Origin: a virus | Taxonomy: Duplodnaviria > Heunggongvirae > Uroviricota > Caudoviricetes | Length of the DNA: 14,363 bases | Strand: one strand, 5' to 3' | Virus record (IMG/VR): IMGVR_UViG_2681813233_000009 | Shown here: one piece after another, positions 1 to 14,363 of the stretch | How the letters are laid out: each line of letters opens with the position of its first letter | Position numbering within the stretch: position 1 is the first letter of the stretch | The notes under the pieces: model-generated | Told to the model about the DNA's origin: nothing | Database searches by the model: none | The model's input: the letters and a program-made list of their open reading frames with translations, nothing else | Made by a program: the position numbers and the translations under genes

Positions 1-20
1 TCTGGATAATGCCAGCGTAG
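1..20. repeat. attL-side copy of att core (direct repeat; may extend left of the window)
   Basis: Identical to 14033-14052; sequences diverge immediately 3' of ...gcgtag (tcgtggcg here versus ggaagtca at the right copy). Confidence 0.7.
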
Positions 21-107
21 TCGTGGCGATTATCCTCATATAAATCAAAAGATTATTGCTCCTTTTCGTCCCGTATTGTTCAGCCGTAACACATTGAGGC
101 TCTCCAA

Positions 108-1463
108 ATGGGACACAAAACCATACGCCACACCATTAAACGTAACGGAATCTATTACGTTCGCTTCCGTCTGCCTGATAACAAGTTTTTCCGTAAGTCT
201 TTAGAGACTGACAGCCACACCCAGGCGCAGTTGCTCATGTCTTTTGCTTCTCCTGTAATCCCTCTGGTTCAACGTGGAACCATTCACCCGGATCAGTTTT
301 GTCAACGTCTTTCTGATTTCAGCAACCGCTTAAAGCAACAGAATGAACACTGGCTGGTTCAACAATTTCTCAGTGATGAACGGCGCAATCTTCAGCCGAT
401 AGTTGTTCAGGAATACCGCGAGGTTGTTGCGCCTTCAGAAGATGAGGAAGAACAAACAGAAGCACAGTCAAAGGATGTGTTAACACTGGCTGGCGCTTGG
501 AATATGTACAAAAAGGAAAAAGCCCAAAACTGGACGAAGGCAATTTCACAGGCCAATGAGCGCTTTATGGAAGTCATGTTCATTGTCGTGGGTGCATCTA
601 AAGATGTAACCACGATTACCAAGCAAGACATTAAACAGGTAATGGAGGTTGTTGAAAACTTGCCTAAGCGTGTTGTACAGCCTTACCGTTCGATGACGGT
701 TCAGCAACTGATCGAGTGTGATGATGTTCCGCCTGAAGATTTGGTTGGCGCTGAGTCTATCCACAAGCATTTGAAGATTTACAAATCGTTGTTTAAAACC
801 TTCCTGACAGACAATAAAGATATTCTGGAGAAGTCTCCGACTGATGGAGTGGTCGCCTCACCATCTAAAGCAAGGTTTGGTGCATATAGCGCAGCAGAAA
901 TGAGAAAGTTTGTGGGGTGGGCGCTCAAGCAGCCTGACGGGTGGCAGAAGTGGATCACTTTGCTGTTGGCGTACACGGGAGCCAGAAGAGGGGAGATCGC
1001 CAAGCTGGAGAAATCACAGATCAAATTTGATGAAGATAGCCAGCGGCACTATCTCCTGATCGCGGAAGGAGGGCAGGGTAAAACCGAGAACGCTACAAGG
1101 CAGGTGGCGATCCATCCCAAACTCATCGAGTGGGGGTTCCTCGAATTTGTAAATCGCCAATGGAAAGAGAAAATCTTCTCGCCTGTGTCGGGTAAGAACA
1201 TGCCGAAGATCGGCAAAGTTTTAGCCGATGTCCGCGATCAGCTTGGTATTCCGTACCTTGATGATTATGGGCAGCGGCGGCTAGTTCACAGTTTCCGGCA
1301 TACCATGATTTCAACCTGTTTAGCAGGCTGGGTTGGTAATCTGGCACACCTGCAACAGGTGGTAGGCCATGAGAAAAGCGGTTCAGGGATCACTAGACGC
1401 TACCTACACACGTTCCCTTTATCAACGATCTGTTATGTGATTGATGGGTTGGGTTGGGAATAG
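108..1463 (+). CDS. int: Tyrosine site-specific integrase (phage integrase family), 451 aa
   Basis: ATG at 108 with GAGG 8 nt upstream; C-terminal catalytic motifs readable in the translation: ...TGARRGEIAKL... (Arg), HSFRHT (His-x-x-Arg), VGHEKSG (His), TRRYLH (Tyr nucleophile); sits next to the att repeat. Confidence 0.9.
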   Translation: MGHKTIRHTIKRNGIYYVRFRLPDNKFFRKSLETDSHTQAQLLMSFASPVIPLVQRGTIHPDQFCQRLSDFSNRLKQQNEHWLVQQFLSDERRNLQPIVVQEYREVVAPSEDEEEQTEAQSKDVLTLAGAWNMYKKEKAQNWTKAISQANERFMEVMFIVVGASKDVTTITKQDIKQVMEVVENLPKRVVQPYRSMTVQQLIECDDVPPEDLVGAESIHKHLKIYKSLFKTFLTDNKDILEKSPTDGVVASPSKARFGAYSAAEMRKFVGWALKQPDGWQKWITLLLAYTGARRGEIAKLEKSQIKFDEDSQRHYLLIAEGGQGKTENATRQVAIHPKLIEWGFLEFVNRQWKEKIFSPVSGKNMPKIGKVLADVRDQLGIPYLDDYGQRRLVHSFRHTMISTCLAGWVGNLAHLQQVVGHEKSGSGITRRYLHTFPLSTICYVIDGLGWE

Positions 1464-1523
1464 CTGTTTATTAATAAAAGAAAAGCATTAGAAATATTTC
1501 CTTTAGTAAGTTTTTGGGTATCA

Positions 1524-1544
1524 TTCGCCCCGTAATGGGGCGAA
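1524..1544. terminator. Hairpin between the convergent int and cargo genes (possible weak bidirectional terminator)
   Basis: 8-bp stem ttcgcccc/ggggcgaa (1524-1531 with 1537-1544), loop gtaat; no clear U-tract on either strand, so function is uncertain. Confidence 0.3.
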
Positions 1545-1555
1545 ATCAAAACTAG

Positions 1556-2578
1556 CTATTCGGAAGTGACTTGGCTTTGCTTTTTTATCGTTCTGGTTTT
1601 CAACATTTCAATCTGGCCAGCTTCGGTTAATGACCAGAAAGTATTCATGCTGCCATTGGTGGTTTTTAAATATTCAATTTTTATCAAACCATATGCCCTA
1701 AATTGCACTCCTATCGTTTTAAGGTCTTGAGAAGATACTTTTGCTGATGTGCCTCCCTTGCCTGCGACCTTTTGAGCGCTTTTGGCAATTGTGTATGATA
1801 CGCTTGATTCAGTATAATATTGAGTGAGATAGGGGGAGATTGAGTGAAAAATATCCTTCCATTTCATTTTCACGGACCAGTGTTTTGTTCCACCGGGATC
1901 ATACCCGATTCGAGGAAAGGTGGACTCACATCTAAATTCAAAATCATCATCAAAGTCAGCCAGATCCAGATCAAGTGTTTGACTAAGATTACTTGTGGCC
2001 TTGGCTAGTTCACTTTTTAACCATTCATTCTCTTTTTGTAAATCAACCATAGCCCGTAAATCAGTTTCAGAAGACGTTAGGTTGGCTCTTACCCATCCGA
2101 TTGCTGGATAAGTTTTCATCGTTTTACTCATACTTAAAGCAACCAACCCGGGTAAATCTTTGGCTGTTGCCCATGTTTTCCTGAGACGATTGGTTGAGGC
2201 CTTCTCTATAAATGCAGCTAGCTTCTCTCTGAGTTCAGAATCTTTTTCAGATTTGGCTAAAGGTAGATTTTCCGGATTCTCATGTACCAAAACAACGACG
2301 CGTAAACCTTTTGAAACTGCGTAATCGAATTCCTTTTCCGTGTAACTTAAACCATCTTCCGCGACAGAGCCATAACGACCACCAATGATCAGCAGATAAT
2401 AATCACAGTCATCAATTACTTTTTTTATGAACTCCCATTGGCCTTCATCGATTGCTGGGAACAACTCCATGCCTGCTGGAATGCAATCCATTTCCATCAG
2501 AGTTTGTATGACGTGTTTTCGTTCTTCTTCTAAATCCGTAAAAGTTGAACTTACGAAAACCTGGTAACGTTTATCCAT
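1556..2578 (-). CDS. Cargo protein, 340 aa, with N-terminal DUF4062-like motif ([16 protein letters not shown]); candidate defense or abortive-infection protein
   Basis: ATG at 2576-2578 (minus) with AAGGGA RBS; uninterrupted 340-codon ORF; visibly more AT-rich than neighbouring genes; N-terminal FVSSTF-DL-EER motif matches my recollection of the DUF4062 family; central coiled-coil-like segment ([28 protein letters not shown]). Domain assignment not verified by HMM. Confidence 0.8.
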
Positions 2579-2584
2579 TTTTAT

Positions 2585-2616
2585 CCCTTAAAAGAGGAAG
2601 GGGCATTAGCCCCTTC
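2585..2616 (-). terminator. Putative intrinsic terminator or attenuator between the small Cys-rich ORF and the cargo gene
   Basis: 8-bp GC-rich stem gaaggggc/gccccttc (2597-2604 with 2609-2616), loop atta; on the minus-strand RNA it is followed by CCUCUUUU, which overlaps the RBS of the downstream cargo gene. Confidence 0.4.
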
Positions 2617-2624
2617 ATTCAACA

Positions 2625-2891
2625 TTAACCAGCGTGACGGTAGGATTCACGCACACCATCACGATAACCATCAGCGAACGCTGCTTGAGGACTTTTGTGG
2701 CGAACGGTTCCCGCCTGGCTATCAGGTAAGGCGGCTAAGTCTACCCAAACCTGACCCGTGCGAGCCAAGCCAGCGCGGTAACCCTGATCGTAAGCGCAGC
2801 CGCAACATTTATGGCGACCTTCACCACCTTGATCGTGAGGTAAGCTGATGAAAAGAGTATTGTAACGGTGTGACTGTTTACAAATGGTCAT
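2625..2891 (-). CDS. Small Cys-rich hypothetical protein, 88 aa (MTICKQSHRYNTLFISLPHDQGGEGRHKCCGCAYDQGY...)
   Basis: Internal ATG at 2889-2891 (minus) preceded by a strong AAGGAG RBS at 6-nt spacing; the longer track ORF (to 3014) has no RBS. GC-richer than the adjacent cargo gene. No family recognised. Confidence 0.5.
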   Translation of the reverse strand: MTICKQSHRYNTLFISLPHDQGGEGRHKCCGCAYDQGYRAGLARTGQVWVDLAALPDSQAGTVRHKSPQAAFADGYRDGVRESYRHAG

Positions 2892-3571
2892 GCAATGCTC
2901 CTTATGAGCGTTCATTTTAAGGTTTACATGATCCTCTTTGCCTGGCACAATCAAGCCGTCAGAAATGAAGGCAAGGCTAAGATTCATACGAGTTTGGCGA
3001 CTCCTATTGGTCATGCTTTGTAAGCCGGGTTCGTGAAAATGAATCCGGTTTTTTTATGCCTAAAAATCAGGCATGGCACTACATGTGGGGGTGGTCAATC
3101 AATGGTGGCCCCACATAGACGATATTCTAGTGATGATTCTTTTCTGCACAAGGGTTGATTTTGACGTTAAATTGAGGTTGTGAAAGGGTAAAAATGCAAA
3201 ACCCTGCACAGCATAAGGCTTGGAAGACATGTCAATGATTAAGAAAAAAAAATCAAAATTTGATCGAGTGCTGATTTCTTCAACGGGAGGTCAGAATTGC
3301 GCGACATGATGTCGCGTAATCTTTATAAGAATAATGAATGGCATTAGTCGTTTTTGATGGTCTCTTGTAACATATAGTTAACATATAGATGTTCGTGAAG
3401 GGAGAAAGGCGCGAAAGGTAAATGTTATCTGGATAGTCTACCAATGCCTGTACCAGTACGAAAAGAGCGCTAATCATACCGAACTTAATCTCATAAAGGT
3501 TTTCACGAGAGCGAAGGACGTTAACGCTAGATTGCGAAACGAAACATTTCATTCTCTTCAATCTTTGGGTA

Positions 3572-3610
3572 ATAAAAAAGGCTGACCCGTTAAGGTCAGC
3601 CTTCTTAAAA
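3572..3610 (-). terminator. Rho-independent terminator ending the minus-strand capsid operon (bidirectional-looking)
   Basis: 8-bp stem ggctgacc/ggtcagcc (3580-3587 with 3594-3601), loop cgttaa; A-run 3572-3579 on plus (U-run after the stem on the minus RNA); ttctt follows on the plus strand. Confidence 0.6.
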
Positions 3611-3622
3611 TCAATGTGTTAC

Positions 3623-3811
3623 TTACTTCTTTTGACGCTGTTTAGCGATCATAACGTTAAGCGCGTATTCAAAACCGTGTTGCGATTCCAAACGGCTAAA
3701 CGTCACGTTACACAGGCCCAACTCTCTACACAGTGCTTTACGGTTTACGACCTCCGCCGCGCCAGATACATAGACTTGACCAGCGCCGGGGATATTGATT
3801 GAAACTTTCAT
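3623..3811 (-). CDS. Hypothetical small protein, 62 aa, last gene of the capsid operon
   Basis: ATG at 3809-3811 (minus) with GAGGTG upstream; co-directional with the capsid gene and followed by the terminator at 3572-3610. The overlapping plus-strand ORF 3614-3802 lacks this context. Confidence 0.45.
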   Translation of the reverse strand: MKVSINIPGAGQVYVSGAAEVVNRKALCRELGLCNVTFSRLESQHGFEYALNVMIAKQRQKK

Positions 3812-3903
3812 GTGTCACCTCAAAAATAAAAGTAAAAATGAATATAACCGGAAGAGATAACCCCCAGCCGATACCCAAAGGGCGCGACCGGGGGCATTCT
3901 CTA

Positions 3904-4923
3904 TTACTTCAGCTTGACGTTCAGCATGTAGTTCGGGCGCAGGTTCAGAGGAATGAAGCTCGCCTCTTGGTGAACGGTCACCATGCCGTAACGGTCAGTC
4001 ATTACTTTTTGGTAGTAAGGGCTGATCACACCTTTAGCGGAGATATCCTGATTACGTGAAGCCGGGCCGCGTACCAGTTTGAACGGGTTACGATCCGCTG
4101 CACTGAACTTTGGAACGAACAGGCCGGAACCTGCCGCGATTTCGTAGCGGTCATCGTCCGCCAGAATGAAAGTAATGTTGCCAATGCTGAAGGAGTCATA
4201 ACCCGCAGTGTTAACCGGGATCAGAGCGCCTTTTGCAGCCTCCGCCACTTTGTTGGTGATCAGGCTGGTTACTTCTGGGTGGCTCGCCAGAACGTCATAC
4301 AGATCCGGGGAGCAGAAGCAATAGAAGCGGTCCAGATAGGAGCGGCTCGCGCCGTACTCTTTAACCAACATGCGGCGAATCTTCGCAAGCTGTGCATAGA
4401 CGTTAGCGCCTGCTGAACCGTCGAGGTCGAAACTCAGCGGAGCAGTACCAAACACAGCGTTAAAATCTACGTCGCCGTCATCCGTTTTAGCCGCTTTCGC
4501 TTCCTGCTTGAACAGGGCGCGGGCCAGTGTGCTTTCAACTGTTTCCAGATGATAGTTACGCATACGGATAGCTTTATCAGCAATAACAGATGTGATCGCC
4601 TGAGCCTGATCCGGGTTAGCCGGGCTTACCAGGCCTTGCCAGTCAGCGGTTTTTACATCCGCCTCAGTGGCATAGTGTGGGATCTCCTGGTTACGCAGGA
4701 TGGTTTTATCCATCATGATCGCGTTAACTTCGGTGCCATAGCGGGCAACCTGCTCCAGTTCACTAACCTGAGTTTCCACAATATCCACAATCTGGGCGTT
4801 TGGAGTGGTTGAGTTAACATCGGAGAAGATACCCAGATCAGAGATCAGGTAATTACCTGCTGGTTGATCTTTGATCGCCGCTACAGTGTCCAGCTTTTCA
4901 AACTGTTTAAAATCAATAGCCAT
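3904..4923 (-). CDS. Putative phage major capsid protein, 339 aa (family not verified)
   Basis: ATG at 4921-4923 (minus), AGGAA RBS; starts 12 bp after the stop of the upstream small gene (small-gene/capsid-gene arrangement as in lambda D-E); A/D/S/T-rich composition typical of virion proteins. Capsid assignment is by context and gestalt, not by alignment. Confidence 0.6.
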   Translation of the reverse strand: MAIDFKQFEKLDTVAAIKDQPAGNYLISDLGIFSDVNSTTPNAQIVDIVETQVSELEQVARYGTEVNAIMMDKTILRNQEIPHYATEADVKTADWQGLVSPANPDQAQAITSVIADKAIRMRNYHLETVESTLARALFKQEAKAAKTDDGDVDFNAVFGTAPLSFDLDGSAGANVYAQLAKIRRMLVKEYGASRSYLDRFYCFCSPDLYDVLASHPEVTSLITNKVAEAAKGALIPVNTAGYDSFSIGNITFILADDDRYEIAAGSGLFVPKFSAADRNPFKLVRGPASRNQDISAKGVISPYYQKVMTDRYGMVTVHQEASFIPLNLRPNYMLNVKLK

Positions 4924-4935
4924 TGTGTGATTTCC

Positions 4936-5307
4936 TTATGCTTTGAAGTAATCGGCGTTGATAGCCAGGCGAATATCACCGGAGGCTGTCAGCGCTTCCA
5001 GTGCGGCTTTTTTGCTCGCGGCGTCTTTAGCACGTAGGGCAAAATCGGTAATCACAACATGGCGATCCACGATAACCAGCGTTTTAGTCTTGCCATCGGC
5101 GGACATATTGGAAAGGTTAATGATCGGCTTGCCAGCTTCAGCGGCGGCGGAGTCGAACAGGGCAAAAGTTTTGCTGTCCAGAATATCGCCACAGTAGACG
5201 TCAGCCGGGAGGCTTGGGGCGGTTACTTCGGTGCGGTCAAACAGGCTGGAGGCGTAGTTGACGATTACGTCACCTTGCGTTACCGGGTAGCGCTCGGAAG
5301 TTTTCAT
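4936..5307 (-). CDS. Putative head decoration or capsid-associated protein, 123 aa
   Basis: ATG at 5305-5307 (minus) with AAGGAAAA RBS; the track ORF extends to 5451 but lacks an RBS there; tightly coupled (12 bp) to the downstream capsid gene. Confidence 0.5.
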   Translation of the reverse strand: MKTSERYPVTQGDVIVNYASSLFDRTEVTAPSLPADVYCGDILDSKTFALFDSAAAEAGKPIINLSNMSADGKTKTLVIVDRHVVITDFALRAKDAASKKAALEALTASGDIRLAINADYFKA

Positions 5308-5437
5308 AAAGGTTTTCCTTATGGAGGGTTTTAGACGTGGAGAGAGTCCACAGGATGATCCGGCGTTGCACCGAATATAAGGACCGCCACAGAGGACAAT
5401 CCGAATTGTTGGAAGATGGGAGGCCGTGGATTGAATA

Positions 5438-5467
5438 GAAGAGGGCGGCATCCGCGCCGCCCTTTCT
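5438..5467 (-). terminator. GC hairpin with flanking U-rich tracts upstream of the capsid operon (possible leader terminator)
   Basis: 7-bp stem gggcggc/gccgccc (5443-5449 with 5456-5462), loop atccgc; tttct follows on plus, and tcttctatt follows on the minus RNA; lies about 135 bp upstream of the decoration-gene start. Confidence 0.4.
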
Positions 5468-6551
5468 AATCTGGCTCTCTCTCACCCTCGCGGGTGGGGA
5501 AGGATATTTATCCTTTTGTGTGGATACTTGCCGCCCCTGGTGGCGTCACGTCGAATAGCACCAACCTTTTGGCAAATACCCACAAAAAAGAACCCGGCTG
5601 GAGGAACCGGGGTGGACAATGTAACTTACTGTATGATCACTTGTTTTCCTGTGTAGCCTCAGAGCCTTACATGATTTGCTTTCATGGTTCAGCAAAGAAG
5701 CCACAGAGGAAAACGGGCACCCTGAACGCGCCCGGAAACCATCGACGCAAATCAATAGTTTATCGTTGAGACCAGGTAACCAGCCCGGCCCAACTGTGAC
5801 CCCGTGGAGGGTCGATACAATTGAAGGAGATTCGCTTGTATTCTGAAGAGCCGCAGTTAGCGACGCTTTAGAATAGGGCCTGTGGCGCAAGCACTATGAT
5901 TAGAGGCGTTTTGAATCGTAGGAGTGAAACAATCGGCGGAACTTGAGGAGAGGACCGCACACAAAGCATTCTGGCAAGTGGAGTTGAAAGAACACTTTGG
6001 GTGAGGGCCGGGGCGGGGGAGAAGCCGCCCGGCTCACTCAGTACAGATCCTAATTGCACACGTTGCGACTCTGTACAGGTGGGGGGCGTGACAAGCTGCA
6101 AAACGGTAATTTCGATATCCTCGCCACACCCCACACCATGTATATTAGTTTAACACGAATGATTATCATTTGCAATAAAAATTAATTGCATTGTGTTGAG
6201 TCTTATGATATTGGCGGCCACACACGTGACGGATCAGATCTGCATTAATTTTTATTAGTGAGTGGTCTGACTCAGGGAGGGCTATGTGTCCCAAAAGACA
6301 CACGAAGTAATAATAGATATATAAGACCTCGCTACGCTCGCCCTCCGGGTCCGTCTTATTGATCTTATATAATAACTTCATTCAATAACTAATTGTTTTC
6401 ACAATTAATCATTTCATTCGTTATTATATGATCTTAAAACCTTCTCGCCCTTTGGGCTTACCAGGTTTTAGGCCGGGGCCTATTTCCCCACAATGTAGAG
6501 TCTCGCCTGTGTGGCTCATCTCCCGGGGGGCATTTTGAAACAAGGGTGTAC

Positions 6552-6612
6552 TGACAAAATGTCACAACGTGTTATGACAGATTGGCACAACGTGTTATGA
6601 CAAAATGTCACA
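6552..6612. promoter_or_regulatory. Cluster of dyad-symmetric repeats (operator- or iteron-like)
   Basis: 17-mer cacaacgtgttatgaca occurs twice (6563-6579 and 6586-6602), 6 bp apart; 15-mer tgacaaaatgtcaca occurs twice (6552-6566 and 6598-6612); each unit is itself a near-palindrome (TGACA-aaa-TGTCA; TGTCAcAACG/tGTTaTGACA). Confidence 0.5.
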
Positions 6613-7052
6613 TAATAAGATAAGTATATAAAACACCCTTAAAAGACAAACACCTAGGGCCAGGTCAAGATCTTAAAGAGATTGAGGGTGAATTATTGAT
6701 TGAACAATCAAGAGATCAGACTCTTTAGGAAAGAGCCTTACAGGCTCGCCTCCCTTTTGGGGCAATCGCAGAAACAGAAACCGCAACGCGGTTTTCTTTT
6801 CTGCTCTTTGGGAACACCGGAACGATGTGAAGGTGACATCTGGGCGGCGGGGTGGGGTGCCCGGCGCGGAGTGATACACAGTACAGAACCACAACCCACA
6901 GGAACCAACCTAAACGCGCCTCTGTGGCGCTCTCTCATATGCAGACACGGAAACACCTTATAAACACCCTGCGCCTCACTGAGAGCGTTACAGCGGCTTT
7001 CTATGCCTCTAGCACAATAAACAACTGAGCGCAAGATAAATCAAGAAAGTTG

Positions 7053-7081
7053 TTGCGAATCATTGTCAAATAGTGTAAAAT
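7053..7081 (+). promoter_or_regulatory. Candidate sigma70 promoter for the plus-strand operon
   Basis: TTGCGA (7053-7058), 17-bp spacer, TAAAAT (7076-7081), about 75 bp upstream of the ATG at 7156. Read by eye only. Confidence 0.3.
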
Positions 7082-7155
7082 AGATACTGTGATGAGGTAT
7101 TTATTCGAATATATAGATCCCCATCATACTATAACAAACATGAAAGGAGATTGCA

Positions 7156-7581
7156 ATGAGTATTTACCTCGATGTTGAAAAAATGGTTGAACGTGTCGAT
7201 CAGCGTGACCTGACCCGTAAGACCCTGACAGAAACCCGTAGCCGAATGAAAGCCGCCGGACGTATGGGAGAAGTTGAAGCGATTACGCAGGCCCTTGAAA
7301 TGACCAAATCAAAAGCATCCGGCGTCATGCGACAGTCTCAACGTATCGCTGCAAAGATCACCGAGATGGACGCAGAGAAAGCACTTGAAGTTAAAGCAGC
7401 CGTTTCGCTGTTCGCTTCCAAGTCTACAGACATGCAAGCCTCCATTGTGCTGGCGTTCCAATCCCTCTTTGAGGCTAAAGGCGTCCCGATGGAATACGAC
7501 GAAGTGATGGCTTTTATCATGCTGCAAGCGGCGGATCAGTTTGAGCGTATCACCGGAGAGTTGCCCGTTATCGTTCACTAA
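7156..7581 (+). CDS. Hypothetical protein, 141 aa
   Basis: ATG with AAAGGAGA RBS; first gene of a co-directional, tightly packed gene string; no family recognised. Confidence 0.7.
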   Translation: MSIYLDVEKMVERVDQRDLTRKTLTETRSRMKAAGRMGEVEAITQALEMTKSKASGVMRQSQRIAAKITEMDAEKALEVKAAVSLFASKSTDMQASIVLAFQSLFEAKGVPMEYDEVMAFIMLQAADQFERITGELPVIVH

Positions 7582-7610
7582 TTATTCATTTACTTTTTGG
7601 AGAGGAAACA

Positions 7611-7862
7611 ATGAGCAAATATCAGCCGTATGTTGATTTGAGTGATTCCCCTGTGTTGTCGGCGTATGCACAGCAGACGATCAACCAGTTGGACCCAACC
7701 CTGTACGATGACATTTACGAAATGTTGAAGCAGGTTAGTCCCTCCAAGTTGGTGACGATTGGCAACCCGGCGATCACCGCCCCGGCGTCATGGTGGGGTG
7801 ATTGGTTCGGCCTCAACCTCACCGCTGAAGACATCGCAGAATTACAGGAGATTGATCTCTAA
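7611..7862 (+). CDS. Hypothetical protein, 83 aa
   Basis: ATG at 7611 with GGAGAGGA RBS; its stop overlaps the next start (TAATG). Confidence 0.65.
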   Translation: MSKYQPYVDLSDSPVLSAYAQQTINQLDPTLYDDIYEMLKQVSPSKLVTIGNPAITAPASWWGDWFGLNLTAEDIAELQEIDL

Positions 7863-8041
7863 TGCAGATTGAATTTTCCCCCGAAGTGGCGGATCAGCTT
7901 TTTGAGTTGGCCCGCACAAGGAAGCACGGCTCCGCCTACGCAATCGTAAGAAAAGCAGTTAAGCAGTATTTGGATTCAGTTGAAGCTATTAACCCTGTTG
8001 AAGAGGATTTAACCCATGACCGCAGCACCCGCAGCAAGTAA
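7862..8041 (+). CDS. Small ribbon-helix-helix-like DNA-binding protein, 59 aa (absent from the ORF track)
   Basis: ATG at 7862-7864 overlapping the upstream stop (TAATG); translation MQIEFSPEVADQLFELARTRKHGSAYAIVRKAVKQYLDSVEAINPVEEDLTHDRSTRSK has an RHH-like strand-helix-Gly-helix pattern; overlaps the next gene by 26 nt in another frame. Confidence 0.5.
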   Translation: MQIEFSPEVADQLFELARTRKHGSAYAIVRKAVKQYLDSVEAINPVEEDLTHDRSTRSK

Positions 8042-8681
8042 GCCGTTTACCGCAATCCCGCATGACCTTGCGGACATTGAACAGATCAGCGGTAAGGCGT
8101 TTACCATGAACATGGTTTACACCTACAGCCTGATCAAATCCTTCCAGGACAATGGGCAAACGGCTTATTTCTCACAGGAGCTTTTGGCCCGTCGCCTGGG
8201 GGCATCCATCCGCAGCGTGATCCGCCTCCTGGCGGAGATGGTGGAAATGGGATTGATCAATAGTACCGGGCGCGTGGGTGGCAAGACCTGCCATTACACA
8301 GTTAACCCGATCACCCCGGAAATGGTGGGAACCCCTGAAGCCGCCAAACCTGAAGTAACCAAACCAACCGCAGCACCCCAACCCGTGGAGACCGTAGAGA
8401 ATGCAGGAAGTAACCAGCCTGGAATTGTTAAGTGTGGATCTGAAAGCGTACATAGAAGCCGCCCGGCGTCGTCTGGAGTTGCTCCTGTGGACCACAGCGG
8501 GGGCGCTGTTCGTCCCGCTCCTGTCCCTGTGCCAGTAGAGCAGGGGGCCGCAAACGATGATTTACGTAACCCTGTTATTAATTATGTGGCTGGCTCTAAT
8601 GTGATGATGGTCAACGGTTTGCCTGTTGAATATCTGGAGCCAGAAGAAAGCGGCATTGATCAGTTTGGTGATGCCTTCTAA
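8016..8681 (+). CDS. Putative winged-helix DNA-binding protein, 221 aa (replication initiator or regulator candidate)
   Basis: ATG with GAGGA upstream; HTH/winged-helix-like segment FSQELLARRLGASIRSVIRLLAEMVEMGLINSTGRVGG; Pro/Ala-rich linker and acidic C-terminal tail (EPEESGIDQFGDAF). Confidence 0.7.
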   Translation: MTAAPAASKPFTAIPHDLADIEQISGKAFTMNMVYTYSLIKSFQDNGQTAYFSQELLARRLGASIRSVIRLLAEMVEMGLINSTGRVGGKTCHYTVNPITPEMVGTPEAAKPEVTKPTAAPQPVETVENAGSNQPGIVKCGSESVHRSRPASSGVAPVDHSGGAVRPAPVPVPVEQGAANDDLRNPVINYVAGSNVMMVNGLPVEYLEPEESGIDQFGDAF

Positions 8682-8757
8682 AAATCTGCGATTGATTTCC
8701 CACTAATAACACTCTACACAAAACCCCCGCCGTTTACAACCCTTTGGAGATTCTCGC

Positions 8758-9324
8758 ATGAATAACTTTATCACTACTAAATTCAACGCCTTAACCTCCG
8801 AAGAGGAAGCCGCAGTAAATGCACTGGCGGAGAAATTAGCAGCAAACAAGCCCCGTCGGATTATGGATGAGAGCCATTTGACCCCGGATCAAATCCTGAA
8901 GATCAAGCGGGCCTGTATTCAGGGCCACAGCGCTAAAGCCATCCAAGCGGCCTTTAACGTGTCGCTGGCTTACGTCCTGAGAGTAAAGCGCTCCCACAAC
9001 CCTAAGAAGTACCAGAAGACCCCGCTCACCTTGCCAGAAAAGGCAGTGTTGGCCCAGCAGATGGACGCCGATAATTTGAGCTTGGATAAAATGGCGGAAC
9101 TTCTGGGGATCAACAGTAAGATGGTTTCCCTACTTCTTACCCAACCTTCACCCCGTTACCTGGTGGAGCAAATGCTCCCGTATGACCAAGTTTTACAGAA
9201 CCTCCGCAGCGCCCGCTACGTGGAAAGCCCTGTATACAAAAAAGGGACGAGTATGCGCCGTGTGCGACTGATCGTTTCTGAAGCTCGTCAGCAGGCCCGC
9301 CAGGCAATCATTAAATCCCGGTAA
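8758..9324 (+). CDS. Putative HTH-containing protein, 188 aa
   Basis: ATG with GGAGA RBS 8 nt upstream; two HTH-like segments (LTPDQILKIKRACIQGHSAKAIQAAFNVSLAYVLRVK; LSLDKMAELLGINSKMVSLLL). Function unverified. Confidence 0.65.
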   Translation: MNNFITTKFNALTSEEEAAVNALAEKLAANKPRRIMDESHLTPDQILKIKRACIQGHSAKAIQAAFNVSLAYVLRVKRSHNPKKYQKTPLTLPEKAVLAQQMDADNLSLDKMAELLGINSKMVSLLLTQPSPRYLVEQMLPYDQVLQNLRSARYVESPVYKKGTSMRRVRLIVSEARQQARQAIIKSR

Positions 9325-9495
9325 TTATGTCCAACCCAACGGAATGGGACCTAAAGGATTACTTAGGTTCCAAACTGGTTAAGCGTCAGACAAGACTCTC
9401 TAACTTTCTCGCCCCCTTCCTCTATATCCCCTTTAAGCCCGCTTCCCTCCTCCTGTGGGTAGTGGTAATCACTTTCATTATAAGGACTCTCTCAA

Positions 9496-9870
9496 ATGCA
9501 CCCCTTTGAACTACTGAAACGCCAGCTTGACGAAATGGCGAAATCCCGCCAGGTAGAGCAGGCCCAAGAGGAAGCCGCCGCCCGTGAACTCCGCAAGGCA
9601 CAGGCCGATCTCTCCCTGGACGAGGCTATTGCTCTGTACGGTACACAGTTGGAAGCCTCCACCGATGCAGCAGACAGCGCCCAGAAGGGCCGCGCCATTA
9701 AGAGCCGGGGAATTGCTCTGTGTCACAAGGATCAGGGATTCAGCGCCAACGGTCGCCCTGTGTCTCTCCTGACCAAATCAGCAGATCTGCCAGCAGGTCA
9801 CCGCCGGGTAATCATCAACAAAGCAGCAGGGCGCACCCTGAAGGCTATCAATCTGGAAGGGGCTGAATAA
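9496..9870 (+). CDS. Hypothetical protein, 124 aa, translationally coupled to the tape-measure-like gene
   Basis: ATG at 9496 with AAGGA RBS; its stop overlaps the next ATG (TAATG at 9868-9872). Confidence 0.6.
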   Translation: MHPFELLKRQLDEMAKSRQVEQAQEEAAARELRKAQADLSLDEAIALYGTQLEASTDAADSAQKGRAIKSRGIALCHKDQGFSANGRPVSLLTKSADLPAGHRRVIINKAAGRTLKAINLEGAE

Positions 9871-11990
9871 TGAGCGGTAACGTCATCATCACGAAGACCG
9901 TAAACAGAACTACGTTCACCACGGACGGGGCCAGCTATAAGAAGACGGTTGACCGTATCAAACAGGTGGGGAAAGAGTGGGATAAAGTCTCCTCTAAAAT
10001 GAAGCCTCTACGGATGAAATTTGAGGAAAACGCCTACACCAAGATCCGCCGGAAACAGCAGGACGCCACCGCAAAAGCAGCACTGGCAGAAGCCAAAGCC
10101 AAAGCCGCAGCGGAAGCCAAAGCGGCAAAAGCCCAACTAGCAGCGGAGCGTAAACTCCAGACAATCCGCGCTAAAGCTATTCGCTTTAATACCGCAGCGG
10201 CTAACGCCAACGTTACCCCGGCCCAACGTGCTGGACACCTCCAGGAGTTTGGACAGCTTACGCGCCAGTATCACGCCGGGTCTATGGCATTACAGGAATA
10301 TAACGCCCGTGTGTCACGCCTTCAGCAAACCATGCGCCAACAAGGCCGGGTAGGCATGAGGGGAGCCACAATTCCCGTAACCGCCAAAGTAAACAAACTG
10401 GATACCTCCATGATCGAGGGTGCAGGCGGGGCGATCACAATTGCCGCCACTGTGGCACTCTCCGGCAAGATCATGACTACCGGACAGGATTTTGAATCCG
10501 CTATGTCTGGTCTTACAGCGATCACCGGTTCCACAGAAAAAGCCGGGAAAGAGTTTGATTATCTTCGTGAACAGTCCAACCGTCTGGGGCTGGACCTTCT
10601 GAAAACTTCAAAAGACTATACGCAGTTTGCCGCCGCTGTTGGGGACAAACTCCCTAAAGACCAGATGCGATCCATCTTTGAGGGTGCTTCAGAGTGGGGC
10701 CTTGTTACTGGTGCATCCGCAGATGAGCAATCACGTGCGTTAAAGGCCCTTAACCAGATGATGTCTAAGGGTACGGTCATGAGTGAAGAACTTAAAGGCC
10801 AGTTGTCCGAGGCTCTCCCCGGCTCTGTGGGTCTGTTCGTTAAAGCCCTTAACGACATGAAAGGCGTTACCAACCTGACCGAGCAAGATTTGTTTAAGCT
10901 GATGGAAGACGGGAAGCTGTTCTCTAAGGACATCCTCCCACATGTGGCTAAACAGATGAAGGAAGCGGCCCGGCAGGGTGGCGCACTTGATAAGGCGATG
11001 AAGTCCAACCGGGCATCATGGCAGCGCCTCAATACCAGTATGCAGAACGCTATGAATGTGTTTTTCACTTCTGGCTTCGGTAACTCCCTTACCAACGCTT
11101 TCGACTCAATCAGCGCCGCTATTGACGGATCTGGTGGAGCCTTTGAGATGTTCGGGCATATCGCCGGGAAAATCGTTGAAGGTGCCACAGATGCGTTTAC
11201 AGAGTTGCATGACACTGTGATCCTGACCTTCCGCATTATTGAGTATTACGCCGCCAAAATGGGGATCAGTGGGGAGCAGCTCAAAGCCTGGGGAGAAATG
11301 GCAGCATATGCCGCCGGGGTGGCTCTGTTCGCTGGCTCTGTTTACAAGTTGGGCGGGGCTTTCAAGTGGGTCCTCACCATGCTGAACCCTCTTACCAAGT
11401 TGTTGGGAGTCATGAAGGGGATCGCCGCTATTGGTGGCATTGAGGCCGCTTCTGAAGCTCTGAGCGACGGTAAGCCAGGTAAAGACGGCCAGCCGGGCAA
11501 ACCGGGAACCCCATCAAAGAACACCAAGCCGATCGGCGCGGGCCGTGGCGTTAACTTTGGCCTCCCGGCTATTATCGCCGCTGTATCTCTGAATGACCGC
11601 CTTGATCAGATTCAGGCAGACCCGGAAGCGTTTAAGCGAAAGGTACAGGAGAATAATGATCGGCCTACGCTGTGGACTGACATCATGGAAGCATTCTCCG
11701 GCAGTTGGTACGAAAAGCAGCAGAACGCAAACCAGCAGGCAGCACAGACCGCAGCACTCGATCAGACTGTTCGTGTTGCTGTTCCAACCTTCATCCCTCC
11801 AACCACAGCGACGGTTACAGGTGGCTACGGTAATCCACTGATGACGCCGCCAGCGTGGCTAAACCAGCCGCTAAACGTGAGCGTTAATGTGAAGGTGCAA
11901 GATGGACAGGTGAAAAACCTTGTGCAATCTGAGATTGAACGTAATGAACAGGCGGCATTTAACATGCTGATGCAGGGCGGGCCAAACTAA
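9870..11990 (+). CDS. Phage tail tape-measure-like protein, 706 aa
   Basis: N-terminal Ala/Lys-rich coiled-coil (AKAALAEAKAKAAAEAKAAKAQLAAERKL); central segment LKGQLSEALPGSVGLFVKALNDMKGVTNLTEQDLFKLMEDGKLFSKDILPHVAKQMKEAAR resembles the conserved tape-measure motif as I recall it; hydrophobic Gly/Ala-rich segments; collagen-like GKPGKDGQPGKPGTP; followed by a terminator. Confidence 0.8.
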   Translation: MSGNVIITKTVNRTTFTTDGASYKKTVDRIKQVGKEWDKVSSKMKPLRMKFEENAYTKIRRKQQDATAKAALAEAKAKAAAEAKAAKAQLAAERKLQTIRAKAIRFNTAAANANVTPAQRAGHLQEFGQLTRQYHAGSMALQEYNARVSRLQQTMRQQGRVGMRGATIPVTAKVNKLDTSMIEGAGGAITIAATVALSGKIMTTGQDFESAMSGLTAITGSTEKAGKEFDYLREQSNRLGLDLLKTSKDYTQFAAAVGDKLPKDQMRSIFEGASEWGLVTGASADEQSRALKALNQMMSKGTVMSEELKGQLSEALPGSVGLFVKALNDMKGVTNLTEQDLFKLMEDGKLFSKDILPHVAKQMKEAARQGGALDKAMKSNRASWQRLNTSMQNAMNVFFTSGFGNSLTNAFDSISAAIDGSGGAFEMFGHIAGKIVEGATDAFTELHDTVILTFRIIEYYAAKMGISGEQLKAWGEMAAYAAGVALFAGSVYKLGGAFKWVLTMLNPLTKLLGVMKGIAAIGGIEAASEALSDGKPGKDGQPGKPGTPSKNTKPIGAGRGVNFGLPAIIAAVSLNDRLDQIQADPEAFKRKVQENNDRPTLWTDIMEAFSGSWYEKQQNANQQAAQTAALDQTVRVAVPTFIPPTTATVTGGYGNPLMTPPAWLNQPLNVSVNVKVQDGQVKNLVQSEIERNEQAAFNMLMQGGPN

Positions 11991-12004
11991 CCGCCAATAT
12001 AATA

Positions 12005-12031
12005 AAGGCTCCCCTAGTGGGAGCCTTTTCT
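12005..12031 (+). terminator. Rho-independent terminator after the tape-measure-like gene
   Basis: 7-bp stem ggctccc/gggagcc (12006-12012 with 12018-12024), loop ctagt, followed by ttttctctttt. Confidence 0.6.
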
Positions 12032-12060
12032 CTTTTATACATTTCTAATGTCCTGGCTTT

Positions 12061-12627
12061 TCATAACAGATCCGCTATTGAATATTTATCACTAAAATCA
12101 TCTACTTTGCGTTGTGTGGCCCCAATGTAATGAAGCGTACTGGATAACGATTTGTGCCCTAATGCTTTACTAATTACAGCTATATCCTCCCCATTGTCAT
12201 AACCAATCGTTGGTTTACTCTTCCTCATGCTGTGGGTCGAAAGATTCAGCCCCAGCTTTTCCCCGGCGTAGCTAATTTCCTCATGCAATTTGGAGCGGCT
12301 CACAGGTTTTCCCTTGCTCCTGTGGCTGTCCAACTGTAAGAGGTACACATTATCAGGGTTAGCCTCTCTCCGGGCCGCTATGATGCGTTTAGCGGTATCG
12401 GTAAGCCTCACCCGGACAGATTCACCCGTTTTCTGTTGGGACAGGACAAGGTGATCGCCTTTGATGTCGGCATAACGGATAGAGCGCAGATCCGACACCC
12501 TCAGCATTAATTCATAACCCAATAACCAGGCGTCACGGTACAGCGTCAGCCCCTTGCCCTGTTTGAGTAGCTCAACTGCTACCGCTTTCACTTCCTGAAC
12601 TGATTTACAGCCCTCTACGAAATTCAT
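12061..12627 (-). CDS. Small tyrosine recombinase, catalytic domain only (FimB/FimE-sized), 188 aa
   Basis: ATG at 12625-12627 (minus) with GGAGAG RBS; the track ORF begins at an upstream TTG without an RBS; motifs LRVSDLRSIRYADI (Arg), HSMRKS (His-x-x-Arg), LGHKSLSSTLHY (His and Tyr). Confidence 0.8.
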   Translation of the reverse strand: MNFVEGCKSVQEVKAVAVELLKQGKGLTLYRDAWLLGYELMLRVSDLRSIRYADIKGDHLVLSQQKTGESVRVRLTDTAKRIIAARREANPDNVYLLQLDSHRSKGKPVSRSKLHEEISYAGEKLGLNLSTHSMRKSKPTIGYDNGEDIAVISKALGHKSLSSTLHYIGATQRKVDDFSDKYSIADLL

Positions 12628-13020
12628 TCTGTACTCTCCAGAACCTAACTGTGATAAATTTTTGATCAAAAACAAGCACTTGTAAACGACAAAAATTATT
12701 AATTTTAAGTTGTGTCTTTTTAGTGAATTAAATCGGGTTTAATCGCGTTTAATGGCAGAGTAATGACCCGGCAGGGGAGGTAATGGGCTGTTTATGTGGG
12801 TAAAAGATGGTTGCTTAATGTACTATTACCACAAGACGGGTAAGGTGATTTGACTCCCTCAGTTCCTTTAAGCTACTGTATTTATGGGAAATTAATTATT
12901 GTTTCTTTATGGTGTTGCCTGGCAAATTTTCAGTTTACCCTCAAGAAAAATCCCCATCTTTTTTATTCTCCACATGAGAATAAATTTTGTTTGCAAATAT
13001 CACTCATTCTCAACTCCAGT

Positions 13021-13199
13021 CGGGGCGAAAGCCTTCGCCCCTTAAAGGGCCTTTGTAGGCTCGCTCTCTGTATGCGCCTGTGGCGCTACCACTCTCAACC
13101 CTGTGGGTTTGTATGGCTTGCCACAAGATAACGCGCCACAGGCGCACAGGGGAGGCGGACGCCTCCTGGGTGGCCCGGCTGGGCCACTGGTCCACAGGG
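13021..13199. other. GC-rich structured non-coding segment (multiple hairpins and a paired palindrome)
   Basis: Hairpin ggggcgaa/ttcgcccc (13022-13041); palindromes gcgcctgtggcgc (13074-13086) and its exact reverse complement gcgccacaggcgc (13133-13145); hairpins ggaggcg..cgcctcc and ggccc..gggcc (13150-13185); the only ORFs here lack RBS and context. Confidence 0.35.
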
Positions 13200-13588
13200 T
13201 AAAAGGACAGAATGGTATTGTGTTGTTATTAAGTTGTTGAGATTAAAGGGATGTCTTAGGGGGGACTGTAGTGGAGGAAGGTTGGGCAGGGTTTAATCAG
13301 AATGCAGGTCACTCGGCAGGGAGTGCCCTTAGATATTTGGCGAAAATACACGTGACCCCCCAGGGCCTCAGGTTGAAGGGCCTAGCAACAATATCCAAAC
13401 TCCCGGATATTTTCCCACCCAACTGGAAGGAATCCGCCCCTATTTTCTGTTCGTGTATAAGTTAGGCTGAGGGAGGCTTGCCAATGTACACCCCCTGGAT
13501 TTGGTGATCTGTTAAGTTATTGATTTTGATCGATTTTAGATCAATCATCCGTTGCCGGGATTACCCCCACCCAGACGGATGGCACACA

Positions 13589-13771
13589 ATGAATAACGAT
13601 AAAGCAAACCACCCTAAACACTTCCAATACTTGGGCCGCATGGTCACTGTTTACCCTACATACATCATTATTGACGGTATCAAGATTAGCCGTTCCCGTC
13701 TTTCCTTTGCATTCCAATTGGAATTGGCAAAAGCACTTCGACTGCATGAAGAAAGCGTATGCAGAAAATAG
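13589..13771 (+). CDS. Hypothetical small protein, 60 aa (alternative TTG start at 13520 gives 83 aa)
   Basis: ATG at 13589 with a weak GGA-containing RBS; followed by a strong terminator; no family recognised. Confidence 0.35.
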   Translation: MNNDKANHPKHFQYLGRMVTVYPTYIIIDGIKISRSRLSFAFQLELAKALRLHEESVCRK

Positions 13772-13807
13772 ATTTCATTTAAATCTTCACGACTGAATAA
13801 TTTACTT

Positions 13808-13832
13808 AAGCCGCCTTATGGGCGGTTTTTTT
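13808..13832 (+). terminator. Rho-independent terminator
   Basis: Stem ccgcc/ggcgg (13811-13815 with 13821-13825), loop ttatg, followed by a 7-T run (13826-13832). Confidence 0.6.
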
Positions 13833-13981
13833 GTGCCTGCCATTTATCTGTGGGTCACAACGTGAGACACAAACTGGGACACAGAGGATTTTTTAGGGTT
13901 GAGTCTTTGGCTTCCCGCTGGCATGATCCAGAACAGGGATTAACGGGACGTTAATCGCAAGCTTTTGATTTTGTTTTATTT

Positions 13982-14106
13982 GACTCGGGGTGCCCTTCTG
14001 CGTGAAGGCTGAGAAATACCCGTATCACCTGATCTGGATAATGCCAGCGTAGGGAAGTCACGGACCACCAGGTCATTGCTTCTTCACGTTATGGCAGGAG
14101 CAAACT
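13982..14106 (+). promoter_or_regulatory. TPP (THI-box) riboswitch of thiM: aptamer plus expression platform
   Basis: Sequence gactcggggtgcccttctgcgtgaaggctgagaaatacccgtatcacctgatctggataatgccagcgtagggaag matches the E. coli thiM TPP aptamer as I recall it (including the conserved CUGAGA element); it runs into the thiM RBS (aggag at 14096-14100). Confidence 0.9.
14033..14052. repeat. attR-side copy of att core, lying inside the TPP aptamer
   Basis: Identical to positions 1-20. Confidence 0.7.
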
Positions 14107-14363
14107 ATGCAAGTCGACCTGCTGAGTTCAGCGCAATCTGCGCACGCGTTACACCTTTTTCACCAACATTCCCCTCTTGTGCACTGCATGACCAATGATG
14201 TGGTGCAAACCTTTACCGCCAATACCTTGCTGGCGCTCGGTGCATCGCCAGCGATGGTTATCGAAACCGAAGAGGCCAGTCAGTTTGCGGCTATCGCCAG
14301 TGCCTTGTTGATTAACGTTGGCACACTGACGCAGCCACGCGCTCAGGCGATGCGTGCTGCCGT
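14107..14363 (+). CDS. thiM: Hydroxyethylthiazole kinase ThiM, N-terminal part (runs off the window)
   Basis: ATG at 14107 after aggag RBS; translation [85 protein letters not shown] matches E. coli ThiM as I recall it. Confidence 0.9.

Follow-up and report, generated by a model that had tools for sequence, protein, structure and literature searches.

What allows an integrative element to settle inside a riboswitch, and which partner then supplies the sensor standing before the regulated gene, are the questions raised by the locus described here, a stretch of 14,363 nt (the window) that ends within thiM. We give a probability of about 85% to the reading that a tyrosine-integrase element occupies the thiM TPP riboswitch aptamer of an E. 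coli-like chromosome, with the strand exchange and the leader arrangement proposed below.

The sequence TCTGGATAATGCCAGCGTAG is present in exactly two copies in the window, at 1-20 and 14033-14052, both on the plus strand, with 14,032 bp between their starts, and the repeat was matched in 0 of 200 shuffled sequences. The 20-bp direct repeat that an earlier note had seen bracketing the element is therefore genuine. The same note suspected that the identity is longer and that the window starts inside the left copy, and this is what relatives reveal: wherever the left flank is visible (loci L001, L058 and others) the identity block measures 71 bp, equivalent to 13982-14052, and in a second island type (type 2) it measures 82 bp. 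Of the 71 bp of the left (attL) copy, the window contains only the last 20, as positions 1-20 (plus strand), the first 51 bp being outside. The right (attR) copy occupies 13982-14052 (plus strand), as defined by the start of homology to empty sites at 13982 and by the allele and haplotype tests described below.

At the right end of the window there is a complete TPP aptamer (13976-14072, plus strand), which the Rfam covariance model RF00059 matches over its positions 1-105 with 74.8 bits, the gathering score being 54.3 bits. The attR block covers the 5' strand of P1, P2, P3 and P4/P5 up to GCGTAG. The DNA that follows (14053-14363, plus strand) is that of the host, 99.7% identical to E. coli K-12, and comprises the 3' strands of P4 and P1 that end the aptamer, the thiM expression platform and the 5' part of the thiM coding sequence (NF006830, TIGR00694); in relatives, thiM-thiD lies downstream of the riboswitch. 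The thiM ATG is at 14107, 54 nt downstream of the end of the right repeat copy, which places this copy within the aptamer and near the start codon, as had been claimed. ARAGORN found no tRNA or tmRNA gene in the window and the TPP riboswitch is the only Rfam match there; the insertion is thus at a riboswitch, and the contrast already drawn with tRNA and tmRNA targets, namely that the 5' end and not the 3' end is restored here, is apt. Since the window is the same as K-12 from GACTC onwards, the chimeric aptamer is expected to bind TPP and to regulate.

Comparison with island-free thiM loci supports this delimitation. Island-free E. coli genomes, K-12 DH1 (locus L002) included, align to the window only from 13982 rightwards. 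The region 13800-13981 is covered in only 36 of 5425 genomes, in matches that coincide with element genes or with a second place in the record, and no island-free genome was found that natively carries it without a second block. In complete E. coli genomes the block is found at 5665 places in 5423 genomes, which gives about 240 second copies, or a second copy in about 4% of the genomes; 5348 genomes have at least one near-full-length copy and 173 have a related integrase. On the other side, the native thiM leader precedes the left copy of the block in relatives, and the prediction that thiM-leader DNA flanks the left repeat holds in L001, L003, L004 and L058, where the rcnR-thiM host promoter region and the 5' part of the aptamer are found. 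The same integrase and att architecture accompanies other cargo at E. coli loci L001, L003, L004, L049 and L050. The survey of thiM leaders elsewhere, suggested in the earlier note, revealed the same insertion, and integrases closely related to this one, across Enterobacterales in more than 12 genera, including Enterobacter, Citrobacter, Klebsiella, Pantoea, Rahnella, Mangrovibacter and Kosakonia; in all of these genera the block ends with GCGTAG about 87 bp upstream of int. For the exact element, attP-specific patterns had no match in IMG/VR or JGI metagenomes, and neither an attP nor an isogenic empty-site pair was found. An attP-type junction from a relative is present in a metagenome (L063) and may represent either a circle or a tandem junction.

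The integrase gene begins 88 bp past the left repeat and is intact. Its product of 451 aa (108-1463, plus strand; PF00589, phrog_1) carries the catalytic motifs ARRGE (292), HSFRH (394), GHEK (420) and RRYLH (430). The left arm of the element (P' arm, 21-107, plus strand), as read from the sequence, contains GTGGCGATTATCC at 24-36, which is an inverted repeat of GGATAATGCCAG in the P5 hairpin and so creates a dyad around the junction; the motif CTGGCnnTTATYC is kept after the junction in at least 12 loci from different genera. The dyad GGATAATGCCAG / CTGGCGATTATCC around CGTAG(TC) is a candidate core integrase-binding site. The right (P) arm contains three direct arm-type repeats, GGGTCACA, GAGACACA and GGGACACA (13852-13883, plus strand), and a fourth copy, GGGACACA, overlaps the integrase start codon (110-117). 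The repeat has 7 matches in the window where 1.4 are expected, and these GRGWCACA sequences may be the arm-type sites. The right arm also repeats the attB core region, aptamer P4/P5 and GGGAAG, in inverted orientation (13903-13937, plus strand); in this copy, which is retained in diverged elements, 22 nt are 91% complementary to 14028-14049 and a further 14 nt are complementary to 14052-14065. It is followed by a small hairpin or palindrome, GATTAACG-GGA-CGTTAATC (13938-13956, plus strand), whose arms have undergone a symmetrical double change to GATTAATG/CATTAATC in L020, L053, L054 and L057.

As to the nature of the element, positions 1 to 14052 most likely represent a phage satellite of about 14.0 kb, an assignment made from gene content alone. 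Next to int there is a variable cargo slot (1556-3014, minus strand), in which profile matches place a DUF4062 protein (1556-2578) and one of phrog_3941 (2625-3014), and for which PADLOC gave no match; relatives have GmrSD, an HNH endonuclease or an ATP-dependent nuclease in this slot. Also on the minus strand are genes for a major capsid protein similar to lambda E (3904-4923; PF03864 at 1e-16, phrog_29) and a weakly gpD-like head decoration protein (4936-5307; PF02924 at 2e-4, below its cut-off). The plus strand encodes an HTH protein resembling replication initiators (8016-8681; PF13730, phrog_391, 270 and 428), a DNA-binding protein (8758-9324; phrog_664) and a tape measure protein of 706 aa (9870-11990; PF20155 at 2e-26, phrog_5255 at 3e-104, TIGR02675), and the minus strand a second, small tyrosine recombinase of 204 aa that consists of the catalytic domain only (12061-12675; PF00589 at 1.5e-16, phrog_216). 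The size, with the integrase at the left end, fits the range of about 10-15 kb of PICIs, capsid-forming PICIs (cfPICIs) and P4-like satellites, with which the element also shares the adjacent variable slot for defence-type cargo and a partial set of structural genes. Unlike these satellites, it lacks detectable AlpA, primase, TerS, portal and protease genes and has a tape measure protein which, to our knowledge, is not part of the described satellite families. In Pfam and PHROG scans against the satellite markers only the capsid protein, the weak gpD-like protein, the O-like HTH protein and the tape measure protein were found, and the markers of PICIs (AlpA, primase-replicase), cfPICIs (portal, protease, TerS, connectors) and P4 (Psu, Sid, Delta, alpha) were absent. 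The element had no match in the phage collection.

The two copies of the block can be told apart in four informative cases (L001, L049, L050 and L058), and in each the host allele is at attL and a foreign allele is at attR. In L001, L049 and L050 the host-linked P3-loop allele is at attL and another allele is at attR, as cross-checked with haplotypes H62, H75 and H114. In L058 the K-12 allele is at attL and attR has the foreign P3 loop CTTAAATG and a T at block position 45, followed by the E. coli leader; the L063 junction has the same foreign allele and the same left arm. To judge from these alleles, the attR block is of element origin at least to block position 45 and strand exchange is within the last 26 bp of the block (14027-14052), in the P4/P5 helix, which makes the thiM-proximal aptamer a chimera. 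In the window itself the attR block does not differ from the common E. coli allele, and its element origin is therefore deduced from relatives; with them, the proposal that the element supplies the 5' part of the aptamer at attR is well founded. In the scheme that we propose, attP would hold a 71-bp riboswitch copy that starts with the 5' strand of P1 and ends at GCGTAG in P4/P5. After integration, int at attL follows the host promoter and the 5' aptamer part of the host; at attR, thiMD is preceded by element DNA, the 5' aptamer part of the element and the 3' aptamer part of the host with the expression platform, in this order. The riboswitch before thiM is intact but chimeric and severed from its native promoter, and the invariant P4/P5 sequence may serve as a broad-host-range attB, as tRNA genes do.

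A different crossover would change this picture. If the exchange took place at the edge of the block farthest from int, its 5' edge, as is classical for tRNA-type sites, the aptamer at attR would be entirely that of the host, the 71-bp copy of the element would lie at attL, and only the promoter would be swapped. Integrase relatives with about 30% (28-35%) identity, which adjoin rnpB, the RNase P RNA gene, in marine Gammaproteobacteria (L021-L043), count for such an exchange. They share with the present element the integrase family, an RNA upstream of int and arm repeats over the int ATG, and likewise have a long identity block (141 bp in L031), situated between the presumed crossover and int; they differ in targeting the 3' end of the gene and in having its functional copy at attL, the classical arrangement, with the gene restored by the copy that the element brings. 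The allele tests contradict a 5'-edge exchange at thiM, with four independent cases of host allele at attL and foreign allele at attR and with the attR allele present in L063. It is also contradicted by the boundaries of the block, of which the left one differs between island types (71 vs 82 bp) and the right one does not (GTAG or GTAGGG), and by the position of the dyad, which, like the inverted core copy, is centred on the right boundary. We therefore consider it very improbable. That the repeat arose by chance or through misassembly in an ordinary variable part of the chromosome has practically no probability: that the window begins exactly at the repeat is all that speaks for it, and the shuffled sequences, together with identical junctions in dozens of independent complete genomes and metagenome contigs, refute it.

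An insertion at the riboswitch with exchange in P4/P5 could also be that of a prophage which has since decayed into an immobile remnant, its capsid and tape measure genes being leftovers and not a satellite toolkit. Terminase, portal, protease and tail genes were not detected in Pfam and PHROG scans of the element and no excisionase was recognised among its genes, 1.7 kb at 5452-7155 is poor in ORFs, the attP form of the exact element was not found in IMG/VR or the JGI metagenomes, and decayed and IS-truncated relatives exist (L040, L051), all of which would suit a remnant. Against this, several E. coli strains and metagenome contigs (L001, L048, L058) have the compact set of int, capsid protein, decoration-like protein, replication initiator, tape measure protein and small recombinase with identities of 85-97%, and diverged elements (L056, L062) retain it, their capsid and tape measure proteins being about 26% and 51% identical, respectively; random decay would not be expected to leave the set so conserved. 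The integrase is intact, the repeats are exact, and a close relative has an attP-type junction. A decayed prophage thus appears unlikely.

The insertion in the riboswitch displaces the native thiM promoter by 14 kb and puts element DNA in its place. The last element gene ends with a hairpin and T-run resembling an intrinsic terminator (13808-13835, plus strand; sequence scan), which would insulate thiM from read-through. The earlier note had proposed that the element possibly supplies a promoter: the native one is necessarily parted from thiM by the element, and the replacement promoter is one that we infer, because no consensus sigma-70 promoter is present between the terminator and the block. 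Transcription of thiMD would start from a conserved part of the right arm of about 85 bp. In int-less remnants, such as that of SCU-172, thiMD is preceded by element DNA only, and a type-2 right arm lies upstream of the riboswitch in 564 genomes; these indicate that element DNA is probably sufficient for thiMD expression. It is distinctly improbable that integration amounts to a reciprocal swap of promoters and leaders tying the element to thiamine physiology, in which the host thiM promoter would drive int through the orphaned 5' aptamer fragment and the element would drive thiMD. If transcribed, the inverted P4/P5-P1' copy in the right arm would, by prediction (-87 kcal/mol, z = -5.5), lock the aptamer by pairing with it. 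Were the swap true, the element would control the thiamine salvage genes of the host, or thiamine status would control excision.

Elements targeting tRNA and tmRNA genes, reportedly including P4-like satellites at leuX and CP4-57 at ssrA (Williams 2002), share with the thiM element a tyrosine integrase beside att, a structured-RNA target, arm-type repeats, a conserved target allowing broad host range and a carried partial copy that keeps the target functional. The thiM target is, unlike theirs, a cis-regulatory mRNA leader and not an RNA gene, and its 5' part is restored, with the functional copy at attR, distal to int, so that the host promoter is lost and a replacement is required. SXT/R391 at prfC and dusA-specific islands enter a gene at its 5' end and bring a substitute for that end as well as a promoter. 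The thiM element would resemble them in entering the 5' end of a transcription unit and giving it 5' sequence and, presumably, a promoter; they restore part of a protein-coding sequence, whereas here a ligand-binding RNA fold is restored, and hence the sensor itself is chimeric. RNA-encoding DNA other than tRNA genes is likewise the attB of prophage phiEf11, which integrates in ffs (PMC12540744), of pneumococcal prophages in csRNA (as cited in PMC12540744) and of Felsduovirus in rybB (PMC10121019). These three targets are genes of trans-acting RNAs and none is a riboswitch; the recent ffs report (PMC12540744) indicates that the class of non-tRNA RNA targets is still growing. The thiM site itself appears as the 'rcnR-thiM' defence island of E. 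coli 789 (Hochhauser et al. 2023, PMC10121019, supplement), a non-hotspot of MGE type 'None' with a type IV restriction system, at the same chromosomal site as the type-2 island L049; that entry says nothing of the repeat, of a riboswitch as target or of an integrase mechanism. Our literature search found no paper in which an attachment site is a riboswitch.

What holds for integration in tRNA genes would thus extend to a riboswitch, an invariant ligand-binding RNA fold providing a broad-host-range landing site at the price of a spare 5' aptamer copy carried by the element. A few percent of E. coli genomes, together with many other Enterobacterales, would have a thiM riboswitch that is a host-element chimera run from foreign upstream DNA, which matters for the use of the thiM leader as a model riboswitch and for inferring regulation from sequence. 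Genome annotation acquires spurious second "riboswitches" at attL, and pipelines for mapping islands that call such sites "intergenic" overlook the whole class. From the integrase family, which targets rnpB as well as the thiM riboswitch, genome engineering might obtain new attB sites that are conserved in nature. The thiM riboswitch is, in addition, a hotspot for two integrases, as a second satellite family also splits this aptamer and leaves it unrepaired.

The window contains exactly two copies of the 20-mer TCTGGATAATGCCAGCGTAG, both on the same strand (1-20 and 14033-14052), and 200 dinucleotide-preserving shuffles gave none (0/200), which bears out the exact 20-bp direct repeat that the earlier note had placed around the element. 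The only family that Rfam finds in the window is the TPP riboswitch, whose complete aptamer occupies 13976-14072 (74.8 bits, model positions 1-105; the gathering score is 54.3 bits). The end of the right repeat falls within the P4/P5 arm, 54 nt short of the thiM ATG (14107), and the earlier claim that this copy lies inside the TPP aptamer about 55 nt before the start codon holds. No tRNA or tmRNA gene was found in the window by ARAGORN. A tyrosine recombinase gene, int (108-1463, + strand; 451 aa), with intact catalytic motifs begins 88 bp past the left repeat.

When the right end of the window was checked against island-free loci, including K-12, homology was found to begin only at 13982. Among 5,426 complete E. 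coli genomes, those without the island match the window from this position onwards only, at up to 99.7% identity, and 13800-13981 is additionally covered in only 36 genomes. The order at the empty site of K-12 DH1 is rcnR, ~90 bp, the aptamer and thiM. The closest relative of the element in a complete genome is that of E. coli SCU-316 (L001; 77% coverage, 91.7% identity), where attL consists of the native leader followed by GACTCGGGG...GCCAGCGTAG (71 bp) and then int, and attR of element DNA followed by the identical 71 bp and then by GGAAGTCACGG...thiM. The 71-bp block corresponds to window 13982-14052, and the window therefore begins 51 bp inside the left copy; the suspicion that the identity extends beyond 20 bp was correct. 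A second type of island (type 2), 3-9 kb in size with GmrSD or HNH cargo, occupies the same site. Its integrase is ~80% identical to that of the window at the DNA level over the C-terminal two thirds, and its repeat is 82 bp long, consisting of CAACCAAAC, the 71 bp and then GG (L003 and L004).

The block itself makes it possible to ask which of its copies is derived from the element. Two natural E. coli alleles of the P3 loop exist within it, CTGCG, present in K-12, and CTTTG, present, for example, in the island-free genome 88-3493 (L045), and three islands (L001, L049 and L050) have unequal alleles at their two ends. In SCU-316, attL carries CTGCG and attR carries CTTTG; the 529 bp of thiM DNA behind attR match island-free genomes without a difference, the attR stretch as a whole departs from these genomes at the two loop bases only, and STLEFF_47, one island-free genome matching this thiM DNA, has the CTGCG allele (H75). 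The type-2 island of strain 789 (L049) also has CTGCG at attL and CTTTG at attR, and its thiM haplotype is of the K-12 type, natively associated with CTGCG (AR436, H62). The order is reversed in the type-2 island of TUM14697 (L050), with CTTTG at attL, CTGCG at attR and a thiM haplotype natively associated with the two-mismatch allele (strain 1002W03, H114). The host allele is thus at attL and the foreign allele at attR in all three. A metagenome contig, L058, contains an entire related element in an E. coli context: at its attL the native leader is joined to a block that is 100% identical to K-12, and at its attR the P3 loop of the block is a different one (CTTAAATG) and position 45 of the block has T in place of C, the E. 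coli leader coming next. A second contig, L063, contains an attP-type junction made up of the right arm, a block with the foreign allele of L058, the left arm and int, the left arm and the int N-terminus being the same as in L058.

The alleles of these four islands and the L063 junction agree with the earlier proposal that the element supplies the 5' part of the aptamer at attR. They argue that the element carries the block, that at least block positions 1-45 of the aptamer before thiM come from the element, and that strand exchange takes place within the last 26 bp of the block, ACCTGATCTGGATAATGCCAGCGTAG (window 14027-14052), the exact position of the overlap region being presumptive. Since the attR block of the window equals the common E. 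coli allele, its likely element origin rests on the relatives.

In the 5423 E. coli genomes with the block it occupies 5665 places, so that ~240 are second copies, or roughly 4%, and a related integrase is present in 173 of the complete E. coli genomes. Separately, ~75 E. coli genomes lack an intact 71-mer. The earlier note had suggested a survey of thiM leaders in other genomes, and the same insertion, recognized by int together with the block, was indeed found in further genera of Enterobacterales. A wider scan limited to one genome per species recovered integrases that are 58-96% identical from Enterobacter, Citrobacter, Klebsiella, Pantoea, Rahnella, Winslowiella, Franconibacter, Mangrovibacter, Lelliottia, Buttiauxella, Kosakonia and Pseudenterobacter; Raoultella, Phytobacter, Cronobacter and Dryocola were added by protein searches. 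In nearly all scanned loci int is preceded, at a distance of ~87 bp, by the 3' part of the block with its GCGTAG end; two exceptions are L009, which gave no copy of the block, and L041, with the attR copy only; both att sites are visible in the small islands L006, L020 and L040. A third type of integrase, 53% identical, adjoins the block in L053 (4239-5699; JGI Ga0207713_1000695), where a type-1-like right arm (type 1 being elements like that of the window) is followed by a block ending in GTAGGG and then by this integrase, an arrangement that may represent either another tandem or a further attP variant.

The only more distant integrase relatives recovered are 28-35% identical and come from marine Gammaproteobacteria (L021-L043). 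In 17 of 20 marine gammaproteobacterial loci a full-length RNase P RNA gene lies 50-100 bp upstream of the integrase gene, and in one of these loci (L031, 2559-2899 and 6185-6325) a 3.4-kb island lies between exact 141-bp repeats of the rnpB 3' end. Judging from the riboswitch block and the rnpB neighbours, this integrase family appears to specialize in structured-RNA targets other than tRNA.

Genes for tRNA and tmRNA are conserved RNA targets of integration that are restored by the incoming element, and at prfC and dusA integration occurs at the 5' end of a gene, which receives a replacement promoter. We found no report of a riboswitch serving as an attachment site (attB) in full-text literature searches and no description of rnpB as an integration target in the literature. 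Besides tRNA and tmRNA, the conserved RNA genes used for integration include sRNAs and csRNA, to which ffs was added in 2025 (PMC12540744). Riboswitches, thiM and rnpB go unmentioned in the TIGER/Islander papers, which class non-gene sites as intergenic, and in a catalogue of E. coli defence islands the 'rcnR-thiM' island of strain 789 is entered as a non-hotspot without an MGE type (PMC10121019 supplement). Islands between rcnR and thiM have thus been recorded before, but without a description of their target and mechanism.

The same riboswitch is also occupied in E. coli AF26 by a second, unrelated PICI-like element of ~11 kb (L046 2990-3020; L047 38920-38960 and 39146-49306). Genes for a 406-aa integrase, a primase, a HEPN protein and a fusion of ClpP protease and major capsid protein (MCP) are present in this element, and its core is only 14 bp (AGAAATACCCGTAT). 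Its insertion breaks the aptamer between P3 and P4 and does not repair it; the annotation shows no riboswitch ahead of thiM. A tandem arrangement is seen on the minus strand of L052 (IMG/VR UViG 2529293239_000005, ~6150-6320), where the type-1 right arm and the 5' aptamer part are directly followed by the PICI-like left end; the rebuilt riboswitch was therefore itself reused as a target by a second integrase.

The slot directly after int is variable and contains defence-type genes. In the window it is occupied by genes for a DUF4062 protein and a phrog_3941 protein (1556-3014), neither of which was matched by PADLOC, and in relatives by an ATP-dependent nuclease (L001 4628-6076) or a GmrSD or HNH endonuclease (L003 9090-10661; L004 16119-16844). 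The element further encodes a lambda-E-like MCP and a weakly gpD-like protein (3904-5307), an O-like HTH protein, a DNA-binding protein, a 706-aa tape measure protein (TMP; 9870-11990) and a second tyrosine recombinase of 204 aa. The window gave no recognizable genes for terminase, portal, protease, tail or excisionase, and no record in the phage collection matched the element. The combination of MCP and TMP without terminase, portal, protease and tail genes is unlike the described satellite families. One could explain it by random decay of a prophage; a phage satellite with a hotspot for defence cargo fits better, and the same gene set is kept in L001, L048 and L058 and, at much lower protein identity, in L056 and L062. 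By its marker genes the element does not pass as a PICI, cfPICI or P4-like satellite, and we therefore regard it as a probable satellite of undefined type, the satellite lifestyle being presumed. The ~1.7 kb (5452-7155) that separate the decoration-like gene from the following gene on the + strand contain no convincing ORF and gave no Pfam, PHROG or Rfam signal (Rfam scan of 5300-7300); this region is conserved at ~89% in L001, where it is also unannotated.

Several readings bearing on mobility and regulation were set aside. RefSeq annotates a second 'TPP riboswitch' at attL of type-2 islands (L003 7521-7616, L004 14521-14616, L049 1358-1453), and this PGAP annotation would imply an integrase regulated by TPP; such regulation is unsupported, as the Rfam scores are at threshold (55.3 and 53.6 bits) and P1 is unpaired, and the annotated feature is an orphaned 5' fragment and an annotation artefact. 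Two assemblies of 'ATCC 8739', with and without a type-2 island, might be taken for evidence of excision, but their flanking proteins differ and they are not isogenic. A 14,063-bp JGI contig has the length of a circular form (14,032 + 31 bp) and turned out to be a related element, 97% identical, beginning inside int. Patterns specific for attP had no match in IMG/VR and JGI metagenomes, being too strict for the left-arm variant, which a looser right-arm pattern recovered. We infer that the window's own copy is mobile.

The insertion leaves the native promoter region at attL, 14 kb away from thiM, and a terminator-like hairpin at 13808-13835 ends the last element gene, so that thiMD transcription must either start within 13836-13981 or read through the terminator. 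A promoter scan found no sigma-70 consensus site in 13400-14363, and the candidates found by hand, TTGAGT-17-CATGAT, TGnCATGAT (in the inverted copy described below) and TTAATC-17-TTTTAT, were weak and inconsistently conserved; no promoter is claimed. In 564 complete E. coli genomes (~10%) the riboswitch is preceded by the type-2 right arm, whereas the matching attL junction is present in only 138, and in SCU-172 (L051) an IS1-associated deletion took everything upstream, leaving an int-less remnant with thiMD behind element DNA only. The difference between 564 and 138, together with SCU-172 as at least one such genome, provides indirect support for element-driven expression of thiMD.

Directly behind the junction GCGTAG, every type-1 element has some variant of CTGGCnnTTATYC (GTGGCGATTATCC at 24-36 in the window), an inverted repeat of GGATAATGCCAG in the P5 hairpin, which creates a dyad around CGTAG(TC) that may constitute a pair of core-type binding sites. 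Three GRGWCACA repeats are located at 13852-13883 and a fourth over the int ATG (7 matches in the window versus 1.4 expected); type-2 islands have GGGGTACA repeats at the equivalent places and an rnpB-type relative has TGGTACATAAACTGGTACA at both ends, all of which are putative arm-type sites, as would be expected. The last ~85 bp of the right arm are kept among elements that have otherwise diverged and contain an 8-bp hairpin or palindrome, GATTAACG/CGTTAATC (13938-13956), which shows a symmetric double change to GATTAATG/CATTAATC in other lineages and G-U-compatible changes in L040; it could be either a 5' stem-loop of the RNA or a protein-binding palindrome. Next to it, 13903-13937 is an inverted copy of the attB core region (14028-14065) that spans both sides of the junction (TGCCAGC..GGGAAG); diverged type-1 elements have kept it, and type-2 islands have a shorter version. 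The position of the thiMD start site matters because a start upstream of 13903 would place the inverted copy in the transcript, where pairing with the aptamer's 3' half is predicted (-87.3 kcal/mol, z = -5.5).

Follow-up and report, generated by a model that had tools for sequence, protein, structure and literature searches.

Swarozyc is a single-protein anti-phage system, represented by KpSwz of Klebsiella pneumoniae (Osinski et al., bioRxiv 2026, 10.64898/2026.05.01.722283). KpSwz is a TIR-like NADase that the phage portal activates, with abortive infection as the result. In E. coli, where KpSwz acts alone when expressed, it confers resistance to BASEL phages, as does an E. coli homologue; five Swz homologues were assayed, and the three others protected less well than these two. 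NAD+ drops upon phage infection, residue E97 is needed for both defence and NADase activity, and the AUX domain is needed for defence (Osinski et al., 2026). AUX has a helix-turn-helix/winged fold that binds the phage portal, with hairpin residues W238/Y239 as the portal anchor. The Bas14 portal activates the KpSwz NADase in vitro and binds AUX in a cryo-EM structure (KpSwz structures, PDB 10wc, 11cq and 11cv). The same study places DUF4062 between the TIR and NDT clans (Osinski et al., 2026).

The Evangelion systems (Eva01–Eva04) are single-gene defences that combine DUF4062 with AUX (Ibarra-Chavez et al., bioRxiv 2026, 10.64898/2026.06.25.731849). The more distantly related DUF4062 protein Eva01 makes infection abortive, with a loss of NAD+, and perturbs several adenine-containing metabolites. 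Eva01 escapers map to RecA/UvsX-like genes, indicating a response to replication/recombination functions and not to the portal. Eva02 gave no protection. The authors treat Swarozyc as a lineage apart from Eva01–04 (Ibarra-Chavez et al., 2026). A third preprint gives the DUF4062 domain the new name NIR (10.64898/2026.09.04.749371).

We identified a swz-like gene in the window (the whole 14,363-nt stretch of viral DNA analysed here; Table 1). Its open reading frame begins with ATG, and AAGGGA lies 5 nt upstream of the start. The DUF4062 match (Pfam accession PF13271, E=1.7e-30, 105.5 bits against a cutoff of 24.7) spans residues 6–87 and profile positions 1–82 of 82, and PHROG 15411 is matched over the full length of the protein (E=1.1e-106). 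Identical 340-aa proteins are recorded in Enterobacter, E. coli and other Enterobacteriaceae, the 90% cluster contains 28 member sequences, and about 8000 homologues were scored. The reading frame is thus not a chance one. The protein (UniParc accession UPI0007752655) is different from all five Swz proteins assayed by Osinski et al.

Table 1. Coordinates of the swz-like gene, its encoded domains and the surrounding element in the window.
Feature	Position	Strand	Basis or comment
Left att repeat, inner 20 nt	1..20	+	Exact repeat of 14033–14052; 0 chance matches expected
Tyrosine integrase (int), 451 aa	108..1463	+	Pfam Phage_integrase, 30 bits against a cutoff of 27.1
Variable cargo slot: swz, 88-aa gene and 0.68-kb AT-rich leader	1466..3574	.	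Sister-element comparison
swz-like gene	1556..2578	-	340-aa predicted DUF4062/TIR-like NADase with stalk and AUX sensor; stop codon 1556–1558
AUX sensor domain (predicted), residues 206–340	1559..1963	-	Beta-hairpin (212–239) and winged helix-turn-helix core
Hairpin tip, residues 221–230	1889..1918	-	Counterpart of KpSwz portal anchor W238/Y239
Linker and helical stalk, residues 161–205 (helix 171–198)	1964..2098	-	AlphaFold2 model; contains W162 (KpSwz W176)
TIR-like (DUF4062) effector domain (predicted), residues 1–160	2099..2578	-	Five strands alternating with five helices
Glu83 codon, counterpart of KpSwz catalytic E97	2330..2332	-	Alignment to the deposited E97A chain
GC-rich hairpin followed by CTCTTTT	2597..2616	-	Between the 88-aa gene and the swz start; terminator scan
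88-aa gene upstream of swz	2625..2891	-	Likely start is Met42 of ORF 2625–3014; AAGGAG 6 nt upstream
Right att repeat	13982..14052	+	Inside the thiM TPP riboswitch aptamer (13976–14072)

A sequence-only reading of this DNA had described AT-rich, possibly recently acquired cargo next to the integrase and transcribed against it, with a DUF4062-like N-terminal domain recognised from an FVSSTF-DL-EER motif. Position and foreign composition are both borne out. The translation contains the motif as given, and the full-profile PF13271 match bears the domain assignment out. The swz-like gene and int are convergent, with 92 nt between their stop codons. GC content is 40.1% for the swz-like gene (GC3 35.8%) and 49.9% for the rest of the element; for comparison, int has 47.6% GC and 52.0% GC3, and the capsid gene has a GC3 of 57.6%. 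That reading had also called the C-terminal region unrecognised, which is fair at the level of profile libraries: the region has 0 matches in Pfam, NCBIfam or PADLOC-2023.

DUF4062 is the sole Pfam match of the protein at E<=0.01, and no TIR or TIR_2 profile match was found at that threshold. The whole protein has no NCBIfam match and matches 0 families in PADLOC-DB v2.0.0 (2023) at E<=0.01. This PADLOC release is older than the Swarozyc and Evangelion descriptions and has no Swarozyc model, so the gene looks unknown to older tools. Because the libraries predate the family, the PADLOC 2023 and NCBIfam blanks are not evidence against a defence role.

A scan of positions 1400–3950 found no sigma-70-like promoter on the minus strand. 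A TTGACA near 3230 has no well-spaced −10 element, and we therefore claim no promoter. The terminator-like hairpin lies 18 nt before the swz start codon and may act as an attenuator. Pectobacterium and Enterobacter likewise have a hairpin here, as does Rahnella, where the stem sequence is different.

A sequence search of a newer PDB copy identified KpSwz as a homologue over nearly the whole protein (phmmer, E=5e-108, query residues 1–334 against chain residues 2–325 of 326); the PDB library searched with Foldseek ends in April 2026, before KpSwz. Identity is 56.7% overall, 81.8% over residues 1–165 and 22.5% over stalk residues 166–205. AUX searched alone also matches KpSwz AUX (BLASTP, E=5e-19, 30% identity), and identity between the two AUX domains is about 30–33%. 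E83 lies exactly opposite the alanine of the deposited KpSwz E97A chain and is invariant among 60 homologues. The other residues named from the KpSwz structures, R18, D16, D71 and W176, correspond to R4, D2, D57 and W162; in the same 60 homologues R4 and W162 never vary, and at least 90% retain D57. At the hairpin tip, KpSwz Y239 is retained as Y226, and W238 falls in a gap and has no counterpart.

The two proteins have the same length and part order (DUF4062/TIR-like domain, helical stalk, hairpin and winged helix-turn-helix AUX), and they share the catalytic Glu, the residues of the autoinhibitory dimer and stalk contacts and the hairpin-tip Tyr. Both are encoded by single genes on mobile DNA. 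The 340-aa protein differs from KpSwz in lacking the portal-anchor Trp and in having a wing that is 9 residues longer. Its gene also differs in location, an int-adjacent slot of an apparently satellite-like element at the thiM riboswitch, and in the presence of an 88-aa gene upstream in its clade.

The AlphaFold2 model predicts that the effector domain contains strands at residues 6–11, 33–36, 60–65, 93–99 and 132–136 and helices at residues 17–29, 45–56, 79–89, 114–128 and 141–156. Confidence in this half is moderate (pLDDT 56–82 in 10-residue blocks). Foldseek matches the N-terminal domain to the TIR domains of SPARTA TIR-APAZ, RPS4, AbTir and TIR-STING and also to DNPH1 and BcmB, which have NDT-like folds. 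In the model, the likeness to TIR is at the level of fold only. The coiled-coil that had been noted downstream corresponds to the one long stalk helix. AUX is modelled with higher scores (pLDDT >90 over most of the domain), as a hairpin (residues 212–239) followed by helices and a wing, and its Foldseek matches are PadR-like winged-helix regulators (6abq, 9qbd and 3elk).

Canonical TIR NADases (Thoeris ThsB, SPARTA TIR-APAZ, TIR-STING and AbTir) are among the top Foldseek matches and share with the predicted effector the flavodoxin-like TIR fold and a catalytic Glu. They are activated by oligomerisation that leads to NAD+ depletion, and by analogy the 340-aa protein may be as well. It differs from them in having no sequence-level TIR Pfam match. 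Sensing also differs: the canonical systems rely on a partner protein or a signalling nucleotide, whereas the 340-aa protein has a fused AUX domain.

Conservation is unevenly distributed along the protein. Across 120 homologues the N-terminal half is 65–100% identical, whereas identity in the C-terminal half falls to 27–50%. Mean column entropy is 0.68 bits in the effector domain, and the hairpin tip, at 3.10 bits, is the highest 10-residue block of the family. In these alignments, a conserved effector joined to a variable C-terminal half and hairpin tip is an arms-race signature.

The 340-aa protein contains the DUF4062 core motifs described for Evangelion: an aromatic Phe (F8), Q/W/E (Q47-W48-E49) and an acidic-SYT-Glu region (S78-Y79-T80-E81-K82-E83). 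F8, Q47, S78, T80, E81 and E83 are invariant among 60 homologues, at least 90% of which retain W48 and Y79. It also shares with Evangelion the single-gene core-plus-AUX logic and carriage on mobile elements, and abortive infection with NAD+ loss, established for Eva01, may by analogy apply to it. The systems differ in that Eva01 is linked to phage recombination/replication functions and not to the portal. We ruled out membership of the Eva01 clade: the short AUX of the Eva01 type is not present, and Swarozyc falls in a separate lineage. Among plasmid matches, 4 of 218 cover at least 80% of the protein, with 0 from Staphylococcus, and each of the 197 Staphylococcus plasmid matches covers less than 80%. 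The plasmid matches listed at 50–59% coverage end at residues 170–201, corresponding to the DUF4062 core. The AUX is thus not shared.

The element that carries the swz-like gene measures 14 kb from one att repeat to the other and lies within the thiM TPP riboswitch (Rfam accession RF00059, full-length match to the aptamer, 74.8 bits). The full att repeat is 71 nt and begins 51 nt before the window. Its extent was taken from a longer record (L004) that matches the window at 100% identity over 12.6 kb and reaches further left. The integrase has weak NCBIfam recombinase matches and is labelled integrase in sister elements; its family is carried by 136 of 5,426 complete E. coli genomes. The rest of the backbone includes a major capsid gene, an HDPD-like decoration gene, TMP_3 and a Phage_phiTE_211 protein. 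No portal or terminase gene was recognisable among the element ORFs scanned, and the element appears satellite-like. An Rfam scan of positions 1400–3700 gave only a sub-threshold HrrF match at 3574–3661 (29.9 bits against a gathering score of 77), which we set aside as a terminator hairpin artefact.

The cargo slot is 2.1 kb long with a GC content of 41.4%. A sister element (L001) matches window positions 1–1465 and 3575 onward with ~89% identity and has an OLD-family nuclease in between. The slot limits agree with the native fragment (1470–3600) that the sequence-only reading had proposed for cloning. Other E. coli carry an OLD-family nuclease (PADLOC Old, 1.3e-45), GmrSD, an HNH endonuclease or unknown genes in the slot. 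By comparison with these elements, the swz-like gene is cargo in an int-adjacent variable slot of a 14-kb satellite-like element, and the slot, from its gene content, is a defence hotspot. Phage satellites and P2-like phages, for example P4 and P2, reportedly have variable defence hotspots of this kind, described by Rousset et al. in 2022. As in those hotspots, defence genes (here an OLD-family nuclease, GmrSD, an HNH endonuclease or Swz) are swapped between otherwise similar elements at a fixed slot next to a conserved backbone gene, in this case the integrase. The present element, a putative helper-dependent satellite, differs in its backbone and in its insertion at the thiM TPP riboswitch.

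Homologue neighbourhoods, which the sequence-only reading had proposed to survey, show a stand-alone gene in mobile or defence contexts. Swz homologues adjoin integrases in Serratia and Pantoea elements and occur in integron-like cassette arrays in Vibrio and Stutzerimonas, with no satellite there. In Pectobacterium the cargo remains as an islet in a decayed element of which the last 90 nt of int are left. A megablast search with the cargo slot found no swz in 5,426 complete E. coli genomes, where only the 88-aa gene region matches. More sensitive blastn identified a DUF4062 relative in 10 of these genomes, limited to the N-terminal part (~71%). A tblastn search of a phage collection gave only two weak N-terminal matches, both in one Acinetobacter phage record; swz is therefore not a common phage gene, the PHROG match notwithstanding.

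Several observations implicate the 340-aa protein in anti-phage defence, and we consider it very likely that the gene encodes a Swarozyc-family single-protein abortive-infection system. Homology to KpSwz is full-length and collinear, with an 81.8% identical effector in which the catalytic Glu and the named residues are kept. In addition, AUX is independently homologous. The KpSwz experiments, the arms-race signature, the mobile and defence contexts of homologues and the slot hotspot support the same assignment. Weighing against it are the weaker protection by three of five Swz homologues and the lack of protection by Eva02, the moderate model confidence of the TIR-like half, and the missing minus-strand sigma-70-like promoter together with the hairpin before the start codon, which leave native expression only presumed. 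An anti-phage or abortive-infection role had been suggested from the sequence, and homology to an experimentally characterised protein makes it the best reading. The accompanying statement that no characterised defence system has this architecture no longer holds, as Swarozyc and Evangelion were described in 2026 and PDB structures exist. Likewise, the gene does not represent an undescribed single-gene system, since single-gene DUF4062+AUX defence is Swarozyc (2026).

If the protein works as KpSwz does, in the resting state it would form head-to-head dimers and higher oligomers through the TIR-like domain and stalk, and these would hold the active site closed. Once a phage infects, the winged-helix AUX at the C-terminus would bind a phage-made protein assembly, which in KpSwz is the dodecameric portal. 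[quoted passage not shown] The resulting NAD+ collapse would leave the infected cell no longer able to support phage growth. The probable benefit of the gene is that both the host and the element are shielded from competing phages.

The portal trigger of KpSwz cannot be transferred to this protein with confidence, because AUX is ~30% identical, lacks a counterpart of W238 and has a wing extended by 9 residues. Since the sensor half is strongly diverged and the effector half nearly the same, this allele probably recognises a different phage set from KpSwz and conceivably a different phage protein. It is possible, if somewhat doubtful, that the Swarozyc chassis here responds to another trigger, such as a different capsid or packaging protein or, as has been proposed for Eva01, a replication/recombination intermediate, with unchanged NADase output. 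This would be consistent with the low AUX and stalk identities (30–33% and 22%), the missing Trp and longer wing, the hairpin tip as the family's most variable block and the fold of AUX, a winged helix-turn-helix that often binds nucleic acid; Eva01 escapers in RecA/UvsX-like genes offer a precedent (Ibarra-Chavez et al., 2026). However, the homology of AUX is clear from end to end and includes the hairpin and tip Tyr, divergence of a contact hairpin is also expected from tracking variable portals, and the data point to no specific alternative. We regard as unlikely that the sensor half is tuned to its satellite-like carrier, ignoring the helper portal and firing on competitors. The carrier has its own capsid gene but no recognisable portal gene and would thus need a helper portal for packaging. 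Were the sensor so tuned, the diverged hairpin and AUX, possibly with the co-inherited 88-aa protein, would encode helper-versus-rival discrimination, and the locus would be a natural system for studying how Swarozyc recognises a 'self' helper and a rival, or might point to a non-portal trigger.

The neighbouring 88-aa gene matches PHROG 3941 (E=8.7e-29, residues 43–122 of the long ORF), and the 88-aa length is also called in other genomes. We rejected its identification as RMF, which rests on a 12-residue motif only (E=0.024, below the Pfam cutoff). The gene lies beside swz in Pectobacterium and Rahnella, and elsewhere occurs without swz. A two-gene unit, in which the 88-aa protein serves this Swz clade as regulator, antitoxin or co-sensor and the system is not truly single-gene, would account for its position directly upstream of swz in three genomic contexts and for the matched divergence of small protein and Swz (100% in E. 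coli/Enterobacter, 79%/86% in Pectobacterium and 68%/66% in Rahnella). Nevertheless, the gene is not beside Swz homologues in Serratia, Pantoea, Erwinia, Vibrio, Shewanella or Stutzerimonas, it occurs without Swz in E. coli (L002) and in a P2-like phage, a terminator-like hairpin separates the two genes, and KpSwz works alone in E. coli (Osinski et al., 2026). We consider such a unit decidedly unlikely and, because co-occurrence is patchy, an obligate partnership likewise. A role mainly for the mobile element, as an addiction/stabilisation toxin or in interference with helper or rival phages, is very unlikely. In its favour, the 14-kb carrier encodes a capsid but, in the ORFs scanned, neither a portal nor a terminase that could be recognised, and such an element would need a helper phage; the int-swz-88aa module shifts between element backbones (L003 and the window), and a phage-portal sensor is well suited to telling phages apart. 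But the cargo outlasts its decayed element in Pectobacterium and homologues sit in integron-like cassettes without any satellite, which argues that the gene is useful apart from the element; there is no evident antitoxin partner, and satellite behaviour of this element is putative. Some TIR proteins make a signalling nucleotide. It is highly improbable that DUF4062 here likewise synthesises one, or acts as a nucleoside/nucleotide N-glycosidase (DNPH1/BcmB/NDT-like), instead of simply hydrolysing NAD+. Such activities would fit the Foldseek matches to DNPH1 and the CMP N-glycosidase BcmB beside TIR domains, the place of DUF4062 between the TIR and NDT clans (Osinski et al., 2026) and the several adenine-containing metabolites perturbed by Eva01 (Ibarra-Chavez et al., 2026).

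On the preferred Swarozyc-family reading, homology makes the swz-like gene a further representative of a defence gene already known. Cargo that had seemed unknown thereby receives a confident functional call, a predicted NAD+-depleting abortive-infection protein, of a family that 2023 defence libraries miss. Its research value is modest but real and lies in the combination of an almost unchanged effector with a heavily diverged sensor. This makes the allele a comparison partner for KpSwz when mapping the AUX residues that set phage specificity. The int-adjacent slot of elements in the thiM TPP riboswitch is also a defence hotspot, and the uncharacterised slot cargos in other strains are candidate new systems.

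A PDB sequence search with Swz, the product of swz, returned a single target: KpSwz (entries 10wc, 11cq and 11cv), a single-protein anti-phage NADase from Klebsiella pneumoniae. The alignment (E=5e-108) places Swz residues 1-334 on residues 2-325 of the 326-residue chain. Swarozyc has KpSwz as its founding member; the DUF4062 domain of this protein is a TIR-like NADase (Osinski et al., bioRxiv, May 2026, 10.64898/2026.05.01.722283). KpSwz and an E. coli homologue each shield E. coli from BASEL phages; defense by KpSwz requires both Glu97 and the C-terminal AUX (sensor) domain, infection leads to a drop in NAD+ and, at high MOI, to culture collapse, and phages that escape carry portal mutations (Osinski et al., 10.64898/2026.05.01.722283). 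Swarozyc has been treated as a lineage apart from the Evangelion DUF4062 proteins Eva01-04 (Evangelion preprint, 2026, 10.64898/2026.06.25.731849). The accessible part of a third 2026 preprint gives the DUF4062 domain a new name, NIR (10.64898/2026.09.04.749371). The sequence-only reading had proposed an undescribed anti-phage or abortive-infection gene; its functional guess was a good one, but the system was described in 2026. By sequence comparison, swz is thus a new member of Swarozyc, a kind of system known since that year, in a clearly defined variable hotspot. We consider it likely that Swz belongs to this family and functions as an abortive-infection NADase.

The identical Swz protein is recorded from Enterobacter, E. 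coli and other Enterobacteriaceae, so swz is a real gene rather than a chance ORF. Its 90% cluster also includes variants in Klebsiella, Phytobacter, Leclercia and Cronobacter. The N-terminal DUF4062 domain suspected from the sequence is a complete Pfam match (PF13271, residues 6-87, E=1.7e-30, 105.5 bits, cutoff 24.7). The AT-rich, integrase-opposed arrangement noted earlier also holds: the two genes are convergent, with 92 nt between their stops, and swz has a GC content of 40.1% (integrase 47.6%, remainder of the element 49.9%) and a GC3 of 35.8% (integrase 52.0%, capsid gene 57.6%). The swz allele of the window is carried by none of 5,426 complete E. coli genomes, and a DUF4062 relative is detectable at the DNA level in only 10 of them.

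Homology to KpSwz extends over both halves of the protein. Identity drops steeply along the protein, from 81.8% (residues 1-165) to 22.5% (166-205) and 33.1% (206-334), and the Swz AUX domain alone matches that of KpSwz (BLASTP E=5e-19, 30% identity). In the deposited KpSwz chain, which carries the E97A mutation, the alanine lies opposite Glu83 of Swz, the putative catalytic residue. Further residues singled out in the structural study fall on conserved positions at the same offset of 14 (R18 to R4, D16 to D2, D71 to D57, W176 to W162). R4, E83 and W162 are invariant among 60 aligned homologues, and D57 is present in at least 90%. Swz also shares the Evangelion core motifs (F8, Q47-W48-E49 and S78-Y79-T80...E83). 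An AlphaFold2 model built from the 60-sequence alignment (mean pLDDT 79.5) predicts an alternation of five strands and five helices that ends at residue 156, a single long helix (171-198) and a C-terminal domain in which a beta-hairpin (212-239) precedes helices and a wing (pLDDT >90 over most of the domain). Foldseek matched the first half to TIR domains (SPARTA TIR-APAZ, RPS4, AbTir, TIR-STING and ThsB) and to the NDT-like enzymes DNPH1 and BcmB, and the last domain to PadR-type winged-helix proteins. These predicted folds match what has been published on KpSwz.

The gene resides on a mobile element. Nucleotides 1-20 of the window recur exactly near its right end, where no such repeat is expected by chance. 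An E. coli draft assembly (L004) that shares 12.6 kb with the window at 100% identity reaches further left; there the att repeat can be seen to span 71 nt in full, its left copy starting 51 nt ahead of the window. The thiM TPP riboswitch aptamer (Rfam, 74.8 bits, full model) contains the right copy; the window thus represents a 14-kb integrative element within this riboswitch, inserted between rcnR and thiM. An intact aptamer remains before thiM, and the sequence upstream of it is now element-derived. In sister elements L029-L032, the left junction too carries a TPP riboswitch annotated by RefSeq. The element encodes an integrase, a major capsid protein (Phage_cap_E), a weak HDPD-like decoration protein, replication-initiator-like and DNA-binding proteins, a TMP_3 protein and a second, short integrase. 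Since no portal or terminase was found among the scanned ORFs, we term the element satellite-like.

Several further features of the element were observed. The TMP_3 (‘tape measure’) gene is accompanied by no other recognizable tail genes. The 1.3 kb from the short recombinase to attR may be the remnant of a tandem element. The capsid module and the rightward genes are separated by about 1.7 kb that lacks a convincing ORF. Three 21-nt direct repeats (GTGTTATGACAAAATGTCACA-like) with 23 nt spacing lie in this stretch and may serve as operators or iteron-like sites; alternatively, the stretch may specify an RNA.

Coordinates of features in the window
Feature	Position (nt)	Strand	Remark
20-nt exact repeat	1-20 and 14033-14052
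Integrase gene	108-1463	+
Variable cargo slot	1466-3574
swz	1556-2578	-	ATG start, 340 aa
Hairpin with T-rich tail	2616-2597		between 88-aa gene and swz start codon
88-aa gene	2625-2891	-	within ORF 2625-3014; PHROG 3941
Stem-loop and T-run	3572-3603	-	past 62-aa ORF; right edge of slot
62-aa ORF	3623-3811
Region without convincing ORF	5450-7150
Three 21-nt direct repeats	6546-6612
TMP_3 gene	9870-11990	+	706 aa
Short tyrosine recombinase	12061-12675	-	~190-204 aa; close to right end
thiM TPP riboswitch	13976-14072
Right att repeat	13982-14052

We identified the cargo slot by comparison with L001, a sister element in E. coli whose backbone matches that of the window at ~89% identity in two blocks (1-1465 and 3575 onward); the sequence between these blocks differs. 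In the window the slot holds Swz and the 88-aa gene. In other E. coli its content is an OLD-family nuclease (PADLOC Old, E=1.3e-45; L001, L023 and L033), a GmrSD-domain endonuclease (L030), an HNH endonuclease (L031 and L032) or sets of two to four hypothetical proteins (L024 and L029). The latter are candidates for additional defense genes; those of L024 have no Pfam or PADLOC match. The integrase family occurs in 136 of the 5,426 complete E. coli genomes (~2.5%). At the right edge of the slot stands a strong stem-loop with a T-run behind it (AAGGCTGACC-TTAACG-GGTCAGCCTT-TTTT), absent from the output of the terminator scan. An overlapping Rfam match to HrrF (3574-3661, minus strand; 29.9 bits versus a gathering score of 77) is probably spurious.

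Homologues of swz in other genomes are likewise stand-alone genes on mobile DNA. Enterobacter carries the integrase, swz and 88-aa module, 94% identical, on a different backbone. In Pectobacterium (L011 and L012; 7298-9207 of L011), swz and the small upstream gene lie beside thiM/thiD; of the integrase gene just the final ~90 nt remain, and the cargo appears to have been kept after element decay. The homologue adjoins integrases in Serratia and Pantoea and lies within integron-like cassette arrays in Vibrio and Stutzerimonas.

The true start of the ORF upstream of swz is probably Met42 (position 2891), which is preceded by AAGGAG and is where the PHROG 3941 match begins; other genomes also call the product as 88 aa. 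The protein contains cysteine and two GYRxG-like motifs, and its match to RMF is sub-threshold (E=0.024). The gene lies directly 5' of swz in three contexts (E. coli/Enterobacter, Pectobacterium at 79% and Rahnella at 68%) and is absent beside the remaining Swz homologues examined. It also occurs without swz, in E. coli L002 and in the P2-like phage 520873, where it has the partition genes on one side and the portal gene on the other. We therefore treat it as a frequent neighbor of swz rather than a required partner. A terminator scan placed a GC-rich hairpin between the two genes, and Rahnella has a hairpin of different stem sequence in the same position. A promoter scan detected no consensus promoter for swz on the minus strand. 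As a guess, swz may be transcribed by attenuated read-through.

We compared the best 120 homologues, from Enterobacterales, Vibrio, Shewanella, Alcanivorax and Stutzerimonas. Across this set identity stays at 65-100% in the N-terminal half; most members retain only 27-50% in the C-terminal half, which still aligns over its full length. Mean column entropy is 0.68 bits in the TIR-like domain, 1.97 in the stalk, 1.69 in the winged-helix core and 2.48 in the hairpin, with a maximum of 3.10 bits at the hairpin tip (residues 221-230). This pattern is the one expected of a conserved effector joined to a sensor under diversifying pressure. A search of 1.84 billion representative proteins with AUX alone gave 279 matches (E≤1e-3), most of them Swz-sized (~330 aa) or fragments of such proteins. 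One 490-aa protein (P0147) combines a response-regulator receiver, a canonical TIR_2 domain and a C-terminal AUX-like domain (E=4.9e-16), indicating that the Swarozyc sensor module is also paired with another TIR-type effector.

By analogy with experiments on KpSwz, Swz at rest would be an autoinhibited oligomer, the AUX domain would bind the trigger, and the activated protein would hydrolyze NAD+ and cause abortive infection. [quoted passage not shown] As Eva01 illustrates, a DUF4062 system can respond to cues other than the portal (Evangelion, 10.64898/2026.06.25.731849). Given this precedent and the changed contact hairpin, we put the chance that the portal specifically triggers Swz at roughly even. 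The genomic context leaves room for Swz to sense something else, and for the 88-aa neighbor to modulate it. The diverged sensor may also let Swz tell a helper phage from its rivals.

Follow-up and report, generated by a model that had tools for sequence, protein, structure and literature searches.

The small cysteine-rich gene that precedes a DUF4062 gene in the window (the whole 14,363-nt stretch of viral DNA that was analysed) appears to be the coding core of an autonomous, antisense-gated, "moron"-type cassette of about 700 bp, with a leaky terminator that would feed the cargo gene lying behind it. A probability of roughly 0.6 is assigned to this reading, which draws on the following features, all transcript starts and ends in the cassette being predictions.

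1556-2589, minus strand: DUF4062 gene (TIR-like NADase, Swarozyc/Evangelion-type; PF13271, phrog_15411) together with its Shine-Dalgarno sequence AAGGGA (2589-2584).
2582-3284, minus strand: conserved mobile cassette with recurrent end points, made of promoter, leader with antisense sRNA, ORF and hairpin.
2588-2616, minus strand: intrinsic-terminator-like hairpin (stem 2616-2609 / 2604-2597, loop UAAU) and its tail CUCUUUUAA.
2625-2891, minus strand: small-ORF gene, 88 aa (ATG 2891-2889, TAA 2627-2625), of the phrog_3941 family.
2892-3116, minus strand: structured 5' leader of the small-ORF mRNA, about 225 nt, with hairpins at 3116-3083 and 3074-3056.
2898-2903, minus strand: small-ORF Shine-Dalgarno AAGGAG, 6 nt ahead of the ATG, as read from the sequence.
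2923-2951, plus strand: predicted promoter of the antisense sRNA (-35 TTTACA 2923-2928, 17-nt spacer, TG-extended -10 CACAAT 2946-2951).
2958-3055, plus strand: predicted cis-antisense sRNA of about 98 nt within the small-ORF leader, supported by fold and covariation.
3124-3151, minus strand: candidate promoter of the small-ORF mRNA (-35 TTGTGC 3151-3146, 16-nt spacer, -10 TAGAAT 3129-3124).

The cassette resides at variable sites, rich in defence genes, of temperate phages and integrative islands. In the proposed mechanism, a sigma-70 promoter (about 3151-3124) would produce an mRNA composed of the structured leader, the 88-aa ORF and the GC hairpin. The sRNA gene, placed on the opposite strand inside the leader and predicted to have its own promoter and Rho-independent terminator, would yield an RNA perfectly complementary to the leader that most likely limits the ORF mRNA, either through transcriptional interference or through decay set off by the duplex. 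The hairpin would be the cassette's own terminator and, since the DUF4062 gene is parked directly behind this weak terminator without a promoter of its own, it would most likely be expressed at a low level by read-through, which would also bring it under antisense control.

The mobility of the unit is apparent from its boundaries, which recur in unrelated chromosomal and island contexts, the same end points being found in loci L003, L083-L086 (90-92% identity) and L087-L092 (73%). In the window the cassette adjoins the integrase of an integrative island and is flanked by variable defence genes; homologues occupy the P2 gpA-gpQ hotspot, a position after cI in a P22-like phage, and another between Q and the lysis genes of a Providencia phage. 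The cassette is common, standing alone, in P2-like prophages, one subfamily being carried, often unannotated, by 166 of the 5426 complete E. coli genomes (strain 510016, NZ_CP025851 530920-531470, is an example of the P2-like form), and in about 30 P2-like prophage loci it adjoins a ParM partition system (PMC9122126). The small-ORF gene is rare on plasmids (12/72,556). The cassette is variably present between conserved genes and, with its predicted promoters, would be an autonomous unit, as expected of a moron. It resembles the morons and the hotspot units of P2-like phages and P4-like satellites (PMC9122126, Rousset et al. 2022) in being self-contained, with own promoter and terminator, and present or absent from one genome to another, and it shares with the units of the P2-like gpA-gpQ hotspot (PMC9122126) both the slot and the variable defence neighbours. 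Unlike them, it bears a predicted antisense sRNA of its own and has a conserved first gene ahead of variable cargo.

The coding core is a genuine gene that is widely conserved in phages and islands. Its product (MTICKQSH...HKCCGC...SYRHAG) matches phrog_3941 (E 2.9e-29), with 86 close homologues of 84-91 aa and 496 cluster representatives. The 88-aa ORF of the original prediction, with its AAGGAG ribosome-binding site (2903-2898) at a spacing of 6 nt, was borne out. A 129-aa in-frame reading from the ATG at 3014 was rejected, since the homologues align from M1 of the 88-aa form; the N-terminal extensions given by gene finders among homologues (98-126 aa) are variable and without conservation. 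Between the window and its closest relative, L003, the gene shows 18 synonymous and 0 non-synonymous differences, and the dN/dS against L140, the island locus of Klebsiella sp. BIGb0407, is 0.04. The prediction had made conservation in homologous loci the touchstone of this ORF, and the gene proved to be conserved under strong purifying selection. No match was obtained in PADLOC, NCBIfam or Pfam, no structural match to a known fold was found, and literature searches by motif strings or accessions returned nothing on the family, which in spite of its 496 clusters has no Pfam entry and yet sits in the defence-gene slots of phages and satellites.

The protein is soluble and Cys/His-rich, without a hydrophobic helix, and consists of an internal duplication of a LPxSQxGxxRHKxxxxA(Y/F)xxGYxxG unit. 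Residues C4, H8, H27, C29 and C32 are invariant in the homologues, together with a SQAGxVRH motif, and the AlphaFold2 model (pLDDT 89) has the CxxC at a helix start; a Cys/His zinc site is probable. In other genomes the module is fused to DndB, WYL, HNH, NOV_C (PD-(D/E)xK) and PLD domains, and this association with nucleases and DNA-binding regulators suggests that the protein probably binds nucleic acid. The fusions to restriction-type nucleases, DndB and WYL point to nucleic-acid recognition relevant to phage defence. A lead towards RMF/CrpP-like proteins, prompted by the GYxAG motif, gave only sub-threshold Pfam matches over 12 residues. The window protein scores 15 bits against RMF (PF04957; cut-off 27.9, best E 0.0011) and is not a member, the similarity being limited to a 12-residue A(Y/H)xxGYxAG motif present in 12 of 33 members, and the comparison of RMF with the small-ORF family gave an hhalign probability of 2.6% and no fold match.

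Upstream of the gene, the candidate promoter is weak, matching the consensus at 8 of 12 positions, and would start transcription near 3116; its -10 is conserved as TAnAAT in relatives, and the P2-like subfamily displays the same geometry (TTGACA-16-TAAGAT, about 205 nt before the start codon). The leader hairpin at 3116-3083, AUGUGGGG...CCCCACAU, covaries, being replaced by ATGTAGGG..CCCTACAT in L003 and by ATGTAGTAG..CTACAT in L087/L141. Between about -67 and -164 relative to the ATG, the leader is fully complementary to the predicted antisense sRNA.

This sRNA would comprise stem-loop 1, the single-stranded and invariant GGUCAUGCUU, a terminator hairpin (CCGG 3025-3028 ... CCGG 3045-3048) and a U7 run (3049-3055). 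The hexamers of its promoter are invariant among relatives and the spacer is variable; of 40 metagenome loci, 38 retain the promoter motif, and among 53 distinct upstream regions drawn from several subfamilies, about 45 have TTTACA at a distance of 28-41 nt from the ATG. The fold has a free energy of -34.3 kcal/mol (z = -4.0), and among the 28 pairs predicted by RNAalifold, 7 have undergone compensatory change, in stem-loop 1 and the terminator. In the alignment 94.5% of the cells are paired, with 16 double-changed against 7.5±2.5 in shuffles (0/500), and the G-U signal is strand-specific, pairing falling from 94.5% on the plus strand to 78.2% on the other. No other segment of the cassette is as well conserved as the sRNA region (94-97% identity versus 77-96% for the ORF). 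The P2-like and other subfamilies present the same antisense promoter-and-hairpin geometry with a different sequence, the hairpins of the second subfamily having been judged sequence by sequence and not from RNAalifold. The element is not obligatory, since its promoter and terminator are missing from about 8 of the 53 upstream regions, which include loci coupled to PD-T7-4 and one after cI; a homologue in a Mu-like late region also lacks it. The control region is also not specific to the small ORF, since an unrelated gene of 304 aa stands under the same sRNA/leader module.

The predicted window sRNA, previously undescribed, has no match in Rfam; if real, it would found a new sRNA family and be one of few examples in which defence cargo is preceded by gating at the RNA level. 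Its likeness to P22 sar/ant and lambda OOP/cII lies in a short antisense RNA that arises within the 5' part of a small phage gene and in the likely shared role of limiting expression in the lysogen, although gene and RNA differ; a weak Rfam match to sar (E 0.03), scoring well short of the gathering threshold, is confined to the terminator hairpin in the P2-like version.

Several other candidates were discarded, among them a coding role for the antisense transcript. A 23-codon ORF in the antisense transcript (ATG 2965) has essentially no leader, and its frame is broken by a 1-nt indel in close relatives, while a plus-strand 42-aa ORF (2895-3023) begins before the point at which sRNA transcription is predicted to start. 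A 16-nt inverted repeat (1863-1878 / 3028-3043), with both arms on one transcript, was treated as chance, and a pattern match in viral contigs (L145) was a chance match. The sRNA, which lies outside positions 2585-2891 and was overlooked in the first reading, would be the main regulatory element.

At the other end of the gene, the GC hairpin that had been noticed in the sequence was confirmed as an 8-bp stem with 6 G-C pairs at 2616-2597 (GAAGGGGC-UAAU-GCCCCUUC), starting 8 nt after the TAA and terminator-like by a consensus scan. Its fold reaches -16 kcal/mol (z = -3.2), a stability equalled in 0 of 200 shuffles. It is followed by CUCUUUU (2596-2590), AAGGGA (2589-2584), UAAAA and the DUF4062 ATG at 2578. 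The U tract claimed for it is therefore present but interrupted, with 5 U among its first 7 nucleotides and breaks at positions 1 and 3, and it abuts the Shine-Dalgarno sequence of the cargo gene instead of overlapping it. Of 82 distinct 3' flanks of homologues, 69 have a hairpin after the stop, built from no fewer than 8 unrelated stems and independent of which gene, if any, comes next; close relatives keep the stem unchanged and differ freely in the loop. With such recurrence, differing stems and indifference to the downstream context, the hairpin is read as the small ORF's own terminator: it is a family-wide feature of this ORF and not of the cargo junction. It is missing in 9 of 28 loci with a same-strand ORF downstream versus 4 of 54 without (p = 0.006). 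A weaker U tract where same-strand cargo follows was not seen (mean T count 4.3 versus 4.3, p = 0.45), and so a tuning of the terminator for read-through was not demonstrated. The leader function that had been contemplated for the ORF did not hold, given its 88 aa, a dN/dS of about 0.04, a confident fold, and the finding of no conserved alternative antiterminator.

The cargo gene (phrog_15411, E 1e-106) codes for a protein of 340 aa with PF13271 over residues 6-87 (E 1.7e-30), followed by an auxiliary region of about 250 aa, and has a conserved YTExE motif. Its N-terminal DUF4062 and C-terminal auxiliary region in one protein fit the Swarozyc/Evangelion layout, and the likeness to these systems lies in this gene, including its carriage on a mobile element beside an integrase. 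In the portions of the 2026 preprints covered here, DUF4062 proteins are described as single-gene NADase defences (bioRxiv 10.64898/2026.05.01.722283, 10.64898/2026.06.25.731849) with E97 as the catalytic Glu, and these passages mention neither an upstream small gene nor an antisense RNA. No sigma-70-like promoter for the cargo was detected between the hairpin and the DUF4062 ATG, nor in the approximately 500 nt before, and no minus-strand promoter matching at least 9 of 12 positions was found within 2579-3120. Considering this together with the imperfect U tract, transcriptional coupling through a leaky terminator is the simplest reading. The suggestion that this arrangement could couple or attenuate expression of the cargo was accordingly supported in part, by the undetected promoter and the interrupted U tract, but the hairpin is not dedicated to the cargo. 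The DUF4062 gene probably needs the upstream cassette to be expressed, which matters when it is cloned "with native promoter".

An extension of this model, considered unlikely, would make of the cassette a portable gate for defence cargo, in which the sRNA restrains the mRNA, the nucleic-acid-binding zinc module, first product of that mRNA, acts as a sensor/regulator or conditional toxin that controls or cooperates with the effector behind it, and loss of the sRNA or of termination triggered by infection switches the unit on. The effectors would be the DUF4062 NADase, PD-T7-4, the GmrSD-like nuclease and membrane proteins; outside the island lineage of the window, the small ORF is found alone or before PD-T7-4, a GmrSD-like gene, membrane proteins and others. 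Regulators of the BrxR/CapW type are WYL-domain proteins of defence islands encoded upstream of variable defence genes, and the small ORF resembles them as a conserved small gene heading diverse same-strand defence cargo. It differs from them in having neither HTH nor WYL domain, although its module is fused elsewhere to WYL and DndB-like proteins.

A genuine defence system of two genes, made up of the small ORF and the DUF4062 gene, with the zinc protein as regulator, inhibitor (anti-autoimmunity factor) or co-sensor of the NADase and the hairpin setting the stoichiometry, is quite improbable. Such a system would agree with the situation in the island lineage of the window, where ORF and DUF4062 gene follow each other on the same strand in about 15 of about 38 loci, the commonest layout, with 5-6 further loci bearing 5' relics of DUF4062, and where two DUF4062 lineages only about 40% identical occupy the same place behind a small ORF about 95% identical; this recurrent pairing could stem from a functional partnership and not from hitch-hiking alone. 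The junction is conserved in L140, L155, L156 and L167, both genes diverge to a comparable degree in type 1 loci, and in the window no separate cargo promoter was detected. However, the co-occurrence is confined to this one lineage: DUF4062 was found in 0 of 80 viral-contig loci encoding a small-ORF homologue, and the small ORF within 3 kb of other DUF4062 genes in 0 of 45 loci. The ORF is common alone in P2-like prophages and elsewhere precedes unrelated cargo, type 2 loci have a plausible own promoter for DUF4062, and, in the covered part of a 2026 preprint, DUF4062 proteins from K. pneumoniae and Enterobacteriaceae ("EcDUF4062") each protect E. coli alone. The partner role suggested for the 88-aa ORF was consequently not supported as one specific to DUF4062.

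A type I toxin-antitoxin module, serving addiction or abortive infection with the 88-aa protein as toxin and the antisense sRNA as antitoxin, is also rather implausible. Its attraction is the likeness to symE/symR and ralR/ralA, whose toxins are not membrane proteins, and to hok/sok, all of which like the cassette combine a small gene, a long structured leader, a cis-antisense RNA of about 70-100 nt whose promoter is strong and conserved and which ends in an intrinsic terminator, and mobile carriage. The sRNA of the cassette looks constitutive, is better conserved than the gene and, judging from sequence, overlaps the mRNA of the protein gene. In addition, the adjoining ParM system in about 30 P2-like loci recalls plasmid R1, which carries parA (partition) next to parB (hok/sok). 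Against this, the product is a soluble 88-aa module that probably binds zinc, unlike the short hydrophobic type I toxins (typically <60 aa), and the pairing site of the predicted sRNA lies 67-164 nt before the start codon and not over the ribosome-binding site; no sequence or Rfam similarity to the RNAs of type I systems was found. Homologues are tolerated without the antisense element, which about 8/53 upstream regions lack; one such homologue is translationally coupled to PD-T7-4, one lies in the Mu-like late region, and one, in the P22-like phage, comes right behind the gene for the cI repressor, where lysogens would express it. The rarity on plasmids weakens a role in post-segregational killing, and the use of the same sRNA/leader module by the unrelated 304-aa gene also speaks against such a system.

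Finally, it is very unlikely that the hairpin is no terminator but an intercistronic mRNA-stabilising or processing stem of an obligatory bicistronic operon, as might be thought from its interrupted U tract, from the equivalent hairpins without any U tract in type 2 and several other cargo loci, and from a fold prediction that pairs the end of the small ORF with DUF4062 codons 4-7 around it, because most family members have a canonical U run after the hairpin and no same-strand gene beyond, and the closest DUF4062-less relatives carry an even longer, 12-bp stem with a CUUUUU tail (U5; -23.6 kcal/mol).

The small Cys-rich ORF on the minus strand of the window is a real gene, the core of an uncharacterised, widespread cassette (promoter, leader with antisense sRNA, small ORF and hairpin) that, judged from sequence, is gated by a predicted antisense sRNA. 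It does not have the leader function entertained in the original prediction; the finding holds and has gained in interest, though for another reason than first proposed. The 88-aa frame and the AAGGAG described in that prediction were confirmed, at the coordinates listed here.

Features of the window (coordinates, strand, description)
108-1463: integrase gene, directly adjoined by cassette and cargo
2578, minus: ATG of the cargo gene (340 aa; DUF4062 at the N-terminus, PF13271, E 1.7e-30)
2616-2597, minus: perfect 8-bp hairpin, GAAGGGGC-UAAU-GCCCCUUC, 8 nt 3' of the small-ORF stop codon
2891-2625, minus: small ORF, ATG to TAA, 88 aa
2903-2898, minus: Shine-Dalgarno AAGGAG of the small ORF, 6 nt spacing to the ATG
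2923-2928 and 2946-2951, plus: predicted antisense promoter, TTTACA, 17 nt, TG-extended CACAAT
Ending at 3055, plus: predicted Rho-independent terminator, CCGG...CCGG stem and U7, ~70 nt past the antisense promoter
3129-3124, minus: conserved candidate promoter of the small-ORF mRNA, TAnAAT -10 with TTGTGC -35
13976-14072, plus: TPP riboswitch (74.8 bits, E 1.5e-13)

Conservation of the frame, proposed earlier as a check, was amply confirmed. The ORF matches phrog_3941 (unknown function, E 2.9e-29) and has 86 close homologues of 84-91 aa, every one annotated as hypothetical, in Enterobacterales, Vibrio, Shewanella, Pseudoalteromonas, Sulfurospirillum and other hosts, within a family of 496 clusters (E <= 0.001, profile search of 1.84 billion representatives). 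Its closest relative, in viral contig L003, differs by 18 synonymous and 0 non-synonymous changes, and dN/dS against the homologous locus L140 is 0.04. C4, H8, H27, C29 and C32 are invariant, together with an SQAG(T)VRH motif, and the protein is a diverged internal repeat (half 1 LPhDQGGeGRHKCCGCAYdqGYraG, half 2 LPDSQAGTVRHKSPQAAFadGYrdG) with a confident AlphaFold2 model (pLDDT 89, pTM 0.83) in which a helix begins at the CxxC. Fusion proteins of other genomes join the module to DndB-like proteins, a WYL protein, an HNH nuclease and a PLD nuclease, and, as two tandem half-repeats, to NOV_C (PD-(D/E)xK) nucleases. These fusions point to a nucleic-acid-associated zinc module, and we infer that the small protein would bind nucleic acid in a zinc-dependent manner. 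Membership of the ribosome modulation factor family was rejected, the likeness being sub-threshold and confined to a 12-residue motif, with a negative membership test.

Where the window is homologous to unrelated loci (viral contig L003, Enterobacter chromosomes L083-L086, Klebsiella islands L087-L092 and E. coli L001), the shared stretch is consistently 2582-3284, and within this cassette the ~390 nt 5' of the small ORF are conserved as much as the ORF or more. Against L001, identity is 100% at 2923-2957, 94% at 2958-3058 and 77% in the small ORF. The hexamers of the predicted antisense promoter are invariant among relatives while its spacer varies, and the terminator that follows reaches -17.9 kcal/mol (z = -4.7). 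The predicted ~98-nt antisense RNA folds at -34.3 kcal/mol (z = -4.0), and RNAalifold, run on an 11-sequence alignment, recovers stem-loop 1 and the terminator with compensatory changes at 7 pairs. Double-changed cells number 16, versus 7.5±2.5 in shuffled alignments (0/500) and at most 5 in slid controls; 94.5% of cells are paired on the plus strand versus 78.2% on the minus strand, a strand signal due to 54 G-U cells. GGUCAUGCUU, the single-stranded stretch that links the two hairpins, does not vary, and no Rfam family came near its gathering score for this RNA. The small-ORF mRNA would start near 3116, at a covarying 5' hairpin, with a predicted leader of ~225 nt that is perfectly complementary to the sRNA from -67 to -164. 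A decaying copy of the cassette (L083-L086) is fixed in many Enterobacter asburiae assemblies (75 contigs), near lysS/prfB, flanked by an ABC transporter and a LysM/Peptidase_M23 gene. Its sRNA and promoter have stayed intact (96-100% identity); a frameshift affects the last 12 codons of the small ORF, behind which just 55 nt of DUF4062 are left as a relic. Of the two parts, the RNA seems to last longer than the protein.

Across subfamilies, the antisense strand of about 45 of 53 distinct upstream regions (80 viral-contig loci) has TTTACA at a distance of 28-41 nt from the start codon, spaced by 17 nt from a -10-like hexamer (TAAAAT, TACAAT, TAGACT, TAATCT, TACGAT or TAGAAT). In a strict scan, an antisense hairpin with T-rich tail was located 99-161 nt upstream in 34/57 regions; a sense-strand equivalent occurs in only 9/57, mostly much farther upstream, and is probably the terminator of the preceding gene. 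The geometry of the window recurs, in a wholly unlike sequence, in the P2-like phage 520873, whose predicted sense promoter TTGACA-16-TAAGAT lies ~205 nt upstream and whose predicted antisense promoter is TTTACA-17-TAAAAT, with a terminator stem of 12 bp. A cassette of this type, often left unannotated, turned up in 166/5426 complete E. coli genomes. The promoter/leader/sRNA control region is portable: an unrelated 304-aa gene replaces the small ORF behind the same module in E. coli L141 and in 10 of 40 metagenome loci, and is an alternative 'head gene'. This gene (L141 2040-2954, minus strand; also L151, L154, L160, L171, L174, L176, L178, L180 and L181) encodes a protein (MLIQKKRIRNIDNY...) with no Pfam or PADLOC match. 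In L045-L068 and relatives, from several subfamilies, GATC-bearing palindromes (CTTGAGAT / CGAGATCTCAAG) lie 30-80 nt 5' of the small-ORF start, occupying the antisense promoter spacer and the sRNA start; they could be Dam-methylation-sensitive or operator sites.

In its predicted architecture the cassette is similar to antisense-controlled phage genes, P22 sar/ant among them, and to type I toxin-antitoxin loci. Membership of the latter class fails on one tested feature, because the small ORF occurs without the sRNA; at such loci it forms part of another operon (ahead of PD-T7-4, within a Mu-like late region, or right behind cI in a P22-like phage).

The hairpin after the stop codon had been described as terminator-like, with a U tract overlapping the Shine-Dalgarno of the cargo. 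A consensus scan of the window gave the same rating, and the hairpin folds at -16 kcal/mol, beating 200/200 shuffles. The U tract is interrupted and abuts the Shine-Dalgarno without overlap, the order being CUCUUUU, AAGGGA, UAAAA and the cargo ATG. The hairpin belongs to the small ORF, not to the cargo junction. Irrespective of downstream content, a GC-rich hairpin lies within ~55 nt of the stop codon in 69 of 82 distinct 3' flanks of homologues, usually with a T run next, and the stems (GAAGGGGC, AAGCGCC, AACCCGGCC, AAGGCUACC, AAAGCCCC, AGCCCCCG, GAUCACGAGGAGG and others) are unrelated in sequence. Loci closely related to the window keep the stem unchanged, with the loop free to vary (UAAU, UUAU, GCAC, AUAA, UUCCU, UUCAU). 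A hairpin is absent from 9/28 flanks with a close same-strand ORF versus 4/54 others (Fisher p = 0.006), as in L006, where the stop codon of the small ORF (TGA) and the start codon of a PD-T7-4 gene (ATG) overlap. The hairpin, probably the terminator of the cassette, doubles as an entry point for downstream defence cargo; a simple test among the homologues' 3' flanks found no weaker U tracts at cargo-bearing loci.

A DUF4062-specific partner role, also raised in the original prediction, found no backing in co-occurrence on viral contigs: the small ORF was within 3 kb of DUF4062 homologues at 0/45 loci that have these, and DUF4062 accompanied it at 0/80 loci that have the small ORF. Two preprints (bioRxiv 10.64898/2026.05.01.722283, 10.64898/2026.06.25.731849) describe the DUF4062 proteins Swarozyc and Evangelion as NADase defences of a single gene, triggered by portal or replication and active by themselves in E. 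coli. A functional partnership may exist, but the data do not call for one. In favour of a link, the island lineage of the window has a common sRNA module and a common 451-460-aa integrase, most commonly laid out as module, small ORF, DUF4062 and <-int; type 1 DUF4062 (85-100% identical to the gene of the window) is found in the window, L140, L155, L156, L167 and L185, type 2 (PF13271 E 1.4e-31), with ~40% identity to that gene in residues 1-191, at nine loci, and five or six loci retain ~55 nt from the start of a DUF4062 gene as a relic behind the hairpin.

The proposed coupling of cargo expression to the small ORF fared better, and in the window it likely operates through a leaky terminator. 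No sigma-70-like promoter of at least 9/12 was detected on the minus strand at 2579-3120, and only 18 nt separate hairpin and cargo ATG. At the five intact type 1 junctions with this hairpin, the 8-bp stem is followed by C-U-(C/A)-U-U, versus CUUUUU in the DUF4062-less relatives L003, L083 and L162 (CUUUCC or CUUUUC in three other relics), and L003 has a 12-bp stem of -23.6 kcal/mol (-16 kcal/mol in the window); the comparison is suggestive, in small numbers. Type 2 loci have a hairpin without a U tract, and their DUF4062 has a plausible promoter of its own.

The window is an integrative island, with a perfect 20-bp direct repeat (1-20 = 14033-14052, TCTGGATAATGCCAGCGTAG) at the ends of the ~14-kb element as a whole. 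Its right-hand copy falls within the TPP riboswitch, and the island therefore appears to integrate into a thi leader, regenerating it. Elsewhere the cassette occupies the gpA-gpQ hotspot of P2-like phages, often behind a ParM partition system (PMC9122126), the rex/sieB slot after cI in a P22-like phage, and, in a Providencia phage, the interval from Q to the lysis genes; on plasmids it is rare (12/72,556). In E. coli and Klebsiella islands a short integrase-family gene of the same strand precedes it. Besides its integrase, the window has a second, short integrase-family ORF (204 aa, 12061-12675, minus strand) at its far end, whose homologue immediately precedes the cassette (~450 nt, same strand) in L001, L005, L087-L092 and L141; the ~9 kb between them in the window suggest rearrangement or nested insertion. 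The island backbone is shared by L006 (67-77% identity), where the cassette is inverted and the cargo is PD-T7-4. A weak Rfam match to the HrrF sRNA in the unannotated 3290-3900, between cassette and capsid gene (3574-3661, minus strand, 29.9 bits vs gathering score 77, E 0.07), is probably chance. The island encodes a Phage_cap_E-type major capsid protein (3904-5451, minus strand, E 1.3e-16) and a weakly matched lambda-gpD-like decoration protein (E 5e-4), with no portal or terminase seen in the window, an unusual, satellite-like gene set for a small integrative element. Between divergent gene blocks, the intergenic 6546-6612 holds three tandem 21-nt repeats at 23 nt spacing (GTGTACTGACAAAATGTCACA and variants), each an imperfect palindrome, which look like operator or iteron sites.

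Follow-up and report, generated by a model that had tools for sequence, protein, structure and literature searches.

The repressor NrdR is considered specific to ribonucleotide reductase (RNR) operons, and the Enterobacteriaceae nrdAB promoter with its NrdR operator, described in E. coli (PMC12176259) and Salmonella Typhimurium (PMC2892513), is the system to which the locus analysed here is related by homology over about 260–300 bp. NrdR binds two partly palindromic 16-bp boxes placed 15–16 bp apart (PMC12176259; bioRxiv 10.64898/2026.05.11.724285); within a box, C4 and G13 are critical and a C at position 6 weakens binding (bioRxiv 10.64898/2026.05.11.724285). The first Salmonella NrdR box overlaps the −10 element, and mutation of either box of this operator, which is of the same U/D type as that described below, raised nrdAB expression, with full derepression upon mutation of the second box (PMC2892513). 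E. coli NrdR did not bind the homologous pair of box 0 and box 1 of nrdAB in vitro, and H-NS has been reported to bind the nrdA promoter (PMC12176259).

The window, that is, the whole stretch of viral DNA analysed (14,363 nucleotides), contains a non-coding spacer upstream of minus-strand cargo genes. Our preferred reading, to which we assign a probability of roughly 0.6, is that this spacer is a composite control region built around captured ubiG–nrdA DNA and made up of the promoter and NrdR operator of the class Ia ribonucleotide reductase genes nrdAB, a second role of the operator as a hairpin, and an antisense small RNA (sRNA). The order of parts is the same as at the nrdAB promoter, namely, the end of ubiG, a hairpin, an AT-rich upstream region, the −35 and −10 elements, and two 16-bp boxes at the start. 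Unlike nrdAB, the window copy lies in a mobile island before an unrelated leader and a gene for an 88-aa protein with no nrdA, its box U is degenerate, and its inner half-sites form a perfect covarying dyad; unlike Klebsiella-type chromosomes, it has no DnaA boxes after box D.

Type I toxin–antitoxin loci are represented by tisB/istR-1 and dinQ/agrB, which carry LexA boxes, and by hok/sok. As in these loci, a repressor operator at the promoter is combined with a long structured leader and an antisense RNA that has its own promoter and terminator, and sister copies of the module encode hydrophobic peptides of 27–28 aa; however, the operator is of the NrdR and not the LexA type, and the product in the window is an 88-aa, soluble-looking Cys-rich protein and not a membrane peptide. 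Stem-loops at the 5′ terminus stabilise mRNAs, as in the ompA 5′ UTR, and the stem predicted here would likewise lie within 0–1 nt of the 5′ end and has covarying arms; unlike stems of the ompA type, it is known only as a prediction, with an 18-nt loop and ordinary stability, and its DNA doubles as a repressor site. The element is a paralogue of a known regulatory region, resembling an NrdR-controlled promoter with type I features, and not an RNR promoter.

The window corresponds approximately to one satellite-like island of about 14 kb, framed by a direct repeat of 20 nt (1–20 and 14033–14052) that lies within a TPP riboswitch (13976–14072). The island carries an integrase gene (108–1463), followed on the minus strand by genes for a DUF4062 protein (1556–2578) and for the 88-aa Cys-rich hypothetical protein (phrog_3941; 2625–2891), the latter directly downstream of the control region. 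Beyond the spacer, the minus strand encodes a 62-aa protein, a gpE-like capsid protein and a gpD-like protein; these are followed by an ORF-poor stretch of 1.7 kb, HTH and replication-like genes, a 706-aa protein whose N-terminal domain is of the tape-measure type, and a small tyrosine recombinase. The cargo gave no PADLOC match, and the 88-aa protein is soluble-looking and has no family match. The placement of variable cargo between the integrase and capsid-related genes recalls the cargo hotspots of P4-like satellites and P2-like phages (PMC9122126), whereas the gpE-like capsid, the gpD-like protein and the tape-measure-domain protein set the island apart from P4-like satellites, and the cargo lacks a PADLOC match; that account is not known to include a host-derived promoter cassette (PMC9122126). 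An invertible promoter switch for the small tyrosine recombinase, which adjoins the element in E. coli, was considered and rejected: the recombinase homologue of the window is 9 kb away (12061–12675), and no flanking inverted repeats stood out.

The limits of the spacer depend on which ORFs are genuine. A 129-aa ORF had been called for the gene downstream, and its PHROG match covers only residues 43–122. Homologues are 84–91 aa long, the E. coli homologue has an annotated length of 88 aa and aligns by tblastn to 2891–2625, and a 1-nt indel in relatives, upstream of the 88-aa gene, breaks the supposed N-terminal extension. The 129-aa ORF was rejected as a real gene on these grounds, and the true start is probably 2891. 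The left border of the spacer at 3015, which was based on the 129-aa call, is therefore probably wrong, and the non-coding stretch actually spans 2892–3622. The only mechanically called ORF within the spacer (3280–3561, minus strand, 93 aa, TTG start) had no match in Pfam, PHROG or PADLOC; it crosses segments of differing origin in a frame other than that of the ubiG relic described below, and was also rejected. At the far side, the capsid-operon terminator that had been placed beyond the spacer is real: a Rho-independent terminator of the 62-aa/capsid gene block lies at 3575–3606 on the minus strand, with 13-nt arms that are 92% complementary, a U-run after them, and a folding energy of −21.2 kcal/mol (z −6.68). 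A second, terminator-like hairpin (2597–2616, minus strand) separates the 88-aa gene from the DUF4062 gene, and the captured promoter would, among the minus-strand cargo, serve the 88-aa gene most directly. An Rfam E-value search of the window returned only the TPP riboswitch and a partial, terminator-driven HrrF match at 3574–3661, so a known RNA family for the spacer was rejected.

The GC content of 3015–3560 is 0.397, compared with 0.485 for the whole window. In BLAST searches of the spacer against plasmid records, about 30 matches to window positions 3123–3282 or 3123–3384 were obtained. Several of these 'plasmid' records proved to be chromosomal Klebsiella DNA in which the matching segment is immediately upstream of nrdA, in the interval separating that gene from ubiG, with 75–76% identity over 262 bp (E about 1e-42). 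When one genome of each species was then scanned with a 21-base pattern taken from the core, 56 loci were found, all of them from Enterobacteriaceae, and in about 46 of these the homologous segment is flanked by ubiG and nrdA coding sequences. Because of this flanking in about 46 species, we identify 3123–3384, with about 71–84% identity to the chromosomal segments, as a paralogue of the ubiG–nrdA intergenic region and hence as nrdAB promoter region.

The homology is colinear and includes a gene remnant. Positions 3344–3382 on the minus strand encode the last 12 codons of ubiG plus the stop (VNYMLQETIKND), corresponding to GVDVNYMLHTTAKQD in Klebsiella and to ...VNYMLHTTAKND (...AKND) in Enterobacter asburiae; the tail reads VNYML...ND*, the stop is at the same place as in the chromosome, and DNA homology to the chromosomal region ends at 3384–3387. 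Since a ubiG tail with its stop codon is retained, the direction of transfer was from chromosome to mobile element. A 17-bp palindrome, CGCGACAT-G-ATGTCGCG (3300–3316, minus strand; z −3.53), occupies the position of the hairpin after ubiG, presumably the ubiG terminator, and aligns with the GCGCGGC...GCCGCG hairpin that directly follows the Klebsiella ubiG stop, so that the hairpin has been kept despite differing stem bases. Between this palindrome and the promoter, 3152–3299 forms the upstream regulatory part of the captured region; it is 75–84% identical to ubiG–nrdA DNA, contains an A/T tract (3241–3261) and the conserved sense-strand blocks CACTCGATCAAATTTT and CCTCAATTTAACGTCAAAATCAACCC, and is better conserved than any other part in all the copies from mobile elements. 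The orientation of the captured region is such that transcription would proceed on the minus strand in the direction of the 88-aa gene, in agreement with the original prediction of a control region for minus-strand cargo genes. The accompanying proposal, that AT-richness marks foreign DNA prone to silencing by nucleoid proteins, is not supported, as the AT-rich core was copied from an intergenic region of the core genome and still keeps a ubiG tail.

Two observations lie outside this argument. A sequence beginning ATGAATC at 2987 was compared, by eye only, with the nrdA leader and first codons, and we do not claim its capture. The AT-rich DNA at 3385–3574 has no detected DNA homologue, matches in phages and plasmids ending at 3384, and includes a possible decayed small hydrophobic ORF (3433–3486, minus strand): comparison of FGMISALFVLVQALVDY with FKIVPPLVVIVQAIVEY gave a Smith–Waterman score of 43, reached by 0 of 2000 shuffles, in what was a post hoc find. 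With tblastn giving no report of toxin-like similarity for this ORF, the comparison is only suggestive of a decayed toxin.

Next to the upstream region, a σ70 promoter is predicted at 3124–3151 on the minus strand, consisting of a −35 TTGTGC (reverse complement of 3146–3151), a 16-nt spacer and a −10 TAGAAT (reverse complement of 3124–3129). A consensus promoter scan made no call here, because the −35 element matches at only 3/6 positions; the arrangement TTGTRC-16-TAGAAT/TAAAAT is conserved in an alignment of chromosomal nrdAB promoters and mobile-element copies. Minus-strand transcription is predicted to start near 3116–3117, 7–8 nt past the −10 element. Two NrdR-type boxes follow on the same strand. 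Box U (3108–3123; sense ATCGTCTATGTGGGGC) is homologous to nrdAB box 0 and Salmonella NrdR1, abuts the predicted −10 TAGAAT and corresponds in position to the Salmonella/Klebsiella-type nrdAB promoter, so that the operator overlaps the −10 element and start of the predicted promoter. Box D (3076–3091; sense CCCCCACATGTAGTGC) is homologous to nrdAB box 1 and Salmonella NrdR2. Scored at the key positions C4, A6, A8, T9, T11 and G13, box D matches at 6/6, and box U is partly degenerate, with 4/6 matches and with G4 and C6. The boxes are separated by a 16-nt linker (3092–3107), giving a centre-to-centre distance of 32 bp, as is canonical for NrdR, whose operators consist of two 16-bp boxes and a freely varying linker of 15–16 bp.

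Among 45 chromosomal nrdA promoters, box U (ACTCACCATATAGCGT) is nearly invariant and matches at 5/6 key positions, also having C6, box D (CCCCTAYATRTAGTAT) matches at 6/6, and the 16-nt linker is variable in sequence; the window boxes lie at the same offset. The pair was found at this offset in 28/28 other mobile-element copies examined, with box D at 6/6 except in one truncated locus, and the linker is 15–16 nt long in all copies and varies freely in sequence. The NrdR core pattern CNANATNTNG occurs 3 times in the window against an expectation of 4, which is no enrichment, and because this core search was not significant, the boxes are assigned by homology and not by motif matching. The gene downstream encodes the 88-aa hypothetical protein and is not part of an RNR operon. 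Given G4 and C6 in box U, and given that the E. coli pair was unbound in vitro, NrdR control of the window copy could be weak or lost, and NrdR binding to this copy is the weakest step of the preferred reading. Speaking for such control, the two Salmonella boxes, which match the type copied here, each contribute to repression in vivo (PMC2892513).

The original prediction drew attention to an 8-bp inverted repeat, ATGTGGGG (3083–3090) and CCCCACAT (3109–3116) with an 18-nt spacer, and the sequence bears this out exactly. The dyad (3083–3116) falls within the operator: its arms are box positions U8–U15 and D2–D9, the inner halves of the two boxes, and the linker makes up most of its 'loop'. Perfect 8-bp inverted repeats with spacers of 3–30 nt number 17 in the window, compared with 6.7 ± 3.2 in shuffles, and with 17 such repeats counted, a single 8-bp dyad is unremarkable on its own. 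The RNA folding energy of the dyad is not distinguishable from that of shuffled sequences (z −0.43). Judged from the alignments, it is the conservation and covariation among homologues that make the dyad non-random. Conservation of the dyad in homologous islands, which had been proposed as a check, was observed, together with covariation. Across 14 distinct operators from the lineage with the leader of the window, pairing holds in 92% of cells, and none of 500 shuffles attains the covariation score; the covariation sets are small (14 and 9 distinct sequences) and their members are related to one another.

The pattern of change within the arms is informative. Four arm positions are NrdR key positions and are invariant in the 14 operators, and the four non-key positions change on both sides, from G-C to A-U; U10/D7 changes from G-C to A-U, U12/D5 is A-U in 8 and G-C in 6, and U14/D3 is G-C in 10 and U-A in 4. 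Five versions of the arms were found (ATGTGGGG/CCCCACAT, ATGTAGGG/CCCTACAT, ATGTAGTA/TACTACAT, ATGTAGTG/CACTACAT and TATAGGGG/CCCCTATA), each a perfect 8-bp dyad with a free loop, even before the identical 88-aa protein. Four of them follow ATGTnnnn/nnnnACAT, with GGGG/CCCC, AGGG/CCCT, AGTA/TACT and AGTG/CACT at the variable positions. Complementarity of the inner halves is 6.9/8 in the lineage of the window, compared with 5.2/8 in chromosomes, and palindromy within the window boxes (U 2/8, D 5/8) is lower than the complementarity between them (7/8). NrdR recognition alone does not explain this inter-box complementarity. Because the arm positions not needed by NrdR covary, we propose a hairpin role for the dyad, and since the stem begins at the base where transcription is predicted to start, a 5′-terminal mRNA hairpin is the simplest added role; the comparison points to such a role in this lineage. 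Templated mutation in quasi-palindromes is an established mechanism, and the covariation of the dyad could have arisen in this way, as a neutral alternative to selection.

On the opposite strand, a candidate sRNA gene was identified that the original prediction had omitted, although it and its terminator (3022–3058) lie partly inside the region described there. Its promoter (2923–2951, plus strand) was called by the promoter scan and consists of a −35 TTTACA (2923–2928), a 17-nt spacer and a −10 CACAAT (2946–2951); both hexamers are invariant in 11 homologues and the spacer differs at many positions. The candidate cis-antisense sRNA is about 100 nt long, with predicted ends at 2958 and 3058, and is complementary to the minus-strand leader from about +59 to +159, converging on the minus-strand promoter 158 bp away. 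Its minimum free energy is −34.3 kcal/mol (z −3.98). A Rho-independent terminator (3022–3058; z −4.96) is formed by a hairpin (3022–3051) and a T7 run, with a conserved stem-loop upstream, and the inner stem of the terminator hairpin is rebuilt with differing bases among copies. The consensus structure comprises 27 pairs, 98.3% paired, four of them with compensatory changes, and several invariant G-U pairs fit only the plus strand, because the opposite strand would give A-C. A covariance model found the sRNA once in each of 17 loci, seven of which were outside the model-building set, with scores of 101–116 bits and always antisense to the leader. The target in the window, an 88-aa Cys-rich protein, is not the small hydrophobic peptide typical of type I loci.

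The unit of promoter, leader and sRNA stands before two unrelated genes, of 88 or 304 aa; satellites, a prophage end and other chromosomal islands all carry it. In the collection, 876 blocks list the exact 88-aa protein, and the module was found upstream in 5/5 loci examined. Conservation of the promoter core, the boxes, the leader and the sRNA amounts to 73–100% across many elements, hosts and downstream genes, whereas the flanks differ. More widely, the captured promoter was found in at least 17 IMG/VR viral contigs and in non-mobilizable plasmids of 85–130 kb with phage genes, and nrdA or ubiG coding sequence was absent from the mobile-element loci carrying it. In these plasmid and viral copies, the promoter is accompanied by an A-run and hairpin (a terminator on the opposite strand) and a conserved leader of roughly 300–400 nt, followed by one or two tiny hydrophobic ORFs (e.g. 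MVALLLKIVPPMFVIINAIIEYVNQRP), often of 27–28 aa and with no match in Pfam or NCBIfam. Sister loci gave only weak RNAI-like and OrzO-like matches in Rfam, and a leader-pattern scan of viral contigs gave chance matches only; no family of Rfam, Pfam or NCBIfam matched the module. The tiny-ORF modules look like an undescribed type I toxin–antitoxin-like family under an nrdAB-type promoter. The sRNA covariance model did not recognise the antisense region of these toxin-type modules (E 0.3–0.9), and for this reason we do not claim the antisense regions as one RNA family. In a neighbour-joining tree of the 167-nt promoter core, a short alignment without support values, mobile-element copies fall among Klebsiella-like, Citrobacter-like and Enterobacter-like chromosomal clades, a pattern suggestive of capture on more than one occasion or of gene conversion by the host's resident copy.

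The preferred reading has to be weighed against one in which the captured promoter is active and NrdR control has been lost here, the dyad being kept as a nucleic-acid hairpin (a 5′ mRNA stem acting against 5′-end-dependent decay, or a DNA cruciform) and the sRNA being the main regulator. Box U lacks C4 and A6, both reported as important, inter-box complementarity (7/8) exceeds palindromy within the boxes (U 2/8, D 5/8), covariation occurs exactly at the positions free of NrdR constraint, and the predicted start is base one of the stem, all as this alternative would have it. A plain hairpin, however, needs neither the invariance in 14 operators of the six key positions of box D and the facing four of box U nor the maintained linker length of 15–16 nt, and the stability of the stem is unremarkable (z −0.43). 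We regard loss of NrdR control as the most serious of the alternatives and nevertheless as unlikely. Much less probable is that the segment no longer has any function and is in decay, templated mutation of a quasi-palindrome having improved the symmetry inherited from the NrdR boxes. That a single 8-bp inverted repeat is within chance, and that the ubiG tail shows passenger DNA to be carried, would suit such a relic; it is at odds with the conservation of promoter core, boxes, leader and sRNA at 73–100% while flanks differ, with the occurrence of the 88-aa protein in 876 blocks and of the module at all five loci examined, and with conserved hexamers around a variable spacer, which indicate selection on the promoters.

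The dyad might be an operator for a repressor of the island or of a helper phage, or the spacer might be H-NS-silenced xenogeneic DNA, and HTH proteins in the island, the AT-rich region and the H-NS binding reported at the nrdA promoter (PMC12176259) would be in keeping with this. The same operator, however, is found at chromosomal, prophage-end, plasmid and satellite loci with no regulator gene in common, arms lying 26 bp apart centre to centre and drifting by compensatory change are a misfit for a fixed protein operator, and the AT-rich core is of core-genome origin; we consider this explanation very improbable. Even less credit is due to a packaging (cos/pac), replication or recombination site copied from a helper, which would account for the non-coding DNA common with phage-plasmid-like plasmids, about 160–200 bp (3123–3320) being common to 85–130 kb non-mobilizable plasmids with phage genes. 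This common DNA is the nrdAB promoter core, also present between chromosomal ubiG and nrdA, and in the plasmids it lies beside the leader and tiny ORFs instead of terminase genes, with the dyad outside detectable BLAST homology. A cos/pac or helper-mimicry site was dropped, the common DNA being the ubiG–nrdA intergenic region.

Returning to the composite control region, the features established are the homology, the ubiG relic, the orientation, the position and spacing of the boxes, the conservation and covariation of the dyad, and the conservation of the sRNA promoter, structure and terminator; the following steps would operate on them. Minus-strand transcription would begin near 3116–3117, and NrdR repression would be relieved by a fall in dATP, as under replication stress or possibly phage DNA synthesis. 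The mRNA would then start with the 8-bp stem AUGUGGGG...CCCCACAU, which may, for example, stabilise the 5′ end. The convergent sRNA, fully complementary to the leader, would probably lower expression by antisense pairing or transcriptional interference, as in type I toxin–antitoxin loci.

A captured nrdAB promoter could tie a cargo gene to the DNA-precursor status of the cell. Extending this to the family, we tentatively suggest, as a possibility well short of even odds, that mobile elements of Enterobacteriaceae (satellite-like islands, prophages and phage-plasmid-like plasmids) captured the nrdAB promoter with its NrdR operator, which gene conversion or renewed capture may keep matched to the local host, and that they use it to sense dNTP status or replication stress, switching on small membrane toxins or other cargo, restrained by antisense RNA, when dATP falls, e.g. 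during phage DNA replication. Such elements would represent a so far undescribed class of type I toxin–antitoxin or abortive-infection modules under NrdR control. In a limited literature search, no paper was met that connects NrdR with toxins of prophages, with satellites or with defence, which is not proof of absence. Thanks to the ubiG relic, the sequence shows unambiguously, as it rarely does, in which direction a promoter was captured. If the proposed scheme is true, reuse of the nrdAB operator region by mobile elements would extend the NrdR regulon to phage and satellite toxins and cargo, and the dATP/ATP ratio would provide such genes with a simple sensor of replication stress or phage infection.

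Downstream of the nrdAB-type promoter and its predicted NrdR boxes, a set of other loci carrying the promoter (L022, L011, L017, L020, L005, L003, L042, L030, L018, L019, L024, L037 and L107) contain a conserved leader with repeated AATGTATCTGGCGACT, which is followed by one or two hydrophobic ORFs of 27–28 aa, such as MVNLIFKIVPPLVVIVQAIVEYVNQRP. These ORFs are located on the sense strand, approximately 450–700 nt past the anchor CACTCGATCAAATTTT, and the opposite strand bears a region with a terminator. The 27–28-aa peptides gave no match in Pfam or NCBIfam, and the Rfam analysis of the same loci detected only weak RNAI-like and OrzO-like matches. The modules of promoter, leader and tiny ORFs look like an undescribed type I toxin–antitoxin-like family.

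Within the window, FGMISALFVLVQALVDY (3433–3486, minus strand), found post hoc, is similar to the C-terminal part of these peptides. The Smith–Waterman score was 43 and none of 2000 shuffles scored as high in this post hoc comparison; the similarity was absent from the tblastn output. Judged on this sequence similarity, the segment may represent the remains of a toxin ORF; it lies immediately upstream of the ubiG relic.

A terminator-like hairpin of eight pairs (six G–C) with a short T-run was detected on the minus strand at 2597–2616, between the 88-aa and DUF4062 genes; the captured promoter may therefore serve the 88-aa gene only, or transcription from it may partly read through. The public collection lists the identical 88-aa protein (2625–2891 in the window) in 876 of its blocks. 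Examined at five loci (L125–L129), it occurs in several unrelated contexts, including beside proBA/phoE/crl, beside contact-dependent-inhibition toxin genes, and within satellite-like islands carrying an integrase and DUF4062. At each locus, no gene was called for 1–2.5 kb upstream of the 88-aa gene.

The promoter core (equivalent to approximately 3124–3290 of the window) from all loci was analysed in a neighbour-joining tree, in which the mobile-element copies of the nrdAB promoter fell with differing chromosomal clades. The distance to Klebsiella nrdA was 8 % for the copies in E. coli satellites, and that to Citrobacter was 6 % for the cores of L037 and L107; Enterobacter was the nearest to the window group. 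This mixed grouping of the core sequences hints either at more than one capture event or at gene conversion in which the host copy acted as donor.

The island is bordered by a perfect 20-nt direct repeat, TCTGGATAATGCCAGCGTAG, at 1–20 and 14033–14052. This repeat is located within a TPP riboswitch (13976–14072; 74.8 bits, above gathering), and the same junction was observed at the related locus L125. The riboswitch seems to be the integration site of the island and to be rebuilt on insertion.

Encoded at 3904–5307 and 9870–11990 are a gpE-like major capsid protein (Pfam E 1.3e-16), a weakly matching gpD-like protein and a 706-aa product whose N-terminal domain is of the tape-measure type; related islands encode TMP_3, DUF6945 and Phage_phiTE_211 proteins. 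This gene set is unusual among satellites, being neither of the P4 type nor obviously of the PICI type. The 1.7 kb at 5450–7150, of which 6546–6612 and 6279–6427 are the most notable parts, was without a convincing ORF, and contained three iteron-like repeats of 21 nt each at 23-nt spacing (GTGTACTGACAAAATGTCACA), each with an internal palindrome, TGACA-AAA-TGTCA. A segment of approximately 110–150 bp in this stretch showed 73–80 % similarity to the approximately 150-kb myoviruses vB_ExiM_F1M1E, vB_PcaM_P7_Pc and CR3 of Enterobacter, Pectobacterium and Cronobacter, and these myoviruses may be the helpers of the island.

Follow-up and report, generated by a model that had tools for sequence, protein, structure and literature searches.

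A capsid and decoration-like gene pair in an Enterobacterales island, a probable phage satellite of an undescribed kind

Known phage satellites fall into two camps: those that resize the coat protein of their helper (P4, SaPIs, PLE), and those that bring a complete head and steal tails (cf-PICIs). P4 uses Sid, an external scaffold, to resize the P2 coat protein, and has no coat protein or tape measure gene; its genes are controlled by a leader-derived RNA and premature termination. As far as the available text of their description goes, cf-PICIs are integrative satellites of Enterobacterales that encode everything required to make and fill a small capsid of satellite-encoded HK97-type proteins, and obtain the other parts, only the tails, from the helper (Alqurainy et al., 10.1101/2022.09.08.507074). 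Two types of small integrative island are satellites of virulent phages: in the accessible parts of the respective reports, PLE remodels the coat protein of its helper ICP1 with TcaP (10.1101/2023.03.01.530633), PICMIs are described without capsid-remodelling genes (PMC10803314), and neither is described with a coat protein or tape measure gene. Streptomyces Mulch/Flayer satellites, according to the available part of their description, encode part of their own encapsidation machinery and rely on a helper for the rest (PMC10690885).

We analysed a stretch of 14,363 nucleotides (the window), which holds an integrative island of ~14.0 kb that is bounded by direct repeats and inserted in the thiM TPP riboswitch, between rcnR and thiM (Table 1). 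Our best reading is that the island looks like a phage satellite of a kind not yet described, representing a new family; a literature search with partial coverage, which leaves an earlier description possible, did not find the family described. We consider it reasonably probable that its head-gene pair serves as the shell module of a phage satellite that is mobile and depends on a helper; both this dependence and packaging are inferred. The island resembles the cf-PICIs in its integration, its hosts and its own capsid gene of predicted HK97 type, with other parts expected from a helper, but it has no portal, protease, connector or terminase gene and thus lacks the full head and packaging module of a cf-PICI; it carries instead a tail gene, for a tape measure protein (TMP), and a fragment of a helper scaffold-position protein (p124), and its candidate helper is a large virulent myophage. 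The resemblance to P4 includes integration, a size of ~11-14 kb, an integrase with a defence-gene hotspot beside it and, as predictions on the island side, small capsids, regulation coupled to a helper and a function in capsid decoration (that of Psu in P4); however, Pfam and PHROGs gave no homologue of psu, sid, delta, epsilon or the alpha-primase, which sets the island apart from P4-like elements. It is likewise distinct from classical PICIs: an integrase is present, but AlpA, primase and TerS have no match in Pfam or PHROGs, and the replication gene encodes an HTH/O-like initiator. No sequence relationship to PLE or PICMI was seen in the material available on them, and the Mulch/Flayer satellites, with unrelated hosts and genes, are not known from the available description to have a tape measure gene or a piece of a helper scaffold. 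If our reading is true, an island that supplies no more than a shell, a tape measure and an adaptor mimicking a scaffold would represent a strategy intermediate between the two camps.

Table 1. Features of the island, in window coordinates
Feature	Position	Strand	Basis or remarks
attL core, final 20 bp	1..20	.	exact direct repeat of 14033-14052
Tyrosine integrase, 451 aa	108..1463	+	PF00589, E 5e-7
Variable cargo slot	1556..3014	-	DUF4062 protein (340 aa, 1556-2578) and 129-aa phrog_3941 protein (2625-3014)
p62, 62 aa, last capsid-operon gene	3623..3811	-	found in almost every locus of the family
Major capsid protein, lambda gpE-type, 339 aa	3904..4923	-	PF03864, phrog_29
Putative head-decoration protein (Dec), 123 aa	4936..5307	-	weak HDPD and phrog_2680 matches; synteny
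Structured 5' leader RNA of capsid operon, ~830 nt	5308..6140	-	covariation, RNAalifold
Putative sigma-70 promoter of capsid operon	6144..6172	-	TTGCAA-17-TAAACT, read from sequence
Certrevirus-type intergenic regulatory cassette copy, ~80 bp	6294..6375	+	blastn
Three 21-nt iterons, 23-bp spacing, candidate origin or operator	6546..6612	.	own repeat set in each family member
Sigma-70-like promoter of rightward operon	7053..7081	+	TTGCGA-17-TAAAAT; conserved in every aligned member
Rightward operon, proximal genes: p141, p83, p59, Rep221 (8016-8681), p188, p60	7156..9509	+	
p124, 124 aa, candidate scaffold adaptor	9496..9870	+	helper gp211/CR8_004 N-terminal motif
Tape measure protein (TMP), 706 aa	9870..11990	+	PF20155 2.4e-26, phrog_5255 2.7e-104
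Small tyrosine recombinase, 204 aa, accessory, near right end	12061..12675	-	PF00589 1.5e-16, phrog_216
attR core	13982..14052	.	inside intact thiM TPP riboswitch; repeat with attL

The window begins inside the attL core, which measures 71 bp in relatives (in locus L001 the repeat is 71 bp with two mismatches between its copies), and the TPP riboswitch at the right end is intact at 13976-14072 (Rfam RF00059, 74.8 bits). We identified one contig, L003, that is an exact excised circle of 13,670 bp with identical 30-bp ends and carries the exact attP junction, in which 14052 (attR side) is joined directly to window position 1 (attL side); contig L014 is likewise permuted. In relatives of the island, excision is precise and yields a 13.7-kb circle, the evidence being junction-spanning contigs only, as element-length contigs can come from assembly breaks at att repeats. 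The att repeats and the L003 junction thus mark an integrated mobile element that excises and circularises, as a satellite would. Sizes from att to att are 13,261-14,129 bp in the family although the cargo differs (one IMG/VR contig of the family has 13,501 bp), and a range as narrow as 13.3-14.1 kb despite cargo turnover suggests a packaging limit. Copies of the integrase are 83-94% identical and stand at the same end of related islands, and the accessory recombinase is 87-97% identical in most members and missing from some. The ARAGORN search gave no tRNA, and the whole window had no megablast match among phages and plasmids.

The core of the island is conserved in >25 loci of Enterobacterales, where the integrase may be of the tyrosine or the serine type, and the order of the core is identical across loci with unrelated recombinases; all 25 loci that hold both flanking genes have the same gene set and a spacer of 1.75-2.1 kb. 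Hosts of the family are E. coli, Enterobacter, Cronobacter, Citrobacter, Pectobacterium, Pantoea, Serratia and Klebsiella aerogenes, and one cluster member is catalogued as 'Caudoviricetes sp.'. Purifying selection acts on the capsid, decoration-like, p124 and tape-measure genes alike, with dN/dS of 0.13-0.17 for the capsid gene and 0.11-0.26 for Dec, these two at dS up to and above 1, and 0.10-0.29 for TMP. These findings bear on a proposal of the earlier note, made from the letters of the window, that the locus might be a decayed prophage. In such a reading the head genes would be what is left of a phage that was once complete, and would now be without function. Truncated loci, and loci interrupted by IS elements, do occur in E. 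coli, and the head-gene pair is rare in that species (12 of 5,426 complete genomes). However, the same gene content, order and size recur in more than 25 loci of many genera next to different recombinases, dN/dS is ~0.15, excision is precise and circular, and INPHARED and IMG/VR contain no full phage with these genes; the truncated loci, moreover, are pieces of the 13.7-kb island itself and not of a larger prophage. A defective prophage would be expected to show varying deletion endpoints, pseudogenes and relaxed selection on its remaining structural genes, whereas the island keeps a constant architecture and size. Decay of a prophage is therefore highly improbable as an explanation. A separate scan of genome contigs gave one locus only.

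The head genes lie in an operon of three minus-strand ORFs, which occupy exactly the positions given for them in the earlier note. Comparison of the 339-aa protein to Pfam shows a match to Phage_cap_E (PF03864) over its full length (E = 1.3e-16, residues 15-333 on profile positions 7-324 of 329), at 61 bits against a cut-off of 22.9 and with 97% of the profile covered, and it also matches PHROG 29 'major head protein' (7.5e-18), which bears out its description as capsid-like. The family profile matches the capsid protein of Pakpunavirus P7-1 in the PDB (9zbi_A, 3e-6) and, weakly, that of phiTE (9cul_G, 0.086). An HK97 fold is predicted from membership in this sequence family; an AlphaFold2 model from a 16-sequence family alignment reached a mean pLDDT of 46, the alignment being too shallow. 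The gene of the 123-aa protein (372 nt) is called identically by PGAP in relatives and the protein is 80-100% conserved across the family, but its full-length match to Pfam HDPD (E = 2e-4, 21.9 bits) lies below the 29.1-bit cut-off and its match to phrog_2680 'head decoration', a family that also holds the Certrevirus decoration protein CR8_005 (1.8e-42), is weak (E = 0.008). Members of the lambda gpD (PF02924) and phiTE DEC (PF26074/phrog_2680) decoration families would be expected to show a significant profile match or a beta-tulip fold. The profile of the Dec-like family had no match in the PDB, hhalign gave no alignment with the CR8 decoration protein, and AlphaFold2 gave a pLDDT of 45 from a 20-sequence alignment, again too shallow. 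Profile matches thus weakly suggest a decoration-like protein, and the position of the gene directly upstream of the capsid gene, as in lambda and Certreviruses, supports the putative assignment to head decoration.

Comparison of the island capsid protein to that of the Certrevirus CR8 shows no similarity detectable by BLAST, and hhalign aligned the two over their full length at 21% identity (E = 1.8e-4, probability 49%); among the complete phages of INPHARED and IMG/VR, none has a capsid protein more than ~25% identical to that of the island. The earlier note had proposed, besides decay, a satellite-like role such as redirecting or resizing the capsid of a helper. The satellite-like role is supported, whereas a capsid protein ~21% identical to that of the candidate helper more probably forms a shell itself than redirects or resizes one. 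A related possibility is that the island capsid and decoration proteins mix with helper capsomers, or cap them, and so change the size of the capsid. The two capsid proteins are both members of PF03864 and can be aligned over their whole length, and the weak PHROG match of Dec falls in the helper decoration family, as such co-assembly would predict; we nevertheless consider it quite unlikely, given the low hhalign probability and the failure of BLAST to detect any similarity, and given that the known size-redirectors (P4 Sid, SaPI CpmA/B, PLE TcaP) are, as far as the available descriptions extend, small scaffold-like factors and not a second coat protein. Readings of the locus as an encapsulin, a gene-transfer agent or a tailocin were dropped on the basis of the PF03864 family and the lack of cargo-loading, terminase and sheath genes.

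We return to the reading of the head-gene pair as the shell of a satellite, and to the remaining virion genes. In Pfam and PHROGs, no ORF of the window matched a portal, prohead protease or terminase, and sheath, tube and baseplate genes likewise had no match there. The virion gene set is therefore incomplete, as in satellites, with only the capsid protein, the Dec-like protein, p124 and TMP recognisable. The claim of the earlier note that other head-assembly genes are absent from the element holds for the first three functions, but it had overlooked TMP and p124, and its statement that there is no scaffold is only partly right, as p124 carries the N-terminal motif of the protein in the helper scaffold position. 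The two genes close the rightward operon, whose proximal gene order is conserved in all family loci and includes Rep221, which is HTH/replication-initiator-O-like, and the DNA-binding protein p188 (HTH_36 1.5e-8, and PHROG replication-initiation families). In p124, a unique N-terminal part of 62 aa is followed by a motif (residues 63-95) that is 79% identical (26/33, E = 1e-15) to the N-terminus of CR8_004; the protein matches phrog_2970 (1e-15), and its relatives are annotated as PF26210 Phage_phiTE_211. We found the 33-residue motif in 226 Vequintavirinae-type phage records, and the PF26210/phrog_2970 gene in phages always stands in the order protease, gp211, DEC, MCP. From this gene position and its absence from PDB sequences, gp211/CR8_004 is presumably a scaffold: CR8_004 has no solved relative in the PDB, including the chains deposited with the phiTE virion (9cul, 9cuy, 9mjn), and one record labels it 'structural protein'. 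By analogy, the role proposed for p124 is that of SaPI CpmB and SaPIpT1028 Rcm, in which a small satellite protein imitates part of the helper scaffold and takes over procapsid assembly (PMC12409344). However, CpmB redirects the helper coat protein, whereas p124 would couple the helper machinery to a foreign coat protein, and the segment common to p124 and the helper, in contrast to CpmB and Rcm, is the N-terminal motif of the helper protein.

The assignment of TMP is firm (PF20155, 93 bits against a cut-off of 41; phiTE TMP 9cuy_W, 1.8e-83). Its closest phage relatives are Certreviruses, to which it is 36-39% identical at the N-terminus, in the middle and at the C-terminus, and it is ~107 residues shorter than the helper TMP. 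A further likeness lies in the control region, where blastn matched the regulatory cassette to 24 Certrevirus records only, at 73-89% identity, with homology extending over 6279-6427 in one phage. The copies share a 23-mer, a hairpin with compensatory changes in its stem and the motif ATTGATCTTATAAT, and CR8 has two copies, each of which lies upstream of an early/middle gene block and in the orientation of that block. The TMP, the p124 motif and the cassette are three independent signals that point to Certrevirus (Vequintavirinae) helpers, and the genera that carry the island overlap those infected by Certreviruses. No copy of the cassette was seen in the rV5-type phages of E. coli, and none of the Certreviruses among the TMP and cassette matches was isolated on E. 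coli, the source of the present island copy. When all island proteins were compared by tblastn to the complete CR8 genome, only p124 and TMP matched; the other island genes are therefore not recent derivatives of the helper.

The capsid operon is preceded by a leader of ~830 nt in which relatives have no annotated ORF and which contains four terminator-like hairpins (5734-5714, 5611-5593, 5463-5442 and 5402-5381); between 3500 and 7300 we counted 14 terminator-like sites, compared to 4.5±2.2 expected. RNAalifold predicted 156 pairs in the leader. Of its 146 local pairs, which were paired in 95.4% of cases, 71 showed double changes, significantly more than in shuffled alignments (17.5±3.2; 0 of 500 shuffles) and more than when the structure was slid along the sequence (16-28). 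The 1.85-kb spacer had no match in Rfam at gathering and E-value thresholds, and the covarying leader is by itself a new structured RNA of considerable size. The putative promoter upstream of it was recognised by reading the sequence and was not listed by the promoter scan; it is overlapped by a palindrome, TGCAAT...ATTGCA, in a block that is conserved across the family. At the position of the iterons each family member has its own set of repeats, and the Rep-like protein varies too.

From these elements we can sketch a more specific version of the satellite reading, which we hold tentatively, as something just short of an even call: a hybrid-capsid satellite of Vequintavirinae (Certrevirus) that makes its own shell, uses p124 to dock on the helper portal and protease, has its own shorter TMP, and steals the portal, protease, terminase and other tail parts, with the leader gating the capsid genes and the copied cassette switching the island on. 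The helper would be a large (~150 kb, T=13) virulent myophage of the Certrevirus (phiTE/CR3) type. At infection, the helper-type cassette in the 1.85-kb control region would fire rightward across the iterons, leading to replication and to expression of the operon whose last genes are p124 and the tape measure. To reach Dec, the capsid protein and p62, leftward transcription would have to pass the structured multi-terminator leader, and a need for read-through of such a leader points to late control of an antitermination type. Capsid protein and Dec would then assemble a small shell fit for ~13-14 kb, probably of T=4 if P4 and SaPI particles are a guide, and p124 may join this foreign shell to the assembly-initiation machinery of the helper (portal and/or prohead protease), bridging the two through the 33-residue motif shared with the helper scaffold-position protein. 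Helper terminase would fill the shell and helper tails would then attach, possibly tails built on the island's own shorter TMP.

The same genes could be read as those of an interference or defence island that is not packaged and moves by other means, its capsid-like, scaffold-fragment and tape measure proteins serving as decoys or dominant-negative subunits that poison Vequintavirinae assembly. Such a reading would account for the resemblance of p124 to a helper protein cut down to one highly conserved interaction motif, for the two helper-like termini retained by TMP and for the defence-type cargo slot, and the island has no identified packaging signal or small terminase. The slot contains an OLD/AriA/GajA-like nuclease in L001, L003 and L011 and HNH genes in L014, and its place beside the integrase, with an OLD-type nuclease in relatives, recalls the defence hotspots of known satellites; PADLOC recognised none of the window's own cargo genes. 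Conversely, a capsid protein ~21% identical to that of the helper is unlikely to co-assemble as a poison subunit, and a full-length capsid protein with a dedicated partner, under strong purifying selection over deep divergence, fits a self-assembling shell. The tight size range and the existence of circular copies and of a virus-catalogue contig also speak against an unpackaged island, and known satellites combine interference with transfer, so that interference as such is compatible with the satellite reading. We consider interference without packaging unlikely.

If the satellite reading is true, the island would be the first satellite assigned to Vequintavirinae/Certrevirus phages, as far as we found, and it would raise the structural question of how a ~21%-identical coat protein is nucleated on a helper portal and filled by a helper terminase. 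Vequintavirinae/Certrevirus phages include ones studied for biocontrol of plant and food pathogens, as well as generalised transducers, and islands resident in the hosts might alter how effective such phages are and how genes move among Enterobacter, Cronobacter, Citrobacter, Pectobacterium and E. coli.

The protein p62, whose gene closes the capsid operon, had no match in Pfam, PHROG or PADLOC. Its dN/dS is 0.06-0.35, and by eye the protein looks helix-turn-helix-like.

An excisable island lies in the window; its shell module is conserved and under selection, and it has helper-derived parts. Three co-directional minus-strand genes occupy 3623-5307, exactly where an earlier note had placed them. 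The product that the note called capsid-like, a 339-aa protein (MCP), is a full-length member of Pfam PF03864, the family of the lambda gpE capsid protein (E = 1.3e-16; score 61 bits, cut-off 22.9), and matches PHROG 29 'major head protein' (7.5e-18). Among PDB chains, a profile of its family hits 9zbi_A, the solved Pakpunavirus P7-1 capsid protein (3e-6), and, at a weak 0.086, the phiTE capsid protein 9cul_G. The 123-aa product (Dec) weakly resembles decoration proteins: it matches HDPD at E = 2e-4, under the curated cut-off yet end to end, and phrog_2680 at E = 0.008. The latter is the family of CR8_005 (1.8e-42), the decoration protein of the Certrevirus CR8, and Certreviruses have the same Dec-then-MCP gene order. 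A profile search of the PDB with the Dec family and an hhalign comparison with CR8_005 gave no further support. AlphaFold2 models of MCP and Dec were unusable (pLDDT 46 and 45), and both folds are therefore assigned from sequence-family membership. By eye, the third product, p62, contains a stretch resembling a helix-turn-helix (NRKALCRELGLCNVTFSRL). Islands with a tyrosine recombinase and those with a serine recombinase both retain it, which argues against a recombinase-specific excisionase; it might conceivably recognise DNA for packaging.

Features of the island in the window (dN/dS is pairwise against eight relatives, with dS often > 1)
Feature	Position	Strand or direction	dN/dS	Remarks
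attL	1-20 (window part)			exact repeat of 14033-14052; integrase adjoins
Cargo slot	1556-3014			between integrase and p62; variable among relatives
p62, 62 aa	3623-3811	minus, leftward	0.06-0.35	third gene of capsid operon; ORF listing
MCP, 339 aa	3904-4923	minus, leftward	0.13-0.17	ORF listing
Dec, 123 aa	4936-5307	minus, leftward	0.11-0.26	ORF listing; PGAP in relatives also starts at 5307
Capsid-operon leader	5308-6140 (~830 nt)	minus		promoter candidate to Dec start codon
Leftward promoter candidate	6172-6144	minus
Spacer	1.85 kb			without ORFs; between the two divergent operons
Iterons	6546-6612			three 21-nt units, spaced 23 bp
p141, p83, p59		rightward		first in rightward order
HTH/O-like initiator	8016-8681	rightward		follows p59
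p188, p60		rightward		follow initiator
p124	9496-9870	rightward		follows p60
Tape measure protein (TMP), 706 aa	9870-11990	rightward	0.10-0.29	follows p124; operon opposite to capsid genes
Small tyrosine recombinase, 204 aa	12061-12675			precedes attR
83-aa ORF	13520-13771			near right end
thiM TPP riboswitch	13976-14072			right junction

Protein searches and contig look-ups recovered the same core in E. coli, Enterobacter, Cronobacter, Citrobacter, Pectobacterium, Pantoea, Serratia, Pluralibacter, Klebsiella aerogenes and Salmonella, and on IMG/VR and metagenome contigs. The spacer measures 1.75-2.1 kb in 25 of the 25 loci containing both flanking genes, and the recombinases that accompany the core are of at least two unrelated kinds (tyrosine integrase and large serine recombinase). 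No capsid protein in the INPHARED phages is more than ~25% identical to MCP, megablast of the whole window matched no phage, and the IMG/VR contigs with this MCP measure 13.5, 15.8 and 21.2 kb. The gene pair is present in 12 of 5,426 complete E. coli genomes and on no plasmids; part of these copies are truncated or interrupted by IS elements. A decayed prophage, one of the two readings proposed in the earlier note, might be expected to leave truncated loci with varying endpoints, and the truncated E. coli copies are decayed islands, not decayed larger prophages. With the same core in many genera, a spacer of similar length throughout, the dN/dS values, an excision circle (below) and no full phage in INPHARED or IMG/VR carrying this MCP, that reading is effectively excluded.

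The window ends are E. coli chromosome, and in related E. coli genomes the island lies between rcnR and thiM. In a related locus (L001) the att repeat is 71 bp long and falls inside the thiM TPP riboswitch; integration there duplicates ~71 bp, so that a complete riboswitch is kept at attR, and it is intact at the right junction of the window (Rfam RF00059, 74.8 bits). Islands measured from att to att are 13,261, 13,570, 13,669, 14,032 (window) and 14,129 bp long and differ in cargo. One contig (L003; Logan ERR14942281, 13,700 bp) has identical 30-bp ends, and when reverse-complemented its attR core runs directly into attL-proximal sequence; it represents the exact product of excision, a circle or concatemer of 13,670 bp. 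Another, L014, is permuted in the same way, whereas two element-length contigs that end at or near the att repeats (L011 and L012) were left out of this evidence.

The spacer contains divergent promoter candidates, the iterons and a helper-type cassette directed rightward across them. The repeat set at the iteron position differs in each family member, and the initiator varies with it (47-88% identity, dN/dS 0.3-0.6), which suggests cognate origin-initiator pairs. The transcribed strand of the capsid-operon leader has four terminator-like hairpins, and 14 terminator-like sites were found in 3500-7300 vs. 4.5±2.2 expected. Alignment of 17 distinct family leaders gave 22 local helices, whose 146 local pairs are paired in 95.4% of alignment cells; 71 pairs changed on both sides, compared with 17.5±3.2 after shuffling (0 of 500 replicates) and 16-28 when partners were slid by 1-3 columns. 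The complementary strand would have A-C mismatches in place of many G-U pairs, which assigns the structure to the strand of the capsid genes. No Rfam family matches the leader. Our reading is that this long structured leader gates capsid-gene expression by terminator read-through; it could be a new, large RNA that regulates in cis, by antitermination or attenuation, or in part a separate non-coding RNA. Within 5500-5625, a hairpin on each strand is followed by the motif TTTTTTGTGG, ~70 nt apart, and the two copies of the motif pair with each other (helix 12 of the predicted leader); they could also be two convergent terminators, in which case a plus-strand transcript would run antisense to the leader.

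Three independent sequence signals, in TMP, p124 and control-region DNA, point to Certrevirus (Vequintavirinae) helpers. The best phage relatives of TMP are in CR3, CR8, CR9, PBES02, phiTE-like Pectobacterium phages and Enterobacter phage vB_ExiM_F1M1E; it aligns with the 813-aa CR8 protein at the N-terminus (39%), middle (36%) and C-terminus (36%), and with the solved phiTE TMP at 1.8e-83. The N-terminus of CR8_004 (the gp211 family) shares 26 of 33 positions (79%) with residues 63-95 of p124, p124 matches the family of that protein (phrog_2970), and its relatives carry the pre-annotation PF26210 'Phage_phiTE_211'. The p124 motif occurs in 226 phage records, all of Vequintavirinae type (65-82% identity). 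Phage gene order is always prohead protease (PF14550), gp211, DEC, MCP, which puts gp211 in the scaffolding-gene slot of lambda-like head modules; CR8_004 has no relative among PDB chains, phiTE virion chains included. The only genomes that match window 6294-6375 (6279-6427 in one case) are those of Certreviruses, in intergenic DNA (24 records, 73-89% identity). The two CR8 copies of this cassette (138831-138908 and 75381-75464) each lie upstream of, and co-oriented with, an early/middle gene block, and share with the plus strand of the window the motif ATTGATCTTATAAT, a strict 23-mer (AAAGACACACGAAGTAATAATAG) and a hairpin in which changes in the stem compensate each other; the cassette might be a promoter, a factor-binding site or a small RNA. 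Island-carrying genera overlap Certrevirus host genera. By tblastn, the CR8 genome matches no island protein beyond p124 and TMP. Portal, protease and terminase are undetectable among the window ORFs (Pfam, PHROGs). The earlier note's observation is confirmed, with one correction: the operon opposite to the capsid genes has TMP and also p124, which carries a fragment of a helper head-assembly protein.

We consider it somewhat probable that the island is a satellite. Infection by a Certrevirus-type phage would switch it on via the copied cassette, so that the rightward operon and the iteron origin are transcribed; Dec, MCP and p62 would be made when the leader is read through late. Like lambda gpE, MCP would lack a delta domain and so depend on a scaffold, and it would build a small shell. 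A unique 62-residue N-terminus followed by approximately the first 60 residues of gp211 makes up p124, which lacks the ~300-residue remainder that presumably engages the helper coat protein; p124 would join the shell to the helper portal and/or protease. Helper terminase would load DNA of roughly one island's length: generalised transduction by phiTE implies headful packaging, and the tight size range of 13.3-14.1 kb fits a headful limit. The earlier note's satellite-like role is supported in substance, with a likely mechanism other than redirecting or resizing a helper capsid, given that MCP is ~21% identical to the CR8 capsid protein (hhalign E = 1.8e-4; no match by BLAST). The same divergence makes co-assembly of MCP with the helper coat protein quite unlikely.

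Helper tails would finish the satellite particle, possibly with the island TMP. This protein is ~107 residues shorter than its CR8/phiTE counterpart, the loss lying between the conserved N-terminal and central blocks (~30 residues vs. ~148 in CR8). Tape measure length scales with tail length, and use of the island TMP would on that basis predict a shorter tail. Having its own TMP might help the island evade exclusion directed at TMP, suit a different head, or serve interference. An island acting through decoy proteins only, as a pure interference element, has a small chance of being the whole explanation, and the interference and satellite readings are not mutually exclusive.

On the satellite reading, the island works most like cf-PICIs in making its own shell, SaPIs in scaffold mimicry, and PLE/PICMI in what we infer to be a virulent helper; it differs from cf-PICIs, PICIs and P4-like elements, whose defining genes are absent. 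We found no published description in the searchable literature, whose coverage is incomplete, and the island is best filed as a new family among phage satellites.

The cargo slot, a hotspot in the family, here encodes a DUF4062 protein and a phrog_3941 protein with no PADLOC match, a pair that may be an undescribed defence system; several relatives have an OLD/AriA/GajA-like ATP-dependent nuclease instead (e.g., L001 5628-7076), and L014 has HNH genes (5237-6066). The small recombinase and the 83-aa ORF are the family's most conserved genes (87-99% identity) and are missing in some members; multimer resolution or an inversion switch are possible roles. Many E. coli genomes match only ~30% of the window beside thiM, with annotations for this recombinase and for an IS4 element. 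The non-coding stretch that separates the small recombinase from attR contains a perfect 14-nt inverted repeat (13073-13146; TGCGCCTGTGGCGC / GCGCCACAGGCGCA, 46 nt apart), and a similar string, GCCTGTGGCGC, occurs at 5878-5895.

Follow-up and report, generated by a model that had tools for sequence, protein, structure and literature searches.

A conserved hairpin upstream of the capsid genes of an Enterobacterales satellite lies in a long structured leader that may act as a multi-terminator cis-regulatory RNA

Satellite elements must keep their capsid genes silent until the helper infects, and the known ways of doing so are protein repressors and helper-encoded activators. Among the closest described systems are lambdoid late control (pR', 6S RNA, tR' and Q), where the late leader of lambda is about 200 nt long, and satellite P4 (CI RNA, Ogr/Delta late promoters and Psu), where the terminated leader controls the replication operon and not the capsid-size genes, and where the immunity RNA is made from a leader. 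Late-gene control in the virulent myoviruses of about 150 kb is itself poorly known. Here we analysed a window of 14,363 nucleotides (IMG/VR record IMGVR_UViG_2681813233_000009, Caudoviricetes), in which a GC hairpin upstream of a capsid operon had been likened, from the sequence alone, to the short terminated leader of lambdoid late operons that is read through only when an antiterminator is present.

The element is small (about 13-14 kb) and integrative, with an integrase, variable defence cargo, replication-type genes and iterons; it holds genes for a decoration protein, a major capsid protein, a 62-aa ORF, a tape-measure-like protein and a phiTE_211-like protein, and no portal, protease, terminase or AlpA was detected in it. 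Its helpers are likely Vequintavirinae myoviruses, with Certrevirus and related phages such as CR8, CR3, PBES02, phiTE and vB_ExiM as candidates. Carriers of the element include E. coli SCU-316 (NZ_CP054371) and members of Enterobacter, Cronobacter and Pectobacterium. A non-coding block of 1.75-2.07 kb separates its two operons, and one segment, 6294-6375, matches phage records by BLAST. A literature search returned no description of the satellite family or of its leader, and the literature searched seems not to describe any family that combines its own capsid protein and a tape-measure-like protein with defence cargo that varies and a non-coding segment derived from the helper. The capsid operon has the same gene order as in relatives:

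3574-5307, minus strand: capsid operon, with decoration-like gene, major capsid protein gene, 62-aa ORF and terminator
4936-5307, minus strand: decoration-like gene (Pfam HDPD, 2e-4, below the cut-off)
3904-4923, minus strand: major capsid protein gene (Pfam Phage_cap_E, 1.3e-16; PHROG major head protein)
3623-3811, minus strand: conserved 62-aa ORF
3603-3574, minus strand: canonical terminator at the operon end, AAGGCUGACC..GGUCAGCCUU followed by UUUUUU

The mechanically called ORF at 4936-5451 over-extends the decoration-like gene, which starts at the ATG at 5307-5305. A sequence search of the 188-aa and 141-aa proteins against the PDB gave nothing useful. Contigs of 13.3-13.7 kb were considered as a free or packaged form of the element, and this was rejected: none of the five checked (L037, L006, L024, L020 and L016) has terminal repeats, and L037 ends in sequence resembling a chromosomal gene.

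The hairpin of the original prediction, which we call T2, is present at the claimed place and strand, and the distance of 135 nt to the ATG is exact when counted from the start codon at 5307. Its parts, located by terminator scan, folding energies and covariation, are:

5463-5442 (core) and 5467-5437 (extended), minus strand: hairpin T2
5467-5456, minus strand: 5' arm of T2, AGAAAGGGCGGC
5455-5450, minus strand: loop of T2, GCGGAU
5449-5437, minus strand: 3' arm of T2, GCCGCCCU(C)UUCU

On the minus strand the core reads AGGGCGGCG-CGGA-TGCCGCCCT, with 7 G-C pairs, a loop of 4-6 nt and a stem dG of -15.2 kcal/mol, and the extended stem AGAAAGGGCGGC/GCCGCCC(U)CUUCU reaches about -20.6 kcal/mol. 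T2 thus has the stable GC-rich stem-loop of an intrinsic terminator, and it is the best-ranked terminator-like match of the scan. The window holds 33 such matches against 16.2 +/- 3.5 in shuffles, and a single match taken alone is not significant; it is the comparison with relatives, in which the hairpin is conserved, that shows T2 not to be a product of chance.

About 25 related elements from Enterobacterales keep T2. Their loci were gathered with a DNA pattern, a first scan of genome contigs with the capsid protein having given none. Over 22 relatives, 95.5-95.8% of the cells of its 12 pairs are paired, as against 42-80% when the partner columns are slid, and between four (alignment A3) and eight (alignment A5) of the 12 pairs have changed on both sides. 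The stem occurs as GGGCGGC/GCCGCCC, GGCCAGC/GCUGGCC, GGGGUCCA/UGGACCUC and GGCGGC/GCCGCC, the loop differs between clades in sequence and length, and several relatives hold the helix only through G.U pairs, which fit the minus strand alone. Since its pairs change on both sides and its G.U pairs fit only that strand, T2 is a real, conserved RNA helix of the minus strand, and what has mainly been kept is a stable GC stem whose loop and sequence vary. The same data bear on whether T2 could act as DNA, be it as a cruciform or a palindrome bound by protein, as a site of packaging or recombination, or as a terminator of the plus strand, where its near-perfect inverted repeat is followed by TTTCTAATCT. 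This is extremely improbable: the minus-strand G.U pairs turn into A.C mismatches in DNA or on the opposite strand, the unconserved loop and stem sequences argue against sequence-specific DNA recognition, and no plus-strand gene or promoter feeds T2, the plus-strand upstream region being the antisense of the decoration gene.

The flanks of T2 had been described as U-rich, which holds in part for the 3' side, CUCUUCUAUUC, with 5 U in the first 8 positions and a tail score of 2.3, and fails for the 5' side, which is A-rich (AGAAAG). The tail of the window (UCUUCUAU, 5/8 U, score 2.3) is U-poor in its clade, that of the L005 clade (UGAUCCUA, score 1.39) is not U-rich, and in three clades (the L004/L016/L017/L027 group) it is U-rich, with scores of 4.2-4.45. 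What was taken as a U tail is also the 3' half of the lower stem of T2 itself and pairs with the A-rich 5' flank. In the clade of the window T2 is at most a weak terminator, and because the tail is mediocre there and poor in the L005 clade, termination is not its conserved function everywhere.

The transcript that carries T2 would begin far upstream:

5308-6140, minus strand: 5' leader of the capsid operon, approximately 830 nt, non-coding and highly structured
6147-6175, minus strand: P_cap, predicted promoter of the capsid operon, sigma-70-type with extended -10, TTGCAA-N17-TGnTAAACT (-35 TTGCAA, 6175-6170; spacer of 17 nt; TG, 6155-6154; -10 TAAACT, 6152-6147)
6190-6171: inverted repeat TGCAATTAATTTTTATTGCA, clade-specific, overlapping the -35 of P_cap

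All clades, E. coli and Pantoea among them, keep the hexamers of P_cap and their 17-nt spacing but not the sequence of the spacer. No other TGnTAAA[AC]T site occurs in the window, and P_cap, about 830 nt from the ATG, is the only conserved promoter on the minus strand. Intergenic promoters of Certrevirus CR8 are of the same type. Transcription is predicted to start at about 6141-6139. In several clades a second -10-like hexamer (TAATAT, TAATCT or TAGTAT) lies 4 nt after the -10, outside the transcribed region; it was considered as a candidate for the sigma-70-dependent, promoter-proximal pause element of Q-type antitermination.

With this promoter the leader can no longer be called short, as had been claimed. 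A short RNA that starts near T2 and ends there, with read-through given by a Q-type or Ogr/Delta-type factor of the element or the helper, would agree with the strand of T2, its 135 nt to the ATG, its first place in the scan and the good U-run of some clades. However, no conserved promoter was found in the approximately 700 nt upstream of T2, P_cap is distant and separated from T2 by two further terminator-like hairpins (T0 and T1), the window has a tail poor in U, and conserved structure continues past T2. Moreover, the proposed search for activators, in which 17 ORFs of the element, including all those taken as genes, were compared with Pfam (ten of them also with PHROGs and ten with NCBIfam), revealed no protein like Q, N or Ogr/Delta and no other antiterminator family, and the probable helpers are virulent Vequintavirinae, neither lambdoid nor P2-like. 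We consider such a short leader very unlikely.

The leader as a whole behaves as a non-coding, folded RNA. Its minimum free energy is -317 kcal/mol (z = -7.1), and consensus folding of 5900-5600 gave -44.6 kcal/mol on the minus strand against -19.6 kcal/mol, with 145 G.U against 2 A.C. In its helices 88.7-89.9% of the cells are paired, compared with 42-55% after sliding, and 12-18 pairs show compensatory changes. A protein-coding gap was considered and rejected: five ORFs of 87-114 aa between 5494 and 7034 have no Pfam matches, and in them, as in the ORFs inside the leader, substitutions are spread evenly over the codon positions and about 90% of indels break the frame, whereas 60-66% of the changes in the capsid genes fall on third positions. 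PGAP annotates no gene in the corresponding gap of relatives, and almost every locus lacks annotated genes there, although one gene caller put a 160-aa ORF in L037. All the family members that were examined have the gap and the leader, even where the capsid proteins are only 60% identical. Non-coding, on the strand of the genes, supported by covariation and reaching from promoter to start codon, the leader has the features of the generic class of conserved structured cis-regulatory leader RNAs.

It matches no family among the Rfam covariance models, including those of the C4/CI antisense RNA, JUMPstart and riboswitches. Across the whole window at E<=1, Rfam gave only a TPP riboswitch at 13976-14072 and a weak HrrF match at 3574-3661, and a search restricted to the leader, at E<=10, returned nothing beyond generic hairpin matches well under the gathering scores; a search for a tRNA or tmRNA remnant found none. 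An antisense action of the leader against the helper was rejected as well, since BLAST of the gap against all phage records, and a sensitive search against the full CR8 genome, returned only 6294-6375, outside the leader.

Two further terminator-like hairpins and a helix that spans one of them precede T2:

5704-5734, minus strand: T0, first terminator-like hairpin, CGGGCGC-GUUCAGG-GUGCCCG (5734-5714) followed by UUUUCCUCUG; found by the scan and as inverted repeat I2
5583-5611, minus strand: T1, best intrinsic-terminator candidate of the leader, CCCGGUU/AGCCGGG (5611-5593) followed by the invariant UUCUUUUUUG (5592-5583)
5511-5592, minus strand: helix 2, in which the U-tract of T1 and the next bases (5592-5571) pair with GGCAAGUAUCCACACAAAAGGA (5532-5511)

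From the predicted start, T0 lies at about 405 nt, T1 at about 530-560 nt and T2 at about 675 nt. The T0 stem varies in the alignments as GGGCGU/GCGUCC, GGGGCG/CGUCCC and GGCGUG/CACGCC, and the U-rich run that follows it makes up the 5' side of an 18-bp helix (5714-5697 with 5660-5643) with compensatory pairs at 51:101 and 52:100. T1, about 150 nt upstream of T2, is the better terminator candidate of the two: its tail has 6-7 U in the first 8 positions and scores 2.75-4.3 in every clade (3.93 in the window), and its stem changes compensatorily to CCCGC/GCGGG in Pantoea L036. Helix 2 has 21 pairs, 95.9% paired, with many G.U and 4 pairs with compensatory changes, and covaries in L036 (GAGUUUCCUC/GAGGGAACUC). 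Because helix 2 spans the U-tract of T1 with compensatory changes, conserved RNA passes T1 and the read-through form is a conserved functional one. The U-runs of all three hairpins are base-paired in the predicted mature fold, and their conservation could reflect structure, not termination. As an antiterminator for T1, RNAalifold paired the invariant GGUUUCCGG with the T1 3' arm (CCGGG); this was rejected, as the change in L036 is not matched, and these pairs never vary because CCGG is self-complementary.

The distance of T1 from the predicted start, about 545-560 nt, together with its quality as a terminator, would also suit a stand-alone non-coding RNA that runs from the promoter to T1 or T2 and acts, for example, in immunity or against the helper, with T2 as back-up terminator and insulator and the capsid genes expressed from a separate promoter, specific to the helper, that lies beyond T2. 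Independent conservation and structure in the 5' part of the leader speak for it, and the leader-derived immunity RNA of P4 offers an analogy. The covariation of helix 2, however, carries conserved RNA past T1; no sigma-70-like or CR8-type (TGnTAAAAT-like) promoter site was found between T2 and the ATG (5437-5308); conservation and same-strand folding extend over the 135 nt beyond T2; and the searches showed the leader to have no extended complementarity to phage genomes. This arrangement is quite improbable, if somewhat less so than a short lambda-like leader, although a helper-specific promoter of some other sequence may lie beyond T2.

Sequence that is conserved and folded extends 130 nt beyond T2, as far as the ribosome-binding site, and T2 itself probably lies within long-range helices:

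5340-5481, minus strand: plausible multi-branch domain around T2, with long-range helices
5481-5475 with 5346-5340, minus strand: outer helix, GAGAGAG with CUCUCUC
5430-5424 with 5353-5347, minus strand: inner helix, UCCACGG with CUGUGGA
about 5429-5404, minus strand: conserved, unpaired, C-rich and G-poor tract inside the domain
5376-5358, minus strand: hairpin AUUCGGUG-CAA-CGCCGGAU inside the domain
5305-5328, minus strand: translation start region (CCCUCC, 5328-5323; Shine-Dalgarno AAGGA, 5320-5316; ATG, 5307-5305)

With conserved sequence and helices beyond it, and others probably around it, T2 does not resemble the 3' terminus of a short functional RNA. Pairing in the long-range helices amounts to 87-97%; for the inner helix a single clade supplies the compensatory changes, the outer helix has none in alignment A5, and a local hairpin at 5351-5337, GUGGA-CUCUC-UCCAC, is an alternative fold, so that a multi-branch domain enclosing T2 is probable from the alignments, plausible but not proven. 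The blocks that flank T2, GAGAGAGAGCCAG, CCACGGCCUCCCAUCUUCC and GUGGACUCUCUCCACGUCUAAAACCCUCC, are nearly invariant.

In the full-leader fold the AUAAGG sequence has an unpaired probability of 0.00-0.03 and is predicted to pair with the start-codon region; this helix (helix 12) is 89% paired across relatives, and the hairpin is weak. The folding model thus suggests a masked ribosome-binding site. A conserved anti-Shine-Dalgarno site was sought and rejected, the best duplex partners differing between clades with no conserved long-range partner. By eye, GGCGGUCC (about 5391-5384) and GGCUCUUCAGAA partly resemble RfaH ops and lambda boxA, but other clades do not keep them and they were also discarded.

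These observations open the possibility that T2 is purely architectural, a stabilising helix of the domain 5481-5340, which would control translation or stability of the capsid message or bind a protein of the satellite or the helper, with no termination at T2. In its favour, the helix alone is conserved while loop and sequence vary, the tail pairs with the 5' flank and is not U-rich in two clades, nearly invariant blocks flank the hairpin, and the ribosome-binding site is predicted to be paired. Against this, a GC stem with variable loop and sequence fits a terminator hairpin equally, the U-run is strong in three clades, and T2 stands in series with two terminator-like hairpins. We hold a purely architectural T2 to be a distinct, if unlikely, possibility.

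Long untranslated leaders are typical Rho targets, and the tract at about 5429-5404 might load Rho, which would stop transcription ahead of the first capsid gene or inside it if neither translation nor an anti-Rho factor prevented this, T2 being a pause or boundary. Just 3' of T2, the stretch 5456-5377 has a C/G ratio of 2.0-2.3 and a mean unpaired probability of 0.50-0.57, among the most exposed of the leader, and even the L005 clade has kept the tract and its richness in pyrimidines. A precedent lies in the P4 capsid-decoration protein Psu, described as an anti-Rho factor (PMC11718236). Yet this is a proposal from base composition, a tract of about 25 nt is short for Rho loading, and the decoration-like protein has no detected similarity to Psu. 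Rho-dependent attenuation appears improbable, although a little less so than a stand-alone RNA.

Taken together, the leader is best read as a multi-terminator structured cis-regulatory RNA with a paired ribosome-binding site that gates the satellite capsid genes, a reading to which we give a probability of roughly 0.45. As the leader contains terminator-like hairpins, regulated read-through is a reasonable model, and a block of transcription at the hairpin until the helper arrives is plausible but unproven. Transcription from P_cap (6175-6147) on the minus strand would produce the leader of about 830 nt and continue into the capsid operon, and the leader would act as a multi-step cis-acting attenuator, with T0, T1 and T2 in series and the paired ribosome-binding site at its end. 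Without a helper, few transcripts would be initiated, most would stop at T0 or T1 and, more weakly, at T2, and those that pass the hairpins would be poorly translated. Once a helper, probably one of the Vequintavirinae myoviruses, has entered the cell, the polymerase could reach the capsid genes through stronger initiation, a read-through factor or both. A far more specific proposal, which we find doubtful, is that the leader is a new class of large cis-regulatory RNA, specific to undescribed Enterobacterales satellites of Vequintavirinae, that would sense helper infection through a helper protein or a modified RNA polymerase and respond by letting polymerase through three terminators in series and ribosomes onto a masked binding site, so that the satellite's own capsid genes are expressed, T2 being one switch helix.

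A long folded leader with serial terminator-like hairpins points to RNA-level gating of satellite morphogenesis, of which we know no described example. With one promoter, three hairpins and two genes, the locus is a compact, testable system for learning how virulent myoviruses of about 150 kb are sensed and exploited.

In comparison with lambdoid late control, the likeness of the original prediction stands in so far as a promoter is followed by an untranslated leader with terminator-like hairpins and then by capsid (late) genes, and T2 does lie on the strand transcribed toward them. It does not extend to a short lambda-like leader: that of the satellite is about 830 nt long, with three terminator-like hairpins and extensive conserved folding, and its first hairpin, T0, is at about 405 nt and not at the approximately 200 nt from the promoter of a Q-type leader. 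Moreover, no Q gene was found in the element, its putative helpers are virulent Vequintavirinae, and T2 is at most a weak terminator in the window. With satellite P4 the locus would share termination in a structured leader as a gate on satellite expression, helper-dependent capsid-related genes, and a decoration-type protein as first gene of the module. It differs in lacking sequence or Rfam similarity and any detected Ogr/Delta or Psu homologue in the element, in encoding its own major capsid protein, and in its promoter, which has a sigma-70 -35, an extended -10 and a dyad over the -35 in place of the dyad at about -55 of Ogr/Delta promoters.

The cis-acting processive antitermination RNAs HK022 put and Bacillus EAR, and classical attenuator or riboswitch leaders, resemble it in having structured RNA in a long leader, upstream of terminators and overlapping them, with U-runs that take part in alternative pairings, whereas the satellite leader has no Rfam match and no covariation-supported antiterminator alternative was found in it. 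Finally, like the PLE of Vibrio cholerae, whose helper is ICP1, this is a small integrative element with an integrase, variable defence cargo, replication-type genes and iterons of its own and a tie to a large lytic myovirus, and like the capsid-forming PICIs (cf-PICIs) it has its own major capsid protein; it stands apart from both in its gene set and in the 1.75-2.07 kb of non-coding sequence between its two operons.

The terminator-like hairpin T2 is best read as a single helix in a long cis-regulatory leader that gates the capsid genes of a satellite element. The features of this leader (the RNA from the predicted capsid-operon promoter, P_cap, to the first ATG) and of the operon behind it are as follows:

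6175-6147, minus strand: P_cap (TTGCAA 6175-6170, N17, TG 6155-6154, TAAACT 6152-6147), supported by conservation
5734-5714, minus strand: T0, terminator-like hairpin followed by UUUUCCUCUG, stem compensatorily changed between clades
5611-5593, minus strand: T1, terminator-like hairpin followed by UUCUUUUUUG
5467-5437, minus strand: T2, AGAAAGGGCGGC-GCGGAU-GCCGCCCU(C)UUCU
5376-5358, minus strand: hairpin downstream of T2
ATG 5307-5305, with AAGGA 5320-5316, minus strand: first capsid-module gene, 123 aa, weak match to lambda gpD (HDPD)
3904-4923, minus strand: major capsid protein (Phage_cap_E), following the 123-aa gene
3623-3811, minus strand: conserved 62-aa ORF, in the operon before its terminator
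3603-3574, minus strand: capsid-operon terminator of textbook form

T2 indeed stands 135 nt upstream of the first capsid-module start, as originally predicted, the ATG at 5307-5305 confirming the distance. Its GC core (5463-5442) ranked first among terminator-like sites in a consensus scan of the window, with folding energies of -15.2 kcal/mol for the core stem and about -20.6 kcal/mol for the extended stem. Since the scan found 33 such sites against 16.2 +/- 3.5 in shuffled sequences, a lone match carries little weight, and T2 was therefore tested against relatives in two alignments of 22 sequences each, A3 running from T1 to the ATG and A5 covering the last 200 nt and taking in the three most distant loci. 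In these alignments the 12-bp helix was 95.5-95.8% paired, compared with 42-80% when the partners were slid; pairs changed on both sides numbered four in A3 and eight in A5, and no shuffle matched the covariation score. Stems among the relatives include GGGCGGC/GCCGCCC, GGCCAGC/GCUGGCC, GGGGUCCA/UGGACCUC and GGCGGC/GCCGCC. Because the sequences share ancestry and the compensatory changes come from three or four clades, the independent events are few. These comparisons indicate that T2 is a conserved RNA helix. A role at the DNA level is unlikely, as several G.U pairs in relatives would be A.C on the opposite strand, which places the helix in RNA made on the same strand as the capsid genes. Neither the sequence nor the length of the loop is constant (GCGGAU, AUGAU, GAGGAA, CGGAUC, UGA and others), which counts against loop-specific recognition of the boxB type. 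Taken alone, T2 is an ordinary hairpin.

The short lambda-type leader originally proposed was not borne out, since the sole conserved promoter on the capsid-gene strand is that at 6175-6147 and the leader is about 830 nt long. The hexamers, spacing and TGn of P_cap are kept from E. coli to L037, the most distant locus whose retrieved sequence extends to this region; the spacer sequence differs, and clade-specific inverted repeats overlap the -35. Conservation is low directly upstream (6200-6290) and high from P_cap to the ATG. ORFs in the leader were rejected as genes, given that the three codon positions change about equally and some 90% of indels are frame-breaking; for the two capsid genes, by contrast, third positions account for 60-66% of changes. 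The 841-nt RNA 6136-5296 has a fold energy of -317 kcal/mol (z = -7.1), and consensus folding of the leader strongly prefers the minus strand, as at 5900-5600 (-44.6 versus -19.6 kcal/mol; 145 G.U versus 2 A.C). Rfam searches of the whole window, and of just the leader at E<=10, gave no match to it. At the far end of the operon, a weak Rfam HrrF match (3574-3661, minus) is not a homologue, with 29.9 bits against a gathering score of 77; its best-fitting part is the operon's canonical terminator (3603-3574).

Among the three leader hairpins T2 has the strongest stem and a variable tail, whose score reaches 4.2-4.45 in three clades (UUUUCUUU) but is 2.3 in the window (UCUUCUAU) and falls to 1.39 in the L005 clade (UGAUCCUA). 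The T1 tail has 6-7 U in the first eight positions in all clades (score 2.75-4.3), and its stem in Pantoea is CCCGC/GCGGG. Each of the three U-rich runs is predicted to be paired in the mature fold: that of T0 supplies the 5' strand of an 18-bp helix showing compensatory pairs, that of T1 together with the next bases (5592-5571) forms a 21-bp helix with 5532-5511 (95.9% paired, four compensatory pairs, covarying also in the Pantoea locus L036), and that of T2 pairs back to AGAAAG, lengthening its own stem. The helix over the T1 U-run shows that the conserved functional RNA reads through T1. This argues against a distinct non-coding RNA that stops at T1/T2, with the capsid genes served by a helper-specific promoter downstream, which we consider very improbable.

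The sequence downstream of T2 is still conserved and folded. An unpaired C-rich, G-poor tract at about 5429-5404 (C/G 2.0-2.3, unpaired probability 0.50-0.57) would suit Rho-dependent attenuation, an explanation to which we give little credence. Alternative folds here are a local hairpin (GUGGA-CUCUC-UCCAC) or two long-range minus-strand helices, outer 5481-5475/5346-5340 and inner 5430-5424/5353-5347, 87-97% paired, which on alignment evidence probably enclose T2 in a multi-branch domain; compensatory support for the inner helix comes from one clade only, and the outer has none in A5. The capsid ribosome-binding site is predicted to pair with the start-codon region (unpaired probability 0.00-0.03) in a helix that is weak, yet 89% kept among relatives. 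T2 may instead be purely architectural or act in translation, though this is less likely. Under the preferred reading of a gating leader, serial premature termination at T0 and T1, plus T2 where its tail is U-rich, would together with the masked ribosome-binding site keep capsid expression off without a helper, the phage presumed to be exploited, and infection would increase initiation, read-through or both.

The surrounding window is a small integrative element, in which the remaining features are:

108-1463: integrase
cargo gene: DUF4062
between capsid module and plus-strand operon: 1.85-kb gap with no real gene
6398-6427, plus strand: promoter back-to-back with P_cap
6777-6795: bidirectional terminator-like hairpin
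7053-7156, both strands: promoter-like sites
7156-11990, plus strand: operon for ribbon-helix-helix and HTH replication-type proteins and a 706-aa tape-measure-like protein
also in the element: short tyrosine recombinase
13976-14072, plus strand: TPP riboswitch (74.8 bits, E = 1.5e-13) upstream of chromosomal thiM, the right-hand chromosomal flank

This architecture recurs in a few E. coli genomes, at rcnR|thiM or beside tRNA-Gly, with a gap of 1.75-2.0 kb devoid of PGAP-annotated genes, and the gap is still 1.86-2.07 kb in loci where capsid-protein identity falls to 60-64%. A pattern built on an invariant DNA block found 24 further loci (three viral contigs, Pectobacterium odoriferum and 20 metagenome contigs); the capsid protein family comprises 44 clusters, all organism-named ones from Enterobacterales. 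The satellite-like family, of about 13-14 kb (window 1-13900), belongs to Enterobacterales and is apparently undescribed, no description being found in the literature searched. It carries decoration and major capsid genes of its own; neither portal, protease nor terminase was detected in the element. The cargo slot is variable (DUF4062 in the window, an ATP-dependent nuclease in L002/L003). The 124-aa ORF 9496-9870 has no Pfam match in the window, and the same-position ORF in relatives matches Pfam Phage_phiTE_211. Pantoea cypripedii (L036, 8384-9766) has an additional decoration and capsid pair near the first that is far more divergent and whose upstream region does not align with the leader; related but distinct satellite types may lie there side by side. 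Three direct repeats of 21-23 nt, period 23 (TGACAAAATGTCACAACGTGT), occupy 6546-6618, where all other clades have different repeats; they probably serve as iterons at the element's origin, or as operators for its own HTH protein (8016-8681). Between them and the plus-strand operon is a second conserved non-coding block (6640-7100, 65-78% column identity), with similar consensus folding energies for both strands.

The tape-measure-like protein has its closest matches in Vequintavirinae, and the capsid protein can be aligned over its full length with its counterpart in Cronobacter phage CR8, at 19% identity. A non-coding segment of 80 bp (6294-6375) shares 80-89% identity with intergenic DNA of Certrevirus phages and also matches other Vequintavirinae; both CR8 copies (138831-138908 and 75381-75464) are intergenic, 145-220 bp upstream of phage genes. 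From these likenesses the element looks like a satellite of Vequintavirinae-type virulent myoviruses of about 150 kb. The segment consists of a core, GAAAGACACACGAAGTAATAATAGA, a covarying stem (AAGAC/GUCUU, AACACC/GGUGUU) and ATCTTATAAT. This helper-derived segment is flanked by two divergent promoters, P_cap and 6398-6427(+), and might bind a helper regulator or mimic a promoter so that infection is sensed. Helper sensing may act at initiation instead. P_cap, the single TGnTAAA[AC]T site in the window, shares its type with the promoters lying between genes of the CR8 structural cluster: TGnTAAAAT occurs 19 times in CR8 against about four expected, once with TTGCAA-N17 exactly as in P_cap. 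In CR8 this extended -10 marks terminator-promoter cassettes between structural genes (e.g. 3072, 12854, 13454, 20435 and 24038; L033-L035).

The original idea of lambda-type late control thus survives in spirit, as regulated read-through, with a changed anatomy, and its lambda specifics fail: the leader is not short, the putative helpers are not lambdoid, and a Pfam scan of 17 ORFs of the element, with subsets also run against PHROGs and NCBIfam, yielded no Q-, N- or Ogr/Delta-like protein to act as the activator envisaged. Regulatory leaders containing terminators are of a kind already known; what sets this one apart is a conserved, structured RNA of about 830 nt with serial terminator-like hairpins before satellite-encoded capsid genes.

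Follow-up and report, generated by a model that had tools for sequence, protein, structure and literature searches.

A conserved 1.85-kb gene-free region in a candidate Escherichia coli phage satellite carries a predicted structured RNA and a probable replication origin

Satellites of large lytic phages have been well worked out mainly for PLE and its helper ICP1 in Vibrio, and most of the multi-kb non-coding region of PLE is unexplained. In the immunity of satellite P4, which involves the P_LE leader, premature termination and the CI RNA, a long structured untranslated leader keeps an operon silent and the regulatory RNA comes from that same leader. P4 is cited in PMC7567579 as a precedent for pairing between an ncRNA and a leader. 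For phage HK022, the folded put leader RNA itself confers terminator override. The PLE non-coding region, of about 3 kb, lies between a leftward gene cluster and the origin with the rightward clusters, and PLE has transcribed leaders (PMC7567579); the origin consists of three semi-palindromic iterons, and RepA and the origin covary as modules (PMC8263062).

The locus described here lies in a window of 14,363 nucleotides (the whole stretch of DNA that was analysed), part of what looks like a rare E. coli phage satellite. The closest known layout appears to be the large non-coding region and origin of the Vibrio PLE satellites, a likeness that would concern layout only and not membership. In both, an integrase is followed by a leftward cluster, then by several kb free of ORFs in which the origin (putative here) lies to the right, and then by rightward clusters that include the initiator. 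The three iterons of PLE, and the initiator and origin that covary there as exchangeable modules, would have their counterparts in the three putative iterons of the present element and their apparent covariation with its initiator; the helper is a large lytic myovirus, ICP1 for PLE and a putative one here. The transcribed untranslated leaders found upstream of the leftward and rightward clusters of PLE were counted as a further likeness (PMC7567579, PMC8263062). Unlike PLE, the present element has a tyrosine recombinase as integrase, major capsid, decoration-like and tape-measure proteins of its own, and an initiator that is lambda-O/DnaD-like by PHROG.

The gene-free region is genuine and conserved, and extends over 1.85 kb, from 5308 to 7155. 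The first-pass annotation had placed it at 5452-7155; the gap itself stood, and its left boundary had to be moved, given that the decoration-like gene starts at 5307 and not at 5451. The 171-aa ORF at 4936-5451 was rejected as an over-extension, since relatives annotate a 123-aa protein, tblastn alignments start at the Met of this 123-aa decoration-like protein, and covarying hairpins lie inside 5308-5451. Twelve relatives, from E. coli and metagenomes, likewise have a gap here, of 1.74-2.02 kb, and its nucleotide identity is 0.87-0.89 vs 0.88-0.92 for the capsid gene; in relative L006, gap segments retain about 80% DNA identity despite a capsid protein that is only 42% identical. A scan of genome contigs with the single capsid protein confirmed nothing, an alignment-based scan gave 6 loci only, and no match was found when plasmids were searched.

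That the region lacks credible coding sequence, as had been stated at first inspection, was borne out. The longest stop-free stretches reach 100-120 aa (112 ± 24 aa in shuffled sequence), no 3-base periodicity is seen among the variable columns of the alignment (p = 0.3-0.9, with p = 2e-24 for the capsid gene used as control), and neither Pfam, queried with the five longest ORFs of the gap, nor PHROGs, queried with its six-frame stop-masked translation, returned a match. The putative leader described below has no short ORF that is both conserved and preceded by a ribosome-binding site, and the PGAP (NCBI) annotations inspected in four E. coli relatives leave the gap empty. ARAGORN found no tRNA or tmRNA, and a permissive Rfam 15 cmscan of the whole window (E ≤ 1) returned nothing in 5308-7155; the sole matches of that scan were the thiM TPP riboswitch and a weak HrrF match at 3574-3661. 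The GC content, described earlier as not low, is indeed 0.42-0.54 on average, a description that fails for two tracts (6376-6436 and 6610-6650) with just 21-22%. The gap is best described as a mosaic of at least five pieces to which putative functions can be assigned. The first-pass annotation missed this mosaic make-up, as well as the fact that the left half is the capsid operon's putative leader and that one part is common to Certrevirus phages.

The left piece, at 5308-6140 on the minus strand, corresponds to a highly structured RNA of about 830 nt, predicted from folding and covariation, that would serve the decoration-like/capsid operon as its leader or, should it end at one of the three terminator-like hairpins T1-T3, be an ncRNA. 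The minus strand has a minimum free energy of -319 kcal/mol (z = -8.1, vs z = -2.4 for the plus strand), and the same asymmetry is seen in 5 relatives, with z = -6.6 to -12.7 on the minus and -2.5 to -4.2 on the plus strand. The alifold energy (-156 vs -127) was counted in favour of the minus strand, and in helices common to both strands the wobble cells are of minus type in 13 cases and of plus type in 4. The consensus structure comprises 198 pairs, 94% of them paired. Both sides have changed in 46 pairs, vs 21.5 ± 3.1 in shuffles (0/500 reach 46) and 8-13 in slid controls, and the covariation score is 0.228 vs 0.05-0.07, figures to be read with the small size of the alignment in mind (9 sequences), and with the structure having been derived from that same alignment. 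The suggestion that the region might encode a structured RNA thus gains support for this strand and segment. Among the checks proposed by the first-pass annotation, the alignment for compensatory changes revealed changes above controls in 5308-6140, and the Rfam/Infernal covariance-model search left the gap without a match at E ≤ 1. The inverted repeat GTACAGA/TCTGTAC noticed earlier at about 6042-6075 is present and forms helix 6 of the alignment (A5), conserved in its 9 sequences. Within the RNA, domain R1 (5466-5628, minus strand) contains T2, a long helix with the T2 U-run as its 5' arm and two small covarying hairpins; a covariance model of R1 reaches 115-167 bits in relatives, Kosakonia L008 among them, and only 10-22 bits on the opposite strand, and it has no match in the distant capsid elements (L005, L010-L013) or in phage CR8. 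The minus-strand RNA is, on sequence evidence, well supported as a candidate new family of large structured RNAs, one that Rfam lacks.

Terminator-like sites are unusually frequent, with 8 in 2 kb vs 2.1 ± 1.4 expected, 6 of the 8 on the minus strand; the stems of T1-T3 covary and the U-runs are invariant. T1, a GC hairpin at 5714-5734 (minus strand) detected by the terminator scan, is followed by UUUUCC at 5713-5708, and its stem reads GGGCGC/GUGCCC in the window and GGCGUG/CACGCC in L006, L007 and L015 (A5 alignment columns 519-547). T2 (5593-5611, minus strand), the strongest of the three and by pattern a canonical strong terminator, lies about 550 nt from the predicted transcription start and is followed by UUCUUUUUUG at 5592-5583; the U-run is invariant in 13 sequences, and the stem is kept while the loop varies. 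T3 (5443-5462, minus strand) is the hairpin GGGCGGCATCCGCGCCGCCC that had been noticed at the outset; it is present, and its location is corrected from an operon end to a position upstream of the minus-strand capsid operon and inside the putative leader, as follows from the gap starting at 5308. Compensatory versions of its stem (helix 22) occur as GGGCGGC/GCCGCCC, GGCCAGC/GCUGGCC and GGUCCAU/AUGGACC, and its U-run is better in L006 and L015. The U-runs of both T1 and T2 double as 5' arms in long conserved helices (A5 helices 14 and 18), so that the hairpin-plus-U pattern could be a structural by-product and not a terminator.

Upstream of these hairpins lies P_L, a predicted sigma-70-type promoter on the minus strand (6147-6175), with the -35 hexamer TTGCAA at 6175-6170, a 17-nt spacer, the -10 hexamer TAAACT at 6152-6147 and a predicted start near 6140. 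Eight aligned elements share the two hexamers and the 17-nt spacing, among them L005 and L012, the capsids of which are only 23-24% identical, and 24 other E. coli genomes match a 46-nt core at 91% identity. The distant element L005 likewise shows P_L, then terminator-like hairpins, then capsid genes; in the window, the succession of P_L, T1-T3 and a co-oriented operon starting at 5307 is the order expected of a terminator-gated leader. The -35 hexamer is overlapped by a palindrome, TGCAAT-N8-ATTGCA (6171-6190), kept in the window, L001, L017 and L015, which is a putative operator and has a partial inverted copy at 6241-6256. The P_L spacer agrees with the Fur box GATAATGATAATCATTATC at 14/19 positions with a 13-nt perfect core, a score of at least 14/19 being reached by 25% of shuffled windows; at the Fur-like site L017 and L019 carry TGATAATCATTCTCA, which, read by eye, fits 13/14 of the 7-1-7 form. 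A Fur box in P_L is thus a lead, suggestive by eye and not above chance on the consensus count. Phage CR8 has three similar Fur-like boxes. A conserved minus-strand promoter near 7128-7156, which would make the whole gap one leader, was rejected, as the extended -10 of the window is not conserved in relatives. As for a possible antiterminator, no Q/N-type family was found among the neighbouring proteins, and the RfaH ops element is absent.

Several known leaders and RNAs share parts of this arrangement. Similarly to P4, a satellite leader with terminators would precede an operon; the P4 leader, however, controls the replication operon and here it would be capsid genes, and the 69-nt processed CI RNA of P4 pairs with seqA/seqB, whereas no conserved covarying trans-pairing sites were found here. 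No P4 markers of the psu/delta/sid/alpha type were detected by Pfam, PHROG or NCBIfam among the element proteins tested, and the CI RNA had no Rfam match. The late control of lambda (P_R', t_R' and Q) offers the same succession of a constitutive-looking promoter, terminators and structural genes, but no Q-like protein and no qut/put-like element as in lambda or HK022 was identified here, and the present leader, with its three terminators, is four times longer. In size, in heavy conserved structure and in residing in mobile viral elements the RNA resembles GOLLD, ROOL and the ncRNA of about 800 nt from ICP1; it differs from GOLLD and ROOL in that an Rfam scan including both gave no match at E ≤ 1, and in being tied by position and orientation to one operon. 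To our knowledge, a strand-specific structured RNA of about 830 nt with three tandem terminator-like sites has not been described for PLE. A capsid-forming PICI was also considered for the element and rejected, since it has no full head module (portal, protease, terminase and connectors), its structural genes being limited to a capsid gene, a small decoration-like gene and a tape-measure homolog.

It is conceivable, if unlikely, that the left RNA is instead a free-standing trans-acting ncRNA, about 400-700 nt long depending on whether T1, T2 or T3 is its end, which would act as a decoy, scaffold or antisense RNA on helper or satellite targets, the capsid operon then having its own helper-activated promoter downstream of T3. 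Folding excess and covariation of this kind are typical of large structured ncRNAs, T2 lies where such an RNA could end, the 135 nt from T3 to the start codon are highly conserved with two more hairpins, and the ~800-nt ICP1 ncRNA and the PLE ncRNAs provide precedents (PMC7567579). Against this, the scan found no sigma-70-like promoter between 5443 and 5308, and the left RNA has no significant complementarity to CR8, nor any homology to it by blastn, nhmmer or covariance model. Furthermore, short matches between the leader and 6830-7050, considered as antisense pairing, are enriched in the direct as well as the inverted sense and do not covary, and in every relative the RNA lies directly upstream of the capsid operon and in the same orientation.

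A rather improbable explanation is that the gap acts at the DNA level only, serving as origin and packaging site and binding proteins at arrays of sites; its inverted repeats would then be DNA hairpins or binding dyads and any RNA incidental. It draws on the central and right parts, which fold about equally on both strands and include iterons and operators that are clearly DNA sites, and on the invariant 30-nt core of the phage-like element described below, as would be expected of a sequence-specific protein site. For 5308-6140, however, the folding excess is strand-specific in all six sequences tested, which counts against such an explanation because a DNA duplex feature would be symmetric; in addition, many of the conserved pairs are G-U, which are A-C mismatches on the other strand, and the hairpin-plus-U-run sites there occur on one strand only. 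Decayed genes, proposed by the first-pass annotation, or unrecognised small protein genes appear very improbable. Longer frames do occur in a few relatives, one of 205 aa in L017 and a stop-free one of 171 aa in L006, but the L017 frame is of low complexity and matches what is the non-coding frame in the window, relatives differ by indels whose lengths are not divisible by three, and their ORFs are of very uneven length; together with frames no longer than in shuffled sequence, the lack of codon periodicity and the empty Pfam and PHROGs searches, this leaves the idea unsupported.

In the centre of the gap, at 6283-6375 on the plus strand, lies an element homologous to a Certrevirus intergenic element. 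It has a small hairpin at 6286-6301 and hairpin m1 at 6323-6357, together with the conserved GACACACGAAGTAATAATAGA (6297-6317) and a TATAAT-like tail. By blastn it matched 24 phage records, all with Vequintavirinae/Certrevirus-type names, whose hosts are Cronobacter, Pectobacterium, Enterobacter, Klebsiella and Pantoea, and E. coli phage records gave no match. It is 88.6% identical to CR8 over 79 nt, and a nhmmer profile has two matches only in the CR8 genome, at 138923-138791 (E 1e-23) and 75359-75473 (E 6e-14); the 80-130 nt element was found solely in Certrevirus-type phage records, and twice per genome. Its 30-nt core is invariant and its outer stem covaries (AAACC/GGTTT, AGACC/GGTCT and ACACC/GGTGT). 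An AT-rich tract with 21% GC, a candidate DNA-unwinding element, follows at 6376-6436, and the phage copies likewise precede very AT-rich DNA. Next, 6436-6522 holds m2 (6436-6469), a second, shortened copy of the phage-like hairpin that is a full copy of the phage core in L006, L007 and L015, then a GC palindrome (6470-6481) and m3 (6498-6522). The palindrome is the aGGCCGGGGCCt recorded earlier. The stems of this segment covary, for example GCCC/GGGC vs GGCC/GGCC, and 12 pairs have changed on both sides vs at most 4 in slid controls; the motif CTCGCC-N(3-12)-GGC occurs three times, always there or at 6745, with 0.88 occurrences expected per window.

The dyad repeat cluster seen at first inspection proved to be real: Tandem Repeats Finder (TRF) reports it at 6552-6612 with a period of 23, 2.7 copies and a score of 101. 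It forms three putative iterons of the form TGACAnnnTGkCA (6546-6618) with 23-bp spacing, the repeat copies being at 6552, 6575 and 6598, and adjoins a second AT-rich tract (6610-6650, 22% GC) in which CAATAAGAyTAT..ATAAA is conserved among relatives. Regular repeats of period 23 thus lie between two tracts of 21-22% GC, as expected of an iteron origin. The presumed partner of the iterons is a lambda-O-like replication initiator encoded outside the gap (8016-8681, plus strand), assigned by PHROG 391/270/428 ('replication initiation', E 4e-7 to 2e-6) and Pfam HTH_36; searches of solved structures and NCBIfam with the initiator and its neighbours gave nothing informative. The sequence of the iterons in the window, TGACAAAATGTCA, is its predicted target. 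Relatives have different dyads at the same position, and five dyad classes match five classes of the predicted recognition helix, a correlation drawn from few independent lineages, in which L018, the sole sharer of the iterons of the window, ends before the initiator gene. L021 and L006 have the same dyad and the same helix though the rest of the initiator differs, which amounts to one independent coincidence. Since the iterons and the predicted recognition helix of the lambda-O-like initiator appear to vary in step, 6283-6650 is probably the replication origin, in line with the earlier suggestion of an origin, to which the AT-rich tracts and the helper-phage-like element add support. As in lambdoid origins, dyad sites with an A/T centre lie beside an AT-rich tract, the initiator is O-like by PHROG, and the site and the DNA-binding part appear to change together; however, the lambda origin lies inside the O gene and the present one 1.4 kb upstream in non-coding DNA, with three repeats of 23-bp spacing instead of four, and these sites are predicted. 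Instead of being part of the origin, the phage-like element could be a promoter or terminator, or correspond to a small RNA.

The right end begins with three covarying hairpins at 6674-6804, assigned to the plus strand. The first spans 6674-6727, m4 spans 6733-6763, and the third, which is long and terminator-like, spans 6768-6804 with UCUUU after it. Changes on both sides affect 14 pairs on the plus strand vs at most 4 in slid controls; the strand assignment is weak, since the folding z-scores are similar on both strands. A conserved unstructured block follows at 6830-7050 (column identity 0.64-0.82), with a folding z of about 0 on both strands in 6 relatives and covariation not above controls; the GC palindrome GCGCCTCTGTGGCGC noted earlier is found in it at 6916-6930. 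Beyond this block, the predicted promoter P_R of the rightward operon (7053-7081, plus strand; TTGCGA, 17 nt, TAAAAT) precedes variable dyads in the 5' UTR at 7088-7155. The -35, spacing and -10 of P_R are kept in all 9 aligned relatives, and the downstream dyads vary by lineage.

Several observations bear on the helper. The satellite tape-measure protein is closest to those of Certrevirus (37-38% identity, E 1e-52 to 1e-54), and CR8 has the same decoration-then-capsid gene order, with a full-length capsid alignment at 19% identity. The CR8 copy of the shared element at 138.8 kb lies where the cumulative GC skew reaches its minimum and where transcription diverges, the skew being confounded with transcription direction. 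Counter to a Certrevirus helper, the best phage matches of the capsid protein are Pakpunavirus-like, and the shared element is absent from the E. coli phage records searched.

The sequences show a gap that is conserved and non-coding, with covarying RNA structure on one strand, conserved promoter sequences, a part homologous to phage DNA, and iterons that vary with the recognition helix in the few lineages compared. From these features we infer transcription, termination and its override, origin activity and the identity of the helper, and the explanation that we favour, with somewhat better than even chances of being right, is that the gap serves an integrated satellite, most likely dependent on a Certrevirus-type lytic myovirus, as its cis-acting control region, with leader, origin and a pair of outward-facing promoters as proposed here. 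P_L would drive leftward transcription of 5308-6140, giving a folded RNA of about 830 nt with T1, T2 and T3 in tandem, and in the resting state most transcripts would end within the leader. Expression of the downstream decoration-like, capsid and cargo genes would then require an override of termination, by a factor that may come from the satellite or from the helper. The origin at 6283-6650 would combine two copies of the Certrevirus-shared hairpin, two AT-rich tracts and iterons presumably bound by the O-like initiator, and the right end, with its hairpins and conserved unstructured block, would supply P_R and operators for the rightward replication/tape-measure operon. A bolder reading, which we hold to be doubtful, is that the ~830-nt RNA represents a new class of large structured ncRNA, specific to an undescribed satellite family with its own capsid and tape-measure proteins. 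Such an RNA would be more than a passive leader, and would either sense helper infection, the three terminators being bypassed only by helper-modified RNA polymerase, or act in trans on helper or satellite assembly; the satellite would in addition borrow the hairpin element of the helper genome for replication or transcription by the helper machinery.

Annotation leaves these 1.85 kb blank in every carrier genome. The E. coli element would be a case in which a PLE-like layout has been reached with different parts, and it permits tests of whether a long, folded tandem-terminator leader may silence a satellite's own capsid genes until the helper arrives, whether satellites may copy cis elements out of helper genomes, and whether origin/initiator modules may be swapped under phage pressure, as in PLE.

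The gene-free stretch between the leftward capsid operon and the rightward operon is real and not ordinary, and is a composite of several parts, not a single object. Its start had been put at 5452 by the first-pass annotation, behind a 171-aa ORF (4936-5451, minus strand) that proved over-extended, since the protein annotated by NCBI in relatives is 123 aa long and its methionine is where the tblastn alignments start. The decoration-like gene therefore occupies 4936-5307 (minus strand, 123 aa; AAGGA precedes the ATG), and the gap spans 5308-7155, its 1,848 nt exceeding the length first noted. The motifs named in that annotation were all found where it had placed them, and its view that the gap holds no credible coding sequence is borne out. 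The longest stop-free stretches run to 100-120 aa, as expected from shuffled sequence (112 +/- 24 aa), variable alignment columns of the gap lack 3-base periodicity (p 0.3-0.9; capsid gene control p = 2e-24), Pfam and PHROGs searches of the gap, including six-frame stop-masked translations, gave no match, and no conserved short ORF with a ribosome-binding site was found. Among relatives drawn from E. coli genomes, one IMG/VR contig, metagenome contigs and Kosakonia, gap length is kept at 1.74-2.02 kb in 12 complete copies, and nucleotide identity is on a par with that of the capsid gene; in the relative L006, with a capsid protein of 42% identity, gap segments are ~80% identical in DNA. The element is rare: the gap is matched in 10 of 5,426 complete E. 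coli genomes, seven of which carry most of it.

The best-supported and most novel part is the left half (5308-6140), which, judged from alignment and folding, is a strand-specific structured RNA of ~830 nt ahead of the capsid operon. The alignments carry an RNA-helix signature, in which stems are kept while loops and paired bases vary, as in the compensatory pair GGATATTTATCC vs GAGGTGTAAACCTC, in GGGCGGC/GCCGCCC vs GGCCAGC/GCTGGCC vs GGTCCAT/ATGGACC and in AAAG/CTTT vs TGTG/CACA. The minus-strand consensus of nine distinct sequences has 198 pairs with 94% of cells paired, and both sides change in 46 pairs, where shuffles give 21.5 +/- 3.1 (0/500) and slid partners 8-13. A DNA-level feature would fold symmetrically, whereas the window RNA (6140-5308, minus strand) reaches -319 kcal/mol with z = -8.1 vs -2.4 for the plus strand, and five relatives give -6.6 to -12.7 vs -2.5 to -4.2; consensus energies and wobble counts likewise favour the minus strand, which argues for RNA. 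The structured RNA suggested in the first-pass annotation is thus upheld for this half by covariation and strand-specific folding excess, and the covariance-model check it had proposed yielded no Rfam counterpart. A covariance model of RNA domain R1 (5628-5466) matches only the window's subfamily, including the Kosakonia copy, with no match in more distant capsid-carrying elements or phage CR8. A Kosakonia arachidis locus (L008, 5264-5619) is a deletion variant that retains, between initiator and decoration-like genes, only R1 (115 bits) and the region of the hairpin T3, the T2 stem being degraded.

Just upstream of this RNA lies a predicted sigma-70-type promoter on the minus strand, P_L (TTGCAA 6175-6170, 17 nt, TAAACT 6152-6147). 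Both hexamers and the distance between them are conserved in 8/8 aligned elements, among them two families with capsids of only 23-24% identity, and 24 further E. coli genomes carry the 46-nt core at 91% identity. Three GC hairpins, each followed by a U-run, lie in the left-half RNA, all on the minus strand: T1 (5734-5714), T2 (5611-5593, followed by UUCUUUUUUG) and T3 (5462-5443). Their stems covary, and the region contains 8 terminator-like sites where 2.1 +/- 1.4 would be expected. The distant relative L005 has the same promoter, then terminator-like hairpins ahead of its capsid genes. We read the left-half RNA as a putative terminator-gated leader, in which the capsid genes would stay silent until some factor overrides termination; no Q/N-type protein was found among neighbouring proteins, nor an ops site or leader peptide. 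The U-runs of T1 and T2 double as 5' arms of long conserved helices, so that the hairpin-plus-U pattern may be partly structural, which weakens the terminator-gated reading; P_L use, termination and read-through are predictions from sequence. L005 (E. coli 2016C-3878) and L012 (Enterobacter asburiae) form a second capsid-carrying family with capsids 23-24% identical, rearranged gene order and a P_L core almost exactly as in the window. Within the P_L spacer (6155-6173, minus strand) lies ATGATAATCATT, which is the Fur-box consensus core, and L017/L019 carry TGATAATCATTCTCA (L017 4323-4347); phage CR8 has three similar boxes at 90772, 91880 and 94038, in an ORF-poor stretch (90.7-94.6 kb). The match at P_L (14/19 consensus positions) is not above chance in shuffles.

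The centre of the gap is probably a replication origin, a case argued well by analogy. In blastn of phage genomes only ~150-kb myoviruses matched, all to 6277-6427 and, where inspected, all of the genus Certrevirus (including CR3, CR8, CR9, PBES 02 and Pectobacterium, Enterobacter and Klebsiella phages). CR8 has exactly two copies of the element (75.4 kb and 138.8 kb), both intergenic and in the orientation of the next gene, with very AT-rich sequence behind them; the 138.8-kb copy coincides with the cumulative GC-skew minimum and a divergent-transcription point. Seven phage copies and the satellites share a 30-nt core, CCTCGCTACGCTCGCCC-TCCGGGCTACGG, without variation, and the stem around it covaries three ways. 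The satellites have a second copy (m2, 6436-6469), shortened in the window and full-length in L006, L007 and L015. Two tracts of 21-22% GC flank this cluster. Three dyad repeats, TGACAnnnTGkCA, follow at 23-bp spacing; relatives have other dyads at this position (GGAAATATTTTCC, GGTCAnATTGACC, GTAAAGAAATCAGAC, AGGCAAAATCTGCCT). Among the few lineages compared, dyad class goes with the recognition helix predicted for the O-like initiator. The same dyad and the same helix (TDRxVRNLLRDM) occur in L021 and L006, though the rest of the L021 protein is closer to the window's. The same co-change is seen in origins of the lambda and PLE types, whose iterons vary in step with the initiator's DNA-binding part; in PLE, RepA and an origin of three semi-palindromic iterons covary as modules (PMC8263062). 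The origin option of the first-pass annotation thus gains support by analogy, from dyads following the helix and from the AT-rich flanks, with origin firing itself predicted.

To the right, three covarying hairpins (6674-6804), including a long terminator-like one (6768-6804), fold about equally on both strands. The segment 6830-7050 is conserved in sequence, with no folding excess and covariation not above control, and is possibly a packaging or regulator-binding site. A predicted rightward promoter (7053-7081; TTGCGA, 17 nt, TAAAAT), kept in 9/9 relatives, precedes lineage-specific dyads.

The window is E. coli chromosome (thiM flank 98.6% identical) with an integrated element of ~12.5 kb between rcnR and thiM; the thiM TPP riboswitch (13976-14072, plus strand, 74.8 bits, Rfam), an ordinary host feature, marks the right chromosomal flank. 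The element comprises a tyrosine integrase (108-1463), a leftward block (a DUF4062 cargo gene, two small ORFs, a lambda-gpE-type major capsid gene at 3904-4923 and the small decoration-like gene), a rightward operon (small proteins, a lambda-O-like initiator at 8016-8681, a DNA-binding protein and a 706-aa tape-measure homolog at 9870-11990, plus strand) and, beyond it, a second, small recombinase. It is satellite-like (108-12700), with its own major capsid, decoration-like and tape-measure proteins, and contains no portal, terminase or tail genes; no published description of such an element type was found in the literature searched. The cargo slot between integrase and capsid gene varies (DUF4062 and two small ORFs at 1556-3561, minus strand, in the window; an 'ATP-dependent nuclease' in L001/L002, 4683-6133) and resembles a hotspot for anti-phage defence. 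A weak Rfam HrrF match (3574-3661, minus strand, E 0.071), immediately downstream of the capsid gene, amounts to little more than a strong intrinsic terminator, AAGGCUGACC...GGUCAGCCUUUUUU. The second recombinase (204 aa, FimB/FimE size, Pfam Phage_integrase, E 1.5e-16, within 12061-13000) adjoins a stretch of ~35% GC, and the two may form an invertible switch or resolution site. Several E. coli copies are interrupted by IS903B, IS911 or IS4 (e.g. L002 3264-4232 and 11292-11759) and one lacks the C-terminal end of the initiator gene and all downstream DNA, so some copies are decaying.

P4-like satellites and capsid-forming PICIs were rejected by gene content. The closest known arrangement is that of the PLE satellites of Vibrio, whose helper is the lytic myovirus ICP1, with an integrase, a leftward cluster, a ~3-kb ORF-free region that has the origin in its right quarter, rightward clusters, and transcribed untranslated leaders upstream of both leftward and rightward clusters (PMC7567579, PMC8263062). 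The integrase type differs, however, and the window element has capsid and tape-measure genes of its own; it is treated as PLE-like in kind of layout and not as a PLE family member. Taken as a whole, the model of the gap as a satellite control region with structured leader RNA, origin and promoters is one we lean towards with modest confidence.

A Certrevirus-type helper is predicted. Apart from the shared element, links to Certrevirus come from CR8 gene order (decoration then capsid, as in the window) and from the tape-measure homolog (PHROG 5255, E 3e-104), which among phage proteins is most similar to the tape-measure proteins of Certrevirus (37-38% identity, E about 1e-53); the capsid protein, with best matches that are Pakpunavirus-like (~24%), counts against the link. 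No satellite of Certrevirus or Vequintavirinae phages was found described in the literature searched, the coverage of which is incomplete. CR8 (L027/L028) has ORF-free stretches of its own (0.5-1.5 kb, at 80.5-81.5, 91.7-92.2 and 93.1-94.6 kb) that may, by analogy with those reported for ICP1, hold non-coding RNAs. Given the kinship of its tape-measure homolog, the satellite may alter the tail length of its helper.

Follow-up and report, generated by a model that had tools for sequence, protein, structure and literature searches.

The repeat array in the middle of the non-coding region of the window, by which we mean the whole 14,363-nucleotide stretch of DNA analyzed here, is probably the iteron set of the vegetative replication origin of an integrative element, bound by a 221-aa initiator that resembles RepA_N proteins and lambda O and whose DNA specificity can be swapped. 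We put the probability of this reading at roughly 78%, and we infer from the sequence the binding of the array, the melting of the DNA next to it, the recruitment of replication proteins and, indeed, that the element replicates at all. Among the functions that a first-pass annotation had listed for the repeats (operator, origin iterons or packaging site, with a preference for an origin or a distal site), our analysis supports origin iterons and leaves a classical operator unsupported, as no promoter-like sequence overlaps the array.

The window represents a ~14-kb integrative element (1-14100) upstream of thiM, whose TPP riboswitch (13976-14072) is the sole Rfam match in the window (gathering threshold and E <= 1), with nothing relevant in 5300-7200. 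E. coli relatives of the element lie between rcnR and thiM or beside a tRNA-Gly gene; no tRNA gene was found in the window. The element codes for a 451-aa tyrosine integrase, for a second, small integrase at its right end and, on the minus strand, for a major capsid protein of the lambda gpE family and a gpD-like protein; the 171-aa gpD-like ORF in the window is probably too long, because annotated relatives start this gene at a 123-aa ORF. The plus-strand operon opens with genes for 141-aa, 83-aa and 59-aa ribbon-helix-helix (RHH)-like proteins and continues with those for the 221-aa protein (HTH_36), a 188-aa double-HTH protein, 60-aa and 124-aa proteins and a 706-aa tape-measure-like protein, the RHH gene overlapping that of the 221-aa protein. 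The repeats are placed in the middle of the ~1.8-kb non-coding region (5308-7155) that separates the leftward capsid operon from this rightward operon, and a BLAST search of the region against phages gave no match. Because no terminase, portal, tail or lysis gene was recognized in it, the element looks like a phage satellite; no helicase, loader, primase or polymerase was recognized in it either.

The array (6546-6614) is composed of three tandem, head-to-tail 23-bp units (Table 1), each built around the core dyad TGACA-N3-TGTCA, which is degenerate in the middle unit. In the form TGACA-AAA-TGTCA, inverted sub-repeats surround an A-tract and recur with a 23-bp period, which makes the units semi-palindromic direct repeats. 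The two 17-mers (CACAACGTGTTATGACA, at 6563-6579 and 6586-6602) and the two 15-mers (TGACAAAATGTCA followed by CA, at 6552 and 6598) reported in the first-pass annotation are exact, and its distance of ~540 bp to the first plus-strand gene agrees with the 544 bp that we count to the ATG at 7156. The interlocking of these motifs is also present, but 17-mers and 15-mers are two cuts of one 23-bp array, and the ACGT-centered near-palindrome is only the junction of neighboring units and no separate site. Chance is no explanation for the repeats: TGACANNNTGKCA has five strand-hits in the window compared to 0.09 expected, all of them within 6552-6610, and the 23-mer consensus with up to three mismatches has three matches compared to 0.00 expected, with no further copy of the array elsewhere in the 14.4-kb window in scans with the dyad pattern and the 23-mer consensus. 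At the position of the decayed fourth unit, L039 carries GTGTCATTTTGAAACA; the first iteron of L029, L030 and L015 is GTGTGTCATTTTGAAACA. An AT-rich element adjoins the iterons, with 77 to 80% AT in 30-bp windows starting at 6600-6620. DnaA boxes were not found near the array, the sole box within one mismatch lying about 1 kb away (5519-5527); such boxes accompany the iterons of many plasmid origins, but not those of lambda, and not all origins of this kind need them.

Table 1. Features of the candidate origin region in the window (window coordinates) and the repeat families that occupy the same slot in related loci
Feature	Position	Strand	Sequence and remarks
Left anchor, near-invariant	6500-6518	+	GTCTCGCCTGTGTGGCTCA; variable part starts a few bases later
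Decayed fourth unit, in 23-bp register	6523-6545	+	Core GCATTTTGAAACA at 6530-6542; similar to the first E-family unit
Iteron 1 (candidate)	6546-6568	+	GTGTACTGACAAAATGTCACAAC; core dyad TGACAAAATGTCA at 6552-6564
Iteron 2 (candidate)	6569-6591	+	GTGTTATGACAGATTGGCACAAC; degenerate core TGACAGATTGGCA at 6575-6587; perfect copy in L039
Iteron 3 (candidate)	6592-6614	+	GTGTTATGACAAAATGTCACATA; core dyad at 6598-6610
AT-rich tract, candidate DNA-unwinding element	6610-6650	.	Directly 3' of the last iteron
Right anchor of origin module	6660-6674	+	Conserved block CCAGGTCAAGATCTT
Promoter-like site	7053-7081	+	TTGCGA-17-TAAAAT; for the plus-strand operon including the initiator gene; outside the origin; TAAAAT invariant in a 13-locus alignment
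221-aa candidate initiator gene	8016-8681	+	N-terminal winged helix, disordered Pro/Ala-rich linker, short C-terminal module, acidic tail ending in AF
Codons of recognition helix (aa 65-77) and wing (aa 81-96)	8208-8303	+	Co-vary with repeat family
Type A repeats (window)			GTGTTATGACAAAATGTCACAAC; 3-4 copies
Type B repeats			GGGGTCAnATTGACCCC; 3 copies (1 in L005)
Type C repeats			GGAAATATTTTCC; 3-4 copies
Type D repeats			GGTGTAAAGAAATCAGACA; almost without dyad symmetry; 4-5 copies
Type E repeats			GGTGTGTCAnnnTGnnACA; 3 copies
Type F repeats			D core, inverted; 3 copies
Type G repeats			GGACTAAAGATTCTTTAGT; 3 copies
Type H repeats			GGTGTGTCAATTTGGCGTA; 5 copies
Type I repeats			TGACAnnnTGTCA-like; 5 copies

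Our comparison covered 28 related loci, taken from E. coli genomes, species-representative genomes, viral and metagenome contigs and contigs with diverse homologues of the 221-aa protein; the viral and metagenome contigs were found with the conserved left anchor GTCTCGCCYGTGTGGCTCA, and 11 of the 20 pattern matches, unrelated chance hits, were dropped. The DNA is nearly invariant up to the left anchor in all 28 loci and is conserved again from the AT-rich block and the right anchor onward. Between these flanks the sequence has been replaced wholesale, and nine repeat families (types A to I) are found in the slot, with three to five copies per array (L005, with one, is the exception) and a dominant period of 22 to 23 bp in most families. 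The AT-rich block, CAATAAKAYTA...ATAAGAC, is conserved in all loci and always lies directly 3' of the last repeat copy; in the type B loci L005 and L002 it takes the form of tandem 13-mers, CATAAnACTAAyC. Lone "orphan" copies of a foreign family occur just upstream of some resident arrays, namely, a type C copy in L032 (type A; L032:1485-1505) and in L031 (type F; L031:1520-1540), a type B-like copy in L034 (type G; L034:1172-1192) and a type E-like copy in the window (6530-6542) and L039; these copies resemble remnants left when one cassette replaced another inside the array.

The protein that tracks this replacement is the 221-aa protein, through its N-terminal domain. Between the window and L002 (type B), the 141-, 83-, 188-, 60- and 124-aa proteins, the tape-measure protein, the integrase and the capsid protein are 90 to 98% identical, and only the 59-aa (47%) and 221-aa (74%) proteins are divergent; in the latter, all of the divergence falls within residues 1 to 97, and the sequence is near-identical from residue 98. 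The same comparison reveals two islands of low DNA identity, one at the repeats (44%) and one at the N-domain codons (52 to 66% over 7850-8350), separated by about 1.2 kb of DNA that is 84 to 99% identical, and both islands are 93 to 98% identical to the window in the same-type locus L039. Segment 62-96 of the N-domain falls into nine classes that correspond one-to-one to the nine repeat families, and this is true of divergent backbones too. The window, L039 and L032 have in common the helix AS[IT]RSVIRLLAEM and the TGACAAAATGTCA repeats, L032 combining an L001-like C-domain and backbone with the helix and repeats of the window; L001 and L004 have in common TDRxVRNLLRDM and GGAAATATTTTCC, despite capsid proteins that are only 42% identical; and L006 and L027 have in common VTRQTVVKL and the D repeats GGTGTAAAGAAATCAGACA, with L006 52% identical overall and its gene frameshifted. 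Types D and F, which feature one core sequence in opposite orientations, differ at 3 of the 17 positions of the helix segment. When pairwise protein identity was used to separate locus pairs of the same and of different repeat type, the AUC was 0.992 for the N-domain of the 221-aa protein, 0.86 for its C-domain and 0.70 to 0.90 for the other operon proteins (RHH, 0.90; 141-aa, 0.80; 188-aa, 0.78; 83-aa, 0.70), figures that are descriptive and carry no probabilities because the loci are not independent samples. For each of the other operon proteins, one or more pairs of loci that differ in repeat type encode versions that are 97 to 100% identical, and the C-domain of the 221-aa protein is 97% identical across types in L031 and L005. 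Judged by these alignments, the iterons and the N-domain are a matched specificity module that has been repeatedly exchanged among otherwise near-identical elements, and the extent of the swapping suggests strong selection on origin specificity.

The predicted structure of the 221-aa protein agrees with such a role. An AlphaFold2 model based on 45 homologues features a confident winged helix (pLDDT of about 90 over residues 20 to 100), a disordered stretch (residues 108 to 182) and a small C-terminal beta module; since the model places the recognition helix at residues 65 to 77 and the wing at 81 to 96, the co-varying segment is exactly recognition helix plus wing. The N-domain has the RepA_N/DnaD winged-helix fold, its best Foldseek matches being RepA and DnaD N-domains, with weak E-values (about 5e-3) and a satellite initiator as the best of them. 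Pfam RepA_N (PF06970) does not match the protein, which hits only the generic families HTH_36, HTH_Crp_2 and HTH_24, so that it is a fold-level relative of RepA_N and not a sequence-level member. The PHROG "replication initiation O-like" is matched by 38 of the 45 family members; the other named PHROG matches are to families of replication initiators, DnaD-like loaders or primosomal proteins, save one generic "HTH DNA binding protein" family, and no repressor or terminase is among the named matches of these 45. A search of the sequence profile against the PDB returned only weak generic HTH matches. Among the 120 homologues listed, lengths range from 133 to 225 aa, without nuclease fusions. Nearly all of these homologues (P0001-P0120) have at their C-terminus an acidic stretch and then [PA]-F (window 8640-8678), as in ...DQFGDAF, ...WDLDPAF, ...DFGDPF and ...DEDEPF. 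This tail resembles the C-terminal tip of E. coli SSB (DDDIPF), the docking site of many replication proteins, and may be the recruitment handle. In some loci, the RHH gene is directly preceded by the gene for an additional winged-helix protein of 101 aa (HTH_Crp_2; L027:2517-2822, L034:2517-2822 and L006:3668-3787), which is distantly paralogous to the initiator N-domain (37% identity in L006).

Based on this anatomy, we propose that dimers of the 221-aa protein would bind each 23-bp unit through the winged-helix N-domain, with the recognition helix reading the TGACA/TGTCA half-sites and the wing touching the flanks. With one unit for roughly every two helical turns, the array would take up three or four dimers in a row, all facing much the same side of the double helix. 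Once occupied, it should stress or melt the AT-rich tract, and the disordered linker and the conserved C-terminal module would then recruit host or helper-phage replication proteins, a step that we propose because the element encodes no helicase or primase. Several points argue against the origin reading: the 221-aa protein does not match Pfam RepA_N and its Foldseek matches are weak, its winged helix is also the fold of MarR-type repressors, no DnaA box was found near the array, no helicase, loader or primase was recognized in the element, and the array lies 1.4 kb upstream of its initiator gene, neither inside nor beside it, unlike the origins of lambda and many plasmids.

Another reading, which we consider unlikely, is that the array is a transcriptional operator and that the 221-aa protein acts there, as its sole or an extra role, as a MarR-like repressor or activator of the divergent capsid and regulatory/tape-measure operons. 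The sites are indeed dyad-symmetric and stand between the leftward and the rightward genes, regulators of the MarR, ArsR and Fur types share the winged-helix fold, some database copies of the 221-aa protein are labeled "MarR family" (MarR repressors are likewise winged-helix proteins), and iteron-binding initiators often regulate transcription too. However, a consensus scan detects no sigma-70-like site in 6500-6660, the nearest being at 6398-6427 and 7053-7081, and the latter, the conserved promoter of the plus-strand operon, is about 440 bp from the array and without a repeat copy. Moreover, the arrays hold up to five direct copies, which in type D are almost without dyad symmetry, the AT-rich tract always follows directly, and the profile and fold matches described above lead to replication initiators. 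It is possible that operator function is a secondary role of the array. Just downstream of the TAAAAT -10 element, the window (7085-7135) and most relatives have an inverted repeat (TGATGAGG...CCCCATCA), which is a better operator candidate than the 23-bp repeats, perhaps for the RHH protein.

We regard it as very improbable that the array is instead a packaging site (pac or cosB-like) at which the 221-aa protein, as a small-terminase-like specificity factor of the satellite, hands the element's DNA to a helper terminase. Small terminases combine an N-terminal (winged) HTH, a linker and a short partner-binding C-terminal tail and bind repeated sites, a domain plan that the 221-aa protein fits in outline; the element has no recognizable terminase, and a conserved block 230 bp from the array contains a GGGCGGCG motif that resembles the start of lambda cosN. 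Yet none of the operon proteins matches a terminase family in Pfam, PHROGs or NCBIfam, the fold is best matched by the N-domains of RepA and DnaD, and two-turn phasing beside an AT-rich tract is origin anatomy. Finally, binding of the repeats by another protein of the element can be given hardly any weight: the RHH gene, which overlaps that of the initiator, varies as well, and RHH identity partly tracks the repeat type, but the RHH protein is the same accession in L002 (B) and L003/L004 (C) and is 100% identical in L031 (F) and L005 (B), and the 188-aa, 141-aa and 83-aa proteins are 98 to 99% identical in locus pairs with different repeats. Among the binders suggested at first, the RHH and 188-aa proteins thus fail as specificity determinants, and the 221-aa protein is supported by both helix co-variation over nine families and its initiator fold.

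The non-coding region harbors further conserved features around the candidate origin. Four direct copies of CTCGCC...GGG (6337, 6444, 6502 and 6741) are found in conserved hairpins that flank the iterons (6326-6530 and 6739-6765); some of the stems keep their pairing via two-sided changes, e.g., from GCCC/GGGC to GGCC/GGCC in three loci, and the hairpin region has no Rfam match. These hairpins could be RNA, single-strand initiation hairpins or sites of another protein. Three minus-strand terminator-like hairpins (5734-5714, 5611-5593 and 5463-5442) separate the inter-operon region from the capsid genes and would fit antitermination control of the capsid operon. A family-wide conserved block contains GGGCGGCGGGGT (6842-6853), whose first eight bases are those of the lambda cohesive-end sequence (GGGCGGCGACCT); a helper terminase may use it as a cos site, and the DNA around it had no match in the phage collection.

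As for the element itself, a 71-bp piece of the thiM TPP-riboswitch region (window 13982-14052) occurs at both element ends in L020 (L020:29-99 and L020:11542-13862), which indicates that the attachment site is in the riboswitch leader and that the element carries a replacement copy. Assemblies may break at this duplicated attachment sequence, yielding element-sized contigs. The near-element size of L008, L013 and L020 (12.6 to 13.9 kb), which could be explained by such breaks, was not counted as evidence of excised or circular copies, and no terminal overlap was found in these three contigs. The slot between integrase and capsid genes is a cargo hotspot (window 1556-3561 compared to L002:3976-5424), with a DUF4062 protein and small ORFs in the window, an "ATP-dependent nuclease" in E. 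coli relatives and three hypothetical proteins in L001; PADLOC found no known defense system among the accessory genes of the window. Tape-measure genes are almost unknown in satellites, according to a 2025 preprint (PMC12822802). The 706-aa tape-measure protein shares 28 to 38% identity with its counterparts in large virulent myoviruses (rV5-like Escherichia phages, Cronobacter phages CR3/CR8 and Pectobacterium phage PcCB7V), and the relatives' homologue of the neighboring 124-aa protein belongs to Pfam Phage_phiTE_211; phages of these types may be the helpers. We found no description of this element family in the literature, a search whose coverage was incomplete and which gives absence of evidence only. 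We offer as a speculation, which we hold to be possible but rather doubtful, that these are an apparently undescribed family of enterobacterial satellites with their own capsid, decoration and tape-measure genes that may parasitize large virulent rV5/phiTE-like myoviruses. If this is true, the nine or more interchangeable iteron/initiator specificities would be a record of an arms race with origin-directed attack encoded by the helper (as with Odn against PLE) or of selection against incompatibility between co-resident satellites. The diversification of specificities could be caused by helper counter-attack, by co-resident incompatibility or by drift with co-selection. The analysis assigns a candidate origin and initiator to a ~14-kb island of E. 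coli, Enterobacter, Citrobacter, Cronobacter, Salmonella, Pantoea and Pectobacterium whose genes are currently "hypothetical" or "MarR family" in databases. It also pairs nine natural recognition helices with nine DNA sites in a directly testable list, which could be of use in reading or engineering winged-helix specificity.

These features can be compared to several well-studied replication systems. Among satellites, SaPIs and PICIs encode their own initiators and have element-specific iteron origins; however, the Rep proteins of PICIs are helicases with a partner primase, and the origin directly follows rep, neither of which is the case here. The likeness to lambda O is reflected in the commonest profile match of the initiator family. 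In lambda, the origin features four dyad-symmetric iterons followed by an AT-rich tract, and the N-domain of O, which varies among lambdoid phages, sets origin specificity, while its C-domain recruits the helicase loader. In contrast, ori-lambda is located inside the O gene, which is followed by P, whereas the candidate origin described here is in non-coding DNA and no P-like loader was recognized, the downstream 188-aa protein matching only HTH families. In the staphylococcal RepA_N plasmids pSK41 and pTZ2162, the origin is within the rep gene, and these are Gram-positive theta plasmids and not integrative elements. The iterons of characterized RepA_N initiators are semi-palindromic direct repeats with inverted sub-repeats converging on a poly-A tract (PMC7145576), and TGACA-AAA-TGTCA of the window has exactly this form. 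The closest parallel is PLE, the phage satellite of Vibrio cholerae, for which experiments have shown three semi-palindromic iterons in a non-coding region and that RepA and the origin together suffice as a replicon when the phage infects; both this origin anatomy and the modular specificity match what we deduce here from sequence. With the 221-aa protein as the query, tblastn detected nothing in phages or plasmids, so that no phage protein mimicking the N-domain, as ICP1 Odn does against PLE, was found there or among the listed homologues. The two systems differ in that the initiator described here has no detectable sequence similarity to PLE RepA (14% identity when the structures are aligned), the host is an enterobacterium, a tyrosine recombinase takes the place of a serine recombinase as the integrase, the units span 23 bp compared to about 30 bp, and there are nine specificity families compared to two. 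The kind of system is thus already known; what is new is its occurrence in an enterobacterial island of which we found no description, the nine-family repertoire and an initiator that sequence models do not recognize as RepA_N. The pattern of PLE, a satellite that brings only a RepA_N-like origin binder and takes the remainder of the replisome from elsewhere, is extended to enterobacteria.

Follow-up and report, generated by a model that had tools for sequence, protein, structure and literature searches.

In satellite P4, the iterons of ori and crr and the seqA and seqC targets of the CI RNA are repeated in two distant non-coding regions, and both the immunity and the regulation of the element rely on RNA, rather than on a repressor protein. 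Folded single strands are also used as recombination sites by tyrosine recombinases, as in the attC sites of the integrons and the attP hairpin of the CTX phage. The origin iterons of the lambda type, in turn, are dyad-symmetric repeats bound by the O protein.

The window considered here, that is, the whole 14,363-nucleotide stretch of DNA that was analysed, is an integrated satellite-like island of 14 kb, which sits in the thiM TPP riboswitch and is tied to the Certrevirus phages of the phiTE/CR8 type. The island has its own capsid, decoration, and tape-measure genes, with no terminase, and seems to represent an undescribed type of satellite of the lytic Certrevirus phages (phiTE/CR3/CR8-type).

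Motif copies in the non-coding regions

Three copies of the palindrome GCGCC-N3-5-GGCGC are found in the window, one on the left (L, GCGCCTCTGTGGCGC, 6916-6930) and two on the right (R1, GCGCCTGTGGCGC, 13074-13086, and R2, GCGCCACAGGCGC, 13133-13145), in comparison with 0.04 expected, and none of 200 dinucleotide shuffles of the window contained three matches. This bears out the excess over chance claimed in the original prediction, which was equally correct on the exact reverse complementarity of R1 and R2, with 46 nt between them (13087-13132). Real and conserved, the three GC-rich hairpin sequences belong to the non-coding regions of the satellite, and all the copies are kept at homologous positions in the relatives, which come from E. 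coli, Pectobacterium, Kosakonia, Enterobacter, Cronobacter, and metagenomes. A generic host repeat, which the original prediction had named as the outcome that would speak against it, was not found, given that among 5426 E. coli genomes, 32 carry the right-hand region, and always at one place per genome.

The right element is better conserved than its flanks, and is approximately 90% identical in the L004 island, the neighbouring proteins of which are 38-66% identical. No counterpart was recovered in 100 kb of a helper-type phage or in more distant satellites, and the element is absent from the sister satellites with the same gene set (L008, L052, and L053). The scan of the window against Rfam 15 (E up to 1) returned nothing beyond the TPP riboswitch and, elsewhere, a HrrF match below the threshold, and there was no match in the non-coding "hub" of the phage or in one Serratia island.

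The resemblance between the two sides extends beyond the palindrome. The 10-mer AACCCACAGG (6893-6902) had been discounted as a chance occurrence, and its complement, CCTGTGGGTT, had been placed at 13099-13108; the complement is actually found one base to the right, at 13100-13109, and the 10-mer lies 13 nt from the hairpin at both places (spacers at 6903-6915 and 13087-13099), in mirrored orientation. The two sites are therefore inverted copies of a composite module of approximately 36-38 nt, with the layout common to L (minus strand) and R (+ strand) being a GC hairpin, 13 nt, CCUGUGGGUU, and a U/G-rich tail. The left 10-mer is less well kept in the relatives, where it reads AAGCAGCAGG or AACCCGCAGG.

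The 7-mer CCACAGG/CCTGTGG occurs 10 times in the window, in comparison with 1.9 expected and with 10 reached in none of 200 shuffles, and four of these occurrences fall within 13077-13198. A search of the window for the motif with one mismatch found a single additional near-copy, GGGCCTGTGGCGC (5876-5888), which falls within another helix of a large RNA candidate. This separate structured RNA candidate of approximately 760 nt (5440-6200) shows covariation, with 24 compensatory pairs, in comparison with 6.4±1.9 in shuffles.

The left hairpin and the right-hand cluster

The left copy is an isolated, terminator-like hairpin with a free loop (GCGCC-TCTGT-GGCGC in the window, or GCGCC-ACAGA-GGCGC in the minus-strand reading). 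Its stem of five G-C pairs is unchanged in seven relatives, in which the loop varies among TCTGT, GCTAT, and GCTGT, and is degenerate only in L004, the most divergent island. The flank of the hairpin (6893-6915, minus strand), which consists of the 10-mer and its spacer, has the U/G-rich tail GUUUAGGUUGGUU, then CCUGUGGGUU in the minus-strand reading, and its GTTTAGG is invariant among the relatives. A T-rich tract lies 3' of L on the + strand (6931-6940), with the sequence TCTCTCATAT in the window, TTTTTCATAC in L001 of E. coli, and TTTCTCATAC in L005, L007, and L008; directly 3' of the hairpin, the + strand reads UCUCUCAU in the window and UUUUUCAU in E. coli. The stability of the fold around L is unremarkable (z +1.2 to +1.4 at 6825-6974), and the folding z of the putative 246-nt leftward RNA is -0.7. 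The spacing of the half-sites, of 3 nt on the right versus 5 nt on the left, together with the variable left loop, fits a hairpin, and not a fixed double-stranded DNA site.

On the right, R1 and R2 are the arms of a single helix of 13+4 bp, which is the trunk of a hairpin cluster of approximately 190 nt (13022-13209), assigned to the + strand by wobble bias only. In this long stem-loop (13068-13149), the 13 bp of R1:R2 are extended by the pairing of CTGT (13068-13071) with ACAG (13146-13149), and in the minimum-free-energy folds of both strands, the helix closes a three-way junction and encloses the 46-nt junction. Two inner hairpins are found here, AACCC-TGT-GGGTT (13097-13109), which holds the complement of the 10-mer and has a T-rich tail on the + strand, and CTTG-CCA-CAAG (13117-13127, + strand). 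The long stem-loop is preceded by H1 (13022-13041) and H2 (13047-13062), and followed by H5 (13152-13167), H6 (13170-13189), and the weak H7 (13191-13209). The stretch of approximately 200 nt around R1 and R2 folds far better than its shuffles, with z scores of -5.0 and -5.5 for the + and minus strands, respectively.

In 12 distinct sequences, 16 of the 17 pairs of the long stem-loop and all five pairs of the inner AACCC-TGT-GGGTT hairpin never vary, and 98.8% of the cells are paired, in comparison with 38-48% when the partners are slid. The 3-nt "loops" of R1 and R2 (TGT and ACA) are also invariant, unlike the true loops, as would be expected if R1 and R2 pair with each other. Variable columns are concentrated in the hairpin loops (22/37), rather than the stems (20/114; Fisher p = 3e-6), and p is 7e-5 without the columns that the search pattern had fixed. 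The loops differ among the relatives in sequence, length, and orientation, with the stems being kept, and the hairpins are left intact by loop-shortening indels in H6 of L004 and H5 of L064, although H2 has been deleted in Cronobacter. Some loops have been flipped, from AGCC to GGCT in H1 and from GGAC to GTCC in H5, which is a mutational signature left by inverted repeats in DNA, and is silent on RNA.

On the + strand, all five variable stem pairs become G·U or U·G, where the minus strand would have A×C, as in the change of CAAG to TAAG in the 13117-13127 hairpin, which is found in three distinct sequences. This assignment of the strand depends on five substitution types, for which p is roughly 0.03 (one-sided) to 0.06 (two-sided), and both strands fold equally well. 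None of the 57 pairs has changed on both sides in the 12 distinct sequences, so the structure of the cluster is supported but not proven, and conservation of the primary sequence alone could account for the invariance of R1, R2, and the inner hairpin. The hairpins of a structured transcript are, even so, the better half of what the original prediction had suggested, with the folding scores and the contrast between stems and loops in their favor; R1 and R2, however, pair together, rather than forming two independent hairpins, and the structure comes with no compensatory change and with transcription that is predicted.

Predicted outward-directed transcripts

The preferred reading, which is tentative and has a probability of around 40%, is that the motif copies form hairpins at the level of RNA and serve as terminator, attenuator, or leader modules, with the shaping or ending of non-coding transcripts being their most likely role. 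The copies would then be structural hairpins of a single-stranded nucleic acid, most likely RNA, lying in two outward-directed and mostly non-coding transcripts of a Certrevirus-associated satellite. Both modules are located approximately 190 nt downstream of conserved, outward-facing promoter-like sites on the matching strands, as predicted from the sequence.

On the left, a minus-strand promoter-like site, TTGCAA-17-(TG)TATAGT (7128-7156), has its predicted start near 7121, which is 191 nt upstream of L in the minus-strand reading. This site, with a -10 region that is nearly invariant among the relatives, stands face-to-face with the promoter-like site of the + operon (7053-7081). The leftward transcript may begin near 7121, run antisense to the first 30 nt or so of the early-operon transcript, and end at L, approximately 200 nt downstream of its start.

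On the right, the promoter-like site TTGACT-18-TACTGT (12850-12879, + strand) has a predicted start near 12886, 188 nt upstream of R1. The scan of the window did not list this site because its -10 matches only 3/6 there; in E. coli and Cronobacter, the -10 is TATTGT. The scans of L001 and L049 do flag it at the corresponding position, and its -35 hexamer is invariant in alignment A1. The hairpin cluster would form a long, structured leader of the rightward transcript, which might either stop at the inner hairpin and its U-rich tail (about 13110-13120) or read through to a 60-aa ORF and the terminator predicted by the scan on the + strand at 13808-13828. This small, conserved ORF (13589-13771, + strand, from Met24 of the ORF at 13520-13771) lies 3' of the cluster, is 75-99% identical in the relatives by tblastn, and carries a CDS annotation in E. 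coli. If they work as terminators, attenuators, or stability modules, the hairpins may set the level of the transcription that leaves the central replication/tail block.

The terminator scan, which looked for tails with at least five T in eight positions, flagged L in the minus-strand reading and, in L001, L002, and L049, the inner hairpin AACCC-TGT-GGGTT in the + orientation of the window. It also flagged R2 in the recombinase-sense reading (seven pairs with its flanks), which counts against the preferred reading. GC-rich stems of at least 5 bp, as in the intrinsic terminators, are found in L, in R2 with its flanks, and in the inner hairpin, while the tails that follow are mixed U/G, and not canonical U-tracts (GUUUAGGUUG, UAUCUUGUGG, and UGUAUUGCUU). 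For an attenuator, no alternative (anti-terminator) pairing was identified in the right cluster. Antitermination hairpins of the nut/boxB or put type were rejected on account of their positions, which are upstream, and not downstream, of the early-operon promoters: L precedes the promoter-like site of the + operon by approximately 125 nt, and R precedes the recombinase promoter by 350-500 nt.

Alternative explanations of the hairpins

It is possible, if on the whole doubtful, that the cluster is a single-stranded or cruciform DNA element involved in the replication or packaging of the satellite, either as a signal for single-strand initiation or primosome assembly, or as part of an origin on a scaffold derived from the helper, with L as a second, simpler copy. 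With neither a terminase nor a replicase of its own, an O-like initiator domain aside, the satellite must depend on sites in cis. The non-coding hub of Certrevirus and the right non-coding region of the island are colinear, with the hairpin cluster occupying the place of the CATTCTCAT repeat cluster of the phage, beside an AT-rich tract. The AT-rich segment 5' of the cluster (12900-13010, + strand) resembles 754-860 of the hub, although the match is weak (nhmmer E = 0.02 in L004, with the short matches TTTGCCAGGCAA and ACTCATTCTCA), while the segment on the 3' side (13332-13472, + strand) is homologous to 1154-1293 of the hub, through a blastn match to POP15 and nhmmer E values of 8e-8 (window) and 6e-11 (L004). 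This homology covers the flanks only, however, and not the hairpins. An AT-rich stretch adjoins both modules, both strands fold equally well, the loop flips show inverted repeats that are active in the DNA, and G·T is tolerated on one strand only, as would suit a folded strand of DNA no less than RNA. Against this, obvious initiator or repressor sites are available elsewhere, in the hypervariable 21-nt repeats at 6546-6612, which track the variable HTH_36 protein, and the sister satellites with the same gene set do without the element.

Palindromic operators or enhancer-like sites in double-stranded DNA, bound by a protein of the satellite or the helper, are an unlikely explanation. The conserved 188-aa HTH-like protein at 8758-9324 would be a candidate binder, with CC-ACA-GG as the core and the two nearby promoters as the targets. 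The five-fold enrichment of CCACAGG would be expected of such sites, as would its four copies within 125 bp on the right, two of them 23 bp apart, with the same 24-bp spacing on the left, and the left non-coding region of the Serratia L052 has eight copies, including a run just upstream of the early operon. Both modules are also upstream of promoter-like sites, and the TGT and ACA triplets do not vary in R1, R2, or the inner hairpin. The arms differ by site (GCGCC, AACCC, and GGTCC), yet are self-complementary, which points to pairing, and not to the readout of a common sequence, and the left copy has a 5-nt center, without the CCACAGG core in most relatives (GCTAT). The CCACAGG sites inside coding regions, moreover, are not kept in the divergent L004, and the 21-nt repeats, which change completely between relatives, are better candidates for operators or iterons. 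Iterons of the O-like initiator were themselves rejected, given the differing arms and a motif that is invariant even though the HTH_36 protein is only 58-75% identical.

The original prediction had proposed the copies as sites for the small recombinase nearby. This tyrosine recombinase (12061-12627, minus strand) has 188 aa, like its homologues, when read from Met17 of a 204-aa ORF, with a Pfam Phage_integrase match (E = 1.5e-16), all the catalytic residues (R..K..HxxR..H..Y) readable in the translation, and a promoter-like site found by the scan at 12686..12658 on the minus strand. It is a catalytic-domain-only enzyme, far below the cut-offs of the XerC, XerD, and XerA models. The copies might serve it as conventional double-stranded targets, at which DNA is inverted or deleted or dimers are resolved, or as targets in folded single strands, of the integron attC or CTX attP type, and L and R are inverted around the 6.2-kb central block. 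The right element is 400-550 nt upstream of the recombinase gene, and is present in every island with a recombinase that is more than 85% identical, while L008 has no recombinase, no element, and no CCACAGG at all. In Serratia, the cassette formed by a conserved block, a hairpin-rich stretch, a promoter, and the recombinase is inverted relative to the tape-measure operon, and holds a GC stem with an ACA triloop (GGCGC-ACA-GCGCC), and the conserved stems, free loops, and one-strand tolerance of wobble recall the logic of attC.

Such a target is nevertheless quite improbable. The arms are 3 nt apart on the right and 5 nt on the left, with no asymmetric crossover spacer of 6-8 bp, and the assemblies of about a dozen independent relatives and of the E. 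coli genomes are colinear between L and R, with no inversion or deletion between the copies in any relative, and the junction of the sole deletion remnant seen is located elsewhere. The Serratia islands, in which the recombinase is 77-79% identical, carry neither the motif nor the element, and have a different hairpin-rich stretch. A core site of the lox, FRT, dif, or fim-IR type was rejected, given the arms of 5 bp with centers of 3 or 5 nt, and the 13-bp arms of R1 and R2, 46 bp apart. The enzyme is not an integron integrase, and no core of the GTTRRRY/RYYYAAC type is present; the integron attC and CTX attP sites were rejected in view of the flanks CTAAAC/GTTTAGG and GATAAC/GTTATC, which do not fit the core, and the low Xer scores of the recombinase.

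The absence of any dedicated function, with the palindromes being left over from duplication or template-switching in a GC-rich spacer and kept by the short divergence, is very unlikely. Most of the relatives have diverged by only 5-15%, compensatory changes are absent, and the loop flips reflect the mutational activity of the repeats, but the conservation of the element in L004, relative to its flanks and the neighbouring proteins, the significant contrast between stems and loops, and the survival of the hairpins of L004 and L064 after the indels would be difficult to account for.

At the level of the module, a hairpin-rich stretch travels with the recombinase cassette, which is approximately 1.6 kb long and occurs in both orientations across the satellite lineages. 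There is only a slight chance that the cluster is a functional part of this cassette, as a folded single-stranded DNA substrate or an RNA cofactor that directs the minimal recombinase, which, if true, would make this a phage satellite with a tyrosine recombinase system guided by structure.

Comparison with described systems

The hairpins mark two of the three long non-coding stretches of the island, which account for approximately 3 kb, or one fifth of the element. If the modules end or gate outward transcripts, they would help to explain the silence of the satellite and its response to the helper without a recognisable repressor gene, and the 190-nt cluster and the covarying RNA of approximately 760 nt would join the few cases of satellites that rely on structured RNA. 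In practical terms, the element provides a sharp, single-copy marker for finding this family of Certrevirus-associated satellites.

As in the lambda-type origins, dyad-symmetric sites approximately 23 bp apart are found beside an AT-rich tract, in an island that encodes an O-like initiator domain, but here the arms differ by site, and it is the 21-nt repeats at 6546-6612, and not these sites, that co-vary with the divergent initiator. The cluster shares with attC and attP an imperfect long inverted repeat with a variable center, the conservation of structure over loop sequence, the tolerance of mismatches on one strand only, and an adjoining tyrosine recombinase gene. It differs from them in the lack of an R/L box consensus, in having no identified pattern of extrahelical bases, in the 188-aa, catalytic-domain-only recombinase, and in having no recombination products in any relative.

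The comparison with P4 rests on a short element that recurs in two non-coding regions, several kb from each other. The island, unlike P4, has no C4/CI RNA or other Rfam match and no alpha-type primase-helicase gene, and it has self-complementary hairpins in inverted orientation, rather than direct octamer repeats or antisense target boxes.

In comparison with the intrinsic terminators, the tails are U/G-rich, with no clean U-tracts, the left stem has only 5 bp, and the right hairpin is one arm of a longer helix, in a cluster of six to seven hairpins that goes beyond the needs of termination. Even so, the modules are like the intrinsic terminators and leader attenuators of the early regions of phages and satellites in having short GC stems followed by U-rich tracts, located between transcription units at a fixed distance downstream of promoter-like sites, with stems that are conserved and loops that are free to vary.

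The hairpin motif and its two loci

The motif GCGCC-N3-5-GGCGC is found three times in the window, exactly where the original prediction had placed it, that is, as GCGCCTCTGTGGCGC at 6916-6930 (the left hairpin, L), GCGCCTGTGGCGC at 13074-13086 (R1), and GCGCCACAGGCGC at 13133-13145 (R2). This number is far above the 0.04 matches expected by chance, and none of 200 dinucleotide-preserving shuffles reached three. R1 and R2 are, as claimed, exact reverse complements, with 46 nt between them. The 10-mer AACCCACAGG was correctly located at 6893-6902, but its complement is found at 13100-13109, one base away from the predicted 13099-13108. This 10-mer had been put down to chance, yet its distance from the hairpin is 13 nt at both loci, in mirrored orientation. 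Given this equal and mirrored spacing, the left and right loci are copies, inverted relative to each other, of one composite module made up of the hairpin, 13 nt, and CCTGTGGGTT.

The left copy is an isolated hairpin, with no thermodynamic signal in the surrounding 150-nt windows (z +1.2 to +1.4). In seven relatives, the stem does not vary, the loop reads TCTGT, GCTAT, or GCTGT, and conservation extends to the flanks CCTAAAC and T(C/T)T(C/T)TC. Read on the minus strand, the hairpin has GUUUAGGUUGG after it and is flagged as terminator-like; on the plus strand, a T-rich tract comes next, which in Escherichia coli is TTTTTCAT. A common layout emerges when L is taken on the minus strand and R on the plus strand, in which a GC hairpin is followed by 13 nt, CCUGUGGGUU, and a U/G-rich tail.

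On the right, R1 and R2 form no separate hairpins, but pair with one another over 13 bp and a CTGT/ACAG extension in the folds of both strands. This helix closes a junction containing two small hairpins, AACCC-TGT-GGGTT (the inner hairpin, 13097-13109) and CTTG-CCA-CAAG. The cluster (13022-13209) has four more GC hairpins, H1 and H2 preceding the helix and H5 and H6 following it, as well as a weak H7. Whichever strand is folded, 13010-13215 has an energy of about -103 kcal/mol, whereas shuffles give about -76 to -81 kcal/mol (z -5.5 and -5.0).

Twenty-two copies of the right element were collected, and the 12 distinct sequences among 18 of them were aligned. The imposed structure leaves 98.8% of the cells paired, compared with 38-48% when the partners are slid. 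No pair changed on both sides in these 12 sequences, so the alignment provides no proof of the structure by covariation. The stem columns are nevertheless far less variable (20 of 114) than those of the hairpin loops (22 of 37; p = 3e-6, or p = 7e-5 when the columns fixed by the search pattern are left out). The original prediction was right in part, in that the copies are hairpins under structural constraint. The loops vary in sequence, length, and orientation (H1 reads AGCC, GGCT, or ATTC, and H5 GGAC or GTCC), H2 is deleted in Cronobacter, and two further hairpins are shortened through loop deletions, with the pairing retained. The TGT and ACA triplets of R1 and R2 are invariant in the aligned copies, which is consistent with the mutual base-pairing of R1 and R2. 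All five variable stem pairs become G·U or U·G when read on the plus strand of the window, and would be A×C on the opposite strand, a wobble bias that argues modestly for the plus strand as the one that would fold. In some relatives, the loops at 13030-13033 and 13158-13161 (compared with the homologous loops in the related loci L005/L007, L001, and L060) are swapped for their exact reverse complements, AGCC to GGCT and GGAC to GTCC, as is characteristic of perfect inverted repeats that undergo inversion by template switching or through a cruciform.

A generic host repeat, which would have counted against the original prediction, is not what E. coli shows, as the 32 genomes with the right element have one copy each. 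When its profile was searched against 100 kb of phage CR8, the phage hubs, and the more distant satellites, no match was obtained, and the hairpin stretch of Serratia could not be aligned with it. A metagenome scan added only close relatives and three unrelated GC-rich inverted repeats, and a 16-mer scan of viral contigs returned mostly chance matches. One locus considered as a weak relative (L012) was discarded, given that the match sits within a 948-aa ORF.

The island and its non-coding regions

The window is an integrated island of approximately 14 kb, with 20-bp direct repeats in the thiM TPP riboswitch. Bases 1-20 (the attL core) are repeated exactly at 14033-14052 (the attR core), inside the riboswitch (13976-14072), which precedes thiM in the E. 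coli relatives. The 5' part of the riboswitch is supplied by the island, and an inverted near-copy of the att core is found at 13916-13937. Relatives occur in E. coli, Pectobacterium, Kosakonia, Enterobacter, Cronobacter, and Serratia, as well as in IMG/VR contigs and metagenomes.

The genes include an integrase (108-1463), a DUF4062 gene, minus-strand genes for a major capsid protein of lambda-E type and a D-like decoration protein (within 3904-5451), a plus-strand operon (7156-11990) that encodes a tape-measure protein (region 9496-11990) as well as an O-like HTH_36 domain of a replication initiator, and a small tyrosine recombinase of 188 aa (12061-12627, minus strand). The island has no terminase, portal, or tail genes, and because of this absence it looks like a phage satellite. 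The variable accessory slot after the integrase (1556-3014) holds the DUF4062 protein and a 129-aa PHROG-3941 protein in the window; an ATP-dependent nuclease takes this place in an E. coli relative, which suggests a position for defence-gene cargo. The recombinase cassette is composed of a conserved ACACAAT..ATTCTGTC block, a hairpin-rich stretch, a promoter, and the recombinase, and a remnant of it persists alone in one locus (L054).

At 6546-6612, there are three 21-nt repeats (GTGTTATGACAAAATGTCACA, period 23) with a palindrome in each, and a different palindromic repeat occupies this place in every relative. The HTH_36 O-like protein is only 58-75% identical among the relatives, against 90-98% for its neighbours, and its divergence parallels that of the repeats, which are likely, judging from this sequence comparison, to be specificity-determining iterons or operators.

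The largest non-coding stretch contains a large structured RNA candidate, much stronger than the hairpin motif, on the minus strand at 5440-6200, upstream of the decoration and capsid genes. Over 5400-6670, most 150-nt windows have minus-strand z values between about -3 and -5.9 and a few are near zero, while those of the plus strand are about -0.5 to -1.5 through 5475-6224; the signal may extend to about 6670. RNAalifold on eight relatives gave -233 kcal/mol for the minus strand against -184 kcal/mol for the plus strand. Compensatory double changes affect 24 of the 234 pairs, compared with 6.4±1.9 in 500 shuffles, not one of which had as many as 24, and with 3-8 when the partners were slid. 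The candidate has no Rfam match, and contains terminator-like minus-strand hairpins with U tracts at 5734..5714, 5611..5593, and 5463..5442.

Predicted transcription and possible roles of the hairpins

Both loci lie downstream of promoter-like sites, all of which are predictions. On the minus strand, TTGCAA-17-(TG)TATAGT (7156..7128), with a -10 box nearly invariant in the relatives, would start transcription near 7121, 191 nt upstream of L. On the plus strand, TTGACT-18-TAYTGT (12850-12879), with an invariant -35 box and a homologous place flagged in E. coli and Cronobacter, would start it near 12886, 188 nt upstream of R1, and is followed by the hairpin cluster, a hub-like segment, a conserved 60-aa ORF (13589-13771, plus strand), and a good plus-strand terminator (13808-13828). 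The inner hairpin and its tail are terminator-like on the plus orientation in three relatives, but R2 is likewise flagged on the recombinase-sense strand, which leaves the assignment to the plus strand tentative. The recombinase has a promoter-like site directly upstream of its gene (12686..12658, minus strand), and a strong 10-bp bidirectional terminator (12004-12028) stands between the convergent tape-measure and recombinase genes. The intervention of this terminator led to the rejection of the right element as the 3' UTR of the tape-measure operon. A pseudo-ToxI-like RNA at 12841-12876 was also discarded, since its alignment with the annotated pseudo-ToxI of phage phiTE was no better than shuffles.

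The promoter-like site of the plus-strand operon (7053-7081) faces the minus-strand site at 7156..7128, so that an overlap of about 30 nt is predicted for the two transcripts. Face-to-face promoters are known from the lysis-lysogeny switches of P2 and 186; no repressor ORF was found on the leftward side of 7053-7156.

The favoured reading, tentative at a probability of roughly 0.4, is that the hairpins act at the RNA level, where they would serve two outward and mostly non-coding predicted transcripts as modules for termination, attenuation, or a leader. This would explain why the stems are conserved and the loops free, why the loops are unequal in length, why the module layout is shared on opposite strands, and why the distance from the promoter-like sites is equal, as well as the wobble bias of one strand, and it agrees with the genuine covariation in another non-coding stretch of the island, although the absence of compensatory changes and of canonical U-tracts counts against it.

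A folded-DNA element for replication or packaging is a more doubtful explanation, suggested by the position of the cluster, which stands in the place of the CATTCTCAT repeat cluster of the helper hub (a non-coding region of Certrevirus phages), in a colinear and partly homologous frame, with AT-rich DNA adjoining. Double-stranded DNA operators based on CC-ACA-GG are unlikely. The 7-mer CCACAGG/CCTGTGG is enriched, with 10 copies in the window (5348, 5879, 6896, 8484, 9452, 12319, 13077, 13100, 13136, and 13192) against 1.9 expected, spacings of 23-24 bp occur, and eight copies lie in the left non-coding region (1721-3614) of the Serratia island L052, but the arms differ from site to site while self-complementarity is kept, and the left copy is without the core in most relatives. 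The coding-region copies are lost in the most divergent island (L004), and an island without the recombinase or the right element (L008) has none. These 7-mers were also rejected as iterons of the O-like initiator, with which they do not co-vary, whereas the hypervariable 21-nt repeats do.

Recombinase sites, as envisaged in the original prediction, are improbable. A hairpin-rich stretch travels together with the recombinase cassette, which in the Serratia satellites (L052 9016-10567 and L053 9103-10567, compared with 12061-13250 in the window) is reversed relative to the tape-measure operon and includes GGCGC-ACA-GCGCC. The geometry of the sites is unsuitable, however, the expected inversions or deletions between copies are absent, with all the relatives colinear, and the motif is missing from Serratia islands whose recombinase is 77-79% identical. 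In an E. coli remnant (L071), the part missing is that between the N-terminus of the integrase and the terminator located downstream of the recombinase gene, and the deletion is not at the motif. A complete lack of function is the least credible explanation, given the stem-versus-loop contrast and the approximately 90% identity kept in island L004, whose proteins are 38-66% identical.

Relationship to Certrevirus phages

Several parts of the island resemble Certrevirus phages. Among phage proteins, the tape-measure protein is best matched by those of Certrevirus with the same role (37-38% identity), and the homologue of a 124-aa protein in the relatives carries the Pfam family Phage_phiTE_211. 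The segment 6279-6427 resembles a Certrevirus divergent-promoter region, being 73-89% identical over 76-155 bp to unannotated or intergenic Certrevirus DNA, in up to two places per phage, and its counterpart in CR8 sits between divergent genes. It includes the hairpin AAGACC..CTCGCCC..GGG..GTCTT, followed by a TATAAT-like box, and may represent mimicry of a helper promoter.

The segment 13332-13472 is homologous to part of the conserved 1.5-kb non-coding hub (nhmmer E = 8e-8 in the window and 6e-11 in a relative), which is located between convergent blocks of small genes in all the Certrevirus genomes examined (for example, L042 358-1878 and L045 297-1821). Within the hub are several boxes of the form TTGAC(A/T), at least six repeats of the CATTCTCAT type, a tract rich in A and T, a perfect inverted repeat of 18 bp, and GC hairpins, among them GCGCC-GGA-GGCGC; no tRNA was found in it, and the record of phage PBES 02 begins within it. 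Rfam recognized no family in any non-coding region of the window, a phage hub, or one Serratia island. The likeness of the hairpin units to hub units (AGGGTTGAGAGT..TAGCG-hairpin-TACAG and GGGAGGGCGCGCC-GGA-GGCGCG) is suggestive on inspection and in blastn-short (E = 0.13 and 3.3), but homology finds no support in a profile search, which matches only the flanks.

The island has capsid, decoration, and tape-measure genes of its own and a gene of the Phage_phiTE_211 family, but neither terminase nor portal, and on these similarities it looks like a satellite of Certrevirus phages (phiTE, CR3, CR8, and POP15; phage loci L041-L048, L056, and L057). No paper describing such a satellite was found in the literature, and it is this context of a Certrevirus satellite, apparently undescribed and with much structured non-coding sequence, that raises the interest of the motif. 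The element belongs to a familiar kind, that of conserved hairpin modules in the regulatory non-coding DNA of mobile elements, of which it is itself an uncatalogued example.
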